Of a DNA stretch of 64,000 bases, positions 1-64,000 are shown piece by piece. Within the stretch, counting starts at the first letter, position 1; every line of letters begins with the position of its first letter. A program made the position numbers and the translations under genes. The stretch lies in the sequence record NC_048779.1; one strand, written 5' to 3'. The notes under the pieces are model-generated. The model worked only from the letters and a program-made list of their open reading frames with translations. It did no database searches and had not been told where the DNA came from.

Positions 1-1306
1 ACGATAGGTTAGCTTCGAAATCCACAATCATACGGTCGTGAATCATTTCTGCGTTGTACTTAGTGTAGAATTGTGCAAGCAGTGTTTCAGTTGCTTGTGT
101 CGCCAAGTATTGCCAATCAGGGTCTTTATCCACCATAGGTGCAGACTCACCCATTTGATATAATACAGGTAGACCGTTGATGACAATTTGACCCATGCCT
201 TGTTGCACATCATTGGTTGCACGAATGCTCAGATAAGATAGTCGATGACCATCCAGAATGGCATTGGCGATGTTGTTAAGCTCAGAACACACCAGTGTTT
301 CGAATGTAGAACCGCCCATAGCGTTAGAACTATAACGATGGTCAGCAACATCAAAACTACTCACGTCTGTTAGTTGGGCGTTGGTCACTTGGTAGAAGTT
401 CTCAAATACCGTTGCGATCTCACTCATACTAAATCCAACGAAGTTAGCCATGTTCACATAACCAAGTTCACGACGCATTACACGGATAAACGGGTTATCT
501 TCCAATGACACTTCACGGATACTGCTAAGACCAGTCGCCATGGAAATAGCTTCATAGCGGTCTTGACGCTTCTCGTTCTCAAACGACGCCGTTGCTGCTG
601 CCGTTAAGATTTTGTTTGCGTAATCCACCGTGGATTGGTTATTAGACTTGGAGATGTTCATACCCGCAGTTTGTAACATACCGGTACTTGAACCACCAAA
701 GCCGTCTAACATACCCGAAGGTTGTTCGTCATCGTCAAAGGCTGCAAAGGCTGATGCAGAGTTGATCACGTCTACCGGACGGATAGTGTGTAGTCCGTTA
801 TTAGGATTACCCATTGAGTTAGGGTCGTTCAACAAGTAAGTACCTGATTGTGACATCATACGACTTTCTTGTGGAAACCCGGTATGGTCGGTAGCTACAG
901 CGGTTTCCACCATCCACATGCGGACAGGGACAAACATCGCGTCAGCTGGTAACGCACCACCGGTGTCAGCCGGTGAACCCCCATACATGTAACCGTATAC
1001 TGTCAAGGTTTGCGCTTGCACCGGTGAAGCACCGTTGATAGCGAATTCAAAACTTGCTAGACCACGGGATGTTTGCCAGCCATCCTCGATGCCCGCTACA
1101 CCGGACGCTTGAGTCGCAACGCCACCAGAACGAGCTGCGATGTTGTTCATTTCCGATGGAGCCACTAATGAAGTATTACCTAGACGAGCACCAAGTAATT
1201 GGTTGGTGTCATCACCAGATAGGTTTAAAGAGTGCGCACGCATGTAGTGGTCGTGGTATTGGCTAGATAGACCGATAGTAGCGCGGATAAGTGCTAGTTG
1301 TGCCAT
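1..1306 (-). CDS. picA: Partial CDS (3' end runs off window); probable phage-nucleus import factor PicA/Imp1 (phiKZ gp69-like)
   Basis: Starts ATG at 1306 (MAQLALIRATIGLSSQYHDHYMRAH...) and is in frame with the window edge; missing from the ORF track because it has no stop here. Identity inferred only from synteny: it follows the gp68-like gene in the phiKZ order gp65(SbcD)-66-67-68-69. Confidence 0.55.
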   Translation of the reverse strand, partial: MAQLALIRATIGLSSQYHDHYMRAHSLNLSGDDTNQLLGARLGNTSLVAPSEMNNIAARSGGVATQASGVAGIEDGWQTSRGLASFEFAINGASPVQAQTLTVYGYMYGGSPADTGGALPADAMFVPVRMWMVETAVATDHTGFPQESRMMSQSGTYLLNDPNSMGNPNNGLHTIRPVDVINSASAFAAFDDDEQPSGMLDGFGGSSTGMLQTAGMNISKSNNQSTVDYANKILTAAATASFENEKRQDRYEAISMATGLSSIREVSLEDNPFIRVMRRELGYVNMANFVGFSMSEIATVFENFYQVTNAQLTDVSSFDVADHRYSSNAMGGSTFETLVCSELNNIANAILDGHRLSYLSIRATNDVQQGMGQIVINGLPVLYQMGESAPMVDKDPDWQYLATQATETLLAQFYTKYNAEMIHDRMIVDFEANLS

Positions 1307-1356
1307 GGTTGGGTTTCCTTAATTTCGTTTTAAACGTTAATGATAAATACAAACTC

Positions 1357-2931
1357 TTACGAGTTAAGTTCTTTGATTAGGTTGAGGAATTCAGTTTTTA
1401 GGGATCGGTCGAGTTCAACTTCGAACAAGTCACCTTGGTCGGCGTTACTCATTATCGCTTCATCACCCAACATGTTAGGTTCGATGATAGAAGACCATTG
1501 ACCGTTACCTAAGTTCTTCAAGAAGTCATTCGCTCCGATAACGGCTTCGTTATCTGTGGTTAGTGTGGATTGACCACGATACACTGCACAGATCGATTCT
1601 AACATTTCTTTATCTGCACTGTCTAATGAGAAAATTTCATCAGTTAAGCTACGTGGTTGGGTTTCGTCATAAACCGTGCACACAAGAGTTGCTAACTTAG
1701 GATAGCCCATCTCGTGAAGTTTTACAGTGGCTAATGAGAGCGCAGCCATCAACTGATAATGATCTAACGACAGGTAGATGTTGTAAGAAATGTCTTCTTG
1801 GAAAACCAATTGGAGTAGTGTGTAGATGTGTGGTTGTAGTTCGAACTCCCAGTTACTTGGAATTTGGTCGTACACCCACTCTACCAGTTTGACGTTCTCG
1901 ATTTTTAATCCCGAAGCCGGGATGTCAAAACGTTCAGTATGTCTCGGGTTGTCTTCGCAATCAAACAAGCCCATGGAGAAAAACTCAGCATGTGATTCTT
2001 CATCTGCCGAACTCACTTCTTCTTTAAGGAAGTAGATCTCGTACAGACTGCGTTTCTCATTCATCTCATCTTTGGTGGTGAGTTTCTTTTCACGGATACG
2101 AGACGATGGTGCCGAGAACTGTTTGGCTACGGAGTACAAAGACTTGGCGATGTTCTTGCTGTTGTCTAAAGAAGGAATGTGGGTTGAACCGAGTCGGCTA
2201 AACAACGCAGAATAAAATGCGTGGTTCACATACGAGTCTTCAGAAATCAAGGACAATTGTAAAGAGTTCACACCATTGGTCGAATAAAAGTAATTCATGT
2301 AATTACGAATCTTGATCCAACCATGATGGTTAGTGAACACATCAAAGTCTTTGAATAGTCCAGCGGTTACCACTTCTTTGTATTCGTCACCGGTGATCTC
2401 TTTTGCTTTTTGCATCATCCCAGAGATGATTGGGAAACTTGGTCGCATCAATAATGCGAGTTCAGCTACTTGCTCATACTCCGTTGGGTTGATGGTTTGC
2501 TCAGCGTGGTACTCACCACGAGATACCGTTTCGCGCAGCCCTCTAGGAGGAGCACAAACACCTGATTGTTTTAAGTAATACGAGTAGTTACGCAGATCAA
2601 CAGATTCGTAGAGTTCACGAACCAATGGAATTAAACGGTCGATCAAATAACGGTAATCACGATGGTTACGTAATAGCTCGTCATCCTTACCTAACGTTTC
2701 TGCGTAATCAGGTTCAAGGATTCCCTTAGCTCGCTTAAAGACATCAAACATTTTGTCCAGTCGGGCTTCTGGGATGGATTTGAAATACTCATTCGTGTGA
2801 ATGAATAAATCGCCATCAGAGTCCCCACAATGAATCTTACTGTGGGCAGCGAAATTGATGGTTTCGCCTTTGTGGGAGACCACGATCCCTTTAAATTGAG
2901 AACGGGTTTTATTGGTAATGTGAAATTCCAT
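1357..2931 (-). CDS. Non-virion RNA polymerase promoter-specificity subunit (phiKZ gp68-like), 524 aa
   Basis: Length and position two genes downstream of the gp66-like gene in the Chimalliviridae core block; no diagnostic motif recognised. Confidence 0.65.
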   Translation of the reverse strand: MEFHITNKTRSQFKGIVVSHKGETINFAAHSKIHCGDSDGDLFIHTNEYFKSIPEARLDKMFDVFKRAKGILEPDYAETLGKDDELLRNHRDYRYLIDRLIPLVRELYESVDLRNYSYYLKQSGVCAPPRGLRETVSRGEYHAEQTINPTEYEQVAELALLMRPSFPIISGMMQKAKEITGDEYKEVVTAGLFKDFDVFTNHHGWIKIRNYMNYFYSTNGVNSLQLSLISEDSYVNHAFYSALFSRLGSTHIPSLDNSKNIAKSLYSVAKQFSAPSSRIREKKLTTKDEMNEKRSLYEIYFLKEEVSSADEESHAEFFSMGLFDCEDNPRHTERFDIPASGLKIENVKLVEWVYDQIPSNWEFELQPHIYTLLQLVFQEDISYNIYLSLDHYQLMAALSLATVKLHEMGYPKLATLVCTVYDETQPRSLTDEIFSLDSADKEMLESICAVYRGQSTLTTDNEAVIGANDFLKNLGNGQWSSIIEPNMLGDEAIMSNADQGDLFEVELDRSLKTEFLNLIKELNS

Positions 2932-2958
2932 GTTTAATCTCCTATGGATTACCCTAAG

Positions 2959-2966
2959 ATAATGTA
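2959..2966 (-). promoter_or_regulatory. Candidate early (vRNAP-type) promoter TACATTAT
   Basis: Resembles the phiKZ early consensus TATATTAC; lies between a terminator and the ATG at 2931. Confidence 0.5.
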
Positions 2967-2997
2967 GGTTTGAAATAATTTAGCAAAAGCATAAGAG

Positions 2998-3021
2998 GAA
3001 GAGGGACCGAAGCCCCTCTTC
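2998..3021 (-). terminator. Intrinsic terminator with cUUCGg tetraloop
   Basis: Minus strand GAAGAGGG-GC-TTCG-GT-CCCTCTTC followed by a T-rich tract, just after the chmC stop. Confidence 0.75.
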
Positions 3022-3044
3022 AGAACTACTTATCAAAAAGTAAA

Positions 3045-3761
3045 TTAGAAGTCGATATCGTCGAAGTTATCACCGCCGCCATTACCGCCGTTGTTGTTAT
3101 TACCCCAACCGCCGTTGTTGTTGTTACCACCATTATTGTTGTTGTTCCAGTTATTGTTCTTAGGCTTAGGTGGTTGGTAGATTTCCATTTCTTTCGTGTT
3201 AAGAATGCCGCCCATGCGTTTCACGTAAGAACGAACCCACATTTGTGACATCTTGCCTTCTTTAGAAACCCACTCACCGTTTTCAAAGAACTTAAGTTCT
3301 GAGTGACCCGGAGCTGAGAACACGAACAGAATTTTGTAATCACCACGAGTGTAACCCATCGAGATAACACCGTTTTGATCACGGATGACAGTGAACTGAC
3401 CTTGTGCTATTGGTTGGTCTGAAAGCTTAGACTGACCGTTTTGACGAACGAACTGGTGTTTCTTGATGGTGTACTGACCTTTAGTAAACGTCTCATCGTT
3501 TGCTGCTTCTAGCAACAGTTCAAAGATCATGTTACGGTCAGATGCTTCCATCTCACATTCTTTCTTTTTGTACGCTTGTTGGTCGTTAGGATTGTAGCGT
3601 TTATCATCCGCTTTGAACAATACCTTACCGTTGTTAGCAAATTCCCATAATGCTTGACCCGGGAACTTAGCACCTTCCACTGGTTGTGCTGTTTGAGGGT
3701 GAACACCGTAGTAGTCGTTCAGTGGAGTTTTTACGCGTGCGTTGCCGTTTTGTTGAGACAT
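3045..3761 (-). CDS. chmC: ChmC-like nucleic-acid-binding protein (phiKZ gp67-like) with N/G-rich disordered tail
   Basis: 238 aa; globular N-terminus plus low-complexity tail NNNWNNNNNGGNNNNGGWGNNNNGG...FDDIDF; lies immediately upstream of the gp68-like gene. Confidence 0.65.
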   Translation of the reverse strand: MSQQNGNARVKTPLNDYYGVHPQTAQPVEGAKFPGQALWEFANNGKVLFKADDKRYNPNDQQAYKKKECEMEASDRNMIFELLLEAANDETFTKGQYTIKKHQFVRQNGQSKLSDQPIAQGQFTVIRDQNGVISMGYTRGDYKILFVFSAPGHSELKFFENGEWVSKEGKMSQMWVRSYVKRMGGILNTKEMEIYQPPKPKNNNWNNNNNGGNNNNGGWGNNNNGGNGGGDNFDDIDF

Positions 3762-3834
3762 AGTCTTTTCTGCCTTAAATTGAATTAGTTAAAAATTTGG
3801 TTTTGTGCTAATAAAGGTGCACTGGGGTGAAGGC

Positions 3835-4632
3835 TTACCAGAATAAGAGTAATCCTTTTTTGTCTACACCCGTTAAATATGTGTTGATCGAACTACGGCA
3901 TCGTTGCGGAGTAGTCGCTGATGTCCAACCCGCTTTAACCGCTAGATCTCGCACCAGCTTTTTGATCGCATTACTCTGACCTAGGAAGTTCACTGAGTTA
4001 TCCCCGAACACTTGGATGGTCATTCGGTTTAGTGGGATGTTGTAGTTGGCTGTTTCTTTACCGGTGAGTTTGCTGTTCCATTGCAAATATGGCTTAACGA
4101 CACCAGAATGGGATTCAAGCAACGTTAATCGACCCCAACTTTCAGTGTCTGCGATATCGATCGGATGGTGAGTAATAACGAGACCTTTACCTTTGAACGT
4201 CGGGAGGCCAACATCCGTAAGTGTCACTAGTGACGAATGGTCTTTAATAAAAGACTTCGCCACTTTTTCATATAAATCATTCAACGCTATCTGTTTAGCC
4301 GTTCTTGGTTTCCAGATATTGGCGTGTGGATACTTTTGACCTAAAGACTTATATGAAGGGTAATAGATCTCGACGTGGATAACTGAACGAGGAGCAATCT
4401 CAGTAATAGCCGAAGCTATTTGTTTAATATCCTCTAACAATGCCGACTTTAAAACATCAACGTCCTCTATTTGAGGATCGTCTTTAGAGAACGCACCGCG
4501 TACGTTACGTATCAAGGTGCGTAAATTAATTAAGAAAGTGTCAGCCTTAGGGATGGCGTGTTTTCCCTCCTCTCCCTCAAAGGCTAGCGCAGTCCCGACA
4601 GACATCGGGAGTATTTCACCTAAGGTTCTCAT
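3835..4632 (-). CDS. Conserved jumbo-phage protein (phiKZ gp66-like), possible nuclease fold
   Basis: 265 aa; 4-nt overlap with sbcD; DTFLINLRTLIRN N-terminal motif. The nuclease idea is a guess. Confidence 0.6.
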   Translation of the reverse strand: MRTLGEILPMSVGTALAFEGEEGKHAIPKADTFLINLRTLIRNVRGAFSKDDPQIEDVDVLKSALLEDIKQIASAITEIAPRSVIHVEIYYPSYKSLGQKYPHANIWKPRTAKQIALNDLYEKVAKSFIKDHSSLVTLTDVGLPTFKGKGLVITHHPIDIADTESWGRLTLLESHSGVVKPYLQWNSKLTGKETANYNIPLNRMTIQVFGDNSVNFLGQSNAIKKLVRDLAVKAGWTSATTPQRCRSSINTYLTGVDKKGLLLFW

Positions 4633-5753
4633 AAGAATTCCTCTAATAATTCCAAGGCACCATTCATTAGATTTTGATCTGTACGTTCTTCGATCATGTA
4701 TTGACGAAGGTGTTCAGAGAAGTTACCTTTTGTTAAAGTCACTCCCTCGTAAGTCAAATCGTTCATGATGTCTGGGGAGATGAGTTTGTCCACTTGACTG
4801 GAAGAGTCGATATCAAAGAAATATTGCGGATAGCTACCCTTTAGGTATTCCGCCACTCCTTTGATCAACGCCCCGTTCTTACCACGTAACTGGATGCGGC
4901 TTTTAGGAATCGGGTTCTTCAGTTTGATCAACCGATTCACTTTGTCCAACAACGATTCATTATCATCATCGGGATGCTGCAATACACGTAGATAAGGCAG
5001 GGCGTTTTTATTCTCCCAAAATTTAGTTTCACACCAATCACTTTCCGGTTCCCACCAGAATTCGTAGCCCCCTTTAGGATGTTCCTCACCATGGTTGATA
5101 CGGTCAAACGAACCACTGACTCGTATTTTTCCGTACTCCGATGGTTTGTGAACATGCCCTGCAAACAAATGACGCTTTACGATAGACTGCCAGCGAGTTT
5201 CAGAATGTGAGTGTTTACTAAACTTAAGGGGAATTTGGTACTCAAACGCACCATGGAAGAAAACGTAATCAACTTCTTTCTTACCATTAGCCGCCAGTAT
5301 CTCTAAGGTCTTGTCCCAGATGATATCAGGGGAAAGTCCACCCATGTTATCCGGGACATAAAAGACATCTATCCCAAGTTTCTCTATGCGCTCGTATGAA
5401 AGCTCTTTCACCCATTTAAGGTCTAACCCTTCGGGACATTGAACAACAAAGTTCTCAGGCTGTTCACGGTCGTGTGAGGACGTACCTTCAAGCACCCTCA
5501 CAATCACGTTGTGCTCCAAACATTCCAATAAGAACTTTCTAATCCAGTGTTGGGTTAATCGCATGTCTGGGTGAGAAGCGTCGACCAAACGCTCATAAAA
5601 GTCTCCACCGAATACAACGATGTCCACTTCTTCTAAATTGTGACTACGGGTCAAAAACTGACTTGAGTTGTACAGTATGTGACTAGTCGGGGTCTTACTA
5701 TGTAGGTTATGTTGGTCACTGAACCATAACCCGAAAAAGCGGTTGTCTTGCAT
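4629..5753 (-). CDS. sbcD: SbcD/Mre11-type metallophosphoesterase nuclease
   Basis: Calcineurin-like motifs FSDQH, GGDFY, EGTSSHD, FHG, AGHVH, SGSF. Confidence 0.9.
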   Translation of the reverse strand: MQDNRFFGLWFSDQHNLHSKTPTSHILYNSSQFLTRSHNLEEVDIVVFGGDFYERLVDASHPDMRLTQHWIRKFLLECLEHNVIVRVLEGTSSHDREQPENFVVQCPEGLDLKWVKELSYERIEKLGIDVFYVPDNMGGLSPDIIWDKTLEILAANGKKEVDYVFFHGAFEYQIPLKFSKHSHSETRWQSIVKRHLFAGHVHKPSEYGKIRVSGSFDRINHGEEHPKGGYEFWWEPESDWCETKFWENKNALPYLRVLQHPDDDNESLLDKVNRLIKLKNPIPKSRIQLRGKNGALIKGVAEYLKGSYPQYFFDIDSSSQVDKLISPDIMNDLTYEGVTLTKGNFSEHLRQYMIEERTDQNLMNGALELLEEFL

Positions 5754-5774
5754 AGTTATTATTCGCCAATCTAA

Positions 5775-6662
5775 TTAGTTTTCAAATGGATCAAAGTCCT
5801 CGCTGTTAGATGGCGACTCTGGTGAAATTTCACTCGGTTCATTTACGGGAACATAATCAGGTGGTGTGAATTCTCCTTCTGTTAAGATTTCCATAAAGAT
5901 CAATTGTTCTTGGGTGAGTGCGACTTTATTATGGATGTTAGTGAAGACACTCTTCGCCATTTCCCAGTCTTCTTTAATGTCCGGGTTCAATCCATACATG
6001 TCACGACAATAGATCATCGAACGTTTGATGTAAGGTACCACACCGTATTTCGTGTAGAACCATTCAGGAATTAAGTGTGTGACCGTAATGGTCTCGTCAC
6101 TAATGTGGGTTTTGATGAGCTCTGAAGTTTGACGGACGATTTCTTTGGCACGGTGGGCGTCACCAGTTTGTTCGGCTGAGCTCGCATTGGTGAAGTTTTT
6201 ATGAGCGAGGTCAAGAACGTACTGTTCTGTTTCATTTAACTGGATACGAGACAAAGGTGGAATAACAAAGATGGCTTCACCTTTATCATCTACAATCACA
6301 ACACCGCGCTGATGCCCGTGAGTTAATTCACCCCAAGCTCTGGCATCAAAGTAATTAGTAGGTCCAACGAAACCCAATGCAAATTGATCCAACCAACGGT
6401 TAACGAATGCTTTTTCATGGATGGTAGTGTCAGAGATAACATAACCGCCCGCTGGGTCTTTTAATGCGTATTGGTCGTCGACTTTAACCAGTTTTAAGTC
6501 CCCAATCCAGCCGAACGATTCGTTTAAGCTTGGACGGTGTTTTTCGTCCACTACACGAACTCGATCAAGATAACGGAGGTCTTCATTACTGGCGATCTCG
6601 ATTTCTTCAATAACAGTATCTTCAGTGATATCTTCGATCATGTTAGGTTCTTGCTCTTGCAT
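5775..6662 (-). CDS. Conserved hypothetical protein, 295 aa
   Basis: Long ORF in the operon; acidic disordered termini. Confidence 0.8.
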   Translation of the reverse strand: MQEQEPNMIEDITEDTVIEEIEIASNEDLRYLDRVRVVDEKHRPSLNESFGWIGDLKLVKVDDQYALKDPAGGYVISDTTIHEKAFVNRWLDQFALGFVGPTNYFDARAWGELTHGHQRGVVIVDDKGEAIFVIPPLSRIQLNETEQYVLDLAHKNFTNASSAEQTGDAHRAKEIVRQTSELIKTHISDETITVTHLIPEWFYTKYGVVPYIKRSMIYCRDMYGLNPDIKEDWEMAKSVFTNIHNKVALTQEQLIFMEILTEGEFTPPDYVPVNEPSEISPESPSNSEDFDPFEN

Positions 6663-7065
6663 TGATGCGTCCTTGGTTAATGAGGTTAAACGTTTCGCCT
6701 GACACTTGGACAGCGGATCCTAAATCATACCATTGTCCGTCATGCTGAATAGAAACTTGTATATAAAGATGGAAACGACCATCTCGATCGTTTTCAAATC
6801 CTTCGGTGGAAGTCTGAACTTGTACGTTCTGGAACAACTCTTCAAAATGGAGTTTAAGGTTGCTTTGCACATCATCGGCAACACGCTGTTGGTTACCTTG
6901 GGCTTCTTTTAAGACCCACTCGAATGAATTTGTTTTTAAGATAGTCATGCCTTGGCTGCGACGAGATGCGAACCAATAAGCTAAGTGTCTGTCCATTGCG
7001 ACTTCGGTCGCCTCGGTAATATGCCCTAAAGTAGACATCGTACCGACTATGTAATCTTTAGCCAT
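6643..7065 (-). CDS. Conserved hypothetical protein, 140 aa
   Basis: ORF overlaps the next gene by 20 nt; core-block context. Confidence 0.75.
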   Translation of the reverse strand: MAKDYIVGTMSTLGHITEATEVAMDRHLAYWFASRRSQGMTILKTNSFEWVLKEAQGNQQRVADDVQSNLKLHFEELFQNVQVQTSTEGFENDRDGRFHLYIQVSIQHDGQWYDLGSAVQVSGETFNLINQGRINARART

Positions 7066-7102
7066 AATAAACCTAAAAAAAATAAAGAGGAGGAGGAATC
7101 CC

Positions 7103-7118
7103 CCTACCCGAAGGTAGG
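7103..7118 (-). terminator. Hairpin with cUUCGg loop after the 42-aa ORF
   Basis: Minus strand CCTAC-CTTCGG-GTAGG, followed downstream by TTTATTTTTTT. Confidence 0.6.
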
Positions 7119-7128
7119 AGGAAGTAAC

Positions 7129-7257
7129 TCACCAGTTACCGTAGTTAAACGATGTGTAAACACCCACCAAAAAGATGAGTGCAAACATACCGTTGCTACG
7201 CAACCAAGAAGTTTTAGTTTCAGTGTTTTTAGGTTGAACGTTCACGTAATCTTTCAT
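7129..7257 (-). CDS. 42-aa putative membrane microprotein (not in the ORF track)
   Basis: MKDYVNVQPKNTETKTSWLRSNGMFALIFLVGVYTSFNYGNW; SD GGAG upstream; own promoter motif and downstream hairpin. Confidence 0.65.
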   Translation of the reverse strand: MKDYVNVQPKNTETKTSWLRSNGMFALIFLVGVYTSFNYGNW

Positions 7258-7294
7258 GGGATCTCTCCAAAGTTTAAATAAATTAATTCATTTT

Positions 7295-7320
7295 ACACTT
7301 AGGTTATATAGACCTGAAAA
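7295..7320 (-). promoter_or_regulatory. Candidate phage promoter TTTTCAGGTCTATATAACCTAAGTGT
   Basis: 23/26 identical to 13740-13765 upstream of chimallin; core TATATAAC resembles the phiKZ early motif. Confidence 0.7.
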
Positions 7321-7330
7321 AGACTGTGTG

Positions 7331-7807
7331 TTAATTCTGACCTTCTGATAAAATTGGTTTTTCTATCGGCACTGTGTACAAACAACAATTGTAGAAAAAC
7401 TGTTGTCGACCCAATTCATCATAAACAGGTTGCTCGTCCTTCAACACGGGCCTGCGTACTCGTTTGAATTTAAACTCAAACGTAGGGACACGAGAACTCA
7501 ATAAAAGTTGTCCCAGACTCACACGCTTAGTACTCCCTCCTAGGGTGATACTAGGTCGGCTGGTATCAGCGGGATAGACCAATGCGGTCAAATCCCCTTC
7601 TTCATTGTAAATGAAGTTGGTTAGTTTTAATACCGCATGTTGAGGGTTGATTCGATCATCCAGAGGCTCTCCGTATTCAACTAATAAGAAACGTTTTTTC
7701 TCTGGTCTCTTCTTTAAGGTGCGTAGTAGTTTGGTGACGCTTAGATCTATTTGGTCTTTACGAAAAATAGTAAGTCGACGACGATTAACAATATTGACAG
7801 AACTCAT
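7331..7807 (-). CDS. Hypothetical protein (~158 aa; start revised to MSSVNIV)
   Basis: The ORF-track start at 7924 overlaps the upstream gene by 92 nt; ATG at 7807 has SD AGGAG. Confidence 0.7.
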   Translation of the reverse strand: MSSVNIVNRRRLTIFRKDQIDLSVTKLLRTLKKRPEKKRFLLVEYGEPLDDRINPQHAVLKLTNFIYNEEGDLTALVYPADTSRPSITLGGSTKRVSLGQLLLSSRVPTFEFKFKRVRRPVLKDEQPVYDELGRQQFFYNCCLYTVPIEKPILSEGQN

Positions 7808-7832
7808 AACTCTCCTAATAAAAAGAAGGGGA

Positions 7833-8489
7833 TTACTCCCCTTTATTTTGTTTGTCTTCCGCTTCTTTTGCTGAGGTGCGTAATTCACCTTCTGCATTAG
7901 TGAAGTCGAATAGACTATTAGCAAGATGATGGTTCACAGCAGTGCGGGTAGTTGCTAGATCATAGCGCTCACGGACACTCAAACCGGTTCCAGCGACGGA
8001 ATCATAGAAATGAGTAGTACGGGCTACGTTTTTGTCTTCCTGCTGTTCTAGTTGCAATAAGCCGTGCATTTGACGACGGTAGTAGATGTTGTCTTCACCC
8101 ACACCCGTACACCATTCACTGAACTCACCTTCCCAACCACTTAGTTCTCCTTCTTTGTAAAGGTCCATCACGCCCGGCATCGCCATGATGTAATCACGCA
8201 TGAATCCTTGAGAAGCTTGTAACATTTCCATTGAAGTCGCGACACCAATATCGTAGTAACCGATGTAGTGATCTTCGGCATTACCACGAATACGGCTCGC
8301 TAAATCCCAAGCTCGGGTGTTAACAAAGTTCTTAAAGGAATCCATAAAGTTAGAAGCACCTTCTCCTAACCAACCGCCTACGTTTTGAACCTGTTCAAAG
8401 TTCATCTGGATCATGTTCGCATAAGACTGCATTTGGTTGTCATGCACGATCCCCGATGTACCCATAGAGAAAGCTCGACACGTATTCAT
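7833..8489 (-). CDS. Conserved hypothetical protein, 218 aa
   Basis: Start overlaps the stop of RNAP exon 2 (translational coupling). Confidence 0.8.
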   Translation of the reverse strand: MNTCRAFSMGTSGIVHDNQMQSYANMIQMNFEQVQNVGGWLGEGASNFMDSFKNFVNTRAWDLASRIRGNAEDHYIGYYDIGVATSMEMLQASQGFMRDYIMAMPGVMDLYKEGELSGWEGEFSEWCTGVGEDNIYYRRQMHGLLQLEQQEDKNVARTTHFYDSVAGTGLSVRERYDLATTRTAVNHHLANSLFDFTNAEGELRTSAKEAEDKQNKGE

Positions 8490-8668
8490 TATTTGAACTC
8501 CAGTTTTCGCATTACGTTATTGATGTTCATCAAGTTAGTCGACGGTTGTTTGTAATGTCGACTGATTGAGAACGGTTTGTTTTCATCAAATACCGATTGG
8601 TGACCGAATGCACCATAACTCACCGCCTTAGATCTTAAGTCAGGTAAGAAGAATAGCGCCATCTGGTC
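8489..8668 (-). CDS. Exon 2 of nvRNAP beta' N-terminal subunit (phiKZ gp56.1-like), 59 aa
   Basis: Begins GAC CAG ATG (DQM) right after the intron-terminal G; joining to exon 1 restores NADFDGDQM. Confidence 0.9.
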   Translation of the reverse strand, partial: DQMALFFLPDLRSKAVSYGAFGHQSVFDENKPFSISRHYKQPSTNLMNINNVMRKLEFK

Positions 8669-10076
8669 CGCATACATTGTTACACCCGTTAGGATGCTTT
8701 TTATTCGCCCTTCAGGAAAATACTAAGTAGTTGTAGATTTTGCCCAATCTATCAACTCTTCCCTTTGCTCTTTAGTGATTGTTTCTAGGTAATAGAACTT
8801 CCAACCATCAACCACTTTGGTTACACCACGCTTTAATGCTGTTGTAACCATCTTTTTACTTAAATCGTGTGTTGTTCTAAATTCATAAGCTGACTCAAAA
8901 AGGATTATTGTTTCACCTTCTTTGGCAGCTAACACTTTCTTAGGAGCACGAGATAACAACTTCTGTTTTAACTCATCAGTCAAAAAGTCAAAGTTATTTG
9001 TACTCTCTATTAGAACGTAGTGTTTTTGGAACAACTTTGGAAAGTCGCTGGTAGAAATACATTGCGAGACGGTCTGTGACCTACACTTGAAGTGTTCAGA
9101 AACCGCTTTCATAGTTGGAAACTGTTTGACTTCACCGGTAAAAAGATCCATGCATGATATCTCTCTACGGTAGGTCTGTTGCTCCCTTTCATGTCTTCTT
9201 AATTTCTGGACGCGTTTATCCGACGATTTAAGATGTTCTACTTTCCAGCCGTTTAACAACAACCCCTCTTTAATACTTTTCCAAACTTCAGCTATTTCGC
9301 ATGAGAAGAATTCGCACGCATGAAGGAAGTTGTTCAAGTACTTTGTTTCATCATCTTTGGTTATAACGATGAGTGGTCGTTTAGTATAACGATTTAAAAG
9401 TGTCGCATGAACGTTGTTTTGTTCCGGTGTTACCCAATCTACATTAGTAGACTCATTGTTTGTTATGTCTCCATCTATGTGGTTCCCATGTTGATTTTCC
9501 TCAGGCTCACCATGAAAGGTTGTTAATATGAGCCTGTGGACCCCTTTGGTGGTAAAAGTGCCATCAGGTAGCACCACCATAGTTGTTATGTATCCGTCAC
9601 CGTTGGTGTAGTATTCAACCTCTGTTTTATCAGGGTTGTAAATCCGTCCATCTTCAGTGGCGTAATAACCTTTAGTGTTAGGTATTTCTTTCATATTCAA
9701 CTTTTTTTGAAGGACTACGGGTCGTTACTCCGCTGAATAACCGGGCAAGGTCATTCTCCGATGCTTTCACACCGGGCGAGACTATATCTTAGCTTCATCA
9801 TTCCTTGAATCCACTCTTCCTGTTCGAGGAGACTTCTCCCCACCTAGTCGTTGAACGTTACTCTACGTGAGAGTCTTCGCTGCTGATTTCCGATTGATAA
9901 GAGCCCTTAGCACTCCACACTTATCCTTGGTGAAGTTGGTTTTCCATTAAGCTTAGGTCATCTCTATTTTTATTTCTGACTTTCGTCCACATTCATAGTC
10001 GATCACTCAACTATTGTAGTAAATAGAGCTTTACGGGGTTCCAGCAATTAAAGAAGTTTAAAGACGGCAATAGTTC
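8669..10076 (-). mobile_element. Group I intron, 1408 nt, in the RNAP catalytic motif
   Basis: P1 pairs exon GACGGU with intron GCCGUC with a U-G wobble at the splice site. Core elements: P AATTGCTGGAAC (10038-10049), Q AATCAGCAG (9880-9888), R GTTCAACGACTA (9845-9856), S AAGATATAGTCT (9779-9790). Ends in G. Confidence 0.92.
8723..9700 (-). CDS. Intron-encoded HNH homing endonuclease with C-terminal DNA-binding repeats, 325 aa
   Basis: GYYATEDGRIY (NUMOD4-like), KGVHRLILTTF...GNHIDGDITNN...NVDWVTPEQNNVHA (HNH); lies 3' of the intron catalytic core. Confidence 0.9.
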   Translation of the reverse strand: MNMKEIPNTKGYYATEDGRIYNPDKTEVEYYTNGDGYITTMVVLPDGTFTTKGVHRLILTTFHGEPEENQHGNHIDGDITNNESTNVDWVTPEQNNVHATLLNRYTKRPLIVITKDDETKYLNNFLHACEFFSCEIAEVWKSIKEGLLLNGWKVEHLKSSDKRVQKLRRHEREQQTYRREISCMDLFTGEVKQFPTMKAVSEHFKCRSQTVSQCISTSDFPKLFQKHYVLIESTNNFDFLTDELKQKLLSRAPKKVLAAKEGETIILFESAYEFRTTHDLSKKMVTTALKRGVTKVVDGWKFYYLETITKEQREELIDWAKSTTT

Positions 10077-11498
10077 ACCGTCGAAATCAGCGTTAAAATT
10101 GGACACAGACAGTATTGGGAGTCCAATAGATTGGTCTCCCAGATCTCGTTTAATTCGCGCAAAGAAAGTGCGACGAGACAAATACTGAATGGATGGCATA
10201 CGACCTGCTTTACACACGATGTCATTGCGTTCTTCATGGTAAGTGAAGAAAGCGTCGATATCGGGGTCGAGGTAGTGGGCAGCTTTACTGATCTTGGTCA
10301 GCGCAGCCATCGGTGAGTAACCTTTACGATACAAATGGGACAGTATCTGTTTCTCTAACTGGGCGAGCGCCATTATCCATGGAACTTCTATCATTCCCGG
10401 ATTATGTATCCCCGTCTTAGAGGTGATTACTGAACGACCTGTCATCGGTAAAGAGCCAGACGCCACCAGTTTACGCGCCGCTCCCGGTTTAGGGAACATG
10501 AAGTCCTTTAAATGGGCTGAGTTTTGTGCCGCTAACGCCACTATCCCCTTACCAACACGATCAATGGATTCTTGGATATCGAATTCATTGACTTGGTATA
10601 GGTCAGTGTTATCTTTAGTATCAGCGATGGACATGTAAGTTGAATCCATCTTTAGCTGACTTGAAGAAGCGTAACGTTCTTTACCCGCCTTTTCAATAAC
10701 GGTAGAGAGTTTATTAGGTATCGGGAGATACTTAGTGAAAACAATATCCTTGTAATCAAAGTAACCCAACATAATCTCTTTAGCATCGGAATTCTTAAGT
10801 GCTGTTAAAGTTCGACCTTCACCTAACAAAAAGTAATCCATGATGGTATCAGCATTAACAACAAACTCGTTGAGATCGAAACGAGTCATCAGACGTTTTA
10901 AATGAGATTGGAGATCACGGAGTTTTTCCGAACTTTGTGAATTGACCTTACGACGATAGGTTGGATCGATGATGTAAGTGATGATCTCTATCTTAGGTGA
11001 AGCTGTTGCGATCTTTTGCAAGTATGTCTTGTAGAACGCAGGGTTGATGAATGATTGGACACCAGTAGGTAGGCGTAACCAAACTTTGGTCGATAACTCA
11101 GTATCAACTAAGCGCTCCACTTGGTTACCACAGTTTCTACAAACCCGTCCAGAACCAATTAAATGGTTTCCCTTTAAAGGTTTATCACAACCACACGACG
11201 CGATGGTTTCAAAAGTGTCCGTATCAAAGTCCACACGAATCAGCTTCTCCAAACGTTCACGATCTTCTTCTAAACAGAAGTCGTAGTCGTTCAGATAAAC
11301 AGGTTGCGACTTAGATGTATCATGGGCGTAATTGAAATCACGGAAGTCTGGATAAAGCGGAGCGTAGTAACTAGGATCGTCGAAGAATTTCTTCCCGGAT
11401 TGTTCCTGATAACGCTGGAACTGTTTGATAGGAAGCAAATCGTCAAAAGATTCCTTTGCTAATACCTCTACTGCAATATCTTTCGTTGGAGACGACAT
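10077..11498 (-). CDS. Exon 1 of nvRNAP beta' N-terminal subunit (phiKZ gp55-like), 474 aa; spliced product 533 aa
   Basis: Zn-binding CGC...CRNC; KAGRMPSIQ motif; ends NFNADFDG; directly downstream of chimallin as in phiKZ. Confidence 0.92.
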
Positions 11499-11546
11499 TA
11501 CAGAACTCCTTATTTTTGATAAAAAATTTAAAAACGATATAAAGGA

Positions 11547-11566
11547 GTGGGAGCGTTAGCTCCCAC
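11547..11566 (-). terminator. Hairpin terminator after chimallin
   Basis: GTGGGAGC/GCTCCCAC 8-bp stem, 4-nt loop. Confidence 0.6.
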
Positions 11567-11592
11567 CCTTAGAACTTAATTAACGAAGCAGA

Positions 11593-13659
11593 TTATGAGT
11601 AAACAATACCAGAAGCATTGCCCACGATACCGCCACCGTTAACCATGTAAGCACCAGAAGCACCTGCTGCCGCGTTTACTGCGTATTCAACAGATGGTGC
11701 GTAGATTGCAACGTTAGATGCAAACGTACCCATAGTACCAGACGCATTTAGGTTACCAAGCTTGTCTAGACATTGACCTAGGAATTCTGCAAACTCTGGT
11801 GCCACGTAGTGACGACGTGAAGTACCAGTGATGTTTACATCATCGTTGATCAGTGTAGGAAGCATAGTAGTCATGCGGTAGCGACGTACTGGCTCTGGAG
11901 TTTGGTTACCATCACCGTACACTGCTTGTAGGTACTGAATCATTGGAGTAGTGTCAGTTGGGCATAGACGGCTTAGGAAGATTTCATCCACTTCTTCTAG
12001 TGAGTGAAGTTCACCGTTGTGCTTAAACGTACCTACTGGATTCAGGATACCAGATTGACATAGAACTGCTTTCTCTGGAGTCCAACCTTTACCAGTTTGT
12101 TTGTTCTCTGAGATGCGACGAGACGCTTCACCGTTAGTGATAGAATCGATCACTTTAACGATTACTAGTTTGTTTTCAGTAGCAGCTTCAGTAGTGCCTA
12201 CAAGGTTAAGTAGGAAGTTGTGAAGTGCTGCTTCGTTACCGAATTCAACTAGGTCGATAGCGTAAGATGCGCGCTCAGCGATGTTACGACGGATCCAAGA
12301 ACTTGTGAAGTCCATGTCTTTTAGACGGGCTTCAGTCATTTTCAGTTTCTCGTCACGCTTACCTAGCGCACCACCAATCATGTCTTCGATACGACGCTCG
12401 ATGTGAGACAGGTTACCACGTGCACCAATCTTAGCCAAGCGTAGAGGCTCAGTAAATAGGTGGTTGTGGTTCACAGTCATGTTCGCGTACAGACCCATTA
12501 GGAATGATGCGATACCTGAGTTGTTACCCATCTGTGCTTGAGCACGAGTATGGTTCATAACTACAACTGCTTGAAGCGGGTGGTAGCCATGAGGGTACAT
12601 ATCGTTCGAGTTCATCATTGGAGAGAACATCGGTTGGATTTGACGGTTCGCCATTTGCGCTGTGTAAACAGCGAACGGAACACCAACCAACAGTACGTTA
12701 GAGTAAGCGTTAACAATACCGCGAGCAGCATCAGCGTTGTATTGCTGACCTTCTTTTGGTGCTGTTTGCAGCTGAACTAACATGTTAGCGCCAGACGGAA
12801 CGCCGTCGATGCTTACTGGAGTACCAGATTGATTTTTCATCGCTTCGATACGCGCAGTCGCACATTTAGTTGGACCGTACGCATTTTCGTCGATTTGACC
12901 TTTAGCGTTGATGAATGGAGTTTTCAGCGTTACACCATGCTTAACCATTGTTTTGGTTAGCGTAGTTTTCATGCCGCGTTCCCACTCTTCAAGGATAACG
13001 TTCGCCAGTAGGTCAGCCATACCAATCTCTTTGTTTTCTGGAGTTTGGTAAGACTCTAGGTCGATAACGCGAGACGTGATAAGTTGAACGTCGTTTACAC
13101 CGTCGTTAGCGTAACGAAGTTTCATTGATTCGATTAGGTTACGAACCACTTCTTTACTCATGTAACGGTTTGGTGTTTGTTTGATTTGCACCTTCGCCGG
13201 CATGTTTTGACCCATCACACCGTTAGTGTGAATTTCTTCCAGCTGGATAGCGATCTCGCGGTTAGAGAACTGCACTGGAGCAATGATCATTGCATTACCT
13301 ACGCGACGAGCTAGGATGATACCCGGTAATACTGGAGACAGGTTAGTGTCCATCAGGATTACTTCTTGAGGGATGATTTGCTGTAGCGCAGGGTTGATAG
13401 AAGATTTGTCTTTCTCTTCACGGAAGTCATTCAACTTCTTAACAATCTCGTTCACAACAGGAACGCTACGACCGCCAGACATCATTGAGTTCATACCTAG
13501 AACGTTAGCGAAATCTAGTAGTGAGTTGGTTTTGTTAGATGACATTTTTTCTGCTCCTTGTTGTGCAGTTTGATTTTTGGTTGGTTGTTGGGTTTGTGGG
13601 TTGTTAGAAGATTGATCATTCTCTTCGATTTCATCCCAGCTATTTTTGCTTGAGATCAT
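11593..13659 (-). CDS. chmA: Chimallin, major phage nuclear shell protein (688 aa, or 650 aa from ATG 13545)
   Basis: Size, strongly biased high-expression codon usage, and position immediately upstream of nvRNAP beta' and divergent from a gp53-like gene, as in phiKZ gp54. Confidence 0.85.
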   Translation of the reverse strand: MISSKNSWDEIEENDQSSNNPQTQQPTKNQTAQQGAEKMSSNKTNSLLDFANVLGMNSMMSGGRSVPVVNEIVKKLNDFREEKDKSSINPALQQIIPQEVILMDTNLSPVLPGIILARRVGNAMIIAPVQFSNREIAIQLEEIHTNGVMGQNMPAKVQIKQTPNRYMSKEVVRNLIESMKLRYANDGVNDVQLITSRVIDLESYQTPENKEIGMADLLANVILEEWERGMKTTLTKTMVKHGVTLKTPFINAKGQIDENAYGPTKCATARIEAMKNQSGTPVSIDGVPSGANMLVQLQTAPKEGQQYNADAARGIVNAYSNVLLVGVPFAVYTAQMANRQIQPMFSPMMNSNDMYPHGYHPLQAVVVMNHTRAQAQMGNNSGIASFLMGLYANMTVNHNHLFTEPLRLAKIGARGNLSHIERRIEDMIGGALGKRDEKLKMTEARLKDMDFTSSWIRRNIAERASYAIDLVEFGNEAALHNFLLNLVGTTEAATENKLVIVKVIDSITNGEASRRISENKQTGKGWTPEKAVLCQSGILNPVGTFKHNGELHSLEEVDEIFLSRLCPTDTTPMIQYLQAVYGDGNQTPEPVRRYRMTTMLPTLINDDVNITGTSRRHYVAPEFAEFLGQCLDKLGNLNASGTMGTFASNVAIYAPSVEYAVNAAAGASGAYMVNGGGIVGNASGIVYS

Positions 13660-13739
13660 AATTGATCCTTTATTATTCGGGTTTCAATATTCAATAACGT
13701 TATTAAACATTAAGGCATCGCAATAATACCACTTGCTTA

Positions 13740-13765
13740 ACACCTAGGTTATATAGGACTGAAAA
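13740..13765 (-). promoter_or_regulatory. Candidate chimallin promoter TTTTCAGTCCTATATAACCTAGGTGT
   Basis: Near-copy (23/26) of 7295-7320; intergenic, ~80 nt upstream of the first ATG. Confidence 0.7.
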
Positions 13766-13881
13766 TATTTAGGAACTTCAAAACCTTTCGATTTTATGTC
13801 TCAAATATTTCAATTCTGGTCCTATCCACCCCAACCTTACGGCTGGAGAAAGTTTTATCTACATATAATGGACACACAGTT

Positions 13882-14988
13882 ATGCAAACTTTATTTACCG
13901 AGTTGAGTTCTATGACCAATGCGAGTTACCATTATACAAATGTAACCAATTTATTACGCATGTGTCGATTCAACCAAGAACAGTTTAAAGAGCGGGTGTT
14001 GGAAACCAGCTACCGCTTACCAAATGAACATCCACTGGTTCAGCTAGTGGAGTTTATGCAGATTGATCCTCATTGGACATCCGAGGAATTAGAACAAGTT
14101 ATTGAGTTCAAGCGAGAACGTTGGGCGAGTTCTATTAGTGCTGTCGGTGTATACAACAATGGTAAACTTCACCAAAATGTACTATATAAGCAGGGCTACC
14201 GAGAGCTACTAATATCTTTGCCATCGCAGTTGAACTTTACAGATTATTTAATCACTAACACCGAAGACATCTGCCCCTTTATACCGGTTTACAGTGATTC
14301 TACTGAATTAGACTTTCGACCTACTAAGGATAAGCCTCGCGAAGACCCTGACGGTAAGTTTGCCATCATCGGTATCGACTTCACCGCACTTGCGGTTGGG
14401 TATTGGCGTTATTTGAAAGACGCGGTGACTTACGGCTTTGATCCTAAACCGCACTTATGGTTGCCTAAGTTCCCTTTACTTAATGCTCAACTTCTTGGTA
14501 ACCGTTTGGTAGCTTTAAACGCGTTATACCAACACGCAGTCACAGGACGTGATTTCGATGAGTTATTAACAGTCCCACGAACTACTTACGCGATTAATTC
14601 CGTAGAACGTTTGTTAGTAAAGACTGTCGAGAAAATGGATAACTTATTAACTAAGAAGCCATTAAGGAATTTAGACGCGTTGATTGATGATTTAGAGATC
14701 TACGATACTCTTCCAAATTCCCCTAATAACCCGGTAGTATGGAAAGACCCCGAACAATACGGACTTTACCTTAAATCGCGATGGGTTTGGAATTTCTCGT
14801 ATATGAAAGTCCTCACTGTTTTATTCCACTATAACCAGATAACTCGAACAAACAATGGATTCTTACAGAGTCATGTTCGTCGATGGTTACGGCAAGACGT
14901 TAAATTATCAACACAACAGATACGTAACCCTTTATTAGAGAAACGTTATGTGGCGATGCGAAATGAGTTAGAAAAAAGAATACAGTAA
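13882..14988 (+). CDS. Conserved Chimalliviridae protein (phiKZ gp53-like), 368 aa
   Basis: Long ORF divergent from chimallin; assignment by synteny. Confidence 0.7.
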   Translation: MQTLFTELSSMTNASYHYTNVTNLLRMCRFNQEQFKERVLETSYRLPNEHPLVQLVEFMQIDPHWTSEELEQVIEFKRERWASSISAVGVYNNGKLHQNVLYKQGYRELLISLPSQLNFTDYLITNTEDICPFIPVYSDSTELDFRPTKDKPREDPDGKFAIIGIDFTALAVGYWRYLKDAVTYGFDPKPHLWLPKFPLLNAQLLGNRLVALNALYQHAVTGRDFDELLTVPRTTYAINSVERLLVKTVEKMDNLLTKKPLRNLDALIDDLEIYDTLPNSPNNPVVWKDPEQYGLYLKSRWVWNFSYMKVLTVLFHYNQITRTNNGFLQSHVRRWLRQDVKLSTQQIRNPLLEKRYVAMRNELEKRIQ

Positions 14989-14993
14989 AGATG

Positions 14994-15021
14994 ACTCCGT
15001 GCGGGATTACCCGCACGGAGT
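14994..15021. terminator. Bidirectional terminator between convergent genes
   Basis: ACTCCGTGCGGG-ATTA-CCCGCACGGAGT perfect 12-bp stem. Confidence 0.8.
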
Positions 15022-15023
15022 TA

Positions 15024-17096
15024 TTAGTGTTCGTCACTAATCAGTCGTGTTATCTTCTCATTCACAATAAAGAGACCTAGGGACTCTAATACTGCGTAAA
15101 CACATTTAAGGTTTTGTTTAATGATAGCACGGATGTCTGCGGCTTGTATAACTTCCTTAGGGATCCCCTCAGAACCTAAACATTCTTCGGGAACGTAAAG
15201 GGTCGTCAGTTTACTGGTATCACTAAGGTGAGTTTCCGCTTTCTTTTTAATCTCTACAGGTAGTGAATCTAACCAGCTTTGGATAGAAGCACGGTTGAGA
15301 GTCTTAGCATTTACTTTAATGGCAGTGTACGGTAATTCCGGAGCATGTCCGTATTGTTCAGCAAAGATTTTCTCCCACAGTACATGATACTGGTAAACAG
15401 ACGATTCAGGTTTAGAATAAACTTCTGCATCTTTAATCGTAGACTTTGTCAACCACAACCAATCCCCACGTTCTATATCCGCAATGATTTGTCGTTCGAG
15501 TTCTGCCGCACGATACAAAATGTCAGCAGCATCCAGTTGACGGTGTTCATGGATGGCGTCTAATACTTCACGCATCAGTTTGTGTGCAAAGGACTTAATG
15601 TTGGCAGCGATTTTGGCAGAGCGTAAATGCACGCCTTTAATCTCCATCTCAACTTCTTTGTTCATCACCCCTTCTACCATCAACTGTGTCGCATAGTAGT
15701 GCTTCGACATCGTTGTAGTAACGTACGCTCCGAACAAATATTCGTTCTTCATGTTTAGGCGGTAACGGAAGCGATGAGCCACATTCATGTTCTCAGAGAA
15801 CTGTGCGTGTTGGTGAACGGCGATCATACGAATGAAATAGGTCAGTACACCGTTAGTGCGAAGTGAGGTCGCACGGTCTTTGGTGTATTGATCTACAACC
15901 GTATCCACCGTGTAGATAGAAGAATCCGTATCAGAAGTCAACACTACTTCACGAATCATATCTTTGATGTTGTAAACACCAGATGGTGGAATTTCTTGCT
16001 TAAGGAATATTTCAATGAAATCAAACCACTTTTGCTCACACTCTAAGTGCCAAGCATTAAGGTGGTTGATTTGAAGTTTACTCGCTTTACCGACAATCTT
16101 TGAAACACAAAGGATGTATCGGTCACCCGTATCTGGTTTAGGGTAATCTTCAGCTTTAGCACCTTCCGGTATTTCTGGTACTTTAGAGAAGTCATCAAGT
16201 AACTCGTATAACGTTTTCTGGTTCGTGACACGAAGACCTTCTAAGTCTAACACACATAGTACAGCGGTTAATTCCACCGGACGGAAAGTGTTGATCAACT
16301 CTTCGATGGTCTGCATACGAACTGCATTACGCCAGTAACGACCTGTAGAGTGACGAATCATGTTCATCACTTCTTCTACAGTCGCGTGACGCATCCCTAA
16401 CTTATCCATCACTTTCTGCATGCGTTCAAGGTCGGTGTATTGGACCGTCGCAATGATGTTTTGTAAGGTGTTTTCAAAAGTGTTATAGAGTCGGTTACCT
16501 GCAAGGAATTTTTCGTTACAGATGTTAGCTGTGGACGTGAGACCACGACATGTTGACGTCATCGAAGTGTGACCGGACTTATTAACTAGCGGCGTACCAT
16601 TAGACGACATCGCACCAGACTGAGCGTTGTTAAAGATCTTCAGTGCGTTCTGGATAACGTCGTAGGTTTTCTCTGCCCACTTATCACCACTATCTTTGGC
16701 GTCTTGTCGTTTGTTTTTGTACAACTTACGAAGTTTAAGGAAACGCTCCGTACCGATGGAGTTAACGGATTGTTCTTCTTCTGAGTTCTTGTATCCCACT
16801 AGTGATGGACTTAAGTGGTAGTTGTTACTGTGTACGTTTTTAAAGAACTCACTGGCGGTCATGACTTTAAGTTCACGGTCGCCGTATTTATTTTTCTCCA
16901 AGACTTTAAACTTACGGTCTTGATATTCCCCAGTATTAGGTCGGAATTTTTTCTTAACAATTTGGGCTGCTTGCTCAGCGGTCACCTTAAATCGTTTTTG
17001 TAAGTAGGTGATCATCTGATCGTGATAATGCTTCACGATGTTTCTATCAGAATGATAATCCGCGTCCACAAAAGGAGACAACATCGGCTGTATCAT
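15024..17096 (-). CDS. Family B DNA polymerase subunit (phiKZ gp50-like), 690 aa
   Basis: SDTDSSIY catalytic motif, KxxxNxxxG-type KIFNNAQSG, KNEY, KHYYA, EMEIKGV. Confidence 0.88.
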   Translation of the reverse strand: MIQPMLSPFVDADYHSDRNIVKHYHDQMITYLQKRFKVTAEQAAQIVKKKFRPNTGEYQDRKFKVLEKNKYGDRELKVMTASEFFKNVHSNNYHLSPSLVGYKNSEEEQSVNSIGTERFLKLRKLYKNKRQDAKDSGDKWAEKTYDVIQNALKIFNNAQSGAMSSNGTPLVNKSGHTSMTSTCRGLTSTANICNEKFLAGNRLYNTFENTLQNIIATVQYTDLERMQKVMDKLGMRHATVEEVMNMIRHSTGRYWRNAVRMQTIEELINTFRPVELTAVLCVLDLEGLRVTNQKTLYELLDDFSKVPEIPEGAKAEDYPKPDTGDRYILCVSKIVGKASKLQINHLNAWHLECEQKWFDFIEIFLKQEIPPSGVYNIKDMIREVVLTSDTDSSIYTVDTVVDQYTKDRATSLRTNGVLTYFIRMIAVHQHAQFSENMNVAHRFRYRLNMKNEYLFGAYVTTTMSKHYYATQLMVEGVMNKEVEMEIKGVHLRSAKIAANIKSFAHKLMREVLDAIHEHRQLDAADILYRAAELERQIIADIERGDWLWLTKSTIKDAEVYSKPESSVYQYHVLWEKIFAEQYGHAPELPYTAIKVNAKTLNRASIQSWLDSLPVEIKKKAETHLSDTSKLTTLYVPEECLGSEGIPKEVIQAADIRAIIKQNLKCVYAVLESLGLFIVNEKITRLISDEH

Positions 17097-17154
17097 TATA
17101 TCACTCCAAGGTAAAATTTAATTTATGCTAAATCATTAACCTCAGAGTAATGGA

Positions 17155-17592
17155 TTACTTTAAGGTGCGTTTTAGTGTTATAATATGACTTTCAATCTCT
17201 TCCTCTAATTTATCGAGACGGTCACGTTCTTGTATGATTTTTAGTTTCTCATCTTCAAACTTTTTGAGGGATAAGTTAGCGACGTCATTTACTGACAACG
17301 GTAGGGAATAACCTTCACCTAAGAAGCTCTTTTTAACTTTGCGTTTTTTAAAGTTACTGTAATTATACTCACATTCATGAGGATGAGAATCACAGTACAG
17401 AGTTTCTTTATCTGAACTTAACAACAGTGGTTTGTCGAGGTTTCTGCATCGAGGACAAAACCACGTTTGTGTTAGATCAAGATGTTTAAAGGGTCCGAGG
17501 TACGCCTTTAATGATAGGTTGGGAAAATGTTGTTCCCATTCTTTTAATTGTTCTAGGTTAAAATCTAATTCTTGATCTGAGTAGTTTTCCAT
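17155..17592 (-). CDS. Hypothetical Zn-ribbon/coiled-coil protein (~145 aa; start revised to MENYSD)
   Basis: CPRC...CDSHPHEC; C-terminal heptad-rich helix; SD AAGGA before ATG 17592. Confidence 0.7.
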   Translation of the reverse strand: MENYSDQELDFNLEQLKEWEQHFPNLSLKAYLGPFKHLDLTQTWFCPRCRNLDKPLLLSSDKETLYCDSHPHECEYNYSNFKKRKVKKSFLGEGYSLPLSVNDVANLSLKKFEDEKLKIIQERDRLDKLEEEIESHIITLKRTLK

Positions 17593-17628
17593 CTCATTTC
17601 CTTGAAAAAAAAAATAAATATAAAAGAT

Positions 17629-17654
17629 CATCCTACCCCGTTTGGGGTAGGATG
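17629..17654 (-). terminator. Intrinsic terminator
   Basis: CATCCTACCCC/GGGGTAGGATG 11-bp stem followed by long T tracts on the minus strand. Confidence 0.75.
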
Positions 17655-17658
17655 GTTA

Positions 17659-18066
17659 TTATTCTACATCTTTGATGGTAAAATTCGCACCTAATGAATT
17701 CAGTCGATCTTCAATAGGGTCTTTAAACCACTCAGACCAGTTGGTGATAGTGATAACTTTAGATTTCACATTCACTACTTTAAGTGAGTTTTTCACAATC
17801 CAAGTTTCACCAATCGCTTCAATGATCCCATTCGGGTGCTTCACCAAAATGTATTGGTAGTCTGTTGGATTGAGGGCCGTTGGGTAAGTAGTCTTAAAGT
17901 ATGCTTTTAGGTTCTGGTGTTTAATGTTAATGTCTTTGGTAACTTGCAAGGCTACTGCGTAAGACACGGTACCTTGATAAGTCACGCCTTCAAAGGCACT
18001 ATTCATTAATCCAGATTCCACGATGCGAAAACTAATTTTGTCTTCTTCACCTATGTTGTAAATCAC
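17659..18066 (-). CDS. Conserved hypothetical protein, 135 aa
   Basis: ORF in the PhuZ-DNA polymerase interval. Confidence 0.75.
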   Translation of the reverse strand: MIYNIGEEDKISFRIVESGLMNSAFEGVTYQGTVSYAVALQVTKDINIKHQNLKAYFKTTYPTALNPTDYQYILVKHPNGIIEAIGETWIVKNSLKVVNVKSKVITITNWSEWFKDPIEDRLNSLGANFTIKDVE

Positions 18067-18095
18067 TGTGATGTTCTCCTCGGTTGGACAGACAA

Positions 18096-18425
18096 TTATT
18101 GCCTATAAAAATGATCGTAATGAACGCGGTTAACCAACATAATCATTGGACAGTGGCAAACGCCTCCGTCCACTGTCGGTAACATCACCGCCGTGCGGTC
18201 TTTCATAATAGGTACGAACATCTCTAATAAAGTCGTATCCGGTAAGATCAAATTAGTGAGAATAGGATCAGGGTCCCCGTGTTGGTCATTTAAATGATGT
18301 AGATGGTCATTTAAATGAGTTCCCAGCATGTCAGAATTTAACACCCACGTGTCAGGGTCGTAGAGTGAATTAACATACTGGGTTAGTAACGGGTAGTTGA
18401 CATCAACTAATAGAAATAAATTCAT
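18096..18425 (-). CDS. Hypothetical protein, 109 aa
   Basis: Overlapping ORF chain. Confidence 0.65.
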   Translation of the reverse strand: MNLFLLVDVNYPLLTQYVNSLYDPDTWVLNSDMLGTHLNDHLHHLNDQHGDPDPILTNLILPDTTLLEMFVPIMKDRTAVMLPTVDGGVCHCPMIMLVNRVHYDHFYRQ

Positions 18426-18729
18426 TAGTTCTATCCCCAGATACTTTAAAGACTATCATCACCGATAATCCCGCCATGCGAGCATCTTCCACTTCCACAT
18501 TAGCCCATTGTGATTTCAAAGCACCGATGTATTCGTTTAACCGGTAAGCTTCTTGCATCAACAATTGCTTAGATTCAGGGATAGGGTGATCGAGCTCTGT
18601 ATTGGACAAAGAAGTGATCGTATTTTTAACTTGATGTGCCCCCAACAACTTAGCCACAAACGCCATCAATGCTTCGATGTCGGTTGCGGGTGGTATGCTG
18701 AAATTATACGAAAAAGTATTAACACTCAT
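18403..18729 (-). CDS. Hypothetical protein, 108 aa
   Basis: Overlapping ORF chain. Confidence 0.7.
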   Translation of the reverse strand: MSVNTFSYNFSIPPATDIEALMAFVAKLLGAHQVKNTITSLSNTELDHPIPESKQLLMQEAYRLNEYIGALKSQWANVEVEDARMAGLSVMIVFKVSGDRTNEFISIS

Positions 18730-19102
18730 GGACTATCTCCAACATCATGGCTTTAGGGTATTCAACATTAGGAAGTGGGTTGTAGGCAATCAATTCATTC
18801 CCGGAAAGGATGTCATCAATGTCTTCCACCATTTGAATACAAATAGCCGTGATTTCGTTTTGAATAATTAACCAAGGGAAATCCTCAAACTTTTCTATGA
18901 TCACAATGGATCGTAATAAGTTAGTAAACATCCCCGCGATGGCTTGCTCGACTGCGGCCTGTCTTCCAAAGGACACAGTGTTTTCATACGCCGTATAAAA
19001 GAAAGCGTGGAGTAACTCAGCTTGAGTCATCCCCGTGAAATCTGTCAAGCAACGCCTCTGTATAAAGTCCGCTAATGGTTGTGTCTGATATATCGTCAGC
19101 AT
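18719..19102 (-). CDS. Hypothetical protein, 127 aa
   Basis: Overlapping ORF chain. Confidence 0.7.
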   Translation of the reverse strand: MLTIYQTQPLADFIQRRCLTDFTGMTQAELLHAFFYTAYENTVSFGRQAAVEQAIAGMFTNLLRSIVIIEKFEDFPWLIIQNEITAICIQMVEDIDDILSGNELIAYNPLPNVEYPKAMMLEIVHEC

Positions 19103-19607
19103 TACATTCCCTTAGATCGTCTTTATGCACTGAGACTATTAAATGCCCGATGTTTGGTAAAGCTAATTGAACTTCGTGTTCAAATCGGGTATTTGGTGTC
19201 ATCGAGTACAATATTTGGTAAAAGGCGTAACCGATGTCAGTTAAGATATCTTCTAATACTCCCGCTGAATAATAACGATGTAGTAGAGTCGTTTCATATT
19301 CAAGGGACGTTAAATGAATTTCAAAATCGACACGATCTTGTAGTTTGTTTTGGAAGTAGATTACTTCGTACTTCGAAGGTTCCGAAGGGGCGACACATAG
19401 TTTGAACTTTGAGTCCGAACATATATCCCTAAGGGTTTGATAAATGAGCCCTGCCTTTACATCAGCTATCCGTTCAGTCGGAATTGAACGGAGATCATTA
19501 TCAAACATTAAATCGTAAACTAATTGATTAACTTGGGAAAGGTCGACACTTACTACTTTCGTTTCATTGGACGAGTTTAGAAAGCTCATCTTGGCTAGGG
19601 TTGTCAC
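19017..19607 (-). CDS. Hypothetical protein, up to 196 aa
   Basis: Overlapping ORF chain; start uncertain. Confidence 0.65.
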   Translation of the reverse strand: MTTLAKMSFLNSSNETKVVSVDLSQVNQLVYDLMFDNDLRSIPTERIADVKAGLIYQTLRDICSDSKFKLCVAPSEPSKYEVIYFQNKLQDRVDFEIHLTSLEYETTLLHRYYSAGVLEDILTDIGYAFYQILYSMTPNTRFEHEVQLALPNIGHLIVSVHKDDLRECNADDISDTTISGLYTEALLDRFHGDDSS

Positions 19608-20019
19608 TTACTAGCTCTCCTAACGATACTGGTGATTCAGGGGCAAATGAAAGTTCTTCAACCGTTGCATCCAAATCCATGATGAGTAATACTTGATGAA
19701 TGATGCCGTCACGGTTCTTCACATTTTTCTCTTCACAGATTTTTATTTTGAGGCGCGAGTCCCAACCCGAAGCACGAGCGTACTTTCGAATCCCCTCCAG
19801 CTGCTCGATATAAATCGTTTCAACTGCTGTGTTATTCCCAAGTAGTGTGGTGAGATGACCTATTCGATCATAAGCTTGGTCGAAGTCCTTAGAATTAAAA
19901 ACTTCTACAACGTCTTCCAACAAAGCATGCACATAACCATGAATGGTGAAATTATCGAACCCCATCTTATCAAAAGTGAGTAGGTTCTCCATAATTCGAC
20001 CCGTGTTGACAACGTACAT
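19564..20019 (-). CDS. Hypothetical protein, 151 aa
   Basis: ORF with SD-like GGGG upstream. Confidence 0.7.
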   Translation of the reverse strand: MYVVNTGRIMENLLTFDKMGFDNFTIHGYVHALLEDVVEVFNSKDFDQAYDRIGHLTTLLGNNTAVETIYIEQLEGIRKYARASGWDSRLKIKICEEKNVKNRDGIIHQVLLIMDLDATVEELSFAPESPVSLGELVSDNPSQDELSKLVQ

Positions 20020-20028
20020 AATTACCCC

Positions 20029-20322
20029 TTATTTAAAAAACATGACTGCATAGCACCCGGGACTAGCAGGACGCACCGTAACCTGAGTGTCGGTGGAAAT
20101 CCCACTTGATTGCGCTACGAGTGTGGTATGGATGAAAGTTTTGACTGGGTACAACGTTGCTTCATCACCATACACAATATGACGATTTAAAACGTGGTAA
20201 CCCAAATCGGTTAGTGTTTCGTGGATCAAAGCAATTCCATTAAAAACGGAATGTTCGTTTCCAATAAGGTTTGTATAGTCGTTAAGTGCGATGTTCACGA
20301 CTTTAATACAGTTCTTTCTCAT
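20029..20322 (-). CDS. Hypothetical protein, 97 aa
   Basis: First ORF after the phuZ terminator. Confidence 0.65.
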   Translation of the reverse strand: MRKNCIKVVNIALNDYTNLIGNEHSVFNGIALIHETLTDLGYHVLNRHIVYGDEATLYPVKTFIHTTLVAQSSGISTDTQVTVRPASPGCYAVMFFK

Positions 20323-20365
20323 TTACGTTCCCGTTTTTAATAAAACTAAAAAATATAAATAATAA

Positions 20366-20394
20366 ACGTATGGCACCTAGAAGATGCCATACGT
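20366..20394 (-). terminator. Terminator after phuZ
   Basis: ACGTATGGCA/TGCCATACGT 10-bp stem, T-rich tail on the minus strand. Confidence 0.75.
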
Positions 20395-20414
20395 AGTTAA
20401 GTCTTACTTAGGTA

Positions 20415-21380
20415 TTACCAGACCATCCCGGAATTGTCAGAGCCCTCTGTGAGGTCCTTAGAACGGGACTTAGTGAATTGGGTCTGACGTTCTACCGCTT
20501 TTTCTTTAGAACGCTCCATATCATTGATGATCTGTTCTGTTAGGCTATCGTACTCAAGCATCATGTGTAGTTCACCTGTATCGTTAGGAGTGATCGCATC
20601 TGGATGCATTACGCCCGTCACACGATACCCTTTACCGATTTGAACGGAACGGATGTCGTTACGAGAGCTGTATAGAGAGAAACTCGCTACCGCACTACCT
20701 TGACGTTTATCGATAGTCAGACCATCATAGAACTCAATACGAGTAAGAGATGGTGGGATATCGACCGCGCTAGAGTAATCCAACAAATGACGGATGTCCT
20801 CGTAGTCTGACTCTTCGTGTTTATCCGTTAAGAACAGCGATAGTAGGTTGAGACGCTCAACAGCGATTTTGTTTAACTCACCACGAGTTAAAGCTTCGTC
20901 GTTTTGTAACACATCCATTACGACCGGCATATCAAAATGCTTACGCTGACCATCCAGAGAACGCAGAGTCGCAATCGTGTTGTCCAGTTCGATGTCCGTG
21001 GTTTGATCGATCACGAGGAACGAAACTACCGGAATACCTGCTTCCATAAGGGCACGAACTAGGAAAGGACCAATGGTAGAACCTGACGCACCCGCACCAC
21101 TGTAAATCACAACGTTGAAATCCCCCGCTTTATGTTTCACCAACATTTGGTTAACAAAATCAGGAATGAGATCACGATTCAAAGTACGCTTCTTACCACC
21201 ACCGCGAGTGTTCGGTGGACACTCTAAAATGAACGAGTCATCATCCGGTTTATTGTTGGTAGACGTATCTAAACCGATGAACTCTACTTTAGAGATAGGA
21301 AGGTTTCTTAACGACTTCTTCCATGCAGAACCGATGTTAATACCCGCACCACCAATACACCATGCACGTAATGTAGACAT
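20415..21380 (-). CDS. phuZ: PhuZ phage tubulin, 321 aa
   Basis: CIGGAGINIG, GLDTS, RGGGKKR, SGAGASGSTIG tubulin/FtsZ GTPase loops; Chimalliviridae context. Confidence 0.93.
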   Translation of the reverse strand: MSTLRAWCIGGAGINIGSAWKKSLRNLPISKVEFIGLDTSTNNKPDDDSFILECPPNTRGGGKKRTLNRDLIPDFVNQMLVKHKAGDFNVVIYSGAGASGSTIGPFLVRALMEAGIPVVSFLVIDQTTDIELDNTIATLRSLDGQRKHFDMPVVMDVLQNDEALTRGELNKIAVERLNLLSLFLTDKHEESDYEDIRHLLDYSSAVDIPPSLTRIEFYDGLTIDKRQGSAVASFSLYSSRNDIRSVQIGKGYRVTGVMHPDAITPNDTGELHMMLEYDSLTEQIINDMERSKEKAVERQTQFTKSRSKDLTEGSDNSGMVW

Positions 21381-21421
21381 ATTAAACTCCTTTAAAGTTT
21401 AGTTAAAAATATTTAAAATGC

Positions 21422-21851
21422 AAAAAAGCACCATCCCCTTCGCCGGGGATGGTCAAAGCAGTGGAACTCAGTGCCAATACTGAAATTACCCGAACTGGAT
21501 TCTTACGCGGTCGAAGAACCCAGCCGGCTAGCCTCGGCTTAGCATCCCTTGGTGGAGTGTAGGAGCTGAGGAAACACTCTCCATTTTTAAAGCGGTCAGG
21601 GGTGTACCGCTGTGGACGCTGAGTTAAAGGCTCAAGCGTCCTACGAACAAAAGTAGTGGCTTCTGTCCGAATAGGGTGGTTCAGGGGATGGCTTTAGTGA
21701 CATCGATGTTGACAAGGAGGACTCCCCCCTGAACCAGAATAGTTGTGAGCGGTTGTAATGAAGGAATAACTTCCTAGGTCGGACTCGCGGCATACACCTT
21801 TTCTTTTCGGACACGCTAGTCTAGCTAAACCTAATCTTGTACCGCTCACAT
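21422..21851 (-). ncRNA. Putative ~430-nt structured ncRNA of unassigned family
   Basis: No ORF >=60 aa. Perfect helices 21841-21850/21744-21753 (10 bp) and 21677-21687/21726-21736 (11 bp); 8-bp crossing pair 21806-21813/21664-21671; several more hairpins; promoter-like motif at the 5' end and terminator at the 3' end. Confidence 0.7.
21430..21453 (-). terminator. Terminator closing the structured element
   Basis: ACCATCCCC/GGGGATGGT stem followed by GCTTTTTTG. Confidence 0.8.
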
Positions 21852-21859
21852 ATAATGTA
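21848..21859 (-). promoter_or_regulatory. Promoter-like motif TACATTATATGT at the 5' end of the structured element
   Basis: Near-identical motifs at 25611-25622 and 30194-30205; resembles phiKZ early TATATTAC and contains the late TATG start motif. Confidence 0.6.
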
Positions 21860-21878
21860 CCTTGGGTTAGGAATTAAT

Positions 21879-22580
21879 TTAAAGACGGGTGTGTTGTTGA
21901 TAACGTTTAGGTCCCATTCCATATTTTTTCTCGAACTTCACTACGAAGTAACTAAAGTCGAGGAAGCCTAACTCCTCAGCGAGTTGACGCACCGACTTAT
22001 AGTAATTAGGTAGCTTGGCATGCGCTTGATTTAAACGCAAGTCTAATACGAATTGTTTCAACCCAAATCCATAGTGATGATTGATAATCAACTCTATTTC
22101 TTGGTGGGTTAAACGGAATCGGTCCGAGAGGGTCTGGATACTTAAACCGGTATCTTTGTAATGTTTCTTGACATGATCTAACAAAAACGTCTGACGTTGC
22201 ACCGTTAACTTGGGATGGGATTTAAACAAACCCCAAGCTAAATCACTGGTCTTCGGTCGGTTGCGATAATTTAAAGGGTACGTGCCAAATTGCTTAATGA
22301 AATTTTCTCTCAGCGTTTTATGATTAGTGTACCCAATTGCTCTGGCGATAGAGGTTAGGTTAAGATCTGTGTCGTCTAAGAGTTTCTTCGCTTCTAACAT
22401 TTTTAAATGGGTGATGTAATCATACAAACTCCCTTCACCTGCATCACGGAATAGTTTAATGACTCTAGTGGGTGAGATCCCTGTTTTCTTTAAAACTAAT
22501 TCCGAAGCATTAGGTTCCAAACAATATTTCTTAGCCGCATTTTTGAGCTTCTTGAACTCTCTGGAATTCTTATCAGACAC
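21879..22580 (-). CDS. Tandem double AraC/XylS HTH-domain protein, 233 aa
   Basis: ...AKKLLDDTDLNLTSIARAIGYTNHKTLRENFIKQFGTYPLNYR and ...SVRQLAEELGFLDFSYFVVKFEKKYGMGPKRY; no effector domain. Confidence 0.88.
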   Translation of the reverse strand: MSDKNSREFKKLKNAAKKYCLEPNASELVLKKTGISPTRVIKLFRDAGEGSLYDYITHLKMLEAKKLLDDTDLNLTSIARAIGYTNHKTLRENFIKQFGTYPLNYRNRPKTSDLAWGLFKSHPKLTVQRQTFLLDHVKKHYKDTGLSIQTLSDRFRLTHQEIELIINHHYGFGLKQFVLDLRLNQAHAKLPNYYKSVRQLAEELGFLDFSYFVVKFEKKYGMGPKRYQQHTRL

Positions 22581-23298
22581 AAGCGCCTCTCAAAGTTTCC
22601 CGGAGTTCAACGATATTAACCCCGTAGACTTCTTGGTATTGCTTCCGTAAATAGGTCGCACTACAAGAACCTACAGTAGTCGCCAAGTCTGTAATCTTAA
22701 TACTTGGATTTTTGTGGAGTAACTCCTTAGCTAATTTCATCCTAGTATCCTTTCTCCATTCACGATAGGTTTTACCGTAATAGTGTTCAAACATTTCACT
22801 TAAGCTACGATCTGGTAAACCAAACTTCTTTTCTACATCGGCGTAATTGAAATTGACTTTGATGTTTTTAAGTAGGTAATTCAATATCTTCTCACGCAAC
22901 TCATTAGGATAATATCGGTCCATAGTTTCTTTAGAATAAGAATCCATGGTCGGAACCTCGAGGGAATCCGTGTAATCTTCACGAGGGTGTCGTTTAAAGT
23001 AAGCCTTGTACTCTTTGGTAAAAGATTGGAAGTGAGAATACCCAACGTGGGCTCCAGCTAGTGTAGGTCTGATGCCCGATTCTAGCAAAGCTTTGGCTTT
23101 AACTAAGCGTTTACGTCGAAGATACTCACCCGGGGTGGTATTACGTTGTTCAGCAAACAAACGGTAGACATCCGGGATAAACACACCTAGTTGATGACTT
23201 AAGTCTTTGACCGTGACTTTTTCTAGGTAGTGTTCATTTATCCATTTGTCCAGATCTTCCATTAAACGAATTCTGGATTCTTTATCTACAGGGTACAT
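22573..23298 (-). CDS. Tandem double AraC/XylS HTH-domain protein, 241 aa
   Basis: TTPGEYLRRKRLVKAKALLES...VGYSHFQSFTKEYK and RMKLAKELLHKNPSIKITDLATTVG...YQEVYGV. Confidence 0.88.
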   Translation of the reverse strand: MYPVDKESRIRLMEDLDKWINEHYLEKVTVKDLSHQLGVFIPDVYRLFAEQRNTTPGEYLRRKRLVKAKALLESGIRPTLAGAHVGYSHFQSFTKEYKAYFKRHPREDYTDSLEVPTMDSYSKETMDRYYPNELREKILNYLLKNIKVNFNYADVEKKFGLPDRSLSEMFEHYYGKTYREWRKDTRMKLAKELLHKNPSIKITDLATTVGSCSATYLRKQYQEVYGVNIVELRETLRGACV

Positions 23299-24464
23299 AA
23301 TTCAGTTTCCTTTATTTTACCCAGACGGATATCGTCTTCTCTAATACATAAGTCGGCGTTAGTTTTAACAAAGCGAACAAACTGCTTGGTTTTGTTACGA
23401 CGAGTAAGTGGACCTTTATGTTTACGGATCTCCGCAGGAGTCAGTCCGTAGTTAGCCATTAAGTGTCTTCTGATGTCGTATTCATAATCCGAACCAACCT
23501 TCCTTAAGATCTTAGAAAACTTCCAACGAGTGTTTTGTAAAAAGTACACCACTATTTCCAATCGGATGAATAAGCGCGCCTTACTAGGTAACATGCCTGT
23601 GTAAAGAGTAAACATTCTTTCCCAAGAAGAAGTGTTTACTCCGTAAAATTCTCTCAGCTCAGTTAAGTGGGGACGATTTTCAAGCAGGTTTTCGGTAACG
23701 TTATCCACTATCTCTTCCATGAGGGAAGGGAGTATCCAGACGTTTTCACCATGGACTTTGGCCCACATACCGATAGATTTTGATTCACCAAATTCACTGG
23801 TAGTCATACCGTACTTTGCTTTAAAAGCTTTATTAAGTCCAGTAGGGGCGTTGTAGATGGTCATTTCCAGTAAACGGGTTTCTTTATACCCGTGAGTTTT
23901 GATTTGCTCGGCAACGTACTCTAGTTGCTTATTTAACAAATAAGCCCTAGGAGTTACTCCGTGTAGTTCAATGAATTTCTGTCTAATGTAAGTGGTGGTG
24001 TAAACACTGTCGTTTATTAATACATTGACGTCTTTGTATAAGTACGGATTAAGGTCGATCTTTTCAACGATGGAGCTGATAACCGCATCGACTACACCTA
24101 AACTCGGTCTTTTTGATTTTAACCCCATGCGCGCACGGACCTTAGTAGGGCGCTCTCCAAAAACGGATAAATACCAAACGTAAAAGTTTGATGTTTTATC
24201 ATACCCTAAGGTTTTAGCGATTTCTTCTAGTGAAAGTTCACCGTCAGAGACTAAACGCTTAGCTAAATCCTTACGTAACTCTTTCAAGTGATGTGTAGGG
24301 GTTTCTAAACCTTGATTTAGAAAACGCACAGTCAATACATCTGGGGCGATGTTTTGCATTTTTGCAATGTCGACGAATTTACGTTTTTCTTTATAATGCG
24401 CATTAATGTTCGCTATTGTGGTCAAAACGATTTCATCGTCGATTCCTAGTGTATCTATGGACAT
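23286..24464 (-). CDS. Triple AraC/XylS HTH-domain protein, 392 aa
   Basis: Three ~100-aa units ending FGERPTKVR, YGMTTSEF and YGLTPAEIR; first unit has LSLEEIAKTLGY. Confidence 0.82.
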   Translation of the reverse strand: MSIDTLGIDDEIVLTTIANINAHYKEKRKFVDIAKMQNIAPDVLTVRFLNQGLETPTHHLKELRKDLAKRLVSDGELSLEEIAKTLGYDKTSNFYVWYLSVFGERPTKVRARMGLKSKRPSLGVVDAVISSIVEKIDLNPYLYKDVNVLINDSVYTTTYIRQKFIELHGVTPRAYLLNKQLEYVAEQIKTHGYKETRLLEMTIYNAPTGLNKAFKAKYGMTTSEFGESKSIGMWAKVHGENVWILPSLMEEIVDNVTENLLENRPHLTELREFYGVNTSSWERMFTLYTGMLPSKARLFIRLEIVVYFLQNTRWKFSKILRKVGSDYEYDIRRHLMANYGLTPAEIRKHKGPLTRRNKTKQFVRFVKTNADLCIREDDIRLGKIKETELCTL

Positions 24465-24501
24465 AATAAATCCTTTAATGAATATTTAACAAACAACAAT
24501 A

Positions 24502-24529
24502 ATCCTGCTTGCTGAAGAGCAAGCAGGAT
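24502..24529 (-). terminator. Hairpin terminator upstream of the AraC operon
   Basis: ATCCTGCTTGCT/AGCAAGCAGGAT 12-bp stem. Confidence 0.75.
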
Positions 24530-24535
24530 ACTGGT

Positions 24536-25315
24536 TTAAACAGCGAGACGATTGTCCCACTCTACAGGAATGCCTCCCGCTCGCTTATAGGCGTTCAGGA
24601 ACGCTTCTCTAACCGTCTTGGGTTTTACTTCTAGTCTAACTAAGACATGGTCTTGGTCAGCTTGTTTCAGCGCAGCAACGTGATGGGGTTCAGAAATGTC
24701 TTTAGGATCAATTTCCACCCACCCGTCTTCTAATGCTACTTCCGCTCGACGACTAACTACTCGCTTAGCGTAGTAGTCACTCAGATCATCCCCCGTCACA
24801 ACGCAAGACTTCAATAAATAAATAATGTCGTCTACGCTGACTTCCAACATATCCCCGTCGATACTGTTGATCAAATCATAACACCCATTTTGATTTGGGT
24901 AGATTTCTTGCCAGTACCAATCTTTGTTTCGGTGATCTACATAAAGTTCGTAGATCTTGCCTTCCCCATCCACAGCGTTCCCCAAGAACCCCGGCAAGAT
25001 GTATAGCTCTAAACCTTCCCACTTAATCACCTTACACACATACGGGGCGTGAACCACGTAGTCTTCGTAAGTCGGCAATAAGATTTCTTTAAAGTGCAAT
25101 TCTTCCGCTAAGTCTACTAAATGAATAGGGAACCCTTCTACGAGCTTTGTTAAATGAGTTAACCATCCTTGAGCTCGTGTTAACCGAACTTGCTTTCGGC
25201 CCTTAACGGTAAAGCTAACGTTTTGTTGACGATAAGGTTTCCCTTTAGCAGTCACTATCATTCCGTGCAAATGATGTAAACTCGTATTATCAATTTGTTT
25301 TACTAATTCTTTCAT
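24536..25315 (-). CDS. Hypothetical protein, 259 aa, with a NUMOD4-like segment but no HNH residues
   Basis: YILPGFLGNAVDGEGKIY resembles the N-terminus of HNH homing endonucleases. Confidence 0.7.
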   Translation of the reverse strand: MKELVKQIDNTSLHHLHGMIVTAKGKPYRQQNVSFTVKGRKQVRLTRAQGWLTHLTKLVEGFPIHLVDLAEELHFKEILLPTYEDYVVHAPYVCKVIKWEGLELYILPGFLGNAVDGEGKIYELYVDHRNKDWYWQEIYPNQNGCYDLINSIDGDMLEVSVDDIIYLLKSCVVTGDDLSDYYAKRVVSRRAEVALEDGWVEIDPKDISEPHHVAALKQADQDHVLVRLEVKPKTVREAFLNAYKRAGGIPVEWDNRLAV

Positions 25316-25381
25316 GTTGAATCTACTCCTACTAACGTTATTATCCTAATAACTTAAATGACTCAGTTTTATATCCCTTTG

Positions 25382-25389
25382 GTAATATA
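25382..25389 (-). promoter_or_regulatory. Early promoter motif TATATTAC
   Basis: Exact phiKZ early consensus, ~65 nt upstream of ATG 25315. Confidence 0.65.
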
Positions 25390-25435
25390 GAGATATAATT
25401 CCTTTATCTGATTACAGCAAGTTTATTACATGAAC

Positions 25436-25622
25436 CTATACTCGTTATACGTAGTACACTCCTTTTATCGTGTTTACGTACTTCGTACTACAACACTCAC
25501 CGTGACTATTCGTACCTCATAGATCACTCTAAGGAGTACTACTATAACTCGTATGTAAAAATAACCCTTTCCCATCCTTTTCAGGGGGTCTTCGACGGAT
25601 TCTTTTTAGTACATATAATATA
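25436..25622 (-). ncRNA. Putative structured intergenic RNA (element 2)
   Basis: 18-bp interrupted stem (25444-25464/25531-25548) enclosing two hairpins (multi-way junction); TATATTATATGT motif at the 5' end. Confidence 0.45.
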
Positions 25623-25643
25623 TTATCCGTTAAGAAATAACTT

Positions 25644-26402
25644 TTAGAGTATGAAGTGAGTTTTAAGTCCGCTAAGTTCGTTATAAGTACCACGTAAAGT
25701 GACTACTTCTTGCCTTAGGGGAACACGAGTAATAATCAACTCAGTAGTCATGCAATCGGAATTGATGGTTGTAGGGTGGGTGATGGCGTGTTCTGACTTA
25801 AACCAGTTGAGCTTAGCACGAGGTTTCACCATGCGCATGAAAGCTTCAAGTTCTTTATCTGTTTTAGAAGGATCTAACCACATGTGTTGAGTAATGGTTT
25901 GTACCATGGCTTTGATACCCGGTTCGGTCAACACATTGAGCTTGAAGTTAAAGTGACGCTTACGGAACCAATCTTCATTTGCACGGTCCTTGAATAAACC
26001 CCAAGGAAGTTCCCAAGTGAGTTCATACCCATTACCTTCTCTGAATTCTAACTTGAATAAAAAGTCAGGATTCAGTTTATTGTAAGATTCCGTTATCGTA
26101 ATGCTACTGCGTTTACGATTATGGTGTTCGATCGTGAACTGTCGGTTGTCGTAATTTGCCGGGGATATACGGAAGTGGTTTTTGTAAGCAAAGTTCCACG
26201 ATTGGGCTCGGTCTTGGTGGAGTTGATTAGAGACATCGATAATCCATTGGAACGCATCATCGAAACTACGATAAGCGTACGCCAGTTTGGACATCATCTC
26301 TAAACGGGATTCAAAGGTATGGAGGGTTGTAGGTGGGTGAGGAATAGGCATGCCGTGTCGGTTATAACCCATGTGTAAAGTGAAAGGACATTGTTCGTTC
26401 AT
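25644..26402 (-). CDS. Hypothetical protein, 252 aa (possible member of the local paralog family)
   Basis: ORF; GYELTWELPW...W motif shared with neighbours. Confidence 0.75.
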   Translation of the reverse strand: MNEQCPFTLHMGYNRHGMPIPHPPTTLHTFESRLEMMSKLAYAYRSFDDAFQWIIDVSNQLHQDRAQSWNFAYKNHFRISPANYDNRQFTIEHHNRKRSSITITESYNKLNPDFLFKLEFREGNGYELTWELPWGLFKDRANEDWFRKRHFNFKLNVLTEPGIKAMVQTITQHMWLDPSKTDKELEAFMRMVKPRAKLNWFKSEHAITHPTTINSDCMTTELIITRVPLRQEVVTLRGTYNELSGLKTHFIL

Positions 26403-26468
26403 AATACGTTCCTTAAGGCTCTAAGAGCTTAATTAAAAAGAGATTGGTATGATTTATCGGATGAAGCA

Positions 26469-26495
26469 CTAGGAGGTCCTCTAAGGACCTCCTAG
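26469..26495 (-). terminator. Hairpin terminator
   Basis: CTAGGAGGTCCT/AGGACCTCCTAG inverted repeat. Confidence 0.7.
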
Positions 26496-26499
26496 GAAC

Positions 26500-27453
26500 T
26501 TATATGACCATGAAAGAGATTTCACGGGTATGTATACTTCCCCACGGTATTAATGACTGATCAACGGTCATCACCCAAACGTTACCGTGAGGTGTTGGTT
26601 TGAAAGTTAACAGATCGTTGTTCGTGTTATGGTAGTGTTCCTTTAACACGCGACAAACTGGAGCATGATCGAAAGAACCCAATTCTTCGTAAACAATCTC
26701 CGTAATGTGTTTGTACCATTCCACACGATCTTCACGAGATGCAGGGACCAAGTAAGTTAGCTCATCTCCAGAAGGTAAAGGGATTACGAATCGCAAGGTA
26801 GGGTTACCATATTGTTTTAATCCCATTTGTAAACGATCACCTTGGATGTGTGGGAAATCCAACAGAGGTTTACCTAGCTCACTTAAATGCGCCTGAGTAG
26901 CGATCTCGTGTTCTACGTATTTCTCTAGATCCCCAAGCGCTACCTTCGCCAACAACAAGTAAAGTTTTTCTCTTACGGACACTAGCAGTTCGTGGGGTTG
27001 ATATATCAAGATTGGATTAGGTTCAAATGACAAACTAGGAGTCAATTCACAGGGCATCGAGTAACGAATGTATTTTTCTTCCGTGTTCTTAGTTAGTCTT
27101 GTATCGAAATTGTAAGTTTCCGCTGCCTTTAGGAAGTTACGCATAATCGCACCTGAAACTCTTTTATTCCATGGATACGGAATGAGTTTTTCAAAGTCAT
27201 GACCGTATTTTGGATTATAGTCGAATGTGAAGTCCCTTTGCTTGATATGTGTCATACCTTTAGTGGTGATTGTGATCGTATCACCTTCTTTCCAATAAAA
27301 CGACAGCGACACCCAAACACCATCGGGCATCTTTACTGCGTAAAGCTCATGCGTCATGGCTTTCGAGTAGTCATTCTTGATAATGGTAGGGATAGAATGT
27401 AGAGCGTGTTGAAATAAACCCTTTAAACCTAGGTTAATTAGTTTGGTATTCAT
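26500..27453 (-). CDS. Hypothetical protein, 317 aa, paralog family
   Basis: TITITTKGMTHI and ELTYLVP...W motifs. Confidence 0.8.
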   Translation of the reverse strand: MNTKLINLGLKGLFQHALHSIPTIIKNDYSKAMTHELYAVKMPDGVWVSLSFYWKEGDTITITTKGMTHIKQRDFTFDYNPKYGHDFEKLIPYPWNKRVSGAIMRNFLKAAETYNFDTRLTKNTEEKYIRYSMPCELTPSLSFEPNPILIYQPHELLVSVREKLYLLLAKVALGDLEKYVEHEIATQAHLSELGKPLLDFPHIQGDRLQMGLKQYGNPTLRFVIPLPSGDELTYLVPASREDRVEWYKHITEIVYEELGSFDHAPVCRVLKEHYHNTNNDLLTFKPTPHGNVWVMTVDQSLIPWGSIHTREISFMVI

Positions 27454-27794
27454 GCTGCTTTCCTGTTCAGTAAGTAGTTAGTGATGACGCGTTTTAGGGG
27501 ATCCAACCAAAAGGTCCCGCGATCTAAGTCGAACAATACCTGAGCTTCATGTTCTAAGTCAGGTGCGTTTAGTGTTAAGTTAAGTACTCGTTCTATGGAT
27601 CCTGCCAGACCCTTACGGTCTAGCAGGCGTAATCCATTGTAACGGTGTACGATTTCGTTGATGATAAGGAGTAAGTCGTTACCTTCTAATTTTAAAGTAA
27701 CCTTACCTTCGTGGGTTAAGACCTCACCTTTACCTTCGCTAATAGTTTGTTCTACTAACGACAAAGCCATTTCTTGGTAATTATGTTTTTCCAT
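27450..27794 (-). CDS. Hypothetical protein, 114 aa
   Basis: ORF with 4-nt overlap to the next gene; SD AAGGA. Confidence 0.75.
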   Translation of the reverse strand: MEKHNYQEMALSLVEQTISEGKGEVLTHEGKVTLKLEGNDLLLIINEIVHRYNGLRLLDRKGLAGSIERVLNLTLNAPDLEHEAQVLFDLDRGTFWLDPLKRVITNYLLNRKAA

Positions 27795-27825
27795 TTTCCT
27801 TGGTCCAACTGACGTTTAATTTATG

Positions 27826-27951
27826 TTATTTGCCCGGTACGAGTAGCACATGGATGTCTCTTGTGAAGAGATCTTTATCCAAGAACAAATTGATTTCATC
27901 TGTTTCTGAATTTTTATCTAGGTGACCGTAATGGGTTGGCTGAATTAGATT
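27826..27951 (-). pseudogene. Start-less 41-codon fragment resembling paralog C-termini
   Basis: NLIQPTHYGHLDKNSETDEINLFLDKDLFTRDIHVLLVPGK*; compare DYGSISVDEDNETALVNV (334 aa) and HTREISFMVI (317 aa). Confidence 0.4.
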
Positions 27952-28949
27952 TTAAGTGGTTTGGTTTCGATTTTAGTCGTGAATTCGAAAACACGTTTTT
28001 GGTGGTATGGTAATAAATGCTCGTGTACGTTCACTAGAGCCGTTTCGTTGTCTTCATCGACTGATATACTACCATAATCATTATTAAGGGTTTCTAGCTC
28101 CTTACAGAGACGATACGCCTCCTTTAAGTCGATGTGTCTGCTGAGTAAGAAAGTATGCTTCAAGTGTGTCACTAAATCCCTTACCCAATGTTGTCGAACT
28201 AAGTATTCTCGAGGAACTAGAAATTCCATTAACCCTTCACCGGTATCTAACACCAAGTAAATTAATTCACGACGGTATTCTAAGTAAAGTGTGTATTGAG
28301 TAACGTTACTTATCGGGAGTTTGATAATACGCTCTCGCTTAGGTGTTAACCGAGGACCCGGTAGTGGCATCAGCATTAACCGCTCTAAAATGTCTGGGAG
28401 TTCGTATAACGCTTTGTTAAGTAGTGTCTTAGCCAAACACTCTCGTTGCACTACTACATGACCGTGAGCGGCGTAGTGCTCTGCTCCTCGAGTTATATGA
28501 GAAAGTAACGTGGTAGACATCGGACACATCCCTTCTTTCGTACTGATCTTTACTCCTTCGTCAGTAGGTTCTATGATAATGTCTTCTACTCCCAAATCCC
28601 CAGCTTGAACCAACTCAATGAACGCATGGCGATGTAAGTCCCCAACTAACGAAAGGTTTTGGCGGTAAACCTTATCTTGGATGATGACGGTTGGCTCAAC
28701 ATACACCTCAGTAAATAAGTTACTTAAGTTTAAGTGACGTAAACCTTCGGTAACGATCGTACAACCATTACGTGTTCGTGCTACCGCTCTAATAAGCACC
28801 GTATCCATCCCCCAAGGAAGTTTAAACTTAGCGATAACTAAGTCTTCTCCTAACGGTTTTATTGCACTAACTCGAGGAGCGAGTTGTAACCACTCTTTGA
28901 CTAACGAAGCCAAAGCTAATTGTAATTTAGATTTTGTTACTAAGTCCAT
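27945..28949 (-). CDS. Hypothetical protein, 334 aa, paralog family
   Basis: N-terminus aligns by eye with the 156-aa neighbour (W..LA...VIA...LPW..D...T.V.EG). Confidence 0.8.
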   Translation of the reverse strand: MDLVTKSKLQLALASLVKEWLQLAPRVSAIKPLGEDLVIAKFKLPWGMDTVLIRAVARTRNGCTIVTEGLRHLNLSNLFTEVYVEPTVIIQDKVYRQNLSLVGDLHRHAFIELVQAGDLGVEDIIIEPTDEGVKISTKEGMCPMSTTLLSHITRGAEHYAAHGHVVVQRECLAKTLLNKALYELPDILERLMLMPLPGPRLTPKRERIIKLPISNVTQYTLYLEYRRELIYLVLDTGEGLMEFLVPREYLVRQHWVRDLVTHLKHTFLLSRHIDLKEAYRLCKELETLNNDYGSISVDEDNETALVNVHEHLLPYHQKRVFEFTTKIETKPLKI

Positions 28950-28952
28950 GAT

Positions 28953-29423
28953 TTAAAACTCTCGTTTTTTGTTAATAGGAAAAGCTAGCCCGATATCTTG
29001 GATGGTTTTATGCATAACGGTAAAGTGTCTATCCGTTACTTCGAAGGTAAGCTCCGGTAGTAGTTCCGGCGTTTCTTTAGCTAAGTGGTGCAAAACGTCT
29101 AAGTAACCTTCAGATCGTCTTCTCAAAGCTTCATACGCTTCGTTGAATAACACTTCTTCGTTCATTACGTTTAAACAGATCCCAGTACGATCTACGTAAG
29201 CCATCCCTTCTACGACCACCGTAAAGCTTACGGAGTCTACGGATAATGCTTTCACGACGATTTGTTTATCTTTATCCCAAGGCAACGCAATGCTCGCTAT
29301 GACTTTATGTCCTTGGTGTTTGGTTTTTAAACGCTTAGCGTCCGTAAAGGTAGCGAGTTCTACCCAACCTAAGATCACTGGGATTAGTGCCTTACTTACT
29401 TTAACTCGATTTGCTGCATTCAT
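28953..29423 (-). CDS. Hypothetical protein, 156 aa, paralog family
   Basis: Aligns with the N-terminus of the 334-aa neighbour. Confidence 0.8.
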   Translation of the reverse strand: MNAANRVKVSKALIPVILGWVELATFTDAKRLKTKHQGHKVIASIALPWDKDKQIVVKALSVDSVSFTVVVEGMAYVDRTGICLNVMNEEVLFNEAYEALRRRSEGYLDVLHHLAKETPELLPELTFEVTDRHFTVMHKTIQDIGLAFPINKKREF

Positions 29424-29440
29424 GGTAGTTACTCCTAGTC

Positions 29441-29833
29441 TTATAACTTAATAGGTGGTACGTTGTAATGTAAGATTAATTCATTATTGTGGATAATAGG
29501 TAAATCGATAAAGTCTAGTGCTCTACTACCTATAAAGCTAATTAAACTGTCCTTATCTAAATCCCCGAACGTATTTAACTCTACTCGTTCTCCTAATCCA
29601 TAGTCTAACGTCATATCACTATACCCTAGTTTAACTAACCCTACGGTACGTAACCTATAACGCTCTCCTATTCGCTCTAGGTGAACCTCTAAGCGATAAT
29701 ACGGTGGTTTTAACTTATTACGGACCTCGTAAGTCTTAAGCAGTACTTTATGATCTCCTTCCTCTAGTACTAACCCTACTCCTAAATGTAACGCTCTACT
29801 TACTAATCCCGCTAATACTTCTTTTTCTTTCAT
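29441..29833 (-). CDS. Hypothetical protein, 130 aa
   Basis: ORF; RLRTVGLVKLGYSD motif. Confidence 0.75.
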   Translation of the reverse strand: MKEKEVLAGLVSRALHLGVGLVLEEGDHKVLLKTYEVRNKLKPPYYRLEVHLERIGERYRLRTVGLVKLGYSDMTLDYGLGERVELNTFGDLDKDSLISFIGSRALDFIDLPIIHNNELILHYNVPPIKL

Positions 29834-29884
29834 GGTCTAATAACCTTAATTAACGTATAAATATTCAAAATGCAGTATAAACCC

Positions 29885-29914
29885 TAGTAGGACTCCTTAA
29901 CGGATATCCTACTA
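29885..29914 (-). terminator. Hairpin at the 3' end of intergenic element 3
   Basis: TAGTAGGA/TCCTACTA 8-bp stem. Confidence 0.45.
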
Positions 29915-30205
29915 TGCATCTATGCCTTCTTAACGTATGACTCTTTACCTTAACCACTTCACTCGTGATACTCGTTACGTTGTAAGGAAGTCATACTCTA
30001 TAGTTAGATATATTAATATATTAATATTAATTATCTTGGGCTTTGCCCGATTCTTTTTAACTAACTTTGAACCACTAACCTTGGAACCCTCTCAACCTTG
30101 GAACCCCTCTTTCTCCCCTTACGAAATTGCATTTTAGGGTGCAAAATCATAGGGAAAATCGTTCAAAAAAGTTAGGGTAAAAAGGTTTTTGTAACATATA
30201 ATACA
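29885..30205. other. Intergenic element 3: structured RNA or replication-origin-like region
   Basis: AT-only run 30008-30034, 13-bp direct repeats 30077-30089 and 30094-30106, stem 29935-29942/29989-29996, TGTATTATATGT motif at 30194-30205. Confidence 0.45.
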
Positions 30206-30222
30206 TGTTACTTAGTTTTTAA

Positions 30223-30513
30223 TTACTTTTTAGGTTTCTTTAACCAACCTTTGAATTGATTAGATTGGTTTTTAATTAATAACTTATCATCGACCTCACT
30301 CTTATCGATCACCTCCACTTTACAGTTATTACAAGTTTTATTTTCACCTTTAACCACTAAATAAGCGTTAACCATGCGGTACTTCTTACAATCAAATTCA
30401 CCTGAAATGATGAATTTGTGATTAAGGTATTTATCCCCCTTTACGACCTCACAAAGATAATAAACCCGAGGATTAGAAAAACTACCTAACTCATAAATAA
30501 GTCCTTTAATCAC
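30223..30513 (-). CDS. Hypothetical protein, 96 aa
   Basis: ORF overlapping the upstream gene by 8 nt. Confidence 0.7.
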   Translation of the reverse strand: MIKGLIYELGSFSNPRVYYLCEVVKGDKYLNHKFIISGEFDCKKYRMVNAYLVVKGENKTCNNCKVEVIDKSEVDDKLLIKNQSNQFKGWLKKPKK

Positions 30514-31129
30514 TTAGTGAGTTATCAACAGGTAGAGTCACCACATCTTTGACAAAGGATAAGCTAGTGCGCGTGATGCGATAGTAGGCTTTCCCTTTGG
30601 ACTTCCCACGTCTAACTATAACCAGTTCCGTTCGTAAGTATTTGTCAAAGAAATATAAACCCGTGACTTGTTCTTTACTCAAGCGAGATCGAATATCCCA
30701 GAGATTAGAAGTTTTGACTGCCGATACACGGCTCGTTAGCTCTTGGTAATAATCGTTCAGGATAACGTCGGTGAGGTATTTCTTAAAGTAAGGTTCAAAA
30801 GCTTCATGTAATAAAGTTTGAACTTCTTCGATCTCTTCTTTAGATTTAGGATCGAAACGAAATACAAAACCTTCACTTACCCCTTCCCCTAGAACGTTAC
30901 ACAATCCATAAAGGGAAAGTATGAGTTCATCACCTTCATTGAACAACGTACATTCACATTCTCGCTTTTCGTTGATGATGTTGAAAACCTTAATGTGGTT
31001 ATGTTGGTCAAAATCATGAGTCCTTAAATGAATAACCCGTTTGAGTTCCGTGGTTAAGTCCTTTAACAATAACAACAAATGAGTTCGGTTAATTAAACTT
31101 AAACCGTTTCCAGATCTCCGATTACACAT
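30506..31129 (-). CDS. Hypothetical protein, 207 aa
   Basis: ORF; LILSLYGLCNVLG resembles the local family motif. Confidence 0.75.
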   Translation of the reverse strand: MCNRRSGNGLSLINRTHLLLLLKDLTTELKRVIHLRTHDFDQHNHIKVFNIINEKRECECTLFNEGDELILSLYGLCNVLGEGVSEGFVFRFDPKSKEEIEEVQTLLHEAFEPYFKKYLTDVILNDYYQELTSRVSAVKTSNLWDIRSRLSKEQVTGLYFFDKYLRTELVIVRRGKSKGKAYYRITRTSLSFVKDVVTLPVDNSLSD

Positions 31130-31647
31130 TCTTTATATCCTCCTAATGGGGTTTGAAAACTGAAGACGAGTTCGTAACTACGTCCACCAAAGATTCGAAT
31201 ACGAGGTTGCACAAAAGCAGAGAACGGGGTGTTAAGCGTTCCGTGTACTGCTTGGTAATGCGTGAGTTCCCCTGAATTCATAGAGTCTAATATTCGGTTA
31301 GGTATGTTCGCTTTAATCGTTTGGGTGAGGTTAAACTTTGCTGCTTTTACCTTCTTAGGTGATACGTGTTCTTTGAACGTATCTTTGAACGACTGTAACG
31401 CTAAGTCATCTTCTCTATGAAAATCGTACACTTGACCGTAAGCTCGGTGTTGTAACCAATCTACGTGAAGTCGGACTACTCCAGATTCTGTGATCTGGTA
31501 AGTGACATCCAGTTCATTAAAACGAACGACTTGCCCACAAGGTTGAGCTTTTAACCCTTCGTCGATTGCCTTAAACCTTTCTTCTAACCAAGGTTCGATG
31601 TTTTCGTAGAATTGAAAGAATAACAAAGTCTCTATAAAGTGATTCAT
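31099..31647 (-). CDS. Hypothetical protein (~182 aa; start revised to MNHFIE)
   Basis: SD AGGAG before ATG 31647. Confidence 0.75.
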   Translation of the reverse strand: MNHFIETLLFFQFYENIEPWLEERFKAIDEGLKAQPCGQVVRFNELDVTYQITESGVVRLHVDWLQHRAYGQVYDFHREDDLALQSFKDTFKEHVSPKKVKAAKFNLTQTIKANIPNRILDSMNSGELTHYQAVHGTLNTPFSAFVQPRIRIFGGRSYELVFSFQTPLGGYKECVIGDLETV

Positions 31648-31687
31648 AATAAGCTCCTGACGTGTTATATGAAGATCCATCTAGTTG

Positions 31688-31695
31688 ATAATATA
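31688..31695 (-). promoter_or_regulatory. Candidate early promoter TATATTAT
   Basis: Lies between a terminator and the next ATG. Confidence 0.5.
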
Positions 31696-31720
31696 GATTT
31701 GAATAAAAATAAAAGCGAAG

Positions 31721-31750
31721 TTAGTGGTGGAACCGAAGCCCCACCACTAA
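31721..31750 (-). terminator. Terminator with TTCG-containing loop
   Basis: TTAGTGGTGG/CCACCACTAA 10-bp stem, followed by a T-rich tract on the minus strand. Confidence 0.75.
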
Positions 31751-31759
31751 TATGTTAAG

Positions 31760-32353
31760 TTATTCTGGTACCGCGTAAATGGTTTCTCGAACCCCACCCA
31801 AGAGTTCCACTTCAACCTTCACTTTACTGCTTCCTTCCAACCACTTCCAGTCAGTAGTGTGTCGGAGAGTCAGATGAGGGAGTTCGTCCAAAATCCCACC
31901 GTTGTGGTTAATCGTGGTCACTCCAAAGAGACGACTAAACCAACTAGGGATGTCAATACGCAAATCTTTACTAGCCCAATCCAAAGCAAATCGCATCATG
32001 AGGCTTTTATTAGTGGAATAAGCAGAGTCACCCAAAAAGGCATTAAGTCTTACCCCGACGTCATTCATTACCCTATGGTTGACTAGGTTTTTACCTTTAC
32101 CAAGCGTAATGGTGAACCCACGGGTTTCTTGGGGATAAGGGACGTTCTCAAAATCCATGAAATAACGAAGACGTTCATCACGTCGCATGGTTACTCGTAA
32201 CCCATTACGAAATCTAACAATCGTTACCCCGACACCTTGTTGACGAATGATCTCACGATGACCGGCATGTACGATGGTATCGAAATTATCGTAAATAACA
32301 CGAAGCAATATAAATTGCAGTGTTTTTACTATTTCTGAAAAGACAAATGACAT
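31760..32353 (-). CDS. Hypothetical protein, 197 aa
   Basis: ORF with SD AAGGAG. Confidence 0.8.
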   Translation of the reverse strand: MSFVFSEIVKTLQFILLRVIYDNFDTIVHAGHREIIRQQGVGVTIVRFRNGLRVTMRRDERLRYFMDFENVPYPQETRGFTITLGKGKNLVNHRVMNDVGVRLNAFLGDSAYSTNKSLMMRFALDWASKDLRIDIPSWFSRLFGVTTINHNGGILDELPHLTLRHTTDWKWLEGSSKVKVEVELLGGVRETIYAVPE

Positions 32354-32558
32354 TGTCAGTACTCCTTTTAATTATTGGAAACCTAACATTAAATGAGGGG
32401 TCCAGTAAATGAATCCCTACATTAAATACTCTTGTCCTATTCTATAGCAAGTAGGCTCTTTTACGAATGACGCTTTGGTTGGTGATCGTCGGTGGTCTTT
32501 TCGACCGGGAAATGCTTGCGTTGGGTTTCAATATCTTTGGGTTGATATTTAAGGTTCG

Positions 32559-32578
32559 GTAGGGGACGTTTCCCCTAC
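32559..32578 (+). terminator. Hairpin GTAGGGGA-CGTT-TCCCCTAC
   Basis: 8-bp stem followed by TTATTTTTG. Confidence 0.55.
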
Positions 32579-32633
32579 CCCTTATTTTTGCTTTTGGAAT
32601 TTTATTGAACCGTAACCGACCTCTTAACTTAAG

Positions 32634-33488
32634 GTGATAATTATGAACTGCGTAGATTATGCGATCAACGAAGTAATAGAAGGCGGGGACATCTCGAGCT
32701 ACGTTCTGGAGTTAGCATTCGCTGACCCTAACCAGAACGTTGTGGATAACTGGTTAGCAGATCCGCTTAACTACAGCGTTGAGCAAGGTCTGCGTGAGCG
32801 AGTCATCCACGGGATTGTTCTCAAACAATGTAACGTCCAAGGTGGTGTTACCGAATTACTTGATTTAACTGGGTCTAGCATCATTCAGTTAGGCCAAGGT
32901 AAAATCCAAGTCCAAGTACCAGACTTTGTAACTGGCGGTCGTAAGATCGTCTCCGTGGCTGAAGTATACCAAGGTTCTATTGGTGCTTCCAGTGGTGCGT
33001 TGTCTATGGCTGCGCAAAACGTAGGTTGTGGGGAAGGTACTTTGAACGATATGACCGCTGGTATGTTGAACGGTCTTCGTTCTAACCGTGCGATCCCTCA
33101 AACGTTTACTAATATCCAAGTGATCGGAAATAACACATTCATCATCAGTAATTGTCCGTCCGGGATATTCTCCATGACTGCTCGTTTGGTCTTAGAGTCT
33201 GATGATGCATTGTCTCATATCAACCCTCGAGCTTATCCGTACTTTGCTGAACTATGTCAACTAGCAACCAAAGCACACATCTACAAAAACGTTCGCAACA
33301 AAATCAATGAAGGTGTGGTTCGTGGCGGTGTTAACGTGGACTCTATCCGTGATGAGGTTTATAGTTACTCTGACTCATGGAAAGAATACAAAGAGTATTT
33401 CGAAGAAAAATGGTTGAAATACATGAGTTACTCTGATACCCAACGTAAAGCGGAAATGATCCGCAAAACAGTTCCGGGGAGAATGTAA
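32634..33488 (+). CDS. Conserved Chimalliviridae putative virion protein, 284 aa
   Basis: Long ORF; resembles phiKZ-like structural proteins from recall only. Confidence 0.6.
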   Translation: MIIMNCVDYAINEVIEGGDISSYVLELAFADPNQNVVDNWLADPLNYSVEQGLRERVIHGIVLKQCNVQGGVTELLDLTGSSIIQLGQGKIQVQVPDFVTGGRKIVSVAEVYQGSIGASSGALSMAAQNVGCGEGTLNDMTAGMLNGLRSNRAIPQTFTNIQVIGNNTFIISNCPSGIFSMTARLVLESDDALSHINPRAYPYFAELCQLATKAHIYKNVRNKINEGVVRGGVNVDSIRDEVYSYSDSWKEYKEYFEEKWLKYMSYSDTQRKAEMIRKTVPGRM

Positions 33489-34858
33489 TGTTAATGGAAC
33501 ACGATGTGTTTGGTGGGGAAGGTTTCTACGAACCCACCGTTTCATTTTTCAACAACGACTCGTACGTAGGTCAAGACGAGTATTTAGTTGATGGGATGGA
33601 ATCCCTCATCCCCAACTTTAATTACAAACGTGACAACGCTATTTTAGAAGTTTGTGAAAACTTTGGTCGAGATCTAATCATCGACACCAAATGGTTCCAG
33701 CGCTTAAAGCGTTACATGTTTAGTTTCACTACTCGTAAAGTGGGGGTGACCGACTACGGTGACTTCTTTGGTTCTCCTTATCTGGGTTTGCAAAAGATCA
33801 CATTCACTACCGCAGACCGTAACGAATGGTTTACGGACATTTGGGACGTGGATGAAGAAGAACTTAAAGAAAACCTCCATGAGTGTAAGTGGGTAAACAA
33901 AGATTGGGCGGTAACCGGTGATGTGTTTAACCTCACGATACCTTATTTGTTATGGAAGATTCAGTTCTCCAAACAACTCCCAAGTGGATTAAAGCGCGAA
34001 GCACAAATCATGGTATTGTTCATGTATCATTGTAAGTGCATTACTTCGATGATCCACAATGACTACCCCTACTTGGCTAAACCTGAAATCGTTTACGAGA
34101 CTTACAACCGCTTAAGTCTTAAATACGACATCAAGAAATACGAAAGCTGGCGTGCGTTATTCATCGCTCGTGCAGAATTCATTTTGAGTCCAACCACCGG
34201 GATCCACTACCGTACCTTCATGAACATGAATGACGATAAGAAAATCATCTACATGGTGGGGGATATTCAAGACCGTCTACGTGGTCTAGTGAACGATATT
34301 AACAAAGTGTTCCACGACGTAAAGAACCGTACTAACATCATGCAGCTTGACAAAGCCCAAGTTAACATGGAAGAAGGTATGACCGTCAAAGAGATCACTA
34401 AGCAAGTTAACGTTTACAAAAACTACGCCAAGACGATCTTAACGGCTCCGACTGGTTTCTATCGTGAGAGTTTCGCCGACATCATCACGAAGAAAATAGA
34501 CAGTGCGCCAAAAGATAAACTCGAACGTATCTTGAAAGAGTTTCCGGGTAACTACCAGTCGAAGTCTAAACGTGGTGAGTTCTATCGAGAATTCGTGGAT
34601 GAGGTGTTAACCCATCTGTTTGAGTATTTAAACTCTAACCGAATCCGACAAACAAACTTACGTGAAGTGATTTCTCGTATGGCGGGAACCTATGCGTCCC
34701 CTCGTAACCAAAATGCGAGCGTGCTCAAAATCCGTTCTATGGGGGATGACATCGTTCAGGACTTGACCGGTATTCGTACCCGTTCAACTTACTCGGCGTT
34801 ACGCACTGCCTTAATGTTGTATATTGTGCTGCGCGTGCTGGCAAAAGATAACGTATAA
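33488..34858 (+). CDS. Conserved Chimalliviridae putative virion protein, 456 aa
   Basis: Coupled TAATG overlap; FFGSPYLG and KFDxKKY-like motifs recalled from phiKZ-like core proteins. Confidence 0.6.
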   Translation: MLMEHDVFGGEGFYEPTVSFFNNDSYVGQDEYLVDGMESLIPNFNYKRDNAILEVCENFGRDLIIDTKWFQRLKRYMFSFTTRKVGVTDYGDFFGSPYLGLQKITFTTADRNEWFTDIWDVDEEELKENLHECKWVNKDWAVTGDVFNLTIPYLLWKIQFSKQLPSGLKREAQIMVLFMYHCKCITSMIHNDYPYLAKPEIVYETYNRLSLKYDIKKYESWRALFIARAEFILSPTTGIHYRTFMNMNDDKKIIYMVGDIQDRLRGLVNDINKVFHDVKNRTNIMQLDKAQVNMEEGMTVKEITKQVNVYKNYAKTILTAPTGFYRESFADIITKKIDSAPKDKLERILKEFPGNYQSKSKRGEFYREFVDEVLTHLFEYLNSNRIRQTNLREVISRMAGTYASPRNQNASVLKIRSMGDDIVQDLTGIRTRSTYSALRTALMLYIVLRVLAKDNV

Positions 34859-34865
34859 TCAAACT

Positions 34866-34895
34866 ACTATGGTGAACCTATAGGTTCACCATAGT
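34866..34895. terminator. 30-bp perfect palindrome, terminator-like
   Basis: ACTATGGTGAACCTATAGGTTCACCATAGT followed by TTT. Confidence 0.7.
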
Positions 34896-34916
34896 TTTAT
34901 ATAAAGGAAAGAAGTT

Positions 34917-35540
34917 TTGAAAAAAGTAATTGCGTTCGAAGGCTTGGATTATTCTGGTAAGTCCACCCTTATTCAAGAAATAACAAACAAGATGTTGAAG
35001 GATGGTCTGAAAGCCCCTGTCGTGTTTGCAGAACCTCGTAAAGATTCTGAGGAATGGCGAGCTTTACGTAAAATGATTATCTCACCTAACATTCCTAAGG
35101 TAGCTCAAATTCATTGTAGTGTCGGTCAACGTGTTGCTCTTTATCAAGAATGTGTTATCCCAGCGCTTAAAGCCGGAGAACAAGTAATCACCGATCGTTG
35201 TCTATTAACATCGATGGTTTACCAACAAGACGCAGATCATGATGCTTGTGCTATTTTGTTGAGTAACTTACAAGGTGGTCGTTTCCTAGAGAGAAACGTG
35301 GTCCCGGATGTTATTGTTTACCTGCAAACTGACCACGCCACTTACTTAGAACGCCTAGGTAAAGATCGTCCAGAAACTGAGTACGTAGAAAGTTACATTA
35401 GTAAACCGGAAAACTTCGAACGTTTCCAAAAAGAATACAAGAAAGCAATAAGAACATTATCTTTATCATCTGGCGTTAAAGTGATCACTTCTAACGATCC
35501 GGATTTCGTCTACGAAGAGTTAAAACGATTAGCATTGTAA
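34917..35540 (+). CDS. tmk: Thymidylate (dTMP) kinase
   Basis: IAFEGLDYSGKST P-loop, AEPR, TDRCLLTSMVYQ. Confidence 0.92.
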   Translation: MKKVIAFEGLDYSGKSTLIQEITNKMLKDGLKAPVVFAEPRKDSEEWRALRKMIISPNIPKVAQIHCSVGQRVALYQECVIPALKAGEQVITDRCLLTSMVYQQDADHDACAILLSNLQGGRFLERNVVPDVIVYLQTDHATYLERLGKDRPETEYVESYISKPENFERFQKEYKKAIRTLSLSSGVKVITSNDPDFVYEELKRLAL

Positions 35541-35675
35541 AGTTTTACCGTATGCGCATTTTATGTACGAACTTTGTTTGGGAAGCGGCGTACATGATAA
35601 CTCCTACTCCTTTTGGTTAAAGTGTGGAACAGAGTGAAGTCATTTGGCGATGACGGATCTTGTGTGTCCAAAGTT

Positions 35676-35711
35676 AATAACTCCTACCTCCCTAGGGAGG
35701 TAGGAGTTATT
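35676..35711. terminator. 36-bp perfect palindrome between convergent tmk and terminase
   Basis: AATAACTCCTACCTCCCTAGGGAGGTAGGAGTTATT plus a long T tract. Confidence 0.8.
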
Positions 35712-35727
35712 TTTTGTTTTTTTTTAT

Positions 35728-38700
35728 TTAACGATTACGGAATTTAGAACGTTTACTTTCAAGAGCTCTACGATTACGCTCAGCTTCAGCTTGACGTTTG
35801 ATGTCGTCAATGGTGATGGACTTACGCACATCCGCTGGAACCATTTCACGTAAACGATCCAGAGCAACCTCTAAACGTGCTACGATAACAGGTTCATCGG
35901 TTTCCATTAATTTCGCACTGACCTCTTCGATTTTTTGTCGATAGAAAGCAATGCGTTTTTGTTTAACAGGGTCCGACAGCTCTTTCTTAGTCTCGCCGAG
36001 TTTCAACATGTCAACGTTACTCAACGCTATACCCGCAGGGATACCGTATTCGTTTTTGTTTTCACCCAACTTAATGAACCAGTACGTCAACAACCAGCTG
36101 ATTACGATATCATCGTGATTACCGGTGTCGTGGTCTATACGTCCATTCTTAATCTTCAAGTTGGTTAGCTCGTCGATAAGTTTGGTGTATCGGGTTCCCG
36201 TTCCGGTTAAGCTCACAGCTTCCTCTAAGAAACCATACATTACTTCACGAGACTTCGCTCCAGTGTTAAATCCAAAGAACTCTTTGTACTTGAGATAGAA
36301 CACATCATTTCGGTTACCAAAGGTGCGAGCTTTGATATCGCGGTAATGGTTTTGGTAACGCATTGGGTCTTGGAAGATGCGGTTGTAGATTTTCTTAAAA
36401 GGATCGAGTCCCATCGCAGGGAGAGATTGCAGTAACTGATCGATCATGTGGTGAGCGTAGTTACGTTCTGGTATCAATAACGAATTAGGAAGCTCCATGA
36501 GCAACGTTTGTACCACCATCCCTACCTCGGTTAGGAAAGCACGCTGATAACGCCCTACGCCCGCTACAGAGCCATCTCGGATATCTCGTACTACGATGGT
36601 ACAAGCATCCCGACCTACCGCTCCAGATGTATCCAGTCCAATCAAGTAGAACGTAGAGTTTTTACCGCCACTCATGATCTCTGCGTGTTCTTCTTGGGAG
36701 ATGAACCAGTCAAAGAACAACGACGTCCCGGAGATTTGCTGACTCCAACTACGACCTCGTTTGGCTTCGTTCAAAGCGTCACGAGTTTCATCATCGAATA
36801 ACTTACCTTTACCGTTGTCATCCCACATCAACAGCAAGTCGATCTTAGCCTCACTAAGTGATAGCTTAAGTTCGTCAATAGTCTTCTTAACCCAATCTCG
36901 GTTTTTACCAAGTTGTAAGTAGTTGAACACCATACCTACTGAAGGACTGGTGGTAGCCTTAGGAGCATTCTTCAACAATACATCGTACAGATGGGATTCC
37001 CCGTAAGTATCGAAATAGTTTTCACGCCATTCCGTAGACTCCATGAGGATGTTGTACATGTACTGCCCGGATTCCGTTAAGATACTAGCAGGTGTTGTAA
37101 TGAACCCGGTGGCGTAAGGCTCGTTTAATCGACGAGCGTTCTCACGAGCGGTCAACGTAGAAGGACCGGCACCGTTGAGGATTTCTTCCATCCACTTAAT
37201 GTACGCAGGTTCATCTATGAAACGAGATTTGATGGTTAAACCACGACCAACGTTTCGTGCTGCTTCCTGTCCAATCTGAGGTACTGAGATAGTGAGTTTG
37301 TTCTTAACTTCATCACCAAACGCTGAATACGTTAATGAGTTACCCGCGTCTTTATCTCGGTAAGTAACGTTTGTCATCCAAGCCGGGATGTTGTTACGGA
37401 TACCTTTAATCGCGTCAACGAACTGCTGACGGTTATCGTCTTTTAGCGTAATGAGGTGAGATTCATAAGCACGACCAGAGATGTAAGTTAACCAGAAAAA
37501 GATACATTGTGCTGTAACCGTATTGTGTGTCACAATGTAATCGTCAGTGACGTACAAATGACTCGGGTGATCGATCTCGATACAAAGCGCTTCTTCATCA
37601 CGCGCATACTCAATAGAAGTGACTTCTATTTCAGTAGGTCTCGGGACACCTTTAGAGTTGTCCTTCAACATTGTTTTCTTATGTTGTACGGAAACCAACA
37701 AGTCCAACGCCGGGTCATTAATTTCTAAGCACGTCCCGTCTTCACTCGAATAAACCACCCCACCAACTGAACGAATGAGTTCTGTCAAACGGACGTTAAA
37801 CTCCACGTCCTCGTTTACCCATAGTAAGTTACCTGTAGGTGTAACTTCCCCACGACTGTCCATCAGCCCTTGTATGAGTTCCACACGCTGAACATAGGAA
37901 GCGGTGAGGTATTCATCAGGGATTTCCTTTCCTGCCACAATAGGTTTGTCATGGAGGCTTAGGATGTGATCTAGCTTCTGACGAACTTTAGTGTCTTTAT
38001 TCCCTATGTGGGTCAACGCCCCAGTAATTCCATTCCCACCCAAGATCATGCCTAGCAGCCAAGGATGCACTGGTAACTTAACATCGGATTTATGTTCGGG
38101 GTAAGCGATCGGAATACTGTATTTCCGACCTTTACATAACCCGACCATTAATTCCTTTGTACTGGAAACCTTCCAAGCTTCTTGTCCGTAATCAAACACT
38201 TTCCACAAGTGATCGAGCCCTGCTTTAACTCTCCGTCCGTCTTCCATCGTCACCCAATATAGGGGTTTCACTCCTTGAGGGTAAATTCGTTTAACCTTAA
38301 CTGGAGAACCATCCGAAGCTAACACGACATCACCGGGTTTAAGGTCTCCATTTCGGACCCAACCGTTCATGGTCTTTACTTTAGCATCGACGCTCAATTC
38401 CTTCCCCTGCTGACGAGGAAGGATCAACATTGTGGTTAGGTGGTTCAACCAACACCACGCAAAAGAGATGTTAGCACGGTTAGCACGGAAACGAATACCT
38501 CCATTTAAGTGACACACCTCTCGTAAGAAATACCAGAAGTTCTCCTGCATTTCTTTCATGACCATCAAACGTTGATCGTCAGTTAAGTCCGGTGAGCGAG
38601 GATCCACCCCAACCAACATCGGGTTATTAAGTTGTAAATGGAATGCACAGTTCTTGACGCCCATGCGACGGAATACATCCATTGTACGAATAAAAGACTT

Positions 38701-38943
38701 GTTGGTTGTCGTCATGTCCGGTCTTGCACGGTAACGTTCAAAGTCTTTCATGAAGCGCACGGTTTTGATAGAACGTAAGGAGTCCTCTTCCCAGTGTGCC
38801 CTTAATAGTTCCTCCCAGTTGCGTTCAGGAACATCATCGGAAGGTTCATCCAGCAATTGGTCTGGAATCGTTTCTTTTTGAATATTTAAATACTTTAAAA
38901 CTTGTTCTTGTTCATTGAAATTAAATTCTAATTTGGCACCCAT
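35728..38943 (-). CDS. terL: Terminase large subunit precursor (1071 aa; 778 aa after intein removal)
   Basis: Walker A PRQQGK|T, Walker B FIDEP, ITTP, nuclease IGLDTS, HDDIVIS. Confidence 0.92.
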   Translation of the reverse strand: MGAKLEFNFNEQEQVLKYLNIQKETIPDQLLDEPSDDVPERNWEELLRAHWEEDSLRSIKTVRFMKDFERYRARPDMTTTNKSFIRTMDVFRRMGVKNCAFHLQLNNPMLVGVDPRSPDLTDDQRLMVMKEMQENFWYFLREVCHLNGGIRFRANRANISFAWCWLNHLTTMLILPRQQGKELSVDAKVKTMNGWVRNGDLKPGDVVLASDGSPVKVKRIYPQGVKPLYWVTMEDGRRVKAGLDHLWKVFDYGQEAWKVSSTKELMVGLCKGRKYSIPIAYPEHKSDVKLPVHPWLLGMILGGNGITGALTHIGNKDTKVRQKLDHILSLHDKPIVAGKEIPDEYLTASYVQRVELIQGLMDSRGEVTPTGNLLWVNEDVEFNVRLTELIRSVGGVVYSSEDGTCLEINDPALDLLVSVQHKKTMLKDNSKGVPRPTEIEVTSIEYARDEEALCIEIDHPSHLYVTDDYIVTHNTVTAQCIFFWLTYISGRAYESHLITLKDDNRQQFVDAIKGIRNNIPAWMTNVTYRDKDAGNSLTYSAFGDEVKNKLTISVPQIGQEAARNVGRGLTIKSRFIDEPAYIKWMEEILNGAGPSTLTARENARRLNEPYATGFITTPASILTESGQYMYNILMESTEWRENYFDTYGESHLYDVLLKNAPKATTSPSVGMVFNYLQLGKNRDWVKKTIDELKLSLSEAKIDLLLMWDDNGKGKLFDDETRDALNEAKRGRSWSQQISGTSLFFDWFISQEEHAEIMSGGKNSTFYLIGLDTSGAVGRDACTIVVRDIRDGSVAGVGRYQRAFLTEVGMVVQTLLMELPNSLLIPERNYAHHMIDQLLQSLPAMGLDPFKKIYNRIFQDPMRYQNHYRDIKARTFGNRNDVFYLKYKEFFGFNTGAKSREVMYGFLEEAVSLTGTGTRYTKLIDELTNLKIKNGRIDHDTGNHDDIVISWLLTYWFIKLGENKNEYGIPAGIALSNVDMLKLGETKKELSDPVKQKRIAFYRQKIEEVSAKLMETDEPVIVARLEVALDRLREMVPADVRKSITIDDIKRQAEAERNRRALESKRSKFRNR
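37522..38400 (-). mobile_element. Class 3 intein (293 aa) with degenerate LAGLIDADG endonuclease
   Basis: Starts ELSVDAKV (no Cys/Ser at position 1); block B DHLW, block F ALCIEI, block G VTHN|T (WCT triplet); PWLLGMILGGNG and LIQGLMDSRG remnants. Confidence 0.88.
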
Positions 38944-38985
38944 GATAACTCCTTGCTTAATGGCTAGGGTCTATACGATGCATAA

Positions 38986-39019
38986 ATAACCGAGTAGGAC
39001 GTGAGCCCTACTCGGTTAT
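38986..39019 (-). terminator. Terminator after the 2550-aa gene
   Basis: ATAACCGAGTAGG/CCTACTCGGTTAT 13-bp stem. Confidence 0.75.
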
Positions 39020-39031
39020 AGTTAGTTATGT

Positions 39032-42000
39032 TTAAGTGATAGTGATTTGTTTCACCTCGTACCCAGCCAATGTGAAGAACACAATTTCGTGAGTACCCGG
39101 CGATAGATCACCAATGATGTTCAACGAATGATCACCAGACGCTGAGAACAAGTACTCAAACTTCTGGTTAGCCTTGACGTAAACACCGCCACGAGGAGCT
39201 TTCCAGCTGTCTATGGTATCCGGTGTATCGTCTTGGTTAACGATCGTTGCAGAGAAGTCTAGTTTAGATCCTGCCGGAATTGAAGTCGGAACTGTCAATG
39301 CGCTGAATTTACTTGGTGTTGGTTTCTTAGCCCAAACAACTGGTATCTTCAACTCATGACCATTTGATTCCGCATACAACCAAGTACGCGTCACGCCCTC
39401 AGGTTGAGGGATGTCAAACTCAGCAATACCGTAAGTGTCAGTAGTCACCTCGTAATGAGAATCACCCGATTTCTCTCCTAGCCACACTTTAACCACTGCG
39501 CCATTAATCGGAGCGAATGATTCGTTAGTTAGACCAAACGCCACTCTCAGGTTCTGACCATCCAGACCCTTACCTTGAGCGTAAGCCAAAGTACGGAGTC
39601 CGGTAGCATTCCCGCTGAAGATGTTAAACGTCTCACCTACCGCACCCGCAGACATACCAATTAAGTGTTTGCCCTTAGTAAAGTAAGCTGGTCTCACATA
39701 CTCGCCGTCGATGTTGTACCAGTAGTTCATTTGAGGATCATCAAAGTCCTTAACTGAAATACCTTCCACGCCGTTACTCACCACGTCACCGTTCTGGTCG
39801 ATCACCTCAGCCTTGAATGCTTGGTACTCTTCCTCGGTCCATACGGTCGGGAAGAACGTCTCGCCAAAGCTCTCACCTAGCACCATATCGGTAGCCACCC
39901 AATGGAAACTGAACGGCACTTGATTACCATCGTACTCCACCATGTAGTGGTAAACTCCCGGTGTGGTTTGTGCAGGCAGACTGAACGTCGCCAAACCTTT
40001 ATCGTCAGTGGTTAGAGTTTGCTTAGCTCCCTCTTTCCCAACTTCCCAAACACTCATGGTCTTGCCAACCGAAGCCGTGTCGTCATTAGCTGAATAACAG
40101 CCAAACATCGCAACCGCTGGTTGGTTCACTCGGTTAACTACTGTAGATCCCGGTACTAAGTTCATAACGTCATCACCTTCTACAATGAACATATTGATGG
40201 TGCCAAGTTCTTTGTAGTTAGCGAATAGACGCCATGTGTGTAGTCCCGGATCAAGTTGACGAGATACATCAACTTGATGGACCTCACCCTCAGATCGAGT
40301 ACCAATCAGTTCCTTGGTAGCAGGATCATAAACGGTCACCATCCCAGTTGCGTTCCAATCACGGTATTGATCATCCACTACACGGAAGCCGGTCTTAATG
40401 TTCATGTTTGACTTCACCGTAAGACCACCGTTACTCATGGTCGGTGATAGTACGGTTTTTGTAGGGTAGATCACTTCAAACGGATCACTTTCAGTTACCT
40501 CTACCGGTTTAGCAACTTGGTAGTAATCCATGTAAGCATCAGAGTACTGCATGAAACGATGTTTACCAACCGGAGGATTGAGGCTGTAGATGAAGTTCTG
40601 ATTGTCAAGCATGCCCGGTTTGAGATCGTAAGTCTCTCGAGTAACGAAATCATAGATGCCAATCTTCACGTCACTAACATCAGCCAGCTCTTGGTTATTG
40701 AAGTCTGTCAGTTTCACCAAACCATTCAACCCACGCTCCAAACTGGTCGTGTTTGGGTAGTAGATGTCAGTCAATCTAGTCCCTACTGGTTCACTTGTTC
40801 TGACAATAGTGTGTTTGGCTGTTAACCCTTCAGCTTTAATGCGCAACACAATAGGTGAGTTGCCGCGAAGCTGAGGACGAAGACTGACGTGACCGTCCGC
40901 ATCGGTTTGATCACCACCGGCCCAACTCCAATAACTGTCACCCTCCGCTTTATATTTAAAGTCGATGGCTACGTTAGGCATTGGTTTCCCTTCTTCATCC
41001 AACAAGTAGTAAACCACTCGTGTATGATTCTGCCCTTCAGGGATGTAGTCGTGTGTAGGTGGAGCAAACGCCAATGTCTTAAACTTAGGTGGACCTGCCC
41101 AAAGTGCGACATGATCACAACCATTTCCGTATTCATCTTCCAACCAGACATCGAACTTAACCTCTTTATCCGGTGTTGGGATGTCAACGGACCACGTACC
41201 GTCAAGCGAAACCGTGAACTCTTTCAGCCCTAGTTCCGTTCCTTCAGAACGTACGCGCGCTTCCAGTTTAATTACAGTGTCACCCACTTCAGCCATGCTT
41301 CCATCGGTATCTTTCACGGTACCGGATAAGGTGATGGTTGAGTCGTATGGAATACCTTCAGGAAAATCAGGTTTGTTAAACTTAATAGCTCCAGACTTGA
41401 ACTTGGTTCCCATGTTCCACTTAGGGGCGATCTCAGTAAACTTACCACGTACACCAAACAAATCCTTACGGGTAGGATCGAAACGACCCGGACTGACCTC
41501 TAAGGTAAAGTTACCATCTGAGTCAGTATAAGTCATATTCCTTGATCCGATGTCAGGACGATAGTAGTTCACCTCCGCTTTAGAGAACGGGTTGCCGTCT
41601 TGGTCTAACACTTTACCCATTATCAATGCTGGCATTTCTGGGTGTACAAAGCCAACATTGTTGTGCCAAGCGATAGTAGAAACCATTGGGGTGGTGTCAC
41701 CCGCTTCTGCAACGTTAATGGAGCTAGAGTCCGACGCCCCATTACAAACAGCGTAAATCTCACTGTGTCCTTGTGCTTGCGCCCAAGTAACCTCAGCCCA
41801 CGCATGACCCTTCTCGTTAGTGGTTTTGGTGTCTATTAACTCACCACTTGCGCTGTCAAATCGGAACTCAACGGTTTCACCTTGGACCGGATTACCGTAT
41901 CTGTCCTTATAGAGGGCAGAAACGCGACCACGCTGATTTTCGTGTATATCACGAATAGTGAGGTTAGTCATAGTAACCATAGGTGTTGAGTAACACAACA

Positions 42001-45000
42001 CTTCGGTACTATCAAAACTATTACCGTTAACCACAAGAAGTTTAAGGTTTCCTGATTCCAACCAAGGAGTGATAGAGAAACGTCCATCGGCATCCGCGTT
42101 AATAGAGTCCTCTTGGTAATAAGTATTATGCGGGGTCCCTACGTACAAGTAGACGAACGCACCACTAATTCCATTACCTTCACTATCAACAACCTTACCT
42201 GTAACCGGATAATCGTCGTCTTCCGAAGCTTCTGAAGGTAACGTATCCAAGATTACCGTACCGAGACTAGATTCACCCCCATCTTCCCAACCAATAGAGT
42301 AACTTGTAACTGCATTACCACAGGTCAATTCGACCGAGATGTTCGTTCCGTCAGACTGACCGGCTAACAACACCTTAGCAACACCGTTGGTATCAGTTTT
42401 GTAAACCGCATCTAACTCGAAACCATCGGTAGTGCTTTTCACACGGAACTCGATATTAGGGATAGGGTTATCGTTAAAGTCTTGAACGTTTACCAACATA
42501 ATGCCCGGGTCACCAGACTGAGGGTAGTCACTGGCGTGGAATACTTTAACTTCCTTAATCGCGATGTGCTCAGTAGGCGTGGTGTTGAGAGCCTTAGACA
42601 TGTCTTCGTTAGCAAGGATATAGGTCTCATTACCTACACCTTTACTGAACCAAGGTATTGTGACCAGACCCGTCGGACCTACCGGGGTGCCGTGCTTTTG
42701 GTATCGCCCGCTTTGAGTGAGTAGGTTCACCACTTCGCCCTCGTTAGGGACGTAGTTGTTACCTTCACTATCTTTCAACTGATAAGTGACTTCAGGATTG
42801 TCATCAAAGGCCAAGGCTTCACTGTGTCCACTTACGATATCAGCGGAAGCTGGCATCTTTTTGTAAGTGACCACATGTCTAACCATCCCGTTGGTACTAG
42901 TAACAACGACAGGGTTTTTACCCAATGCAATGTTGTCCAAGGAAGGTTCGATGCGACCGTCTGATTTACTACGACTACCGATGGTACTACGATTACGAAC
43001 ATCATAAACACTGTAAGCAACACGGTCAGCAGGATTACCATCCTGATCTCGCATCATACCGTTCATGAAGACAGTCCCGTCGTTGTCCACGCTAGTTGGT
43101 GGGTTCGTGAGCTGCAAATCTACCCAACGAGGCGAGTTGGTGTCAGTCCAAGGAGCAGTGTCATAGCTAGAACTTTGACCACATTTAGCTCGAACGAGCA
43201 TGTGTGACTCTTCTCCAATACGGTCATAGCTGATGTCAAAGAAGCCGAATTCATCCGTCTCCCCTTCAGCAAGCAAGTTGCCGTAGTTGTCTTCCATCGT
43301 CACATAGATGCCGTCTACCGCTTCCGTCTCTTCCTCGTTCTCAACAAACGCACCAACGGTAATAGTTTGACCGATAACCGGGTTGGTTAGGTTGTAAGGA
43401 GCCATCTTAATCTTAGGCCACGTAACAAGACCAGCCGTCATAGAGAACAACACCTTTGAACCATCTCGGAACTCATACGTTTCGGTTGGGTTAGGGGTAC
43501 CGTGGTTAGTAATCCATTGGATACGTCCGTTACCATCAACATCGATTACACCTTCGCCCATGACTTGGTTGTCAGAGTTGTAAACCTCTACATTAACCGC
43601 TCTGGTCATTGCAGTAATCTTACCGTCATCATCGTTAAGGCTTACTGAAGATATGTAACGTGCACTAATAGGGAACTTCTTAGGAACAAAGTTGTTGTAA
43701 GTCAATGAAGTCGGGTTAACACCTGCCACAGAACCCCACGATAAAGTAACCTCGTGTTGCGCGTTCTGAACGTAGAGTACCGCGTGGTATGTGCCGTCCG
43801 GTAAGACCTCATCTATTGAACAAACTTTATGACCCTTATAGAAAGTGCCCGTGTTCTCTAGAGTACGACCTAGTTCTTTTATGTAAACAAAGATATGCAT
43901 GTTGTCTTCAGTGATGACTTGGTTGTCAGCACTGACGTTTTCCCACAACTCTGCGGAGAACGCCGTTTTCTCACCCGACTCGGCAACCGGGATCGACTTC
44001 ACATCCTTCAGGTCAGTGATAATCCCGTCACGCCAATGGACGTAAACGTCTGTTTTACCCTTTCTGTCTTTAGGACCCGCACCTACTGTTGTGCCACTCC
44101 AGCTATGAGTGCCGGTATCCGTTGGCATAGTGGTAGGGAATTCGACAATACCGAATTCATCCGTAGTTAGAGTTGCGATGACTTCATCAGACCCACCTTC
44201 GTGAACCTTAATCCAAGTATTGCCTACTAACTTATCGACTTCTTCACCTAAGTATCGAATCTCGACAGTTTCGCCCGGAACACCTTGTCCGTTCTCATCA
44301 GAAACACGGAAACCGACCAAGGCTTCGGAATCAGGGAATGCGGTACTCGAGCTGTACTCTAAGCGATCTGTATTGCGAACCGGACGTTGGATGGCATTGA
44401 ACTTAACCGTTTTAAATCCAGCTTCGGTAAAGAACACCAACTCTTGCTCACCAACTTTATCGTTAGTCTGTACGTTTGCATCGGTAGTGCGGTCCGAACC
44501 TAGGTATTCGACTTTGTGTGTGACTTTGTCGTAAACACCGAGGTTGGAGAAACCATACATGTTAAAGAGAACTGGGGATTCTTCATTAACTTCGTTACCG
44601 TGTTGATCCAAAGAACGTACATCAAACGTGACGAGTTCATCGATACCGATGTCACCTTGAGGAGGAGTAACTGTAATTTGACAAGCGGCGTTTTTCTCAG
44701 TCCACATCAATTCTAGTTCAAATTGATCCGTCCCGTGTTTAGCGTAAGCCTTACGTACCAACTCACCCTCTTTAAAAGGAACCGTGATTTCTACAATCCC
44801 GTATTTGTCGGTAGTTAGTTTATGATCGGCTGCACCACTTCGATCATCGATCCAGACATCAATCACCCCACCTTCTACTGACTCCAGAGCGTCGTCCAAC
44901 AATAACCACCCAGTGGTTAGGTCTTGATTGGCGACACTTGTGCCCTGAGCGTAAGGCAGTGGATTTAATCCTACACGCTTACCAACCACGACATCTTTTT

Positions 45001-46684
45001 CTGTGTGGAAGTGGTCACAAGTCATTGATAACCGACCGCCTTTAATTGGGTTGGTATCGTCTTGTAGTGGAAGAAGGTATTCACAAGCCGAATCGCGCTT
45101 ACTGAGGTAAGGACGAACGTACCAGCGGTCTAATAACTGAATCGTGAGACCTTCGTATACATCACTGTCTTGAGGGTTAAATGGCTGACCATCTTTACCC
45201 AAAGGAGTGGTTAAAAACATGAAGAAATCACGGTCAAAATAAACCGGAAGGAAAGGTGTAGAAACACTCTCTACAACCTCTAGTGTAGCTGGGACCCAGT
45301 CATTGTACCATGTTGCTTCAACACCACCTGCTTCTGCACGCATAAAGGTGCGAGTCACTTCACTCTCCGCAGGGAGCGTGATTTCCACTAAACCTAGGCC
45401 ATCTGTGGTTGCTTGACGGAACGCTGTTTCCGAATCTCCTTTGAAGAAAGAAACAGTTACTCCCGATCTTGGATTTCCTTGGTTGTCGGTCAACGCAAGA
45501 CGGTTTACGACTTCGTTACCCACATGGACCCAGTTTCTAGTGCCACCTACTAAGTTAAGCATGTCACCGTCAGTAAAACAGCGGACGTAATTATCGGCTA
45601 GTGGTCGACCACGACAAAGTACTGTGTGTTTATACCCACCTTCCCGAATACTAACAAAGTCTTCACCAGAATACCAACGGTCATTACCTTCTGTCAGGTA
45701 ACTGCCGTAAGAATGCGGGGAGTTATTGAAATCGTAGAATTCCAACTCACCAGAGTCCACATTCGGCTTTTTGTAATCCGCTGTGTACACCGAACAAGTA
45801 AGTGGGAAACTTCCACTGTAATGTAGATCTGGGTTGTTGACAAGTACACTGCGTACACCAAATCGCATAATCGCGGGTGGGTTCAATCCCTGAACTACAG
45901 GTGGTTTTACTTCTAGGTTGCCGTTGTTGCTCATTAAAGTGGCGTGTGGACCATCCACATCAATGGCGAACTTACCACCACTCTCTAACGATTCACTGTT
46001 ATCCACGAAATAAAGTGGGTTATCCACAAAGTGACCAAGGAACGCGTCCTCGGTGAGGTTAACATCACCTGAACCGTAATTCGGGAATGCACGTCCGACT
46101 ACTTTCAAGGTCTCACCCGGAGCCAATTCTTCTTGCCCCACGGGGTCAACAAAATAAGTGGTCAAAGAACCATCAGAAAAGTCGTAAGTAAACTCATCAC
46201 TCAAATCCCCGTACGAGATTTGAACGTAAAGTTTCTTAGGCTCTAGTTCGTTGATCCCCCACATTACGTTGAAGTAACCATGTTCGTTTGTTGTGACGCT
46301 GCTTTCGATCCAGTTTTCAGCATCGTCGTACTTACGTTTGTAAGTGATCTCCGCATCAGAGATTGGATTCAGATCTTGATCAATCAATCGACCGTGGAAA
46401 CCATTCAGGTTTTCTTTAGTGAATCGACCGGATGCAGGAATGATTTCTAATTCTTTGACAAACTCCACTTCGTGCTCACCAAGTGGCTTGCTTTTGTCAA
46501 AGAAACTAAATTTGACTTTCTTTTTCGTTGCCGACTCAACCTCGACTTGCCAGTTACCATCAGCATCAGTTACGACTTCCGTATCTGGAAGCCCATCGTC
46601 TCGTTTCAAGGTAAGACTGACGGGTCCATCAGGTTTTACCGTCGTGTCACCTTTCAACAAGTTTCCTCTAATAACACCCGTCAT
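39032..46684 (-). CDS. Giant Ig-like (Big_1/invasin-type) repeat protein, 2550 aa; putative fibre or adhesin
   Basis: Recurrent ~100-aa beta-rich units with GxxxDQxG, TDxFGI and terminal W; N-terminus homologous to the 3529-aa protein. Confidence 0.8.
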   Translation of the reverse strand: MTGVIRGNLLKGDTTVKPDGPVSLTLKRDDGLPDTEVVTDADGNWQVEVESATKKKVKFSFFDKSKPLGEHEVEFVKELEIIPASGRFTKENLNGFHGRLIDQDLNPISDAEITYKRKYDDAENWIESSVTTNEHGYFNVMWGINELEPKKLYVQISYGDLSDEFTYDFSDGSLTTYFVDPVGQEELAPGETLKVVGRAFPNYGSGDVNLTEDAFLGHFVDNPLYFVDNSESLESGGKFAIDVDGPHATLMSNNGNLEVKPPVVQGLNPPAIMRFGVRSVLVNNPDLHYSGSFPLTCSVYTADYKKPNVDSGELEFYDFNNSPHSYGSYLTEGNDRWYSGEDFVSIREGGYKHTVLCRGRPLADNYVRCFTDGDMLNLVGGTRNWVHVGNEVVNRLALTDNQGNPRSGVTVSFFKGDSETAFRQATTDGLGLVEITLPAESEVTRTFMRAEAGGVEATWYNDWVPATLEVVESVSTPFLPVYFDRDFFMFLTTPLGKDGQPFNPQDSDVYEGLTIQLLDRWYVRPYLSKRDSACEYLLPLQDDTNPIKGGRLSMTCDHFHTEKDVVVGKRVGLNPLPYAQGTSVANQDLTTGWLLLDDALESVEGGVIDVWIDDRSGAADHKLTTDKYGIVEITVPFKEGELVRKAYAKHGTDQFELELMWTEKNAACQITVTPPQGDIGIDELVTFDVRSLDQHGNEVNEESPVLFNMYGFSNLGVYDKVTHKVEYLGSDRTTDANVQTNDKVGEQELVFFTEAGFKTVKFNAIQRPVRNTDRLEYSSSTAFPDSEALVGFRVSDENGQGVPGETVEIRYLGEEVDKLVGNTWIKVHEGGSDEVIATLTTDEFGIVEFPTTMPTDTGTHSWSGTTVGAGPKDRKGKTDVYVHWRDGIITDLKDVKSIPVAESGEKTAFSAELWENVSADNQVITEDNMHIFVYIKELGRTLENTGTFYKGHKVCSIDEVLPDGTYHAVLYVQNAQHEVTLSWGSVAGVNPTSLTYNNFVPKKFPISARYISSVSLNDDDGKITAMTRAVNVEVYNSDNQVMGEGVIDVDGNGRIQWITNHGTPNPTETYEFRDGSKVLFSMTAGLVTWPKIKMAPYNLTNPVIGQTITVGAFVENEEETEAVDGIYVTMEDNYGNLLAEGETDEFGFFDISYDRIGEESHMLVRAKCGQSSSYDTAPWTDTNSPRWVDLQLTNPPTSVDNDGTVFMNGMMRDQDGNPADRVAYSVYDVRNRSTIGSRSKSDGRIEPSLDNIALGKNPVVVTSTNGMVRHVVTYKKMPASADIVSGHSEALAFDDNPEVTYQLKDSEGNNYVPNEGEVVNLLTQSGRYQKHGTPVGPTGLVTIPWFSKGVGNETYILANEDMSKALNTTPTEHIAIKEVKVFHASDYPQSGDPGIMLVNVQDFNDNPIPNIEFRVKSTTDGFELDAVYKTDTNGVAKVLLAGQSDGTNISVELTCGNAVTSYSIGWEDGGESSLGTVILDTLPSEASEDDDYPVTGKVVDSEGNGISGAFVYLYVGTPHNTYYQEDSINADADGRFSITPWLESGNLKLLVVNGNSFDSTEVLCYSTPMVTMTNLTIRDIHENQRGRVSALYKDRYGNPVQGETVEFRFDSASGELIDTKTTNEKGHAWAEVTWAQAQGHSEIYAVCNGASDSSSINVAEAGDTTPMVSTIAWHNNVGFVHPEMPALIMGKVLDQDGNPFSKAEVNYYRPDIGSRNMTYTDSDGNFTLEVSPGRFDPTRKDLFGVRGKFTEIAPKWNMGTKFKSGAIKFNKPDFPEGIPYDSTITLSGTVKDTDGSMAEVGDTVIKLEARVRSEGTELGLKEFTVSLDGTWSVDIPTPDKEVKFDVWLEDEYGNGCDHVALWAGPPKFKTLAFAPPTHDYIPEGQNHTRVVYYLLDEEGKPMPNVAIDFKYKAEGDSYWSWAGGDQTDADGHVSLRPQLRGNSPIVLRIKAEGLTAKHTIVRTSEPVGTRLTDIYYPNTTSLERGLNGLVKLTDFNNQELADVSDVKIGIYDFVTRETYDLKPGMLDNQNFIYSLNPPVGKHRFMQYSDAYMDYYQVAKPVEVTESDPFEVIYPTKTVLSPTMSNGGLTVKSNMNIKTGFRVVDDQYRDWNATGMVTVYDPATKELIGTRSEGEVHQVDVSRQLDPGLHTWRLFANYKELGTINMFIVEGDDVMNLVPGSTVVNRVNQPAVAMFGCYSANDDTASVGKTMSVWEVGKEGAKQTLTTDDKGLATFSLPAQTTPGVYHYMVEYDGNQVPFSFHWVATDMVLGESFGETFFPTVWTEEEYQAFKAEVIDQNGDVVSNGVEGISVKDFDDPQMNYWYNIDGEYVRPAYFTKGKHLIGMSAGAVGETFNIFSGNATGLRTLAYAQGKGLDGQNLRVAFGLTNESFAPINGAVVKVWLGEKSGDSHYEVTTDTYGIAEFDIPQPEGVTRTWLYAESNGHELKIPVVWAKKPTPSKFSALTVPTSIPAGSKLDFSATIVNQDDTPDTIDSWKAPRGGVYVKANQKFEYLFSASGDHSLNIIGDLSPGTHEIVFFTLAGYEVKQITIT

Positions 46685-46789
46685 TAGTATCTTCCTTTTG
46701 CTTGTTATACATACCGGGCCAAGGGAGAACCCAGTTACGCGTTTCGTTCAATAAATTCTCAGTGGGGTTTAAATAAGTGGAAAATAAAG

Positions 46790-46822
46790 ATAACTCAGGT
46801 GGGCTAGACCCACCTGAGTTAT
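46790..46822 (-). terminator. Terminator between the two giant Ig genes
   Basis: ATAACTCAGGTGGG/CCCACCTGAGTTAT 14-bp stem. Confidence 0.8.
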
Positions 46823-46831
46823 TACTTTACA

Positions 46832-49800
46832 TTAGCTTGCAGGAGTACCGAACTTAGCCGTGTATTCCATTAATTCTACGTTGCCGTACATTAACTTGTA
46901 CACTACTTCAGACTCAGTAGGTTCGTTCACAACAAACGCCCATTCGCCATCTGGCATGACCGTCAACTCAGTTTCTGAATTATCGCTAACACGACGTGCT
47001 TTCAGCTTCAGAATAGTAGTTGGTCGGAACTCTAAACCATTGGTGTCGAGTACTTTACCTTTCACTATTGAGTCAACACCCACAGGATGATATTCAGGAA
47101 CATCAACATCGATCGCTGCGGTTACTGGTTTAATGATGTCGTTAGCGTAATCCCAGTTAACAGGGATAACACGATAGTCATTATCAGTACCCACATACAA
47201 CTCCGTTACTGAACTTGATTGTGCGGTTGCTTGGAACACCACATCATCACCCGGGTAGTCGATTCGAACCAGATTGATCACCTCTTGACGAGATTTAGGT
47301 TGGAACAAACTGTATCCCGGATTACGGATAGGTTCGTTGTTTTGATCTCTGACCGTCATGCGAACTAGGAATTTCTCCCCGTATTCGATGTTCTGCATGT
47401 TGTCGATTTCAATGATAGATTGACCGATTAACTCGTCGTCTACCCACTCCACGGTATCTGTGATGGACTTACCACCAACTTCAACGTAAACCGTATGTAC
47501 ACCTAGTCGATCACCAGACTCATCCGTTCCCGGCAAGGTGTAACTTACCAAGCCTTCAGAGTTGGTCATTTCTGTTGCAATAACTTCACCCTGAGCATTA
47601 CCCCAACGTGCGGTTACCGGAACGTCTTTGACGCGACCGTAGTTAGGTGCAAGGACGTAGAAGTGAACTTTAGCAGGTTGACCACTTGGAGCCTTAGTTG
47701 AAGAGAACGAGACCGTTTCTAGTTTCCCAATAGGAGGAATTTCCACGTTCCATGTAATCTCTTCATAACGTTCAGCATTACCCGTGAACAACACTAGCTG
47801 ATGAGTTCCTGTAGTTAAAGGACCAACTTCCAGAGTAAACCCTGTTCCATCGTTCTTCACTACAGTGGTATCCAACAACGTACCTCCGTTCAAGTGATAC
47901 ACACCAAGGTTACGACCCGGTAACACATCACCGTTCTGATCTAACAGTTTACCACTGATTGTGGCTGGTTGACCGTATTCAGCTGGAGATGACGTCACAA
48001 CATCTTGGAATGTCTTACCGACCAATTCTTCCACAGGTTTCCAATCCACCTCTGCGTCAAGTACCGAAGTACCGTTCTTAAAGTAGACCGTTGTTTTACC
48101 TGTTTCCGCTGGAGCCGGAACATTCATGGTCGCAATACCTCTGGCGTCGGTGTTCGCCGTCACCACTGCCGGATTACTTGGGTCACCCAAGTGAGCAGTG
48201 ACTTCAGTTCCCTCTACCGCAACATCACTTTGGTTCACGACTTTCACTGCCATTGTTGCCGGTTGACCCGTAGTTGCAACGTTAGCCGAATAAGGCATTT
48301 CATCAATGATGTTGTCTGCGGTCACTACCAGAGAGTAAGTCCCTAGGTAAGTCTTATCTGGTGCTGATATGTCGACTTTGTGAGTACGGTACTCAGGGAA
48401 CCATACTTCAACTTCGAACGTACCATCCGTTTTAATGGTACCCGTAAAGGCGTCACCATTATCCCCAGTTGCTGTACACGCGGTATTAGACAACGGAGTG
48501 AATGGGCTACCATCACTATCCACAAACGTACCGTGTAGACTAACTCTACCGTTACTCTTCGTCATTCTAGGAATGTTGTTGTCAAACACCACACGTTTCA
48601 TGTCAGCGTTATTCAAATCCCAGATGATCGTCTCATCGAAATGACCGGCATCGGTGAAGAGTGAGATAGGGTAGTTACTATCAGCCTCAGGACCATACTC
48701 AAACTCAAACGTACCGTCTGGTTGTAGTCGATCGATGTAATCATGGTTCTCCAAGGTAATCGTGTTAAAGATACCCAACGTTGAAGCCGTTGTGATTGGA
48801 TTGCCTTCTTGATCAACTAGCTGACCACGTACCGTCGTTGATTTTCCTGAAGCAGGGCGGTTATCCATGTAGAGACGAGTAAACCCGGTCGCATACTTAG
48901 TTACCGCAGGATACCACGTAATGTCTAACGTCTCTGTCAGTTGATCCAGAGTCGCTTCGATAGTACGGTTATCGTTGCCTGCTTCATAAGGGATAGCGTA
49001 AGACGCTAAACCACGTACGTTAGTCGTTAGTGTCGCAATAGGAGTTTCTGAACCCTGATCTCTAATTACGATCTGAGCATCCTGAACCCCAACACCGTCT
49101 TGGTCTTTCACGTACAACTCAATGTTAGCCTCGTTGTTTTGAGTTTGCTTACATTGTGAGGTGCCAACAAACGCCATCGTGTTTGACGTTGCCACGGTCC
49201 ACGCAATACTCAAGTTGGCCACCGGTATGTCATCATTGCCACCGAATCGGTAGGTGATGCTAGCGTTGGTGTTGTGTGTAACTGTTGTGCTGAATGAACC
49301 ATCTGGACCTGTGGTTAGTGCAGGTTGTGCGTCGCCAGAGATCGCCCATTGAACCTGAGCGTTTGCGATTGGATCACCGTATTGATCGTAACCTTTACCA
49401 CTGATGGTTAAGTTTTCGCCAGAGAACCCTGAAGTAGGATTACCTTCATCTAACTCAACGCGATTCAGTTCTGGGTCAGTGCGTTCAATGTACTCGATAC
49501 TGCGTTCAATGCGTTTACCGTTGATGATGAAGTAGAACTCATTCACCCCTACTGTAAACGGACCAATATTAAAGTCGAACGTACCATCCGGTTGTACATC
49601 GGTGGCATGACTGGTGTGAGTTAATAAACCACGATGGTAAATCTCGAACTTAGTTGTTGATGTCCCATTGTTCTGTTGGTTGATTAACTTACCTGTTACT
49701 TTCGCTAATTCACCATCGTAAACCGTTGCCGGGGTAGTTAACCCTTCAAACGCCACGTCGATAAGTTCATTAGTTGGTTTCCAAGTCGCTGTTACTGCTT

Positions 49801-52800
49801 CTACGACACTTCCTACTTTAATTTCAAAGTTAGAAGACATTGTCCCGGATTGGTAAGGCACTGAATGTGTTACCATTCCTTTGACATCCGTGTTTAATGT
49901 AGCGAGTGTGTTTCCGCCGGCTAGTTTAAACGTCACCGGGAGTTTAGGGATAGGGTTCCCTTCGCTATCTTTCACCACAGTACTCAGTACCACAGGGTCA
50001 CCTATCTGAGGTGTAGTGACCGATAACACACTCACGTCGTTTAACGTCACGTTGTCACTGTGACGAAAGGACTTTACCACAACGCTCGTACCATTAAGTT
50101 TGAAGTCGTAGTTTTCTGTTCCTGCTGCTGTTGGTTTAACCAGTACGCGGAACGTCCCTTTGCTAACATCTAAGTCTAGGTAGCTCTCCTTACCACCCAC
50201 AGTCATTGTCGCCTTAACGTAGTGGTCCAGTTCAGTCACTGGAACTCCGTCTACCGCTAATTTACCGCTTAACGTGTTCCATTCACCTACTACTAATGAT
50301 TCCGGAGAATCCGCGTCGAACACTAAGTCGTTTGGCGTGACTGCCGGTTTACTTTCCCATGTCACCGAGAACTCTTGACGACCAGCGTCAGTAGTTAAGA
50401 TGTAAGTCTTAGTTCCTGTTCCGCTATGCGCAAAGTCCAGTAAGTGGGATTTAGACTCACCAGTGGTTACACGGTTAAACAATACCTGATCCAATATTTC
50501 CGGATCAAAGATACCTACCGTGGACAACGGACGAGGGTTACCGTCACTTGCTACTGCTTGAACACTGACTAACGCACGCTCACCTTCAGGTACTGGGTTA
50601 GTAACCGTTAAGTTAGCGAATCCAGTTGGAGGTGTAAGTGGATCGTTAGCCCACCACTGACGACGTTCCTTAACAAGGTCACCGTACTTAGCGTAGATCA
50701 AACGGTTAGCGTTACTTCCTTTCTGAGGAACGTTAAACTCAGCAATACCAAACTCGTTGGTAGTTACAGTTGTTAACAGTGTGCCCGATGCCGAATCCAA
50801 GTGCAGAGCAATAGGAACACCTGCAATGCCCTTACCTGAACTATCTAAAGCGGCGAATGGTACAAACGCGGTTTGTCCCGGTACTGCATTAGAGTCAGAA
50901 TAGCGCATGACCTCAATTGAATCCACTGGGAGTTTCCACTCAACAGTATGTCCAATACGAGCAACGTCTGGTTCCCAACCAAATTCGTAAAGCACTGGAC
51001 CTGCTTCAGTTGAAGTGTAATCCAGACTCCAAGAACCACCCGGAGGAGAACGGAAGGCGTTTTGTGGTTCGCCATTAATGAACGGTCGTACTGAAACGCC
51101 ATCGATCGGATCGCCGTATTGATCCAAAGTAACCGCAGTCAGTTTCACAGACTCACCAACCATCCCTTCGGTAGGTTGTTCACCAACCCACTCAATAGAG
51201 GTGAATACCGGTGCCGCTTCCTCAACTGTGATTGTGACCGATCCCAAGTACTTACCTTGATAAGTATGGAAGTCAAACAACACATCCCCTTCATCACTAA
51301 AGGTGTAAGCAAACGACCACGTACCGTCCGGTGTAACTGTGAACTCGTAGGTGTTACCCTCACTGCTGTTTACGTAAACCGTGATACTCTTAGCTGGTGC
51401 AATTGGATCACCAGCGCTATCCAAGATGGTGCCTTGGAGAGTATGTGTGGTAGCAACGTTAACCTGAGTAGGAACACTCGCATCCAACTTAACCGCTTTC
51501 AGGTCTTCGTTTTCCGCATCCCAAGAAATACCTCTGATAGAACCCACATTGCCTTCAGTAACAAGGCTGTAGTTGTAAGTACCATCTGGTTTGACTGGGA
51601 GTTCGATATCGAACGTACCATCTGCTTGAACTTGTGCAGAGTAATCCGTTAAGTCAAACGACCCTTGATCGAACACTTTAAGGAATTGTGGACCTGCTAA
51701 CGGTGTGCCGTCTTGATCTACAACTGTACCTCGTAGTGTTGCTGTTGTGCCGGAAGCCGGTTTAGTGTCAACCACGTAACCAGTTCTTGAAGTCTTACGA
51801 CCAAATCCAGCCGCGATCTTAGGATCACTACCTACCCAAGACAACGTCAAGGTATCTTGAATACCGCCCAACTTAGCAGTGATTACTACGTCACCCACTT
51901 CAGTGGCTTCTTTAGGCCAGTAACCAATGTAGGTCTCACTGTAGATGTTTTCAGTACCCAGAGGGTCACCAGAAACATCACCTTCATAGAACTCCACTAC
52001 ACGTCCGGTAACGCTTTCTCCGTTCTCATCCACCACTCGGATTGATACATAAGCATCATCACCGACAACGGCCTTAGGTTGAGAGTCTGCGTTAAACACC
52101 AAGCTTACCGTCTGACACCACTTGATGTCTACCGTGTCGTAAGTGTTTTCTCCGACCTTAAAGGTAAAGCTTTGAGTTTCCACTTGATCATTCGTCGGCT
52201 TCACGCTGAATGTACCGTCAGTATGAATCGTGCCTTGGAACTCAGTAGTCTCATCCAGTACCAGTGTGAACAATTCTTCAACGATTGGTCGGTAAAGTTG
52301 GTTCATGGTGTTGTACACTTTACCCGTTAATGAGAAGTCTTCGTTCAGACCCACTTTAACTGTACTAGGGACATCAAAGTTGCGTAAAGTACCCGCACCT
52401 TCAAAGAACTCAACAGCATGGGTCGCTAGGACTGTCTCACCATCTTTAAAGGTATATGTGATGGTTTCACTTACGTCATGAGTCGCATTAAAGGACCAGT
52501 TACCTTGTGCATCGATTACCGTTGGAAGAACATCGTCGTTTTTGTCATTCACAACATCCAGAGTGTAAATTCCTTCATCTGGTGTGAACGGTGTCCCGAT
52601 GGTATCCGTGGAGCTACCAAAGATCTCAACTGTGTCACCTAATAGACCGCGAGTGCCGCTATCAGGATCAATTTCGATGCTTGCTAAGATACCACTACCT
52701 CCCCAACGCGTCGTTTGACGATCGATGTTACCTAGTGTGGCGAAGATCAACTCATAGGTCTTAAACGGATAAGGACCTAACTCTACACTAAACGTACCGT

Positions 52801-55800
52801 CTGGTTGAATGTTGTCAGTCAGTACAGTGTTAGTCATCTCCGTCTTGTTGTAGACCGCGAGTTCACCGTTAGCGTAAGGATTACCGTCTTGATCTAAGAT
52901 CTTACCAGTAATTACTGCTTTGTCGTCTCCTACTACCTTCTCAGGCACCACTAAGGTTTCAAAGCGGTCACCGGTTAACTCAGGTGACTCTACCCAACGG
53001 ATTAATAACGACTCTCCGGTCACACCACCGTTGTAACCACTCGACATCGTAAACTCAGGGAAACTTTCGTCATGGTTCCAAGTTACTTCTGCCATGCCAT
53101 TAAAGTCACTCTTAACGTTGACTTTATACTCGAAAGAGTTTCTTGCACCCGGAGTAAATGTCAGGCACGCGTCAGGCACTACGTCCCCGTTACCATCTTT
53201 AACAATCACCCCTACGGTTGCACTTCTTCCTTTAGCTGGCTTAGGTGTACTGTAAGGTAACAACGTAACGTTAAGTTGATCGTAGTAATTGATTTCTTGA
53301 GTATCAATCACCACACCGTCAACCTTAAAGTTGTAAGGATGTTTACCGGCTGGTTTACCTTCTCCCAACTTAGCAACAAATCGACCTTTCGGTGTGATGT
53401 AAACTGGGTGGTTTTGTGTGTCAGAAATTTGAGCTTCCACATAACCGGTAAGTACCGCGGTATCCCCTGACCCATCGATAGCCGTACCATCAATCCACTG
53501 ATCAAGGTTGAATCGGATAAACGCATTACCACTGTTATTGAGTGTGTTGAATCGTGTTGGTTTAACCAACGCGGTATCCTCATCCCAAGTCATTGTGGTT
53601 ACCATCGCCGCGTTTTCACCAAAGATCACCAATTCATGATCACCTGAGGTTTGTGTAGGAACACGGTATAGGTTGAAACGTTCGCCGTAGATATCAAGAT
53701 CACTTTCTATTTCAGTTAATACGATCTCTTGAAGTGTTCGCTTGTCAAAGGCACGAATCACAGCGCCAGTTACATGTGACTTCGTTTCCCATGGAGTAAC
53801 ATTACCGCCCGGGTCCGTTGCGGCTGGACCAGACGCATAACTCATGTGTGATAGAGGACTGAGTTTAATCACACCGTCTTCACCATCCGCCACATGTCGA
53901 GTCGCTTCAAAACCATGCAGCTCTTCAACCACTGGATTTGTCACACCCCATTCAACAATGGCGTTTGCTGAAATACCTTCGCTCACAACAAAATAAGTCA
54001 GGTCACCAGAATTAGGAGTGTCTGGATTATCGTTTACCATAAACTCAACAATACCGAACTCATCGGTAGTTTTAGTATCCACCAATAGTCCTGTATCACT
54101 TCCTAAGCGTAGTTCTATTGATTGACCTACCATTGGTTTGTCTACGGAGTTAATGCCGGCAAACGCAAGCGTAGCGCTTCCTGTTTGTTTAACTTTACTG
54201 GTCGAATAAGGAAGTGTACGGAGTTCTTTAAGTACGATAGGTGCTTCGGTCACAAACACCGTGCTAGGGATTACAGCGCTGTTCGTCGCAAACACCAATT
54301 CGTTTGCACCAAGATCATAAGGACCGATGTTGATGTCAAACGTGCCATCGCTGTTGATGTTGCCGTTGAACATCTTTCCACCTAGAGTGGACTTGTTAAA
54401 CACCACCAACCACATGATAGAAGTGTCGGATTGACTTAAATTACCAACTAACTTACCGGTTACCTGAATAGGTTGACCGACGTAGGTTTGAGGACTGATC
54501 ACTAGGTCAGCGATTTCAATTGCTGAATTCTCAGTATCGGACGCCCAACGAATGGTGCGGTTGTCTTTTAAGTCTGTGCCGTTAATAAACGCAGTCACTT
54601 CATCTTGCGGTGTACTTGGTGTAGTAATAGTATCTGGGTTGTAACTTAAAACAAGTTCAGCCACACCAAACTCATCCGTTACCACCTTACCGTAATCCAC
54701 ACCTGCGTCGTAAGTGTTTGTAAAGTTAACCAACATCCCCTCGATGCCATTAGAGTCAGCATCTTTCACCACAACAGCCAAGGTAGCGTTGTGGGTCTTC
54801 GCAACTTTGTCACCAGTGTAATTAGCGAATTCAATCACCGGGGAAGCGATAAACTCTACTTGGTGAACGTAAAGGTTATTGCCGTCGTCTAAGATGGAGT
54901 AAGTCTTAGTCTTAATGGTATCGGACGTTGCTTCAAAAGAGAACGACCCAGATGGCCCCACTTTAACTTTAACTGTCGTCGCATTCTCGTCACGGATGGA
55001 AAGTTCCATTTCTTCCACAGGACGAACAACGTTACCTTCACTGTCAATGATTGAGCCAGATACCGTAACCACAGTGTCAACAACTGCTGATGTCGGTGAG
55101 GTAGGGTCCAATTGGATACCAGCAGGTTCATTGGCAGTAGCACCACCCCAAGTTAATGACAGCTTACGTTGAGCATTCCCGCTGTAGAATACCACATCGT
55201 GGTCTCCGTCCGGCATGGTAGGGAAAGAAACTGAGTAAGTCCCTTTAGCATTCTCAGTGATTTCAGCAAGGTAAGATTCGTAGAAGAAACTGTTCAGAAC
55301 CACCACACCACAATCGGCAAGGTCACCTTTCGTTCCATCTTGGTTTAATGCTTCTAGCTCAATTGATAAACGCCCGCCAGTGTTAACTGGGTTAGTGTAA
55401 TCGAAGTAACCAAACTCACTGATTACGTCACGATCGTTCACCCACGTTATACCACTAGATTCCGTATTCGGACCCATAACACAACGAACTTCGTGATAAC
55501 CACTTAGTTGAACACCATCAATTTCTGGTGGGAGTGAATACTCCACTATCCCGTTATCGTCAGTTAGTTTCGTTTCCAGTTCTTTCCATTCCCCGTTTAC
55601 ACGAACAGACAGACTTGCCGGAATACCAACTACAGGAATTAATTTGGCGTCTTCAATCAAGCTTGCACGGTAAGCAACTAACCCTTCATCACCAATGTAG
55701 ATGTTCGGGTAAGAAGAATAGTTCAAACGTTCAGTACGTAAACCCGGAGGGAAACCGATCGCCCATTCTGTTGCTTTCTCTAAAGTAACACCAGTGGTAC

Positions 55801-57421
55801 CAAGAACAAGGTTGTGCTTACCTTTTTCTAACGGACCAAAGTCAAAAGAGAAAGTACCGTCACCGTTAACCGACGACATATCCACTGGAGTATGTCCTAG
55901 CGTGTGTTTGTCGAACACTCCTAAGCGAGACGGTTTAAACCCATTCCCGCCTTGATCGTAAATACGACCGCTAATGGTCATGGCGTTTACGGTGTCACCC
56001 ACACTAGGGAAGGACATGTTACGGAATTCACTAGCCACAGAAGAACCACTGAAAGAGACTTCATGGTCAGCAGACTTGCTTCCAAACTCAACACCCGTTC
56101 TCACTGAGGTTGCGGTTCCGTTTTTAGAAACCGAAGTCTCCACAATACCGAACTCATCGGTCACGGCTTGTCCGTAACCATCCGGGTCCCAAGTTACAAT
56201 CTGAGCGTAAGGAATACCCTTACCTTCTGCATCGAGTAATGCAAAAGCGACGTCACCAGTACCGTTGGTGTAGAGTGTTGTGACAGAATAAGGAAGAGTC
56301 TTTAATTCAGCAGCAGCGATGAATTCACCTTGGTGTGTAACAACTTCTTCACCGGCGGTGTTTTTGATTATTTCCGTTACGGTTTCACCCACTTCCCCTT
56401 TAATGGAGAAAATGAAAGAACCATCAGGGTACATCGAGACCGTTCTTACTTGACCATCTTTGTCTTCTATCCCAATAGTGGTGAATTCAGTTGGAGTGTG
56501 ATTACTACCGTCTGATTCTAAAGCTTGACCGTAGATGTTAGACCAACTTCCGCTTGGGTAAAACTTAGCATTCCCCATTGGGAGTGTTACGTCATGAATG
56601 TCCGGATTAGGGAAGGTACCAGACTCTACCGTAAACTCAATGAACTGACCTTCGGTATACGCGACTAAGTGGTGTTTACCTTCCGGTAGTGAGTCGAACG
56701 TATGTAGGAACCCATCTACATTAATTGATTCTTTTTGCGTAGTAACGCTTTCTAAAGTGTCTTTGTTAAAGATATCAATATCGGAAACCCATAATGGTTC
56801 ACCGGCTGCATCTAAGATAGTGCCAGAAACACTACCACGTCCGATGGCATTGATTTTCTCAATGTATTTAAAGTCGCCGATTCCGAAGCGACCTTCTTCT
56901 TCACCATCTTCCCACTGCATGTAGTTGCTGTTAATGTTACCACCTGCTTTCGCAAAATAGTTGACATTAACTGGTGAGTTTTCACGAGGAGTTGTGTATG
57001 TTGCTATACCAAATCCATCAGTTTTAACTGTCGCCACTGGCTCGGAGTTTTCGTCGTCGCGGTGGATGGTCACATCCGCATAGGGAACCCCATTACCTTG
57101 GTCGTCTTTTACCGCAAATGCGATAACACCAGTGTTACCAACTTTAATGCGGAAATTAGAATACGGCAAGGTTACTACTTCAGCTGTTTCAATGAAACGC
57201 ACCGCGTGCGCACCTACATCTACTCCATTGTAAATAAAAGTGAAGTCGACCTGAGAGTCGACTTCAGCGTTCACTTCTAAGGACCAATGACCAGAATCAT
57301 TGGTCGTGATAGTCACATCAGGTAGGCCGTCCGATCGGACGGCCTTTAATGTGACGGGTTTACCCGGGTTTACTTCGTTGCCTTCAGCATCGAGTAAGTT
57401 CCCTCTGATAATACCTGCCAT
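46832..57421 (-). CDS. Giant Ig-like repeat protein, 3529 aa; putative fibre or adhesin
   Basis: Cyclic A-B-C units: LPYS...AF...DxxG...TDEFGI; FxxLxxP...G...DQxG...DGTF...GP...HxLV; IxxD...GxxxDxxG...DGxFSF. Confidence 0.82.
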   Translation of the reverse strand: MAGIIRGNLLDAEGNEVNPGKPVTLKAVRSDGLPDVTITTNDSGHWSLEVNAEVDSQVDFTFIYNGVDVGAHAVRFIETAEVVTLPYSNFRIKVGNTGVIAFAVKDDQGNGVPYADVTIHRDDENSEPVATVKTDGFGIATYTTPRENSPVNVNYFAKAGGNINSNYMQWEDGEEEGRFGIGDFKYIEKINAIGRGSVSGTILDAAGEPLWVSDIDIFNKDTLESVTTQKESINVDGFLHTFDSLPEGKHHLVAYTEGQFIEFTVESGTFPNPDIHDVTLPMGNAKFYPSGSWSNIYGQALESDGSNHTPTEFTTIGIEDKDGQVRTVSMYPDGSFIFSIKGEVGETVTEIIKNTAGEEVVTHQGEFIAAAELKTLPYSVTTLYTNGTGDVAFALLDAEGKGIPYAQIVTWDPDGYGQAVTDEFGIVETSVSKNGTATSVRTGVEFGSKSADHEVSFSGSSVASEFRNMSFPSVGDTVNAMTISGRIYDQGGNGFKPSRLGVFDKHTLGHTPVDMSSVNGDGTFSFDFGPLEKGKHNLVLGTTGVTLEKATEWAIGFPPGLRTERLNYSSYPNIYIGDEGLVAYRASLIEDAKLIPVVGIPASLSVRVNGEWKELETKLTDDNGIVEYSLPPEIDGVQLSGYHEVRCVMGPNTESSGITWVNDRDVISEFGYFDYTNPVNTGGRLSIELEALNQDGTKGDLADCGVVVLNSFFYESYLAEITENAKGTYSVSFPTMPDGDHDVVFYSGNAQRKLSLTWGGATANEPAGIQLDPTSPTSAVVDTVVTVSGSIIDSEGNVVRPVEEMELSIRDENATTVKVKVGPSGSFSFEATSDTIKTKTYSILDDGNNLYVHQVEFIASPVIEFANYTGDKVAKTHNATLAVVVKDADSNGIEGMLVNFTNTYDAGVDYGKVVTDEFGVAELVLSYNPDTITTPSTPQDEVTAFINGTDLKDNRTIRWASDTENSAIEIADLVISPQTYVGQPIQVTGKLVGNLSQSDTSIMWLVVFNKSTLGGKMFNGNINSDGTFDINIGPYDLGANELVFATNSAVIPSTVFVTEAPIVLKELRTLPYSTSKVKQTGSATLAFAGINSVDKPMVGQSIELRLGSDTGLLVDTKTTDEFGIVEFMVNDNPDTPNSGDLTYFVVSEGISANAIVEWGVTNPVVEELHGFEATRHVADGEDGVIKLSPLSHMSYASGPAATDPGGNVTPWETKSHVTGAVIRAFDKRTLQEIVLTEIESDLDIYGERFNLYRVPTQTSGDHELVIFGENAAMVTTMTWDEDTALVKPTRFNTLNNSGNAFIRFNLDQWIDGTAIDGSGDTAVLTGYVEAQISDTQNHPVYITPKGRFVAKLGEGKPAGKHPYNFKVDGVVIDTQEINYYDQLNVTLLPYSTPKPAKGRSATVGVIVKDGNGDVVPDACLTFTPGARNSFEYKVNVKSDFNGMAEVTWNHDESFPEFTMSSGYNGGVTGESLLIRWVESPELTGDRFETLVVPEKVVGDDKAVITGKILDQDGNPYANGELAVYNKTEMTNTVLTDNIQPDGTFSVELGPYPFKTYELIFATLGNIDRQTTRWGGSGILASIEIDPDSGTRGLLGDTVEIFGSSTDTIGTPFTPDEGIYTLDVVNDKNDDVLPTVIDAQGNWSFNATHDVSETITYTFKDGETVLATHAVEFFEGAGTLRNFDVPSTVKVGLNEDFSLTGKVYNTMNQLYRPIVEELFTLVLDETTEFQGTIHTDGTFSVKPTNDQVETQSFTFKVGENTYDTVDIKWCQTVSLVFNADSQPKAVVGDDAYVSIRVVDENGESVTGRVVEFYEGDVSGDPLGTENIYSETYIGYWPKEATEVGDVVITAKLGGIQDTLTLSWVGSDPKIAAGFGRKTSRTGYVVDTKPASGTTATLRGTVVDQDGTPLAGPQFLKVFDQGSFDLTDYSAQVQADGTFDIELPVKPDGTYNYSLVTEGNVGSIRGISWDAENEDLKAVKLDASVPTQVNVATTHTLQGTILDSAGDPIAPAKSITVYVNSSEGNTYEFTVTPDGTWSFAYTFSDEGDVLFDFHTYQGKYLGSVTITVEEAAPVFTSIEWVGEQPTEGMVGESVKLTAVTLDQYGDPIDGVSVRPFINGEPQNAFRSPPGGSWSLDYTSTEAGPVLYEFGWEPDVARIGHTVEWKLPVDSIEVMRYSDSNAVPGQTAFVPFAALDSSGKGIAGVPIALHLDSASGTLLTTVTTNEFGIAEFNVPQKGSNANRLIYAKYGDLVKERRQWWANDPLTPPTGFANLTVTNPVPEGERALVSVQAVASDGNPRPLSTVGIFDPEILDQVLFNRVTTGESKSHLLDFAHSGTGTKTYILTTDAGRQEFSVTWESKPAVTPNDLVFDADSPESLVVGEWNTLSGKLAVDGVPVTELDHYVKATMTVGGKESYLDLDVSKGTFRVLVKPTAAGTENYDFKLNGTSVVVKSFRHSDNVTLNDVSVLSVTTPQIGDPVVLSTVVKDSEGNPIPKLPVTFKLAGGNTLATLNTDVKGMVTHSVPYQSGTMSSNFEIKVGSVVEAVTATWKPTNELIDVAFEGLTTPATVYDGELAKVTGKLINQQNNGTSTTKFEIYHRGLLTHTSHATDVQPDGTFDFNIGPFTVGVNEFYFIINGKRIERSIEYIERTDPELNRVELDEGNPTSGFSGENLTISGKGYDQYGDPIANAQVQWAISGDAQPALTTGPDGSFSTTVTHNTNASITYRFGGNDDIPVANLSIAWTVATSNTMAFVGTSQCKQTQNNEANIELYVKDQDGVGVQDAQIVIRDQGSETPIATLTTNVRGLASYAIPYEAGNDNRTIEATLDQLTETLDITWYPAVTKYATGFTRLYMDNRPASGKSTTVRGQLVDQEGNPITTASTLGIFNTITLENHDYIDRLQPDGTFEFEYGPEADSNYPISLFTDAGHFDETIIWDLNNADMKRVVFDNNIPRMTKSNGRVSLHGTFVDSDGSPFTPLSNTACTATGDNGDAFTGTIKTDGTFEVEVWFPEYRTHKVDISAPDKTYLGTYSLVVTADNIIDEMPYSANVATTGQPATMAVKVVNQSDVAVEGTEVTAHLGDPSNPAVVTANTDARGIATMNVPAPAETGKTTVYFKNGTSVLDAEVDWKPVEELVGKTFQDVVTSSPAEYGQPATISGKLLDQNGDVLPGRNLGVYHLNGGTLLDTTVVKNDGTGFTLEVGPLTTGTHQLVLFTGNAERYEEITWNVEIPPIGKLETVSFSSTKAPSGQPAKVHFYVLAPNYGRVKDVPVTARWGNAQGEVIATEMTNSEGLVSYTLPGTDESGDRLGVHTVYVEVGGKSITDTVEWVDDELIGQSIIEIDNMQNIEYGEKFLVRMTVRDQNNEPIRNPGYSLFQPKSRQEVINLVRIDYPGDDVVFQATAQSSSVTELYVGTDNDYRVIPVNWDYANDIIKPVTAAIDVDVPEYHPVGVDSIVKGKVLDTNGLEFRPTTILKLKARRVSDNSETELTVMPDGEWAFVVNEPTESEVVYKLMYGNVELMEYTAKFGTPAS

Positions 57422-57431
57422 TTATTATTTC

Positions 57432-60400
57432 CTATTTAGTGATTAACGCCACACGGTTAGAGCTTTCATCAATCCCAACAGAGTCAAAATTAACAAAGCT
57501 TGAATCCCAGCGCACAACGTGCTCTGAAATTTCAGCACCCGTGTAAACTACTAAATGATGGTCACCTTCGTCCAAAGGACCTAGTTTAACACTAAAGCTA
57601 CCATCCGAGTTCACGGCATTTTCGTGGAAAGTATGAGTGGTCTTATCGTAAATACCTACCCCATTGTAATCAGTGAGCGCACCGGATTTATCCAATACTT
57701 CACCGACTGCTTCCACTTCCGCACCAATCTCCACTTTAGTAGGGATTGATAGGTCACGGAAAGAAGTACCTACTTTAACAGTATCCTCAACCCATGTTAG
57801 GTTATGGATGGCAAGTGGAACAGTTTCCCCTAAGATGCCGGTAACCGTATCACTTGATTTGGCGTCGTTGTAAGGTAACGTGACTTTCACAATACCGAAC
57901 TCATCGGTGGTGAGTGTTCTAGGAACGTTACCCGGACCCGGACTACCAACAGCCACTAACACATTACGGTATTGGATTGGTTGGTTGCCATCTTGTTTAT
58001 AGATCAACCAAACTTCACCAGATTCACCTTGAGGTACTTCGTCGAAAGAGTAAGGAGCAACCGTCACCGATGCGTTCTCCACCCATTCGATTTCGATGGA
58101 GTCGTCAATGACATCACCTAGTTCACGGTAAAGTGAGTAAGTGTAAACCCCTCTACTCTCACTAGTTAGTGTCATACGAATCGTACCGTCCGGCATGATG
58201 TTGGCATCTGCCTGTGGCCCTTCATCTGTACGCACTGAAAGCTTCTCAGGGATGCGTGGTGTGTACAACGCACCATTGGACTGGTAGATCTTACCTGTAA
58301 CAGGGAGCTCTTCTCCGGCAATAACAGCGGTAGGTAGTTGATCAACATCCCACTCGATATACGCACCGGTGATGTCTGGGACCGCCCACTCGACCGTATG
58401 AAGTTCGTTGTTCACTTCGTTGTAAAGTACGATGTCTTTAGTAACGAAAGTGTCATTGATCATGTACGCTGTAAACTCACCCGTAACCGAGTCTTGCTCA
58501 CGGATAGACACAGGGATGTGTTCGAACGTACTACGATCGTAACCACCCAGTATGATGCCCGTGCTAACGTTATCTGGAATTAACGGGTCACCGTTTTCAT
58601 CCAACATCACACCAGTGAATAACAACTCTCTTCCGTAGGTAATTGCAGGGACAGACATTTGCGTCATGGTTACACTGATGCCAGTCTCGTCGCTCCATTT
58701 AACAACTACTTGAGCTTCTTTCAGACCTAGTGAGGCGAAGAACACACCGTGCTTCTCGTCTTCTAAGTAAGGTGCTTCGTAAGTCGCGATACCATGCTCA
58801 TCTGTAACGATGGTTCCTAGCTGACGCTCAGGCGAATAGATGGTAGACGTTTGGCGAACATTCAGTTCCACACCCGGCTTACCTTTACCGTCTTCATCCA
58901 GCACGTACCAACCAATAACACGGTTCATGCCGTAAGGAACACGGAACAAACGATCGTCGCTTGGTAACGCCGTAACCGTTATGTCGCCAGTGAAGTTGAT
59001 GGTGTAAGAACCTACCGCGCGGTTGTTAGCAGAGAACCCGTAAGTTGTACTGCCTGATTTAATACCTACCGCTTTATAAGTCCAATTACCATTGCCGTCT
59101 GATTGAGCTTTCTCAATAGTACCCGCAAATTCCACTTCAAATTCAAATGGAATACCCGGTAAGTAAGCTTCATCATGTTGGTCGAAAGTTTTGCCACTCA
59201 GGGTTACTGACTCACCAACTTTACCCGTTACCGGTAACCCGTCATCAAATGTAATCTTCGCAAGGCGTGGTGGTTCACCCATCCAACGAATGCTGTGACT
59301 ACCTTGATTACCGTTTTCCAGACGGAAAGTAAAGGTGGTTTCTTCCCAGTCACCGTAAGGTCCAACTTCCGCTTCAAAGCGTCCATCGAAACCAGCGTAG
59401 ATGATCGTCTCGTCGGCATCCTTCAACTCCTTCATGTAAACCGGAGTACGGCTATCACTTGTGAAGTTGTTGCCTTCTTCATCCACCAACTGACCCGCAA
59501 TACGGACACTCGTACCCGCCGGTGCTTCAGGGACGTTATCAGGACTCATCACGATGTCGTGTGCGATCTTAGGTGCTTCTGTCCACTCCACGTTGCCAAA
59601 GGCAAAGCTGTTGTCAGTCCACACCACCACTTGGTAAACGTCACCCGGTTCCTTAGGAGAACCTGTCAGCTCGTATTTACCTGCGCCTGCGGTGTTAGCT
59701 TCAGCGTAAGGTTGCCATAACGGACCGTAACCGATATTAACTTTAACACCGTCAACCAAATCACCGTATTGGTCATAAACCAAACCTTTTACAGATAAAG
59801 GTTCATTTCCAACAAACGACATGTCTTCCACGTCTAAGGTAATACGGTCACCGTAAGGTTCAGTTTCTACCCAACGGATTAGGTGCTCATGACGGTTACC
59901 CATCACAACCAGTTTAAAGGTAGTGCGGTCTTGTCCTTCTTTACGGATGCGAGTAAGTAAGAACTTACCTGTTTCATCAGTCGTCTCACGACGGATAGAA
60001 TCCAGATCATCATCCATGTAAGAGAAGAACTCAGTATCACGCAGAGGTTGACCTTCACTGTTCAGCAATTGACCGTAAGCACGACCCGCTTTGTTGATAC
60101 TCACTTTAGTAGGAGTGTACGGGAAGAACTCACCAACTTGTTGTTCCGGGTTAGACGTGATGCGAATGTCTTTACTTAAGAAGTAATCCGGAAGTTCACC
60201 AGCGACCTCAAAGTCAAACTCAAACGTTTCCGTTGCCCCACTCACACGTTCAGACCATGTGAAGAAACGGAACGTGCCGTCTAAGCCAATGTCGACCTTA
60301 CGAGGGGTTGTGTCGTGTTGAACACCACCTTTCACCAACATCTTAGTCAGACCGTCGGTCACCAACGCACCTTTCTGATCATAAACGCGACCAGAGAACT

Positions 60401-62195
60401 CGATCATTTGAAGCTCACCGATGCTGTTAGGAACGGAGGTATCAAACTCGATAGTAGTTGGAACTGGTGTTTCAGTATCCGGGCCTTCAGTGACGTCAAT
60501 AGAGATACCCGTAGTGGCTAGGATTAAACGATCACCTTGGATGGACTCGTGTATCCAACGAACGTAGATCGTACGACCTTGAGGCTCTTGGACATCCAAC
60601 CACATTTTCTCTGCATAACGGCTGATTTCGTACTCATACGTTTTACCAGACGTAGCTAAGATCTCAAAGTGAGTTGGTTCAATCGGACCTTTCTCACGTT
60701 GTGGGTTAAAGCCCGGTTCCACAGCACGATAGACTTGATCTAAGAAATCTTCTAAGTCATCATACTCACCACCGAAGGTGATTTCTTGACGACCATCCGC
60801 TTGGTTAATCGCTTTGAACGTTGGGTCAGAGTAAGAGGAACGATCGTAAGAATAACGAACATCGAACTTACTGCCGTCTTCAGTACCCGGTGCCTTCAGT
60901 ACGAACGTGGTCGATTGACGCATGATCATAGGTTTAAAGGTCGGAACCACATCACTGAGTCGACAGTTCAACTCCAGTGTTTGCTCTACACCGTAAGTGG
61001 TAGGACGGAAAGCCGGTGACATTTCGTTAATACGAACGTGATCGGTGGCGTCAATCATGAACTTACGATCTAAGTCGGTCAGGAAGTGTTTCAGAATATA
61101 CTGACCGTTCACCCAAGTAGGGTAAGAGTAAAGCTTAGGTGAATAAGCTCCATCAAACGGAACCGCTAACAACCAATAAGAACTACGGTATTGGTTAGGG
61201 TTGCCCGGCTGGGCTTCGTAGATGTGCTCATCTGCATCCAAGTTGTAAACTAGGGTTAATGTCCCACGTTGACTCGGAGTGGATGGTTTGTGTTCATTCA
61301 AACCCAGTAATTGAACTTTCTGACCATCAATCGCCAATTCATCTGAACGAGAACCATCACTGTAGTGAACCATTGCACGGAACGCTAGGTTCTGTAACAT
61401 GGTGTTAACTGGAACGTTCAATGTTTTCGGGTCACTGGTATTCAGGAACCAAGGGGCAAGTAGTTCAACATGTTTAATGTAACGTTTACCAACTTGATGG
61501 TCACGCAACATTGACGTATGTTGGACAGTAAGCGTTCGTGCTTTAGGAATTACATTACCTTTAGCGTCATACCAAACTAAGGTGGTACGCGAACCATCAG
61601 GTAGTTCGTCTGGGTTACGGTTCACTGAGAAAGGCTGTGTAATCATAATCTCTTTATTAGAGAGCTCATGATAAGCCGCCAGTGTAACCGGTACTCGGTC
61701 TGAAACTAACTGGTTGTTGTTAGAATAAACTACCGAGATAACTTTACCTTTGTCCCCAACGGTGTTGCCTTCGTAAAGTAACGCGTAAGCCGCACCCGGT
61801 GCCATGACCTGACCATCAATAACCGCACGGTTAGGACGTACAGAGTAGTCGATCGCAACGATGGCCTCACCTTGGAAACCAGAAGGTAAACCAAAGATGC
61901 CATCAACATCATTACCACCATCCCCAGTATTAAAGATAGGTTGGAGTGTTGATTTTAGATCCGATTCCCAGTTGACATGAGTAACCATGTACATTTGCTG
62001 AGCCTCAGGATCGAGCACCATTTCTTTTTCTCGGGGAACCACATAACGATGTGCTTCGCCCGGCTTCACTGTATCAGGATCGTAGATATCCCAAATGTAG
62101 TGAAGACGTCCACGGTCATTTTCATTAGGGAGCTGTGGACCAGCTCCCGGAATGACGGATGACTGAGACGGACTTTTTAAATCTTTCTCAAACAT
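57432..62195 (-). CDS. Putative virion protein (~1587 aa): conserved-looking N-terminal ~580 aa fused to ~10 Ig-like units
   Basis: Start revised to MFEKDL (SD GAGG, overlaps upstream TGA); repeats begin near PTTIEFDTSVP. Confidence 0.78.
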   Translation of the reverse strand: MFEKDLKSPSQSSVIPGAGPQLPNENDRGRLHYIWDIYDPDTVKPGEAHRYVVPREKEMVLDPEAQQMYMVTHVNWESDLKSTLQPIFNTGDGGNDVDGIFGLPSGFQGEAIVAIDYSVRPNRAVIDGQVMAPGAAYALLYEGNTVGDKGKVISVVYSNNNQLVSDRVPVTLAAYHELSNKEIMITQPFSVNRNPDELPDGSRTTLVWYDAKGNVIPKARTLTVQHTSMLRDHQVGKRYIKHVELLAPWFLNTSDPKTLNVPVNTMLQNLAFRAMVHYSDGSRSDELAIDGQKVQLLGLNEHKPSTPSQRGTLTLVYNLDADEHIYEAQPGNPNQYRSSYWLLAVPFDGAYSPKLYSYPTWVNGQYILKHFLTDLDRKFMIDATDHVRINEMSPAFRPTTYGVEQTLELNCRLSDVVPTFKPMIMRQSTTFVLKAPGTEDGSKFDVRYSYDRSSYSDPTFKAINQADGRQEITFGGEYDDLEDFLDQVYRAVEPGFNPQREKGPIEPTHFEILATSGKTYEYEISRYAEKMWLDVQEPQGRTIYVRWIHESIQGDRLILATTGISIDVTEGPDTETPVPTTIEFDTSVPNSIGELQMIEFSGRVYDQKGALVTDGLTKMLVKGGVQHDTTPRKVDIGLDGTFRFFTWSERVSGATETFEFDFEVAGELPDYFLSKDIRITSNPEQQVGEFFPYTPTKVSINKAGRAYGQLLNSEGQPLRDTEFFSYMDDDLDSIRRETTDETGKFLLTRIRKEGQDRTTFKLVVMGNRHEHLIRWVETEPYGDRITLDVEDMSFVGNEPLSVKGLVYDQYGDLVDGVKVNIGYGPLWQPYAEANTAGAGKYELTGSPKEPGDVYQVVVWTDNSFAFGNVEWTEAPKIAHDIVMSPDNVPEAPAGTSVRIAGQLVDEEGNNFTSDSRTPVYMKELKDADETIIYAGFDGRFEAEVGPYGDWEETTFTFRLENGNQGSHSIRWMGEPPRLAKITFDDGLPVTGKVGESVTLSGKTFDQHDEAYLPGIPFEFEVEFAGTIEKAQSDGNGNWTYKAVGIKSGSTTYGFSANNRAVGSYTINFTGDITVTALPSDDRLFRVPYGMNRVIGWYVLDEDGKGKPGVELNVRQTSTIYSPERQLGTIVTDEHGIATYEAPYLEDEKHGVFFASLGLKEAQVVVKWSDETGISVTMTQMSVPAITYGRELLFTGVMLDENGDPLIPDNVSTGIILGGYDRSTFEHIPVSIREQDSVTGEFTAYMINDTFVTKDIVLYNEVNNELHTVEWAVPDITGAYIEWDVDQLPTAVIAGEELPVTGKIYQSNGALYTPRIPEKLSVRTDEGPQADANIMPDGTIRMTLTSESRGVYTYSLYRELGDVIDDSIEIEWVENASVTVAPYSFDEVPQGESGEVWLIYKQDGNQPIQYRNVLVAVGSPGPGNVPRTLTTDEFGIVKVTLPYNDAKSSDTVTGILGETVPLAIHNLTWVEDTVKVGTSFRDLSIPTKVEIGAEVEAVGEVLDKSGALTDYNGVGIYDKTTHTFHENAVNSDGSFSVKLGPLDEGDHHLVVYTGAEISEHVVRWDSSFVNFDSVGIDESSNRVALITK

Positions 62196-64000
62196 GTTTA
62201 ACCTCGAAGTGTCCATTCGTGTTAACTCGACTCTGTAAGAAAATCTCATTAACTCTTTGGATAAAGATGAGTTCCTTAGGAGACACTGCCACTAAGGTTT
62301 GTTGAACGTAAGGGAATATCGCAAAGTAGCGTCGATCGTATTCACGGGTTACAGGGTCGTGCTCTAATAACCATTGGAAACTTGCTGTCTTCCGTAATAC
62401 ATAGTCTTCAGAGTAAGATTCACCCGGAGGTAGGTCGTCCAGTTGAATAATACCTAAAAGTAACTGGTTGACCACCGCATTCATAAATGGACTGAATACT
62501 CGGTATTTATCCATCAACGATGGAATAACCTGAGGCTCAGGTTTACGAGCAAATAACGTTAAGTAGTCACTCATCCGCTTATCTTGATCCCGTGCTTCTT
62601 CCCATCCTGCCGTCAAGTCGTAAGGGACCCAATTGCGGAGAGGAAGATACCAGTGTTTAACCCCATAAGGTAACCCGTTGTACGGGTTAAGCAGTTCACT
62701 CGGAGCATGATGTTCCGCCGCAGGGACCTTACTAGGGTCCCAAACCTTACCGCCGATAGTCGTACGAGTAACACGGTCTTCACGCAAGTTATAACGTGTG
62801 TTATGACCAATTACGCCACCCATGACGTACCCAAGTTCAGTTTGCTCCAATGGTTCGGTTTCACCCACTGGGCTCCACTCACTACAATAAAGAACAAAGT
62901 CATTACCATCGGCCTTTAAGTACTGATGGTTGACAATGTAAATGTGAGGGAAACGCACCACGTAGTCAACGTTCTCAATTAAGGAATGACGATTCATGAT
63001 CACCATGATGTTAGCCGGAGCAACATCAGTCAACATACCACCTTGGGCCCATTCTTCAGTCACACTGAAAGATAAGGAATTATCAATGTGATCCAAAGTA
63101 AACTCTTTGTATAACGTTTGGTCATTATACAAAATCATTCCAATGAACATTGAACTCGGTAATAACCAAACCACTTTACCAGTTGTACGATCGAAAGTGT
63201 AATGTTCCCCTTCAACTGCACGGTAACGCTCACCGACTAAGTTGCCTTCCGTTGTTACTTTCTGGTAATAGAAGCGCGGTGTGGTTTCTTTGTCTACCAC
63301 CATTGGGTCTCTACCGATATCCATGTGAACGCGTAACCCCGGTTTCCCCGGGTAGAACTCAACCAAATGAGTATCGCTCGAAGGGAGCACATGACGTATC
63401 TTTTCAAAGTCACGCATTCTCAGGAACAGTCCATCTTTGTCGTATTCAAACATAGTTAAATGTTCACGACACGCGGGAGGAACATCGAGTTCCATTCCTG
63501 ATTCCGGGTCGTAAGTGAATGGTGTTCCGCATAACACTTGGGTGGCGCGGTTGTAACCCACAGCAGTTACTGCCTGTTCGTGTGTTAAGTCCCCGTAGTT
63601 GCGATCTAAGTACAAGTTCGTTTCTGCGTTTTCCAATTCACGAGCCGACCATTCTTTCATGGTGGAGTTGATACCGATTAACGCTCCCATGATACCGTCA
63701 TCGTTCATTCGGTATAAATAACGGACGCCGCTGGACTCGTACTGCATCTCTTGAGCGTAATCGTTTTTACGGTAGATCAGACGAAGGTAACGAGTTTCGT
63801 TTTTCAACATGTCCTCTAAGTTACCCATGTCATCCACTAACGTTGCATCCACCGAATAGTCACAATGAGTGAGTTGTCGGAAGTTAGATGCACGATTTCG
63901 GTGAAGGTAAATGCCACGCCCATTTTTATCAACCAAATAAAAAGAAACATCGGTCACATAGCGGTAGGAGAAATCCCCTTCCACCTTCTTAGGATGAACG
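62188..64000 (-). CDS. Partial putative virion structural protein (5' end outside window)
   Basis: The frame is open to the window edge (...VHPKKVEGDFSY); phiKZ-like structural-gene context. Confidence 0.7.
   Translation of the reverse strand, partial: VHPKKVEGDFSYRYVTDVSFYLVDKNGRGIYLHRNRASNFRQLTHCDYSVDATLVDDMGNLEDMLKNETRYLRLIYRKNDYAQEMQYESSGVRYLYRMNDDGIMGALIGINSTMKEWSARELENAETNLYLDRNYGDLTHEQAVTAVGYNRATQVLCGTPFTYDPESGMELDVPPACREHLTMFEYDKDGLFLRMRDFEKIRHVLPSSDTHLVEFYPGKPGLRVHMDIGRDPMVVDKETTPRFYYQKVTTEGNLVGERYRAVEGEHYTFDRTTGKVVWLLPSSMFIGMILYNDQTLYKEFTLDHIDNSLSFSVTEEWAQGGMLTDVAPANIMVIMNRHSLIENVDYVVRFPHIYIVNHQYLKADGNDFVLYCSEWSPVGETEPLEQTELGYVMGGVIGHNTRYNLREDRVTRTTIGGKVWDPSKVPAAEHHAPSELLNPYNGLPYGVKHWYLPLRNWVPYDLTAGWEEARDQDKRMSDYLTLFARKPEPQVIPSLMDKYRVFSPFMNAVVNQLLLGIIQLDDLPPGESYSEDYVLRKTASFQWLLEHDPVTREYDRRYFAIFPYVQQTLVAVSPKELIFIQRVNEIFLQSRVNTNGHFEVKHV

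Follow-up and report, generated by a model that had tools for sequence, protein, structure and literature searches.

Three AraC-type genes and a structured non-coding RNA lie side by side directly upstream of phuZ in Vibrio phage USC-1 (Aphroditevirus, a nucleus-forming jumbo phage). The question raised by this locus is whether the proteins cooperate with the RNA in one regulatory system or whether they are neighbours with separate roles. We analysed a stretch of 64,000 nt of record NC_048779.1, referred to as the window. A first-pass annotation of this DNA had described a terminator, three coupled AraC genes, a promoter motif about 20 nt after the last AraC stop codon, a structured RNA, a second terminator and phuZ, with no terminator between the AraC operon and the RNA. 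From this order it had proposed a possible self-contained regulatory system attached to the nucleus/spindle core block. The anatomy was confirmed in our analysis, whereas the interpretation as a regulatory module was supported in part and a functional link of the cassette to phuZ was not supported. On balance, we lean towards a clade-specific cassette of two adjacent transcription units, physically nested and probably functionally separate. The first would be a translationally coupled operon of proteins built solely from AraC/MarA-type modules, the second an independent gene encoding a structured RNA (about 430 nt) under its own phiKZ-type TATG promoter.

Anatomy of the locus and the AraC proteins

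All genes of the locus are located on the minus strand and follow each other in the order given above. The features are as follows:

24502–24529, minus strand: upstream intrinsic terminator with a 12-bp stem (6 GC pairs), which ends the unit of a 259-aa gene and bounds the AraC operon
24465–24501, minus strand: short, AT-rich AraC1 leader (TTAAATATT ... TTAAAGGA ribosome-binding site), a possible promoter
23286–24464, minus strand: AraC1, 392 aa, with three MarA-like DNA-binding modules in tandem (residues about 11–112, 122–229 and 246–348) and a C-terminal helix; pI 9.3
22573–23298, minus strand: AraC2, 241 aa, with two AraC-type DNA-binding modules in tandem; the first 13 nt overlap the end of AraC1; pI 9.2
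21879–22580, minus strand: AraC3, 233 aa, with two AraC-type DNA-binding modules in tandem; the first 8 nt overlap the end of AraC2; pI 9.8
21849–21875, minus strand: promoter-like element of the RNA gene, with TAAC at 21869–21866, ATTATATG at 21856–21849 and the predicted start at G21849
21422–21849, minus strand: structured non-coding RNA of about 428 nt, defined by fold and covariation; no Rfam match and no conserved ORF
21849–21841/21753–21745, minus strand: RNA helix P1, which encloses a branched 5' arm
21736–21723/21689–21678, minus strand: RNA hairpin after P1
21676–21673/21549–21546, minus strand: closing helix of the central RNA junction with three hairpins
21544–21512/21505–21472, minus strand: long, conserved 3' hairpin of the RNA, followed by the terminator
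21422–21453, minus strand: intrinsic terminator that ends the RNA and, by default, the AraC operon too (stem 21453–21430, T-run 21427–21422)
21381–21421, minus strand: phuZ upstream region (TTTTAAATATTTTTAAC ... AAAGGAG), almost invariant among Aphroditevirus lineages
20415–21380, minus strand: phuZ, tubulin-like spindle protein, named 'tubulin PhuZ' in RefSeq

All three AraC proteins matched Pfam HTH_18 in two to three stretches each (1e-26 to 1e-28, 93–99 bits, cut-off 33.6), and together they contain 3+2+2 = seven modules with 14 helix-turn-helix motifs. A Pfam/NCBIfam search revealed no domain besides HTH_18 in these proteins, and none of the three reached an NCBIfam equivalog threshold. 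The AlphaFold model of AraC1 (mean pLDDT 84) showed three seven-helix MarA-like modules, and the best Foldseek matches of this protein were single DNA-binding domains, namely MarA (1bl0), SoxS (7w5w) and AraC (2k9s), with TM scores of 0.7–0.8 by target. For AraC3, sequence matches in the PDB were SoxS and the C-terminal domain of YesN. AraC2 and AraC3 are distant paralogues with 20% identity across both modules. Given HTH_18 scores above the gathering threshold and the MarA-like module fold of the AraC1 model, AraC1–3 belong to the AraC/XylS family. The N-terminal sensing or dimerisation domain of classical AraC/XylS proteins is absent according to Pfam, NCBIfam and AlphaFold, as the DNA-binding modules fill the whole length.

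MarA, SoxS and Rob are activators of this family that work via the DNA-binding domain alone. AraC1–3 share with them the bipartite helix-turn-helix module of about 100 aa, have no ligand-binding domain, as is the case for MarA and SoxS, and are basic. However, MarA and SoxS possess one module per polypeptide, whereas the phage operon encodes three proteins with two or three modules in tandem each, which sets AraC1–3 apart from the single-module type. The setting differs as well, since the phage proteins occur in a phage with its own RNA polymerases and with its DNA enclosed in a protein shell. Their basic character (pI 9.2–9.8) and their fold suggest that AraC1–3 bind double-stranded DNA sequence-specifically and may act as transcription factors or DNA-architectural proteins, on either phage or host DNA. 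In the upstream DNA, the AraC1 leader resembles the phuZ upstream region (repeat families D3/D4), and TTAAATATT is found in intergenic DNA at these two sites only. Besides this likeness, a search for operators or centromere repeats yielded only short two-copy families.

The structured RNA, its promoter motif and its terminators

The first-pass annotation had recognised a structured RNA downstream of AraC3, and both folding and comparison of relatives bear this out. The sense strand between 21880 and 21420 folds at z = -5.0 relative to shuffled sequences. In a full-length alignment of five sequences, compensatory changes were detected in 20 of 125 predicted pairs. The 3' domain showed them in 11 of 22 pairs; here 99.6% of the cells were paired compared to 26–50% when the partners were slid, and none of 500 column shuffles reached the observed covariation. 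One G.U pair is invariant, which on the opposite strand would correspond to a C-A mismatch. The length of the RNA varies from 339 to 574 nt among relatives, with large indels between lineages. No match to any of the 4227 families of Rfam 15 was obtained for the USC-1 RNA, even at permissive thresholds (the best hit, E 0.22, was a fragment of a eukaryotic lncRNA), and the loci of five other versions gave no match at E <= 0.1. Membership in a known family was accordingly rejected for all six versions, as were a tRNA and a tmRNA, and a small ORF inside the RNA common to the lineages was not found. In a search for transcript evidence, no RNA run could be shown to contain the locus; four runs, which correspond to low-depth metagenome contigs, displayed even coverage and no transcript ends.

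The motif ATTATATG begins 22 nt after the AraC3 stop codon (21881–21879), in line with the distance noted in the first pass. Exact copies of it occur four times in the 64 kb; all four are on the coding strand and lie in the non-coding 11.6% of the window, and none of the other three adjoins AraC genes. The TATG ahead of the RNA is invariant in eight of eight lineages. In phiKZ, the non-virion RNA polymerase uses the late promoter motif TATG and transcribes from its G, and middle promoters carry AAanTTACc near -24 (PMC4666361). Similarly, the USC-1 RNA is preceded by TATG, directly ahead of its first helix, with TAAC between -20 and -17. Both the spacing and the longer motif ATTATATG are peculiar to the USC-1 group, and, unlike the late TATG promoters of phiKZ, the motif is located here ahead of a non-coding RNA and not of a structural gene. 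In at least five of the eight lineages P1 starts at the predicted +1, which is the G of TATG, with a different sequence each time, and the RNA therefore appears to be a stand-alone gene. Its transcription by the non-virion RNA polymerase of the phage is predicted from the phiKZ-type promoter motif; the timing of its expression is likewise a prediction.

The upstream terminator lies between the 259-aa gene and AraC1, and its position is kept in nine relatives with stems that are wholly different in sequence yet complementary. The terminator of the RNA is conserved in all lineages. The sequence of its stem (CCATC...GATGG) is unusually well conserved, and six of nine stem pairs show compensatory changes. 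Between AraC3 and the RNA, our scan detected a single candidate terminator (21978–21959), which is weak (7 pairs, 3 GC) and located inside the AraC3 reading frame, in agreement with the earlier statement that no terminator lies between the operon and the RNA. Without a terminator at this site, the RNA would form the 3' end of the operon transcript. Transcripts of the AraC operon would thus be expected to run through the RNA and to stop at its terminator. Consequently, the RNA may arise in two forms, one at the 3' end of the AraC mRNA and one as a transcript of its own.

A comparable arrangement is known for small RNAs of the DapZ/MicL type, which use a promoter of their own close to the 3' end of the upstream gene and share the terminator of that gene; for USC-1 both elements are predicted. 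In contrast to these RNAs of roughly 80–300 nt, the phage RNA comprises 340–570 nt with a conserved multi-domain architecture, and the USC-1 RNA showed no seed-like complementarity to neighbouring mRNAs. Large structured phage-associated RNAs such as GOLLD and ROOL are represented in Rfam. The USC-1 RNA is also phage-encoded, conserved and strongly structured, but it matches no Rfam family. Chimalliviruses express non-coding RNAs, and small RNAs have been mapped in phiKZ and 201phi2-1. The screen in 201phi2-1 retained units of <250 bp only and mostly yielded RNAs derived from 5' UTRs, whereas the USC-1 RNA has about 430 nt.

Distribution among relatives and competing explanations

Co-occurrence of the AraC genes and the RNA across relatives had been suggested as a check, with independent distribution counting against a common system. 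We ran this comparison and never saw the two apart. AraC genes adjoin the RNA in every lineage with a contig spanning both, that is in three Aphroditevirus lineages, L037, three Tidunavirus genomes and L041; L223 was left out, as its contig stops before the AraC position. In the uncultured relative L041 a single AraC gene instead of three is present and a 303-aa gene is inserted upstream, with the RNA still adjacent. This adjacency persists at 22–30% protein identity between lineages. The nearest outgroups, namely Miami (L034, for which the covariance-model search covered the 13-kb phuZ locus), L225/L226 and L227/L228, have neither element at the syntenic site. Additional lineages were not recovered. 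An RNA-first search of viral and metagenome collections (15-mer and gapped pattern) gave about 195 loci among the matches listed, and the covariance model rejected all of them as chance hits except the known isolates, which had been recovered by the 15-mer. Likewise, blastn with the pTD1 and L041 versions of the RNA revealed no new lineages, and scans that started from PhuZ gave nothing new in viral and genome collections.

PhuZ itself scored below the 33-bit gathering threshold of Pfam Tubulin (6e-07, 30.3 bits); its homologues match Pfam TubZ_C_2, and a homologue is present in 191 phage records. The proposed attachment of the cassette to the nucleus/spindle core block holds by position, as chimallin, the DNA polymerase and phuZ are its neighbours, but not beyond that. 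The Tidunavirus genomes have lost phuZ and retain the AraC genes and the RNA, and therefore phuZ is a neighbour of the cassette and no required part of it.

The lineages are collinear over the whole stretch bounded by the 259-aa gene and the DNA polymerase, and thus the adjacency of AraC genes and RNA requires no special explanation. Their co-distribution amounts to one gain or loss event in a collinear block; it permits a module and does not separate coupling from inherited synteny. Moreover, in silico tests for a link between the two (pairing of the RNA to neighbouring starts, repeated binding sites and anti-Shine-Dalgarno motifs) were all negative. As to antisense control, when duplex energies of the RNA were ranked for the start regions of 43 genes, phuZ came 42nd and AraC1 39th, and the invariant RNA loop GCCUUUAAC did not single out these two genes among the 43 start regions either. 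CCUCC/CUCCU occurs in every version of the RNA, with no enrichment over shuffled sequences (P 0.03–0.7), and anti-Shine-Dalgarno mimicry was rejected. Counting against separate units is that the AraC genes and the RNA were never found apart and are both gone from the outgroups, which a functional unit would explain equally well.

Such a unit would be a regulatory module in which the AraC-array proteins activate or repress the RNA promoter or bind the RNA as a ribonucleoprotein. Bacterial AraC-family regulators often control an adjacent gene, and here the promoter motif of the RNA lies directly downstream of the regulator genes. The strict adjacency has outlasted the loss of phuZ, a change in AraC copy number from three to one, the insertion in L041 and extensive protein divergence, and joint absence was observed in Miami-like and L226-like phages. 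In addition, TATG is needed yet insufficient in phiKZ and the promoter complexes are unstable (PMC4666361), which leaves room for accessory factors. However, the distribution represents a single event with no independent replication, and direct signs of binding or regulation were not seen. No repeated operator-like motif was found near the RNA promoter, where the region 40–70 nt upstream, the usual site of an activator, is AraC3 coding sequence. The remaining three ATTATATG sites of the window are situated away from AraC genes, and with its own conserved promoter motif the RNA should not depend on read-through from the operon. To our knowledge, RNA binding has been described for no AraC-family protein. 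Taken together, we regard a common module as rather unlikely. About as unlikely is its bolder version, in which the RNA has the multi-module AraC proteins as its dedicated partners, be it as promoter specificity factors or as protein subunits, in a circuit unique to this clade, and the RNA represents a new large structured phage class.

The same features bear on three further explanations. Since no terminator separates AraC3 from the RNA, which makes the RNA the 3' end of the operon, and since its terminator ends only about 40 nt ahead of the phuZ start, the RNA might act in cis, as a structured 3' UTR stabilising or controlling the AraC mRNA or as a leader or attenuator for phuZ. We consider this improbable in view of its own conserved promoter motif with P1 from +1, of the strong terminator, behind which the phuZ upstream region is conserved separately, and of Tidunavirus, where the RNA is kept without phuZ and another gene follows after about 140 nt. 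A segregation unit comparable to TubZRC, with the HTH proteins as adaptors, the non-coding stretch as centromere and PhuZ as tubulin motor, is disfavoured and would be very surprising. Its appeal lies in the gene order, which the locus shares with type III partition systems (tubC-tubR-tubZ, that is DNA-binding proteins, a non-coding region and a TubZ-family tubulin), and in PhuZ being a relative of TubZ. Nevertheless, the non-coding stretch contains no iterated direct repeats as in a centromere, only short two-copy families, and its conservation is RNA-like with compensatory changes and the invariant G.U. The cassette is also independent of PhuZ; it survives in phages lacking this protein and is absent from outgroups that encode it. 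Finally, in USC-1 RefSeq lists a CDS of 114 nt on the opposite strand, and ORFs of 51–57 codons exist on the sense strand, which could indicate a small-protein gene, or else a non-functional spacer that folds by accident. Hardly any weight can be given to this reading, the least probable of all, as the lineages share no ORF and differ by large indels (339–574 nt) and none of the 500 column shuffles reproduced the covariation. Two adjacent units thus remain our preferred explanation.

Implications for nucleus-forming jumbo phages

Nucleus-forming jumbo phages transcribe their genes with their own polymerases, and few non-coding RNAs have been noted in them. Besides gp68, a sigma-like subunit of the phiKZ non-virion polymerase, a review of these phages describes no accessory transcription factors. 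Proteins consisting solely of stacked AraC DNA-binding modules are an architecture that we did not find described for phage regulators in the literature consulted. The RNA of 340–570 nt combines a structure backed by covariation with a phiKZ-type promoter motif and belongs to no Rfam family. The phages that carry it are cultivable, and their relatives phiKT1019 and phiKT1028 have been investigated as nucleus-forming phages; antisense oligomers have been used on such phages (PMC12571901). Should AraC proteins and RNA be unlinked, the RNA alone would still be a clean candidate for a new class of structured RNA. Should they cooperate, the AraC proteins would be a first candidate for a transcription factor that is encoded by a phage and acts with these phage polymerases.

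Layout of the AraC operon, the RNA gene and phuZ

Over the 500 nt that separate AraC3 from phuZ, the window matches both USC-1 (NC_048779, Aphroditevirus, Gorgonvirinae) and Vibrio phage 5 TSL-2019 at 100% identity. RefSeq annotates the locus as three 'transcriptional regulators', followed by a gap whose sole entry is an opposite-strand 'hypothetical protein' of 114 nt, and by 'tubulin PhuZ'. The first-pass annotation had described a terminator, an AraC trio, a promoter motif, a structured RNA, a second terminator and phuZ, and every one of these elements was found in the window. All genes treated here lie on the minus strand. Since a DNA polymerase gene and a chimallin homologue are located near phuZ, the AraC/RNA locus adjoins genes for replication, nucleus and spindle in this nucleus-forming jumbo phage.

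Features of the locus and its surroundings
24529-24502, minus strand, upstream terminator-like hairpin; same position in nine relatives, stems differ with complementarity kept
24464-23286, 23298-22573 and 22580-21879, minus strand, AraC1, AraC2 and AraC3
21856-21849, minus strand, ATTATATG, promoter-like motif before the RNA; starts 22 nt past the AraC3 stop
21849 to about 21422, minus strand, structured RNA
21453-21430 plus T-run, minus strand, strong RNA terminator, preceding phuZ
21380-20415, minus strand, phuZ
13869, 25619 and 30202, minus strand, other exact ATTATATG sites; intergenic, TAAC 9-10 nt upstream in two of three
15024-17096, minus strand, divergent family B DNA polymerase
11593-13659, minus strand, 688-aa protein homologous to a related contig's ORF with the Pfam chimallin family

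The AraC reading frames overlap by 13 nt (AraC1/AraC2) and 8 nt (AraC2/AraC3). A pattern scan from AraC3 to the RNA yielded no credible terminator, which bears out the earlier claim of a terminator-free stretch; the sole match (21978-21959) is weak and lies within the AraC3 reading frame. The RNA terminator stem CCATC...GATGG (21430-21453) is recognisable in all lineages and the terminator before AraC1 is wholly turned over; the hairpin of the RNA terminator may have a role besides termination. Elsewhere in the window, positions 9758-10086 (minus strand) match the Rfam group I intron family RF00028 at 54.8 bits, which exceeds its gathering score. They adjoin an ORF (8723-9700, minus strand) whose product has an HNH_3 endonuclease domain, and the two probably represent a gene-interrupting intron with its own homing endonuclease.

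The structured RNA and its predicted start

Identity of the gap is 95% with Aphrodite1, 84% with PDCC-1 and 2 TSL-2019 and 74% with phiKT1019. Its sense-strand fold has a z of -5.0, and double changes in the alignment preserve helices at 20 of 125 predicted pairs. Further homologues come from Tidunavirus (pTD1, VP4B, phiKT1028) and from uncultured phages (contigs L033, L037, L038, L041 and L223). The versions are 339-574 nt long. A covariance model built on the 3' hairpin and terminator scored 85-126 bits for twelve full-length versions and 46 bits for L223. In the 3'-domain alignment 99.6% of the cells are paired, with compensatory change in 11 of 22 pairs; none of 500 shuffles matched the observed covariation, and slid partners were 26-50% paired. 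Moreover, one pair is invariantly G.U and a second position mostly so. Both would be mismatches on the opposite strand, and the constraint therefore acts on the sense-strand RNA and not on DNA. Distribution and covariation rest on about six or seven independent lineages, and the RNA-first searches covered exact patterns and the retrieved loci. None of six versions of the RNA matched an Rfam family, no tRNA or tmRNA was detected, and our literature searches retrieved no description of it.

A segment of about 141 nt is missing in USC-1 and Aphrodite1 (window ~21745-21737 versus ~6150-6290 of the relative L003). It is kept by all longer versions, where it contains a covarying hairpin as well as the conserved GUAUAAAGYGCA motif, and appears dispensable. 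The hairpin loop GCCUUUAAC (21623-21631) is invariant in five aligned Aphroditevirus-group sequences on a covarying stem, which suggests a tertiary contact or binding site; comparison with neighbouring start regions did not single these out. The RefSeq gene HWC35_gp140 ('hypothetical protein', 114 nt; 21449-21562, plus strand) lies antisense inside the RNA gene. The annotations of Aphrodite1, PDCC-1 and 2 TSL-2019 contain no counterpart, and a search for a shared antisense ORF gave none; the gene was probably called in error.

The 64 kb contain four exact copies of ATTATATG, each of them on the coding strand and between genes (intergenic sequence makes up 11.6% of the window), and one-mismatch matches are below expectation overall. 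TAAC lies 9-10 nt upstream of three of the four copies. The three other sites precede untranslated leaders of 200-360 nt and then ordinary genes. The phiKZ non-virion RNA polymerase requires TATG and starts at its G, and phiKZ middle promoters additionally carry AAanTTACc near -24 (PMC4666361); the putative RNA promoter is similar to the phiKZ middle and late motifs. TATG before the RNA is invariant (8/8 lineages), and in at least five of the eight the first RNA helix starts at its G, with the partner at ~95-105 and quite different sequences. This is good indirect evidence for a predicted 5' end at G21849, which would make the RNA a gene of its own.

AraC proteins and their co-distribution with the RNA

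By domain and fold, AraC1-3 belong to the AraC/XylS family. Their Pfam matches comprise HTH_18 and HTH_AraC only, in two to three separate stretches each, and NCBIfam gave sub-threshold matches to C-terminal parts of many AraC regulators. AraC1, modelled with AlphaFold (mean pLDDT 84), has three seven-helix modules in a row as well as a short beta-hairpin and a helix at the C terminus; in Foldseek each module resembles isolated AraC-type DNA-binding domains (MarA, SoxS, AraC; TM 0.7-0.8 by target). AraC2, alignable to modules 2-3 of AraC1, and AraC3 contain two modules apiece and, at 20% identity, are distantly paralogous. In total, therefore, the operon codes for seven MarA-like modules with no sensing domain. 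Classical AraC/XylS proteins combine a sensor with one module and the MarA/SoxS form is a single module, whereas the phage proteins stack two to three. All three are basic (pI 9.2-9.8).

Among 1.84 billion representative proteins, a profile search identified seven full-length relatives only, and those that could be placed all come from the phage group of USC-1 or uncultured kin. By tblastn no homologue was found in other isolated GenBank jumbo phages; the remaining matches were short and fell in one Enterococcus phage and in small contigs of gut phages. An earlier comparative review had pointed out 'AraC-like HTH' activators for this jumbo-phage group (PMC7824862). AraC identity across relatives is 22-30%, compared with 42-61% for the 259-aa protein, 44% for PhuZ and 72-86% for DNA polymerase (L025 and L041 compared). 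Judged by sequence identity, the AraC proteins are diverging much faster than their neighbours (42-86%).

The RNA directly follows the last AraC gene in every lineage with a contig spanning the site. The Tidunavirus phages phiKT1028, pTD1 and VP4B (L024, L025, L026; ~7700-8400) keep the trio and the RNA and have no phuZ at all, an absence described as a recent loss (PMC11724907); there, a homologue of the 97-aa gene follows about 140 nt after the RNA terminator. In L041 (71 kb, chimallin present), phuZ and a 339-nt RNA accompany a single AraC1-like gene of 23% identity. Selecting relatives by PhuZ instead of AraC added L223, L225/L226 and L227/L228. L223 (PhuZ identity 58%) has the RNA and stops short of the AraC position; an AraC1-like protein (P0009) derives from SRR24755503, a sample that also contains contig L224, whose PhuZ is identical to that of L223. 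In the outgroups, scanned around phuZ only, L225/L226 (PhuZ 45%), L227/L228 (40%) and phage Miami (41%) have neither AraC genes nor the RNA 3' domain at the phuZ site. AraC genes and RNA are therefore jointly present or jointly absent, the reverse of the independent distribution that the first-pass annotation had set against its proposed module. However, all carriers are collinear between the 259-aa gene and DNA polymerase. The pattern amounts to one gain or loss event and fits function and inheritance alike.

Upstream of phuZ, Klebsiella phage Miami (L034 4491-5870) and, similarly, L226 and L227 contain roughly 1 kb that is GC-rich and poor in ORFs (fold z of -3.3), together with a strong terminator and a conserved ORF of 62-67 aa. 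AraC genes are absent there and the RNA model finds no match; another non-coding RNA may occupy the same place. L034 4738-4790 gave a weak, sub-threshold hammerhead type III match.

Relationship between the AraC operon and the RNA

None of the direct in-silico tests of an AraC-RNA link was positive. No operator-like or iteron-like repeats were found in the locus; its only notable repeat is the likeness of the regions upstream of AraC1 and phuZ, which points to a shared type of promoter or ribosome site. Complementarity of the RNA to the start regions of 43 genes revealed no preference (phuZ 42nd, AraC1 39th), and CCUCC-type loops are not enriched in it. Public reads were uninformative on transcripts. 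On balance, we favour two nested, separate units, one an AraC-array operon whose products would bind double-stranded DNA and the other an RNA gene transcribed from its own putative phage-polymerase promoter. Both would share one terminator, so that the RNA would double as the 3' end of the operon.

A coupled module, in which the AraC proteins regulate or bind the RNA or its locus, is the more interesting reading; its AraC-RNA link is hypothetical, and we regard it as rather unlikely. A purely cis-acting RNA, either a 3' UTR or a phuZ leader, is less probable still, because the RNA has a conserved promoter motif and is kept in Tidunavirus, where phuZ is absent. We give very little credence to a TubZRC-like partition unit, as repeats are absent, the covariation is strand-specific and the cassette is independent of PhuZ. 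That the gap is coding or an accidental stretch is hardly conceivable, since the covariation contradicts it and no ORF common to the lineages was found within the RNA.

The proposed layout of two nested units resembles that of sRNAs made from their own promoter at the 3' end of a gene, but the phage RNA has several domains and is much larger. The locus is of moderate interest, carried mainly by the RNA and the unusual AraC proteins.

Follow-up and report, generated by a model that had tools for sequence, protein, structure and literature searches.

Relation to described structured RNAs

Outside rRNA, RNase P, introns and tmRNA, few large RNAs of complex fold are known, and new classes have tended to reveal unexpected biochemistry, as the structures of GOLLD, ROOL and OLE illustrate. 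No large RNA of this kind has been described for the nucleus-forming jumbo phages, in which RNA is made inside a protein shell and then exported. Here we consider a GC-rich, strongly folded candidate RNA gene of ~428 nt on the minus strand of Vibrio phage USC-1, within a 64-kb stretch of record NC_048779.1 that was analysed as a whole and is referred to as the window. The closest described systems are GOLLD and ROOL, two Rfam families of large ornate RNAs of phages and prophages for which cryo-EM structures are available (bioRxiv 10.1101/2024.12.08.627333). Like these, the USC-1 RNA is phage-borne, extends over several hundred nucleotides, is predicted to combine many hairpins with pseudoknots, and is of unknown function. 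GOLLD rises during lytic growth, and the USC-1 RNA likewise appears to have a late-type promoter. Palindromic loops in GOLLD and OLE make intermolecular kissing contacts; a self-complementary stretch, ACAUCGAUGU, is found at 21709-21700 of the USC-1 RNA, and this conserved palindrome is the one hint here of the RNA-only homo-oligomers or nanocages by which GOLLD and ROOL are characterised. Unlike GOLLD and ROOL, which measure ~580 to >800 nt and are often located beside tRNA genes, the USC-1 RNA and its relatives are smaller (430-580 nt), are carried by jumbo phages of Gram-negative marine Vibrio/Photobacterium, and have AraC-type genes and phuZ as neighbours in every lineage. The GOLLD and ROOL covariance models, moreover, do not match the USC-1 RNA at E ≤ 10.

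A second comparison can be drawn within the same virus family. Phages 201phi2-1 and phiKZ produce small RNAs of unknown function in which a start site is closely followed by a terminator, and in 201phi2-1 most of the small RNAs found are 5′-UTR products of premature termination (PMC11512511). The USC-1 locus has the same predicted layout, in which a structured RNA runs from a phage promoter to an intrinsic terminator ahead of a conserved gene. However, the chimallivirus small RNAs were selected at <250 nt and form simple hairpins, and the conserved example precedes a tail gene rather than phuZ (PMC11512511), whilst the USC-1 RNA exceeds them two- to threefold in size and has several domains and a predicted pseudoknot; no sequence relation between them was found. 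Attenuating leaders, such as riboswitches and T-boxes, also place a structured RNA with an intrinsic terminator at its end directly upstream of a gene, and a further likeness is that the junction AAGGGAU of the USC-1 RNA has two possible pairing partners. The USC-1 arrangement differs in harbouring a promoter-like motif between terminator and gene, and in that the alternative pairing is lost in one metagenomic lineage (L028). As a lead only, block GGUGUAUACCGCG resembles the T-box sequence, GGUGGNACCGCG; this block is, however, >300 nt from the terminator and not in an antiterminator, and neither the T-box model nor any riboswitch model matches the RNA.

The window also contains a group I intron (9758-10086, minus strand; 54.8 bits with RF00028) with an HNH gene beside it. 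This resembles the phuZ-side RNA in its comparable size, its pseudoknotted fold and its peripheral insertions that vary between relatives, but the phuZ-side RNA scores nothing, sits between complete genes and seemingly has a promoter and terminator of its own. The intron was the sole match when the window was scanned at gathering thresholds with Rfam 15, whose 4227 models include tmRNA, RNase P, 6S, SRP, group I and II introns, GOLLD, ROOL, OLE, raiA, HEARO, T-box, riboswitches and small ribozymes. At E ≤ 10, positions 21300-22000 returned only noise (12-16 bits versus gathering scores of 44-80) and the 640-nt phiKT1019 version returned zero matches, whilst at E ≤ 1 eight homologous loci gave nothing within the RNA. 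ARAGORN found no tRNA or tmRNA gene anywhere in the window. The initial statement of the first-pass annotation that the element could not be matched to tmRNA, RNase P, 6S, SRP or an intron is upheld. Presumed resemblances to RNase P (CR-I/CR-V), tmRNA (PK1 and 5′ end), T-box and group I P7, noted by eye, were rejected, as neither models nor element order support them. No description of the RNA was found in the literature searched.

Location, boundaries and distribution

The locus is placed between the last of three tandem AraC-type genes (together 21879-24464) and phuZ, which lies on its downstream side (Table 1). Both neighbours are complete ORFs, with the AraC-type stop codon at 21879 and the phuZ start codon at 21380, and the layout is equal in all annotated relatives. 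In every lineage the RNA is directly before phuZ on the same strand, and the same gene order recurs in L027 and L045-L047. No RNA-binding gene is linked to the locus. The higher GC content noted for the stretch is confirmed, at 0.51 versus 0.41 in the flanks, as is the lack of any ORF of at least 60 aa: the minus strand has none longer than two ORFs of 57 and 51 aa, and the longest plus-strand ORF measures 37 aa. The longest ORFs differ by lineage in strand, frame, place and length, even in Aphrodite1 at 95% identity, and one- and two-base indels occur inside conserved blocks. No conserved ORF was found by tblastn of the USC-1 ORFs, which match only the near-identical 5′ block of PDCC-1. A 37-aa plus-strand CDS annotated in RefSeq is probably spurious.

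Table 1. Features of the RNA locus and its neighbours in the USC-1 window
Feature	Position	Strand	Basis or remark
Proposed RNA	21422-21849	-	~428 nt, GC 0.51; TATG and terminator as bounds; homologues in five isolates and three metagenomic lineages
TATG motif, G at 21849 as proposed transcription start	21849-21852	-	Core motif of late promoters used by the phiKZ-type non-virion RNA polymerase
5′ domain closed by helix P1 (21849-21841 / 21753-21745)	21745-21849	-	P1 from +1 in every lineage; covaries
Irregular hairpin with invariant blocks GUCCGAA and GGUGUAU(G/A)CCGCG	21782-21821	-	RNAalifold prediction
Central hairpin, 11 bp, palindrome ACAUCGAUGU (21709-21700) in apical part	21677-21736	-	Stem covaries
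Conserved 3′ core: Hx1-Hx6, junction and tail GGGUA	21485-21666	-	Model R1, covariation
Hx1	21666-21647	-	3′ core
Hx2, loop CCUUUAA	21641-21614	-	3′ core
Hx3, loop ACACCCCUG	21611-21591	-	3′ core
Hx4, loop CCUCAGCUCC	21579-21555	-	3′ core
Junction AAGGGAU between Hx4 and Hx5	21550-21544	-	3′ core
Hx5	21543-21527	-	3′ core
Hx6, then tail GGGUA	21526-21491	-	3′ core
Pseudoknot strand 1, CCCU in Hx3 loop	21598-21601	-	Pairs with AGGG 21549-21546
Pseudoknot strand 2, AGGG in Hx4/Hx5 junction	21546-21549	-	Pairs with CCCU of Hx3 loop
Hx7, weak variable hairpin in length-variable spacer	21467-21484	-	77% of cells pair; no compensatory changes
Intrinsic terminator ACCAUCCCC-GGCGAA-GGGGAUGGU, then GCUUUUUU	21422-21453	-	Terminator scan; in every lineage
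Motif TGCAUUUUAAAUAUUU, outside the RNA	21404-21422	-	Between terminator and phuZ ribosome-binding site
phuZ, tubulin-like protein, 321 aa	20415-21380	-	Pfam Tubulin; RefSeq 'tubulin PhuZ'; context
Last of three tandem AraC-type (HTH_18) regulator genes	21879-22580	-	Pfam HTH_18 and HTH_AraC; context

At the 5′ boundary, TATG is invariant in all six lineages immediately ahead of the 5′ helix, and in each its G is the first base of closing helix P1. The non-virion RNA polymerase of phiKZ requires TATG for transcription, with the G serving as +1 (PMC4666361). The extended form ATTATATGT recurs on the same strand at three other gene-free stretches; ATTNTATGT sites number 6 in the window versus 3.5 expected, a count not above chance. 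A promoter scan revealed no sigma-70-like promoter on the minus strand, and the promoter-like motif originally proposed survives not as an element of that type, but as the conserved TATG at 21852-21849. At the 3′ boundary, the strong terminator of the first-pass annotation is borne out by a stem of 9 bp, six of them GC (21453-21430), followed by GCUUUUUU and oriented for the minus strand. Across the lineages its loop and the top of the stem are variable, whilst the stem sequence CCAUCCC/GGGAUGG is kept and the adjoining spacer is not; its distance from the phuZ start codon (~40 nt) is the same in all of them. Between the terminator and the ribosome-binding site of phuZ lies TGCATTTTRAATATTT, which occurs again before the gene at 29833 (n=2 instances), the near-identical motif there, TGCATTTTGAATATTT, being ~35 nt ahead of the start codon. 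Early promoters of phiKZ consist of a T-rich tract and an extended -10 box (PMC8244752), and with two instances seen, TGCAUUUUAAAUAUUU is possibly phuZ's own early-type promoter. Motifs borrowed from the Pseudomonas phage phiKZ thus suggest that the RNA is transcribed, where it would start and end, and that it would be made late.

Homologous regions of ~430-580 nt, with lineage-specific insertions, are present in all five Aphroditevirus-type isolates (those named being USC-1, Aphrodite1, PDCC-1 and phiKT1019) and in three metagenomic lineages (L026, L027 and L028) whose PhuZ is at least 58% identical, giving only six independent lineages. Model R1, a covariance model built from the 3′ half (the core), scores L026, L027 and L028 at 78.7, 46.8 and 18.2 bits, respectively, and has no match upstream of phuZ in Miami, FishSpeaker, pAEv1810 or L032-L038. 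Miami-like phages, phages of Shewanella and Aeromonas, and further chimallivirus contigs lack the RNA at this position. One resemblance in L034, to CCGGCUGG...CCAGUUC, was discarded: it does not occur in Miami, and the L034 segment pairs locally in its predicted fold. Scans of IMG/VR with three different core patterns returned only four isolate genomes and chance matches (judged by nhmmer, covariance model or eye), a scan of GTDB genomes gave two chance matches, both negative by covariance model, and a scan of JGI metagenomes with a PhuZ alignment found only two distant PhuZ loci. With the L027 and L028 RNAs as queries, blastn retrieved nothing from phage genomes, and a second PhuZ search yielded no further lineage. 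The initial view of the element as a general feature of nucleus-forming phages is consequently not sustained, since it is found only in Aphroditevirus-type phages and three metagenomic relatives; what stands of the claim of an undescribed large non-coding RNA is a structured, self-contained element with no conserved ORF and no match in Rfam 15, ARAGORN or the literature. Between lineages the 3′ half is 55-76% identical, versus only 41-53% at phuZ third codon positions. Long invariant blocks are separated by variable insertions, whole hairpins are gained or lost as units, and no iterated repeats were noticed by eye in the aligned sequences.

Predicted fold of the minus-strand RNA

The minus strand folds at -164.3 kcal/mol versus -130.0 ± 6.4 kcal/mol for shuffled sequences (z = -5.4), with a z-score of -3.2 for the plus strand. 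Within the 3′ core 94.3% of cells pair and 29 of the 47 pairs change on both sides, versus 9.8 in shuffles and 3-8 in slid controls, and for the whole structure in the five isolates 92.2% are paired with 13 compensatory pairs versus 6.6, although these shuffle controls overstate significance, given the relatedness of the sequences and the use of alignments fitted to the model. Variation at close range follows a similar pattern, as all seven differences of one variant amongst the phiKT1019-type contigs fall in the central domain and include one C-G to U-A pair and three wobble-type or improving changes within helices. G-U pairs are frequent and in places invariant (e.g. column pair 160-211, GU in 8/8); these would be C-A mismatches on the plus strand, which identifies the minus strand as that of the functional RNA. 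The most conserved elements never vary, and covariation is thus uninformative on their pairing or partner. By comparison of the lineages, the product is shown to work as a minus-strand RNA, rather than as a protein or duplex DNA. The same comparison shows a modular predicted fold. Its 5′ domain is closed by P1, entire sub-domains come and go in the central hairpin region, and six hairpins make up a 3′ core common to all lineages.

Helix P1 takes the forms GUGAGCGGU/ACCGCUCAC, GUAAGCGAUGC/GUGUCGCUUAC, GUGAGCAAGUGA/UCACUUCGCUCAC and GUAGGGA/UCCCUAC, and in L028 the helix at +1, identified by reading, is GUUCCGGUAGUUAA/UUAACUAUCGGAGC and closes a much smaller domain. The 10-bp helix first suggested at this position (21841-21850/21744-21753) retains 9 bp inside the RNA, which covary, whilst its tenth pair falls upstream of the likely start. 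The two blocks of the irregular hairpin in this domain are invariant in five of the six lineages and absent from L028, and inner pairing (P2a and P4) is weak or inconsistent between lineages. A possible pairing of GUCCGAA with a 3′ UUCGGR would compete with the base of Hx6; it is perfect in phiKT1019, whereas both L026 and L027 have a C-A mismatch that breaks it. The 11-bp helix recognised from the outset in the central region (21677-21687/21726-21736) exists and covaries, with stems of GGUUCAGGGG in USC-1, GGUUCAGAGG/UCUCUGAACC in Aphrodite1, CAGUCCAGAA in PDCC-1 and CAGCCCAGAGA in phiKT1019. A G-C to A-U replacement separates even USC-1 and Aphrodite1, and changes amongst the phiKT1019 variants are wobble-compatible; the palindrome in the apical part is conserved.

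In the 3′ core, Hx5 is directly stacked on Hx6, whose base is invariant (CGGCUG...CAG-U-UCG, followed by GRRUA). Compensatory changes support three hairpins listed in the first-pass annotation, GGACGCT/AGCGTCC, AGCGGT/ACCGCT and CTGGGTTCTT/AAGAATCCAG. The proposed AGCCG/CGGCT hairpin is replaced by the covarying GCUA-GC/GC-UAGC, stacked on the next helix, and the proposed TCAGT/ACTGA hairpin is weak, with 77% of cells paired. The pairing of CCCU with AGGG, evaluated in alignment A9, is formed in 94.4% of cells, and three of five pairs change on both sides versus 0.8 in shuffles (10/500 reach this value); in L028 the partners are CUCUU and AAGAG, and phiKT1019 has an additional C and an additional G. 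We therefore place moderate confidence in a loop-junction pseudoknot that would tie Hx3 to the Hx4/Hx5 junction. A different, 8-bp pseudoknot had been put forward (21806-21813/21664-21671), and this falls away: the strands are complementary in USC-1 only, 65% of cells pair in five relatives with no covariation, and 3-4 of 5 sequences no longer have the central C-G pairs. Similarly confined to USC-1 is the suggested CCCCTG/CAGGGG 'switch', for which Aphrodite1 has CAGAGG and the other lineages carry unrelated sequence.

Readings of the locus and their significance

The element is very probably a real, selected and structured RNA of a new family. That the locus is a gene in its own right, with a structured and pseudoknotted non-coding RNA of ~428 nt from an undescribed family as its product, has an even chance of being correct, and we are equally divided as to whether the RNA is stand-alone and trans-acting. 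Such an RNA would be transcribed late, inside the phage nucleus, by the phage non-virion RNA polymerase, from the G of TATG (21849) to the intrinsic terminator, with phuZ then initiated from its own promoter. It may act in trans as a folded scaffold, with the invariant single-stranded elements binding a specific partner, which could be a protein of phage or host origin, a different RNA, or additional copies of the same RNA. Candidate elements for such binding are the loops CCUUUAA, ACCCCU and CCUCAGCUCC, the junctions AAGGG and CAGUUCGRRUA, and the 5′ blocks GUCCGAA and GGUGUAUACCGCG. Scaffold, decoy and ChmC cargo were the roles suggested in the first-pass annotation; for ChmC, no observation made here is in favour.

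A less probable, although by no means negligible, alternative is a cis-acting leader controlling phuZ, in which the late TATG transcript would stop at the terminator or read through. Here AAGGGAU would be engaged either in the Hx3-loop pseudoknot or, as an antiterminator, with the 5′ half of the terminator (CAUCCC), and the large fold would serve as a sensor of infection state, of a metabolite or of a protein. The constant position on the same strand directly upstream of phuZ, ~40 nt before its start codon, suits a leader, as does the terminator directly before the gene, which is usual for attenuators; the unusual conservation of the terminator stem relative to the neighbouring spacer and the prevalence of premature-termination products amongst 201phi2-1 small RNAs point the same way. 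Pairing of the junction with the terminator is available in six of seven sequences at -7 to -10.7 kcal/mol, comparable to the pairing with the Hx3 loop. It shows no compensatory change, however, whilst the competing loop pairing covaries, and in L028 the terminator pairing is lost (-3.7 kcal/mol) and the loop pairing is kept by compensatory change. The distance from the Hx6 tail to the terminator stem also ranges from ~30 nt in USC-1 through ~70 nt in L026 to ~140 nt in L028, unlike a coupled expression platform, and 430-580 nt with dispensable sub-domains is far above the size of known attenuators. A promoter-like motif common to another gene, moreover, separates the terminator from phuZ. A possible contact between the Hx2 loop CCUUUAA and the phuZ Shine-Dalgarno region (UUAAAGG) was rejected, as 221/500 shuffles (44%) reach the same 7 nt and neither L027 nor L028 shows covariation.

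It is improbable that the RNA is instead a structured 3′ UTR of the AraC-type operon mRNA, or is cleaved from that mRNA, and serves to stabilise or terminate it. Both lie on one strand, the clade with the RNA is also the one with the three AraC-type genes, and no terminator intervenes between the AraC-type stop codon and the RNA, the only upstream candidate being weak and inside the gene. Nevertheless, every lineage has the G of the conserved TATG as the opening base of the closing helix, a placement difficult to account for unless the RNA has its 5′ end at that point, and a terminal hairpin suffices for a stabiliser, which would leave 400 nt of conserved multi-domain fold superfluous. Catalytic activity, whether of a ribozyme that processes itself or of an intergenic, degenerate or otherwise unusual group I-like intron, is very unlikely: ribozymes are typically of this size and typically have a pseudoknot and invariant nucleotides at junctions, a GACU...AGUC pairing in the 5′ domain is reminiscent of P7, and the genuine intron with its HNH gene demonstrates that such elements move in this genome, but neither the short nor the long version matches a ribozyme or intron model at E ≤ 10 with the same library that finds the real intron. 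The RNA also has no exons to join, lying between complete ORFs; it appears to start right at a promoter and closes with a terminator. We give hardly any weight to conservation at the level of DNA, whether as AraC-type operators, a PhuZ-linked replication or partition site, or slowly diverging spacer. Three genes for DNA-binding regulators are adjacent, several blocks are invariant, and centromere sites lie beside the tubulin gene in plasmid TubZ systems; set against this, substitutions preserve the pairing, in part through G-U pairs possible on the minus strand alone, whole hairpins come and go as units, no iterated repeats are visible by eye in the aligned sequences, and the folding z-score is stronger on the minus strand.

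Although confined to one small clade, the candidate RNA offers defined putative ends, a testable secondary structure with a pseudoknot, and natural minimal and expanded versions, and culturable phage-host pairs exist for USC-1, Aphrodite1, PDCC-1 and phiKT1019, which makes its function amenable to direct study. Tentatively, and with the balance of probability against it, this RNA may found a new class of large ornate phage RNAs, with late synthesis in the phage nucleus of Aphroditevirus-type jumbo phages; its conserved 3′ core and palindromic or C/U-rich loops would build a higher-order RNA-protein or RNA-only assembly for a nucleus-based step of infection. If so, this assembly would have a function without counterpart amongst described RNAs, and might for example sequester a host or phage factor, or couple to PhuZ-dependent trafficking.

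Evidence for a minus-strand RNA ahead of phuZ

Comparison between lineages shows what appears to be a selected, modular and pseudoknotted minus-strand RNA with fixed ends, located in a 498-bp gap between the last AraC-type gene and phuZ of Vibrio phage USC-1, an Aphroditevirus jumbo phage of 238 kb. The region is indeed GC-rich (0.51 versus 0.41 in the flanks) and devoid of ORFs of 60 aa or longer, as the first-pass annotation had it, whilst the strong terminator it described is recovered by a terminator scan as a 9-bp minus-strand stem followed by GCUUUUUU. The minus strand folds at -164.3 kcal/mol against -130.0 +/- 6.4 in dinucleotide shuffles (z = -5.4), with a z-score of -3.2 for the plus strand. 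All five sequenced relatives can be aligned across the gap: Vibrio phage 5 TSL-2019 is identical in this stretch, Aphrodite1 (498 bp) shares 95% identity, PDCC-1 and 2 TSL-2019 (638 bp) share 84% across common parts, and phiKT1019 (640 bp) shares 74% over 59% of the query. The only gene annotated there is HWC35_gp140 of the USC-1 RefSeq record, a hypothetical CDS of 37 aa on the plus strand. It lies inside the RNA, is lacking from the Aphrodite1, PDCC-1, 2 TSL-2019 and phiKT1019 annotations, and is probably a spurious gene call.

A PhuZ search of public assemblies added three metagenomic lineages (L026, L027 and L028; PhuZ 58-62% identical), each with a gene-free gap of 490-600 nt preceding phuZ. 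Wherever upstream sequence is available, which is the case for five isolates, for L027 and for L045-L046 of the phiKT1019 type, the RNA is flanked by AraC-type genes on one side and phuZ on the other. In L026 the upstream gene is incomplete and lacks a recorded Pfam match, and the L028 contig begins within the gap. The AraC-type trio, which is conserved ahead of the RNA in L027 and in contigs of the phiKT1019 type, encodes proteins of 233, 241 and 392 aa, each with two or three HTH_18 modules and no ligand domain, which is unusual equipment for a lytic phage.

A covariance model of the RNA 3′ half (R1), built from five isolates with six hairpins read by eye from the sequences, matches all three metagenomic lineages at full length: L026 with 78.7 bits (E = 4e-22), L027 with 46.8 bits (E = 2e-12) and L028 with 18.2 bits (E ~1e-4, filters off). 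Standard pairs fill 94.3% of cells in the R1 alignment, and both-side changes occur in 29 of 47 pairs against 9.8 +/- 2.3 in shuffles (0/500 reach this), figures that are generous, as the alignment was shaped by the model and its members are related sequences. Sliding the partners by 1-3 columns leaves 3-8 such pairs, and when the five isolates are simply aligned with MAFFT, 92.2% of cells are paired with 13 compensatory pairs versus 6.6; both results point in the same direction. In a phiKT1019-type variant contig, all seven differing sites fall in the central domain, and include one C-G to U-A pair, two Watson-Crick pairs turned to G-U wobble and one wobble turned to C-G. Since G-U pairs that are invariant or frequent (one is G-U in 8/8 sequences) would read as C-A mismatches on the plus strand, the minus strand is taken as functional. 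ORFs differ in strand, frame, place and length in each lineage, a 57-aa example being broken even in Aphrodite1; the product is seemingly a minus-strand RNA, and not coding. Identity between lineages is 55-76% in the 3′ half versus 41-53% at phuZ third codon positions, which shows this half to be under selection.

Known isolates and chance matches were all that pattern scans recovered from IMG/VR and from a set with a single genome for each prokaryotic species, and a PhuZ-based scan of JGI metagenomes gave no close additions. R1 finds no match upstream of phuZ in Klebsiella phage Miami, Shewanella phage FishSpeaker, Aeromonas phage pAEv1810 or more distant contigs. The attribution to nucleus-forming phages at large was therefore overstated: as far as these data reach, the family is limited to six lineages of Vibrio/Photobacterium-type phages.

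Architecture and long-range pairing

The alignment consists of long invariant blocks separated by indels of entire hairpins (table below); approximately 140 nt of central sub-domains, present in PDCC-1, 2 TSL-2019 and phiKT1019, are missing from USC-1 and Aphrodite1. L028 retains the 3′ core despite a much smaller 5′ domain, identifying this core as the universal part. Beyond Hx6, a weak hairpin (Hx7) lies within a spacer of lineage-dependent length, with ~30 to ~140 nt separating the Hx6 tail from the terminator stem. The apical palindrome of the central hairpin, ACAUCGAUGU, is retained in USC-1, Aphrodite1 and phiKT1019 and, in the form CAUCGAUG, in PDCC-1 and 2 TSL-2019. It could fold into a hairpin with a UCGA loop, or two copies of the RNA could make a self-kissing contact through it.

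Features of the RNA, its neighbours and other elements
Feature	Position	Strand	Remarks
phuZ	20415-21380	minus	3′ neighbour of gap
Last AraC-type regulator gene of three in tandem	21879-22580	minus	5′ neighbour of gap
AraC-type trio	21879-24464	minus	
5′ domain	21849-21745	minus	closed by helix P1
Irregular hairpin, 5′ domain	21821-21782	minus	predicted; invariant blocks GUCCGAA and GGUGUAU(G/A)CCGCG
Central hairpin	21736-21677	minus	covaries in all isolates
Palindrome, 10 nt	21709-21700	minus	
Hx1	21666-21647	minus	3′ core
Hx2	21641-21614	minus	3′ core; loop CCUUUAA
Hx3	21611-21591	minus	3′ core; loop ACACCCCUG
Hx4	21579-21555	minus	3′ core; loop with CCUCAGCUCC
Junction AAGGGAU	21550-21544	minus	3′ core
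Hx5	21543-21527	minus	3′ core; directly adjoins Hx6
Hx6	21526-21491	minus	3′ core; invariant base CGGCUG...CAG-U-UCG, then GRRUA
Terminator stem	21453-21430	minus	
HWC35_gp140	21449-21562	plus	
phuZ leader block	21400-21381	minus	CUAAACUUUAAAGGAGUUUA
Gene-free stretches	13660-13881, 25316-25643, 29834-30222	minus	AT-rich; headed by ATTATATGT
HNH_3 endonuclease ORF	8723-9700	minus	
Group I intron	9758-10086	minus	RF00028
ORF	10011-11498		no Pfam match
Miami-like region	L034:1646-2580		Logan ERR10977394
Miami-like region	L039:1991-2980		Klebsiella phage Miami

The 8-bp pseudoknot originally proposed is complementary in USC-1 only, being broken in Aphrodite1 and without counterpart in other lineages (65% of cells paired, zero covariation), and the suggested CCCCUG/CAGGGG switch fails likewise as a USC-1-only feature. 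An alternative long-range pairing, between CCCU of the Hx3 loop and AGGG of the junction following Hx4, is found in all lineages, with one extra C and one extra G in phiKT1019 and, at the same alignment columns, CUCUU facing AAGAG in L028. It is paired in 94.4% of cells, with both-side changes in 3/5 pairs versus 0.8 in shuffles (10/500 reach this). Support for this putative pseudoknot is moderate, and comes mostly from L028, the weakest member.

Ends, transcription and possible modes of action

As to the promoter-like motif, a sigma-70 scan of this strand returns nothing, whilst an invariant TATG is present at 21852-21849. It is unchanged in 6/6 lineages, and its G is in each the first base of P1, the partner strand following ~97-110 nt downstream. 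P1 itself differs in sequence: GUGAGCGGU/ACCGCUCAC, GUAAGCGAUGC/GUGUCGCUUAC, GUGAGCAAGUGA/UCACUUCGCUCAC, GUAGGGA/UCCCUAC and, read by eye in L028, GUUCCGGUAGUUAA/UUAACUAUCGGAGC. Late promoters of the phiKZ non-virion RNA polymerase carry a TATG necessary for transcription, with G as +1 (PMC4666361); on this analogy we infer a 5′ end at 21849 and a 3′ end in the U tract 21427-21422, giving ~428 nt. Sites of ATTNTATGT are no more numerous in the window than by chance. The ATTATATGT (TATG) motif also heads three long gene-free stretches, one with a terminator-like hairpin within ~55 nt of its site at 25611 and another, 29834-30222, ending in TGCATTTTGAATATTT, the same motif as before phuZ.

Early phiKZ promoters combine a T-rich tract with an extended -10 box (PMC8244752). 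We read TGCAUUUUAAAUAUUU, which follows the terminator, precedes the ribosome-binding site of phuZ and recurs near-identically before the gene starting at 29833, as a putative promoter of phuZ itself, from these two instances only. The RNA would be its own transcription unit, made by the phage non-virion polymerase and stopped ahead of the phuZ promoter. Once folded, it may serve in trans as a scaffold and would hold a specific partner through single-stranded loops and junctions that never vary.

The main rival to such a stand-alone RNA is a cis-acting leader of phuZ, as suggested by its fixed position relative to that gene and by a terminator whose stem is unusually conserved and whose 5′ half can pair with the AAGGGAU junction. 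This pairing is, however, lost in L028, where that of the Hx3 loop is retained. The stand-alone reading is favoured because a promoter-like motif follows the terminator, because the spacer before the terminator varies in length, and because of the size and modularity of the RNA. Less weight is given to a 3′ end belonging to the operon of AraC-type genes, to a ribozyme or the remnant of an intron, or to an element acting at the DNA level. Masking of the phuZ Shine-Dalgarno sequence by the Hx2 loop was rejected, the 7-nt match to the leader block being no better than chance. This block is identical in USC-1 and L026, with PhuZ only 62% identical, a constraint that seems to exceed the needs of a ribosome-binding site alone.

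Relation to known RNAs and other elements

The failure to place the RNA in a known class holds: no Rfam 15 family reaches its gathering threshold, none appears at E <= 10 on the 428-nt or 640-nt version, and eight homologous loci yield none at E <= 1. The same library detects a genuine group I intron (54.8 bits, full model) at a distance of 11 kb from the RNA. This intron, which follows an ORF and appears to split it, has an HNH_3 endonuclease reading frame immediately on its downstream side. Neither a tRNA nor a tmRNA is detected by ARAGORN in the window, and likenesses seen by eye to RNase P CR-I/CR-V, tmRNA, the T-box sequence and group I P7 are unsupported by models or element order. A full-text literature search returned no description of such an RNA, only the phiKZ/201phi2-1 small RNAs and general remarks on phiKZ non-coding RNAs. 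The former share the layout of phage promoter (predicted in USC-1), structured RNA and terminator ahead of a conserved gene, but the USC-1 RNA is two to three times larger and unrelated in sequence. Closest in kind are GOLLD and ROOL, likewise phage-borne, several hundred nt long, pseudoknotted and of unknown function, GOLLD also combining a conserved 3′ with a variable 5′ region. Membership in either is ruled out, as their models do not match and the USC-1 RNA is smaller and not near tRNA genes. As it has no detectable relative, the family appears to be new, by structure and sequence rather than by function.

Miami-like phages (PhuZ ~40% identical) harbour a 900-1000-nt gene-poor, strongly folding region upstream of phuZ (z = -4.2), with no detectable relation to the USC-1 RNA. 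It contains a 46-nt block, 89-91% conserved in seven genomes, with a hammerhead-like core (CUGAUGAG-stem-CGAAAC) scoring 20.9 bits to RF00008, below gathering and without stem I; in stem II, a C-G pair of L034 is U-A in Miami. This region may represent another RNA, of larger size, in the equivalent genomic position.

Overall, the first observation was largely right, and its core interpretation of a large structured non-coding RNA stands. Whilst its significance is limited by narrow distribution and by ends and expression predicted from sequence, this is a new and well-supported large RNA in an actively studied phage group, with a function that is directly testable.

Follow-up and report, generated by a model that had tools for sequence, protein, structure and literature searches.

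The octamer ATTATATG, which occurs six times in the genome of Vibrio phage USC-1 and always between genes, is, with a probability of roughly 0.6 and on the model of phiKZ, the consensus version of the promoter used by the phage non-virion multisubunit RNA polymerase, and the comparative evidence supports the view that several of its sites lead into conserved non-coding RNA. USC-1 is a phiKZ-like, nucleus-forming jumbo phage with a genome of 238,099 bp, of which 5.8% is intergenic (on a gene map made with a simple greedy ORF caller), and the window analysed here is a stretch of 64,000 nt of that genome (NC_048779.1), to which all coordinates refer unless the genome is named. The late promoters of phiKZ carry T(-3)ATG(+1), all four bases of which are needed in vitro and are bound by a beta-like subunit (PMC4666361, PMC12809450). 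The core genome of the chimalliviruses includes both multisubunit polymerases (PMC11724907), and we take the non-virion enzyme to be present in USC-1 on that account. Motif statistics, conservation, covariation and terminators are what the sequences show; the G as start site, the identity of the polymerase and the roles of the RNAs are what we infer.

Promoters of phiKZ-type non-virion polymerases are regarded in the review literature as not predictable from sequence, and attempts to find the late promoters from sequence alone have failed (PMC7598289). TATG, the sole known element, is far too frequent to explain how such a polymerase chooses its promoters. The start signal proposed for these Vibrio phages is longer (AT-NN-TATG), avoids genes and is conserved site by site across genera; it would allow about 20 start sites to be predicted in each genome and would add two new positions, -7 and -6. 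It also leads to conserved RNAs that have not been described before, namely a large covarying RNA beside the tubulin gene and two terminator-bounded small RNAs, and some of the non-coding stretches are more conserved than any gene nearby. To our knowledge, the non-coding RNA biology of nucleus-forming phages is almost unexplored.

The preliminary description had placed a common 12-nt motif on the minus strand at 21848-21859, 25611-25622 and 30194-30205, at the head of three tracts referred to here as elements 1 to 3 (E1-E3). These coordinates are right, and the motif does have a conserved core, ATTATATG(T), common to all three; its twelve letters, however, resolve into one T, two variable bases and the invariant 9-mer ATTATATGT, which has a fourth, overlooked copy in the window (13861-13869, minus strand; E4) and a fifth in the genome outside it. 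All six genomic copies of ATTATATG are intergenic and none lies in coding DNA, so the motif is not equally frequent in the two. Compared with 280 8-mers of the same composition, whose mean intergenic share is 12%, it is one of two with all copies intergenic and has the most copies; the other, TATAGATT (5/5), is part of the motif TCTATATTA discussed below.

The exact octamer is the consensus end of a wider class, ATNNTATG, with about 20 intergenic sites per genome: 19 of 44 occurrences are intergenic in USC-1 (43%) and 20 of 43 in phage pTD1 (47%), against a median of 7% for 60 controls of the same composition. Overall, the ATNNTATG motif is about threefold rarer than such controls and is therefore avoided inside genes. 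Most sites of the class lie 11-84 nt upstream of ordinary genes, several directly precede the apparent terminator hairpin of the upstream gene, and untranslated tracts are longer after exact-consensus sites than after relaxed ones (p = 0.0007). Hairpins at +1 were not significantly enriched over all 19 intergenic ATNNTATG sites (9/19 vs 29% in controls, p = 0.065). Copies on opposite strands face each other in divergent intergenic regions, at 13791(+)/13862(-) and at genome positions 189691(+)/189746(-). In its behaviour the motif resembles a real, strand-specific start signal, as had been suspected. The proposal of a promoter class dedicated to non-coding RNAs holds insofar as several sites lead into such RNAs, but the sites of the class stand mostly before ordinary genes, and the very same 8-mer precedes the genes for chimallin and an internal head protein.

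All six ATTATATG sites have orthologues in relatives of two genera, with flanks that diverge. Over 41 instances (six sites in five to eight phages), A is found at -7 in 40 and T at -6 in all 41; after two positions at which T and A are preferred (-5 and -4), T at -3, A at -2 and T at -1 are each found in 40 and G at +1 in 39. Conservation sets in sharply at -7, with none upstream of it in the between-site comparison, and no -10/-35-type element further upstream is conserved between the six sites. The E1 site reads ATT(A/G)TATG, ATACTATG or ATGTTATG in eight phages, and TATG is therefore invariant there. The E2 site is invariant in seven of eight phages, pTD1 having TATAG, which loses TATG but retains TATATTAT; the E3 site is invariant in six of eight and missing from pTD1 and VP4B. 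Since pTD1 has lost both the E2 TATG and the E3 motif, both tracts are independent of the motif in some phages. The E4 site is kept in five phages (the pTD1 version being ATTCTATG), the TATG core also persists in pTD1 at orthologous sites of the broader ATNNTATG class, and a seventh element, E7, has ATT(T/A)TATG in five phages and the exact ATTATATG in phage 2 TSL-2019.

These sites resemble the late promoters of the phiKZ non-virion polymerase (Yakunina et al. 2015, PMC4666361; structure, PMC12809450) in the invariant TATG with nothing conserved at -10/-35, in an element that abuts the start (here a predicted one), in the presence of some of them upstream of virion-protein genes and in coming from the same phage family, whose members possess both multisubunit polymerases. 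They differ in that the A at -7 and the T at -6 are as conserved here as TATG itself and that -5/-4 prefer T/A, and because of these additional positions a sequence search is enough to locate the USC-1 sites. Besides the genes for the internal head protein and a virion structural protein, motif-class sites precede phuZ, the chimallin gene and non-coding units. As phiKZ makes its chimallin early and in abundance, E4, which precedes the chimallin gene, is a poor fit to a late-type promoter.

The motif had also been interpreted as a merger of early and late promoters. Early promoters of jumbo phages, which are those of the virion polymerase, share a conserved element, AT-rich and about 10 nt long, with its centre at -10 (PMC7598289), and the comparable feature in USC-1 is the early-type motif TCTATATTA(C/T), 40-75 nt upstream of genes and with one copy within E2. 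Unlike early promoters, the ATTATATG sites of E1 and E3-E6 are without the AT-rich motif, and E2 has TATATTA but no TC prefix; as E2 is the only site with TATATTA, and the only one that the idea of a merger suits, the octamer is not an early/late fusion.

The tracts behind the first three motifs had been described as free of ORFs and structured. None contains a conserved ORF, whereas the structure is strong in E1, weak in E2 and present only in the 3' half of E3. E1 (21422..21849, minus strand; about 427 nt) is flanked by AraC-like regulator genes, three of which are directly upstream, and by phuZ, and its motif (21849..21856, minus strand) has the G at 21849 as predicted +1. Comparison with relatives revealed no conserved ORF in it, and the RefSeq ORF gp140 inside E1 is probably not a gene. 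The fold has 126 predicted pairs, 20 of them with both sides changed among five phages, and an alignment-fold z of -10.7 on the minus strand (-7.3 on the opposite strand). The 5' domain (21745..21849, minus strand) is closed by a helix, P1 (21841-21849 with 21745-21753), that begins at the predicted +1 G in all eight phages; six of its nine pairs are compensatory and 97% of cells are paired, against 33-45% in slid controls, and none of 500 shuffles matches it. At the other end, an intrinsic terminator (21420..21453, minus strand; a 9-bp G+C-rich stem and a T run) lies 40 nt upstream of the phuZ start codon and is retained in 8/8 phages, with changes in loop and stem. No promoter of its own was recognised for phuZ, and its expression therefore probably depends on transcripts that read through the E1 terminator. 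E1 is also found in Tidunaviruses, which lack phuZ.

In E2, the motif (25612..25619, minus strand; predicted +1 at 25612) overlaps a 12-bp palindrome, ATAATATATTAT, and opens onto an ultraconserved non-coding core of about 175 nt (25438..25612, minus strand). Its identity to phiKT1019 is 100, 97 and 91% in 100-nt windows, the highest in a 17-kb region that averages 55%, and no other part of an 11-kb query matches VP4B. The 33-codon ORF of E2 is broken in Tidunaviruses, leaving the tract free of conserved ORFs. The fold is weakly supported (single-sequence z = -2.6, alignment-fold z = -1.9) and contains a three-way-junction domain (25451..25543, minus strand) made of a closing stem, with two compensatory pairs at its base, and two hairpins. 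A second ultraconserved element, at 74.8 kb of the genome, has the junction layout and the words CCTTAGAGT and ACGGTGAGT in common with E2. The E2 tract also holds an early-type promoter motif, TCTATATTAC (25381..25393, minus strand), 68 nt upstream of the gene at 24536..25315, and CTATAT(T/A)AC within it is kept in all relatives.

E3 has its motif at 30195..30202 (minus strand; predicted +1 at 30195) and no conserved ORF was found in its tract. Its 5' half has no conserved fold (alignment-fold z = -0.8). The middle part (30003..30107, minus strand; 94/91% identity to phiKT1019) carries G-rich direct repeats of about 17 nt, three in USC-1 but differing in number among phages, together with a short hairpin and a palindromic, AT-rich block; the 3' part (29872..29996, minus strand), upstream of the gene at 29441..29833, has two conserved hairpins, and the 3' half (alignment-fold z = -4.5) is conserved in seven phages. 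No terminator was found for E2 or E3. The words reported as shared by these two elements are where they were said to be (25598-25608 and 30049-30059; 25438-25447 and 29968-29977), but they are not above chance, and GATTCTTTTTA is not retained in relatives. Rather than a family of non-coding RNAs, elements 1-3 are unrelated to each other beyond the motif.

The remaining sites precede protein genes or small units. E4 (13862..13869, minus strand) lies 203 nt upstream of the gene for chimallin, the nuclear shell protein (11593..13659), which has a second promoter-like motif besides it, and a covarying hairpin (13829-13848) follows the E4 motif. The facing copy, ATTTTATG (13791..13798, plus strand), is 84 nt upstream of a virion structural gene (13882..14988), and 13 nt around it are kept in five phages and in pTD1. 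E5 precedes the internal-head-protein gene, with a covarying 5' hairpin that starts at -1/+1. E6 (about 95 nt, outside the window) has a covarying 5' hairpin from the G and ends in an intrinsic terminator; the adjoining split RNA polymerase beta-subunit gene gave no match to solved structures. Between the genes for thymidylate kinase and terminase lies E7 (35558..35725, plus strand), a candidate gene for a small RNA (about 150 nt) that comprises ATTTTATG, a covarying hairpin from +1 and a bidirectional terminator (35676-35725). E1, E6 and E7 are closed units without a conserved ORF and with an intrinsic terminator at the end.

If phiKZ is a guide, the polymerase would read the non-template TATG from -3 to +1 and start at the G, with the A-T pair at -7/-6 as additional recognition information in this phage lineage. 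The approximately 20 ATNNTATG sites per genome would then form one class, in which the six perfect copies precede unusually long untranslated tracts. Consensus sites would give rise to the terminator-bounded RNAs of E1 (~427 nt) and E6 (~95 nt), and a near-consensus site to that of E7 (~150 nt); E2 and E3 would be conserved non-coding leaders into genes, with a second promoter in E2 and a possible one in E3 (the AT-rich block), and E4 and E5 would be long leaders of protein genes (chimallin and internal head protein). A helix at +1 (E1, E6, E7) or at -1/+1 (E5) would shield the RNA 5' end from decay. A more ambitious proposal, which we put forward tentatively and consider rather doubtful, is that the consensus sites constitute a conserved Gorgonvirinae regulon of non-coding RNAs acting in trans during nucleus-based infection, with the multi-domain E1 (430-570 nt) and a pair of ultraconserved RNAs built on three-way junctions (E2 and the paralogue at 74.8 kb of the genome) as new RNA classes, and with the A-T at -7/-6 as the missing determinant by which the non-virion polymerase tells true promoters from thousands of TATG.

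The motif could instead mark a place where RNA is cut, with a host or phage endoribonuclease cleaving AUUAUAU|G of polycistronic transcripts before the stem-loop and so releasing small RNAs from 3'-UTRs and creating new 5' ends of mRNAs. RNase E sites are usually A/U-rich single strands beside a hairpin, which the setting of the motif resembles; E1, E2, E3, E5, E6 and E7 each come immediately after a gene read from their own strand (E4, which follows a divergently transcribed gene, is the exception), and avoidance of coding DNA fits equally well. Processing nevertheless seems unlikely, as the invariant part matches TATG, which experiments have defined as the start motif in phiKZ, and its G stands where the helix begins. 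The known preferences of RNase E are also far looser than an exact 8-mer, and facing copies in divergent regions suit promoters better than cleavage sites. Somewhat less probable again is an operator, or another DNA-level signal for a phage regulator such as the three AraC-type proteins near E1. Their genes immediately precede E1, the E2 motif overlaps a palindrome and similar AT-rich palindromes exist in E3 and at 74.8 kb of the genome; five of the six sites, however, have no palindrome, the motif keeps a strict strand orientation with respect to the conserved downstream RNA, and conservation runs from -7 into the +1 helix. AraC-type domains usually require about 17-20 bp, more than the 8-mer provides.

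A caveat raised at the outset, that each site reads TATAAT on the plus strand, is correct for every exact site, and variant orthologues still have TAnnnT, so the reverse complement CATATAAT could be a sigma-70 -10 box of host-polymerase promoters on the other strand. E2 even has a -35-like hexamer (10/12 match), but E1 and E3 have no such partner 16-18 bp from TATAAT, and sigma-70-like matches in the region are at chance (37 found vs 41 expected in shuffles). This reading, which also leaves the conserved T(-1), G(+1) and T(+2) unexplained and would send antisense transcripts into upstream genes at their 3' ends, is hardly credible in a phiKZ-type infection, which is independent of the host polymerase (PMC4666361). 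A further alternative concerns E3 only, which might be a transcription-activated replication origin and not a non-coding RNA gene: a promoter with G-rich repeats behind it, which would give R-loop-prone RNA or serve as iterons, and then an AT-rich block for unwinding. T4 or ColE1-type origins offer a precedent, the repeats of variable number and the 35-nt AT-rich palindromic block behind them belong to the most highly conserved DNA in the region, the 5' half is without a conserved RNA fold, and a comparable G-rich and AT-rich block lies at 74.8 kb of the genome. With neither an initiator gene nor a GC-skew switch pointing to E3, and with two conserved hairpins making its 3' half RNA-like, an origin appears improbable.

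Read as transcripts from promoters of the non-virion polymerase, the elements can be compared with the short RNAs that arise in phiKZ and 201phi2-1 by premature termination in 5' leaders, alongside intergenic sRNAs (ONT-cappable-seq; PMC10914365, PMC11512511). The likeness lies in a phage promoter, an intrinsic terminator within 70-250 nt, read-through into the next gene and conservation among related jumbo phages; no sequence relation of the USC-1 elements to these short RNAs was found. E1 differs in being far larger (427 nt, with a maximum of about 570 nt in relatives), multi-domain and extensively covarying, and in persisting after the loss of the downstream phuZ. In its length, its many covariation-supported helices and its phage-borne nature it is more like ROOL, GOLLD, OLE and raiA, but unlike these it matches no Rfam 15 model (E <= 10), a search that gave nothing credible in E1-E3, and its known occurrences are confined to eight related Vibrio/Photobacterium phages. 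Within the window, Rfam 15 models match only a group I intron (9758-10086).

Three long non-coding elements, E1, E2 and E3, had been described as beginning with a shared 12-nt motif on the minus strand (21848-21859, 25611-25622 and 30194-30205, respectively). Each coordinate in that preliminary description was found correct on re-check and the three 12-mers are real, but the part they have in common is one T plus an invariant 9-mer, ATTATATGT, and the window has a fourth, overlooked minus-strand copy of this 9-mer (13861-13869). The whole genome contains five copies of ATTATATGT and six of ATTATATG, the 8-mer within it; all five of the former and 6/6 of the latter fall between genes, in a genome that is 5.8% intergenic by a gene map made with a simple ORF call. 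Among 280 8-mers of the same composition, whose mean intergenic share is 12%, only ATTATATG and TATAGATT (5/5; part of the TCTATATTA motif) are intergenic throughout, and ATTATATG has the most copies.

The window is identical in sequence to genome positions 124001-188000 of Vibrio phage USC-1 (NC_048779 / MK905543; Aphroditevirus, Gorgonvirinae), a phiKZ-like, nucleus-forming jumbo phage. It was compared with seven relatives from two genera, namely Aphroditevirus (Aphrodite1, PDCC-1, 2 TSL-2019 and phiKT1019) and Tidunavirus (pTD1, VP4B and phiKT1028); an IMG/VR search for further relatives that could inform covariation returned the same reference genomes only, and a metagenome scan gave matches at chance level only. 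Among public sequencing runs, a search for the phage turned up DNA runs exclusively. All six exact sites recur at orthologous places in these relatives. Numbered from the predicted start G (+1), the 41 instances of these sites have A at -7 (40/41), T at -6 (41/41), T at -5 (35), A at -4 (32), T, A and T at -3, -2 and -1 (40 each), G at +1 (39) and T at +2 (33), with no conservation upstream of -7 when the sites are compared with each other. The E1 orthologues carry ATTGTATG, ATACTATG or ATGTTATG, and the invariant part is therefore AT..TATG; in pTD1, TATG is lost at E2 and the motif is missing at E3.

The late promoter of phiKZ is T(-3)ATG(+1), in which all four bases are required in vitro and which the beta-like subunit GP123 contacts on the non-template strand (PMC4666361, PMC12809450). 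According to reviews, such late promoters are not predictable from sequence (PMC7598289). The chimallivirus core genome includes both multisubunit polymerases (PMC11724907), and phiKZ and 201phi2-1 are known to make short RNAs by terminating transcription within 5′ leaders (PMC10914365, PMC11512511). Given this TATG promoter, the core-genome polymerases and the leader-termination RNAs, ATTATATG is read as a promoter of the same type: it would represent the consensus form of the phiKZ late promoter type, extended by an AT element at -7/-6, with transcription starting at the G, and helices located at +1 would stabilise the transcripts. The main rival explanation is that the motif is a processing site and not a start site; we infer the start sites, as well as the polymerase used and the functions of the RNAs.

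The relaxed gapped form of the motif, ATNNTATG, has 44 copies in USC-1, 19 of them intergenic (43%), against a median of 7.6% for 60 gapped control motifs of the same composition, and its overall frequency is approximately threefold below that of the controls; it is therefore avoided inside genes. When the complete genome of pTD1, a Tidunavirus, was analysed in the same way, 20/43 copies fell between genes (47%, the top share versus all 60 controls), and for nearly all USC-1 sites of this wider class the motif is retained in a pTD1 orthologue. Ordinary genes begin 11-84 nt downstream of most relaxed sites, and the untranslated tracts that follow the six exact copies (115-469 nt) are significantly longer than those after relaxed sites (p = 0.0007). 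A hairpin at +1 was considered as a general rule and dropped, the enrichment across the whole class not being significant (9/19 sites versus 29% in controls, p = 0.065). Of the dedicated ncRNA promoter class proposed earlier, what stands is a promoter-like signal leading into conserved non-coding RNAs, but not its dedication to them, and contrary to the accompanying idea the signal does not fuse the early and late motifs. It is read as a novel form of an already known promoter type, and the phage ncRNAs are also new. Two other motif classes exist alongside it. TCTATATTA(C/T), with AT-rich DNA before it, is found 40-75 nt ahead of genes and is expected to be the early, virion-polymerase type motif; a copy of this type is located inside E2 (25381-25393). 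The third class is a conserved, promoter-like motif of ~39 nt, TTAACATACAG .. TTTCA .. TCTATATAAC .. GGTG, present on the minus strand at 7296-7334 and 13741-13773 of the window and at five more places in the genome; one copy directly precedes the chimallin gene (11593..13659, minus strand).

E1 (21849 to ~21422, minus strand) shows strong evidence of RNA structure. A consensus fold for five Aphroditeviruses predicts 126 pairs, with changes on both sides in 20 of them, and the alignment-fold z-score is -10.7 on the minus strand versus -7.3 on the other, the many G-U pairs also indicating the minus strand. The 5′ domain (98-105 nt) is present in 8/8 phages and is closed by a helix, P1, whose first pair involves the predicted +1 G; six of its nine pairs are compensatory and 97% of cells are paired, whereas 0/500 shuffles equalled it and slid controls were 33-45% paired. 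A strong intrinsic terminator (21420-21453) forms the 3′ end, the start codon of the tubulin gene phuZ (20415..21380, minus strand) follows 40 nt further on, and no recognisable promoter was found between the two. Tidunaviruses have lost phuZ but kept E1 (our comparison and PMC11724907), and E1 is therefore more than a phuZ leader. No conserved ORF was detected in E1, and Rfam, at gathering and lax thresholds, gave no match for E1, E2 or E3. The RefSeq ORF gp140 (37 aa; 21449-21562, plus strand) falls inside E1 and runs antisense to the RNA; this ORF's length is not conserved among relatives, and it is probably not a gene. The ribosome-binding region of phuZ (UUAAAGG, 21385-21400) and a conserved hairpin loop of E1, CCUUUAA (21560-21580), are complementary; the loop is absent from phages without phuZ, and a complementarity of 7 nt could be due to chance. 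In phiKZ, where a reported ncRNA near gp40 gave a lead, no comparably long gap immediately precedes phuZ.

The E2 motif is followed by 175 nt that are more conserved than any other DNA in the 17 kb compared (identity to phiKT1019 of 100/97/91%, where the mean is 55%). The predicted fold, a hairpin and a three-way junction, has weak support (single-sequence z = -2.6, alignment z = -1.9, two compensatory pairs). No terminator was found downstream, where a promoter of early type is followed by another gene, and a 33-codon ORF in E2 was rejected as a gene, being broken in Tidunaviruses and devoid of a spaced ribosome-binding site. A second ultraconserved non-coding element, outside the window at genome 74760-74900 (minus strand), keeps 92-98% identity in relatives, pTD1 among them. 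It has the three-way-junction layout and two 9-nt words in common with E2, while the helices differ, and ahead of it lies a G-rich and AT-rich block resembling that of E3. The genes after the two elements are not paralogous, and a gene-specific cis-regulator was therefore rejected. In VP4B, part of the 74.8-kb element is replaced by E2-like sequence. A wider family, sought in IMG/VR and GTDB through the E2 junction words (CCTTAGAGT, gap, ACGGTGAGT), was discarded as the extra matches are within chance expectation; one set resembles group I introns and two fall in long ORFs.

E3 has no conserved fold in its 5′ half (z = -0.8), G-rich direct repeats and an AT-rich palindromic block in the middle, and two conserved hairpins in its 3′ half (z = -4.5); GC skew was uninformative about an origin nearby. 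The words said to be common to E2 and E3 (25598-25608 / 30049-30059 and 25438-25447 / 29968-29977) are present in both, but pairwise BLAST matches are at chance level only, ruling out the two as paralogues, and one word is not kept in relatives. Directly upstream of E3, an HNH endonuclease gene adjoins in PDCC-1, 2 TSL-2019, pTD1, VP4B and phiKT1028; in USC-1, a 96-codon ORF (30223-30513) is all that occupies this place.

The remaining exact sites are E4, E5 and E6. Between E4 and the chimallin gene downstream of it are 203 nt; a conserved ATTTTATG faces E4 from the opposite strand, ahead of a gene for a virion structural protein. These two TATG-type sites (13791-13869) face each other across 65 nt, and the overlapping 5′ ends of the predicted transcripts may constitute an antisense switch. 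E5 (genome 86407) heads the leader (115 nt) of a gene for an internal head protein. A gene for an RNAP beta fragment, which gave no match in a solved-structure search, is followed by E6 (genome 113717, plus strand), the start of a ~95-nt unit that has a terminator and a pair of covarying hairpins. The near-consensus site E7 (ATTTTATG, ATT(T/A)TATG) begins a candidate small RNA gene of ~150 nt (35558-35725, plus strand), flanked by the genes for thymidylate kinase and the large terminase subunit. Its hairpin starts at +1 and covaries, and its terminator is bidirectional; the 5′ arm of this terminator has an internal copy that could compete with it.

Elsewhere, a search for tRNA and tmRNA genes found none, and a group I intron (Rfam RF00028, 54.8 bits; 9758-10086, minus strand) occupies a 310-nt gap separating two ORFs. 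Unusually long stretches free of long ORFs are located at 7066-7832 (767 nt) and at 62250-64794 (~2.5 kb, small ORFs only).

Follow-up and report, generated by a model that had tools for sequence, protein, structure and literature searches.

The window analysed here is a 64,000-nt stretch of the sequence record NC_048779.1, which belongs to Vibrio phage USC-1, a PhuZ-encoding, nucleus-forming jumbo phage of the Gorgonvirinae. Three consecutive genes on the minus strand of this window, here called A, B and C, encode proteins related to the AraC transcription regulators, and the features of the locus are listed in Table 1. Genes A and B overlap by 13 nt (ATG..TAG), and genes B and C by 8 nt (GTG..TGA); the reading frames, their lengths and both overlaps agree with the preliminary description of this DNA. 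A Shine-Dalgarno-like AAGGAA or GAGAGG is located 6-8 nt 5' of each overlapping start. The three genes thus form one translationally coupled block. Genes for the phage nucleus and for replication surround the block, among them phuZ and the gene for the DNA polymerase.

Table 1. Genes, AraC units and flanking signals at the AraC locus of Vibrio phage USC-1 (positions in the window)
Feature	Position (nt)	Strand	Position (aa)	Description
Gene A (gp143)	23286..24464	-		392 aa; three AraC units
A unit 1	24120..24431	-	12-115	custom HMM; seven helices in the model
A unit 2	23772..24083	-	128-231	most divergent unit; custom HMM and model
A unit 3	23409..23723	-	248-352	custom HMM and model; beta-hairpin link to unit 2
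Gene B (gp142)	22573..23298	-		241 aa; two AraC units
B units 1 and 2		-	12-113, 134-238	custom HMM
Gene C (gp141)	21879..22580	-		233 aa; GTG start; two AraC units
C units 1 and 2		-	8-111, 129-233	custom HMM
Stem-loop with T-rich tract	24502..24529	-		between gp144 and gene A; putative terminator or processing hairpin
Early-type promoter motif, TCTATATTAC core	25382..25391	-		virion RNA polymerase-like; 67 nt upstream of gp144
Terminator-like hairpin	21430..21453	-		first strong one downstream of gene C

The domain search showed that the Pfam family HTH_18 matches three stretches in A, two in B and two in C. The scores (93.3, 93.0 and 99.0 bits, respectively) are far above the curated cut-off of 33.6 bits, and the whole-protein E-values of 1e-26 to 2e-28 exclude chance, so that A, B and C belong to the AraC/XylS family by this cut-off. 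A profile HMM made from the units themselves recovered full-length copies, covering about 100 of its 104 positions. In a six-frame, unit-by-unit scan with HTH_18, units 2 and 3 of A stayed under the cut-off (31.4 and 24.1 bits); these two units are nevertheless supported by the whole-protein score, the custom HMM and the structure model. No domain other than the HTH families passed the Pfam threshold in the three proteins. Their full length is explained by the units, the linkers and a 40-aa tail, and an N-terminal sensor or dimerisation domain is absent. The count of three, two and two complete double-HTH units and the lack of a sensor domain, both read from the translations in the preliminary description, are therefore borne out by the profiles and the models together, and a single intact unit per protein is ruled out.

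The predicted structures also showed the AraC fold. The AlphaFold2 model of A (mean pLDDT 88) contains three units and the AlphaFold model of B two units, each of seven helices with two HTH motifs joined by a long helix. The connector between units 2 and 3 of A (residues 234-243) was modelled confidently, and residues 360-380 of A form a C-terminal helix. The linkers at residues 113-119 of B and 116-122 of A appear flexible, the former being a low-confidence segment that joins the two units of B; the pTM values of the models are 0.48 and 0.60. The best solved-structure matches of the A model are the AraC-type DNA-binding domains of YesN, MarA, GadX, AdpA, SoxS and Rob, over about 100 columns each, and the Foldseek TM-scores (normalised to the target) were 0.7-0.8 to YesN, MarA, AdpA, GadX and SoxS. 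The modelled fold is the same as that of the DNA-bound MarA, SoxS, Rob and AdpA domains. Moreover, the proteins are basic, with a pI of 9.2-9.8 and a net charge of +8 to +18, which is compatible with a putative role in DNA binding. The possible degeneration of the recognition helices, raised earlier, was addressed in part. At the helix-6 positions that we take to be the DNA contacts of MarA (Q, T, T and R), unit 1 of B carries Q, S, T and K, and the helix-3 arginine is kept; across the related phages, helices 3 and 6 are conserved no better than the scaffold (0.34-0.38 vs 0.31-0.41).

Comparison with the known regulators showed both similarities and differences. MarA and SoxS consist solely of a double-HTH domain of about 100 aa without a ligand domain, as do the units of A, B and C; the alignment of unit 1 of B spans nearly all of SoxS and MarA, and that of unit 1 of C nearly all of SoxS. 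With one unit each, MarA and SoxS differ from the phage proteins, which chain two or three, with seven in the whole operon. In the canonical members AraC, XylS, ToxT and ExsA, an N-terminal domain serves for ligand binding or dimerisation, and the proteins occupy paired sites as dimers. Their C-terminal DNA-binding domain is homologous to the phage units; the phage proteins carry extra DNA-binding units where the N-terminal domain would be. The NCBIfam models that matched (AraC, RhaS, RhaR and others) did so in the C-terminal DNA-binding region only, and ToxT and ExsA were absent from the matches. The scores for SoxS, MarA, RamA and Rob were 17-51 bits against cut-offs of 174-426, the best being SoxS with 50.8 (cut-off 174), MarA with 35 (202) and Rob with 25 (426), and the cut-off of no NCBIfam equivalog was approached. 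A, B and C thus fall outside the MarA/SoxS/Rob/RamA subfamily, both by the equivalog cut-offs and by having more than a single unit. None of the three proteins matched the anti-phage defence families of PADLOC.

Every solved-structure match and every NCBIfam match covers one unit only. The statement that AraC/XylS proteins normally have one unit therefore holds for the solved and named proteins; however, sensor-less proteins with two to five tandem AraC units exist in bacterial genomes and metagenomes. For example, the bacterial tandem-AraC protein P0108 (224 aa) is encoded on a 645-kb contig next to arginine-biosynthesis genes, and the gene of P0021 (677 aa, five units) lies between ECF sigma-factor genes. 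Other bacterial examples are the AlphaFold DB clusters A0A7X6Y2A2, A0A4Q1C5F8 and A0A1C6CKP6, and one AlphaFold DB tandem-AraC protein superposes on units 2-3 of A with an rmsd of 4.4 over 231 columns. The architecture is thus not phage-specific. These bacterial proteins likewise have HTH_18 units and no sensor domain; their identity to the phage proteins is about 25-30% (E-values 1e-9 to 1e-3), they are single genes in a cellular context, whereas the phage has a coupled trio, and none of them has been characterised.

The phage proteins have been named before. They carry the RefSeq label 'transcriptional regulator', and they match PHROG 7620, of the same name, with E-values of 1.6e-141 (A), 2e-67 (B) and 1.9e-53 (C). 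The literature search on tandem AraC architectures and on AraC proteins in nucleus-forming phages returned one sentence, in which AraC-like HTH activators are noted in group 1 jumbo phages (Iyer et al. 2021). These sources name the domain, but not the tandem 3+2+2 arrangement, its conservation or its function. The architecture is therefore weakly anticipated, and the 3+2+2 trio itself is undescribed there.

The trio was found with the same 3+2+2 composition and the same gene order in ten phage lineages. In the tree of units, each of the seven unit positions forms its own orthologous clade, which suggests that each unit has a retained role of its own. The dN/dS of the three genes is 0.05-0.15; the block is real, conserved and under purifying selection. 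When phages of closely related Vibrio hosts are compared, A, B and C have changed far more rapidly than the neighbouring proteins. For example, between USC-1 and phage phiKT1019 the identity is 30% for A, 51% for B and 42% for C, compared with 79% for gp144 and 77% for PhuZ. A word-indexed protein search with B gave no match outside its own cluster. Recent capture from a host was considered and rejected, because the best non-phage matches are just 26-35% identical, over one unit.

To our knowledge, no gene-specific transcription factor is known for nucleus-forming jumbo phages, and within this phage subfamily these seven conserved and selected AraC-type units stand out as the clearest candidates for a set of regulators. 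Our favoured explanation, held tentatively and given somewhat less than an even chance, is that A, B and C act independently of a ligand and read long composite sites, the favoured target being the phage's own DNA. Covalent tandem repetition (three, two and two units; 14 HTH motifs) would replace the sensor and dimerisation domains. Each monomer might then read about 20 bp per unit, or 40-60 bp per protein, and its activity would presumably be set by protein amount alone, as for MarA and SoxS. The three proteins would be made together from the coupled block, imported into the phage nucleus, and there regulate or organise phage transcription. Phage DNA is favoured over conserved host promoters because the reading helices drift quickly; the fast divergence and the unconserved helices 3 and 6 fit sites that co-evolve with the proteins. 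The divergence is also compatible with an arms race against a host factor. The intergenic motif and repeat searches gave no binding site: among intergenic k-mers only the early-promoter-like TCTATATTAC and T-runs were enriched, and neither Tandem Repeats Finder nor a second repeat search found iteron-like arrays. If phage DNA is the target, the proteins raise the question of how gene timing is achieved in such phages. Covalent arrays in place of dimerisation, which bacteria have as well, would also be an unstudied route for AraC proteins to long sites. What emerges so far is a well-founded lead and not yet a mechanism.

The main competing explanation places the targets in the host. Cytoplasmic A, B and C might bind the Vibrio chromosome and switch host genes on through the host RNA polymerase, in the style of MarA and SoxS, or off by occlusion, and so shift stress, metabolic, defence or virulence regulons in favour of infection; the proteins would then be a takeover tool. 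Among the structural matches, the complexes of SoxS, Rob and MarA show the AraC fold in contact with the host RNA polymerase, and the sensor-less units may be likened to MarA and SoxS. Upstream of the block, the closest promoter that can be recognised lies just upstream of the neighbouring gp144; it has the TCTATATTAC core of an early-type motif described previously (PMC5312081), which would fit an early takeover of the host. It has also been suggested that jumbo-phage transcription factors perhaps modulate host transcription (Iyer et al. 2021). However, a conserved hairpin stands between that promoter and the AraC block; it is kept in related phages through compensatory changes, and is likely a terminator or processing hairpin that marks the 5' boundary of the block. 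Moreover, the unconserved reading helices and the fast divergence across related Vibrio hosts argue against conserved host promoters. The preliminary description had named the ToxT, ExsA, MarA, SoxS and Rob regulons as possible targets; the NCBIfam scores, remote from the equivalog cut-offs of host-type and other regulators, give no link to any of them. Host reprogramming is regarded as rather unlikely, and as somewhat less likely than the phage-DNA reading.

If the proteins do read phage DNA, their partner might be a phage enzyme. AraC-family activators normally act by touching the sigma-70 or alpha subunits of the host polymerase. As far as we know, equivalents of sigma and alpha, and hence these surfaces, are absent from the RNA polymerases of this phage group, so that phage genes could be activated only through some new contact, a point against the phage-DNA reading. 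Phages of this group are transcribed by their own RNA polymerases (PMC5312081). The AraC arrays might be dedicated factors for the sigma-less multisubunit phage RNA polymerase in the phage nucleus, reading long composite phage sites and controlling when the middle or late genes, or the structured RNA next to the block, are expressed. This narrower possibility is a long shot. If true, the arrays would be the first gene-specific regulators known for transcription in nucleus-forming jumbo phages, and would represent an AraC domain that acts without sigma-70 or alpha contacts. The sequencing runs that match the sequence were DNA or metagenome runs only, and no RNA run was among them.

An architectural role is improbable, though not quite so remote. 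The proteins would then be low-specificity arrays, i.e. nucleoid-associated or compaction proteins for phage (or host) DNA and not gene-specific regulators. Such a role would suit basic, multivalent proteins with flexible inter-unit linkers, poorly conserved contact helices, and genes located among those for the nucleus and replication. However, AraC domains are typically sequence-specific DNA binders, and seven distinct orthologous clades, maintained over a long divergence, suggest specific roles and not a generic coating.

The AraC block is always followed by a long noncoding stretch. In USC-1 this stretch, at 21422-21859, separates gene C from phuZ and is about 430 nt long, with the terminator-like hairpin at its end; no terminator was found between it and gene C, and the AraC transcript may, judging from these signals, extend through it. 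Rfam had no match over the block and its flanks. This arrangement is compatible with a role outside DNA reading, in which the units would bind the adjacent structured RNA or serve as protein decoys or adaptors that sequester host RNA polymerase subunits or AraC partners. Such a role is very unlikely, and the basic charge and the retained MarA-like contact residues point instead to the binding of a nucleic-acid duplex.

The three overlapping genes A, B and C of Vibrio phage USC-1 encode seven intact, selected and basic AraC units without a ligand domain. The preliminary description had placed ORFs of 392, 241 and 233 aa here, and they were found on the minus strand exactly at those positions; the overlaps of 13 nt (ATG..TAG) and 8 nt (GTG..TGA) were also recovered at the junctions. 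A Shine-Dalgarno-like sequence precedes both junctions (A/B and B/C), and together with the overlapping starts and stops this is a typical pattern of translational coupling. The Pfam profile HTH_18 matched three, two and two stretches in A, B and C (whole-protein E 1e-26 to 2e-28), in agreement with the unit counts first proposed, and an HMM made from the units detected seven full-length copies. Units 2 and 3 of A scored only 31.4 and 24.1 bits in a six-frame unit-by-unit scan, under the Pfam cut-off; the protein-level score, the specific HMM and the predicted structure still support them. Neither a sensor or dimerisation domain, whose absence had been claimed, nor any other Pfam domain was found in the three proteins, all of which are basic (pI 9.2-9.8).

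The AlphaFold2 model of A, built from a seven-sequence alignment, has the three expected bundles of seven helices (mean pLDDT 88), with a low-confidence linker (116-122), a confident β-hairpin joining unit 2 to unit 3, and a helix at the C-terminus (360-380). The model of B (pTM 0.48) likewise has two bundles of seven helices, joined by a linker of low confidence (113-119). The predicted arrangement of the units is that of beads on a string. Foldseek matches to solved structures were all AraC-type DNA-binding domains (YesN, MarA-DNA, GadX, AdpA-DNA, the SoxS and Rob transcription complexes, ToxT and Rns), with alignments of about 100 columns each and target-normalised TM-scores of 0.7-0.8. The β-hairpin connector and the C-terminal helix of A are non-AraC segments kept in the orthologues. 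G232 is invariant and a tryptophan nearly always conserved at the connector; a T-E/K-Q-F-like motif precedes the helix. Both segments could be interaction or import determinants.

Coordinates of the AraC genes, their units and associated features (window positions unless stated; record coordinate in NC_048779 = window coordinate + 124000)
Feature	Coordinates	Strand	Remark
Gene A	23286-24464	-	
Gene B	22573-23298	-	
Gene C	21879-22580	-	
A units	aa 12-115, 128-231, 248-352	-	unit HMM
B units	aa 12-113, 134-238	-	unit HMM
C units	aa 8-111, 129-233	-	unit HMM
β-hairpin connector of A	aa 234-243 (23736-23765)		
C-terminal helix region of A	aa 353-392 (23289-23408)		
TCTATATTAC-type motif	7303-7312, 13748-13757, 25382-25391 (perfect core), 31688-31697	-	about 16 more genome-wide
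Stem-loop and T-rich tract	24502-24529		between gp144 and A
Noncoding stretch after C	21422-21859	-	about 430 nt
Terminator	21430-21453		strong
TATG	about 21850-21853		in noncoding stretch
phuZ	20415-21380		PHROG 4733, E 7.7e-103
AT-rich, gene-poor region	29834-30222		
Direct repeat	30077-30106		AACCTTGGAACCC, two copies
Fourth AraC-like gene	G000:C1:25695-26660; L018:859-1827	-	outside the window
pTD1 gp140	L001 6944-7537		annotated 197 aa
P0021 gene	L009:4702-6735		metagenomic bacterial

The trio is a real, conserved feature, and belongs to the AraC/XylS family as sensor-less tandem arrays. In NCBIfam, single units give generic matches to many AraC regulators, at their DNA-binding ends; none neared an equivalog cut-off (SoxS 50.8 vs 174, MarA 35 vs 202). 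Unit 1 of B and unit 1 of C align across nearly the whole length of SoxS. At the DNA-contact positions of the MarA-DNA structure, the helix-6 contacts Q, T, T and R of MarA correspond to Q, S, T and K in B unit 1, which also has the helix-3 arginine. No PADLOC profile matched A, B or C. The genes are already loosely annotated: RefSeq labels each a 'transcriptional regulator', and PHROG 7620 covers all three. AraC-like HTH activators in group 1 jumbo phages were mentioned in one sentence by Iyer et al. 2021 (PMC7824862), and no paper on the tandem AraC architecture or its function was found in the literature. USC-1 also has a fourth AraC-like gene (322 aa, PHROG 27247), with one clear unit at aa 17-121 (HTH_18 31 bits, just below the cut-off; hhalign probability 90%) and weak hints of degenerate extra units at about 120-209, 196-283 and 247-304.

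An exhaustive HMMER search with A over 1.84 billion representative proteins returned six close phage relatives first, and then proteins with multiple AraC units. Among these, five HTH_18 stretches were counted in P0021 (677 aa) and four, preceded by ankyrin repeats, in P0009 (670 aa); the shorter P0010, P0012, P0019, P0041, P0054 and P0108 (224-300 aa) each have two or three. The architectures of P0021 and P0009 are both uncharacterised. The apparent eight-stretch protein P0011 was a false positive, a PPR-repeat protein. Genomic contexts were cellular: the P0021 gene is flanked by two ECF sigma-factor genes (10.6-kb contig), P0108 adjoins ABC-transporter and arginine-biosynthesis genes on a 645-kb contig, and a P0041 relative lies on a 506-kb contig. 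Proteins made up solely of AraC units, and aligning over two or three units of A, also occur in the AlphaFold DB fold clusters and in the ESM Atlas. The earlier statement that AraC proteins normally have one unit therefore holds; the comparison of phages with bacteria showed that tandem arrays without a sensor are not phage-specific. In bacteria they are an existing, uncharacterised minority architecture.

The window matches USC-1 at 100% identity. This phage (238 kb; Gorgonvirinae, genus Aphroditevirus; host Vibrio alginolyticus) carries the PhuZ tubulin gene directly downstream of the trio, which indicates a phiKZ-like, nucleus-forming jumbo phage. The A-B-C order and the 3+2+2 unit count are common to Aphrodite1, PDCC-1, 2 TSL-2019, phiKT1019, pTD1 and VP4B, and to three metagenomic contigs (L008, L021 and L022); phiKT1028 likewise gave matches to the trio. 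In L007, a metagenomic relative at greater distance (PhuZ about 44% identical), only one three-unit gene precedes phuZ. A survey of 50,697 phage records placed the trio in Gorgonvirinae only; elsewhere there were just a few single-unit matches, to fragments of gut phages and to one Enterococcus phage. A maximum-likelihood phylogeny of 42 units, drawn from six phages, separated the seven unit positions into one clade each, without resolution of the branching order among them; the clade of C unit 1 had weaker support (83/72), and the other six were well supported. The common ancestor therefore already had seven distinct units, each of which has been kept since. The dN/dS of the trio is 0.05-0.15 among Aphroditevirus genomes, similar to that of PhuZ and of gp144, the neighbour upstream of A. 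At longer distances, A, B and C drift much faster than these neighbours: USC-1 and phiKT1019 share 30%, 51% and 42% identity in A, B and C, vs 79% in gp144 and 77% in PhuZ.

The block (21879-24464 compared with L003, L004 and L010) is a mosaic in its synonymous divergence. B has a dS of 0.4-0.7 against every Aphroditevirus relative; dS is saturated or >2 for A against 2 TSL-2019 and PDCC-1 and for C against 2 TSL-2019. C of USC-1 is near PDCC-1 (dS 0.44) and distant from 2 TSL-2019. This pattern suggests recombination breakpoints inside the operon. The first unit of pTD1 gp140 is truncated as annotated; in tblastn, homology to C continues for another 87 nt in front of the annotated start, so that this start is probably set wrongly, or the gene frameshifted. 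The Tidunavirus phages pTD1 and VP4B (L001, L006) keep a 650-940-nt noncoding gap after the trio, without an annotated phuZ.

By analogy with MarA, each unit would bind about 20 bp, so the arrays might read composite sites of 40-60 bp as monomers. Tandem repetition would thus take over the job of dimerisation in AraC, and protein level may be the sole control, as for MarA and SoxS. Phage DNA is favoured as the target, because the DNA-reading helices 3 and 6 are no more conserved than the scaffold, and the trio diverges far faster than its neighbours among phages of closely related Vibrio hosts. Co-evolution of sites and readers on one genome would predict such divergence, and reading of conserved host promoters less so. 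Against a phage-DNA target, AraC activators normally work via host sigma-70 or alpha subunits, which to our knowledge the phage polymerases lack, the proteins would have to be imported into the phage nucleus, and sequence searches found no candidate binding sites for the trio. Reprogramming of the host by A, B and C is a serious rival. An architectural role, or one apart from DNA, is less likely. For a nucleus-forming phage lineage, the trio provides the best set of candidate regulators, and is of moderate interest as such.

The strongest intergenic motif of the genome is TCTATATTAC, with variants TCTATATAAC and TCTATATTAT. The 8-mer CTATATTA is intergenic in 10 of its 11 genome copies, intergenic DNA being 5% of the genome. 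In about 20 good copies the motif precedes a minus-strand gene by 5-100 nt, usually with a TTTCAA-like AT-rich sequence before it and GTG a few bases after; one perfect core is found 67 nt before gp144. In phiKZ-like phages (phiKZ and AR9 motifs), the early promoters of the virion RNA polymerase are AT-rich, with the start site 6 nt downstream (PMC5312081), and by analogy TCTATATTAC is probably this promoter in USC-1. A 12-bp stem-loop with a T-rich tract separates gp144 from A and is kept in seven phages via compensatory changes, and no early-type motif was found between it and A. Transcription of the block therefore either starts at the gp144 promoter and reads through, or starts at an unrecognised promoter. 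The first terminator found after C is the strong one that ends the noncoding stretch preceding phuZ, so this stretch may form a long 3' tail of the AraC transcript, possibly co-transcribed with the trio. It contains a TATG, and is alignable beyond the genus in its 3' part only. The AT-rich, gene-poor region about 5.5 kb upstream of the block contains an exact 13-nt direct repeat, its two copies 17 nt apart, and other short repeats.
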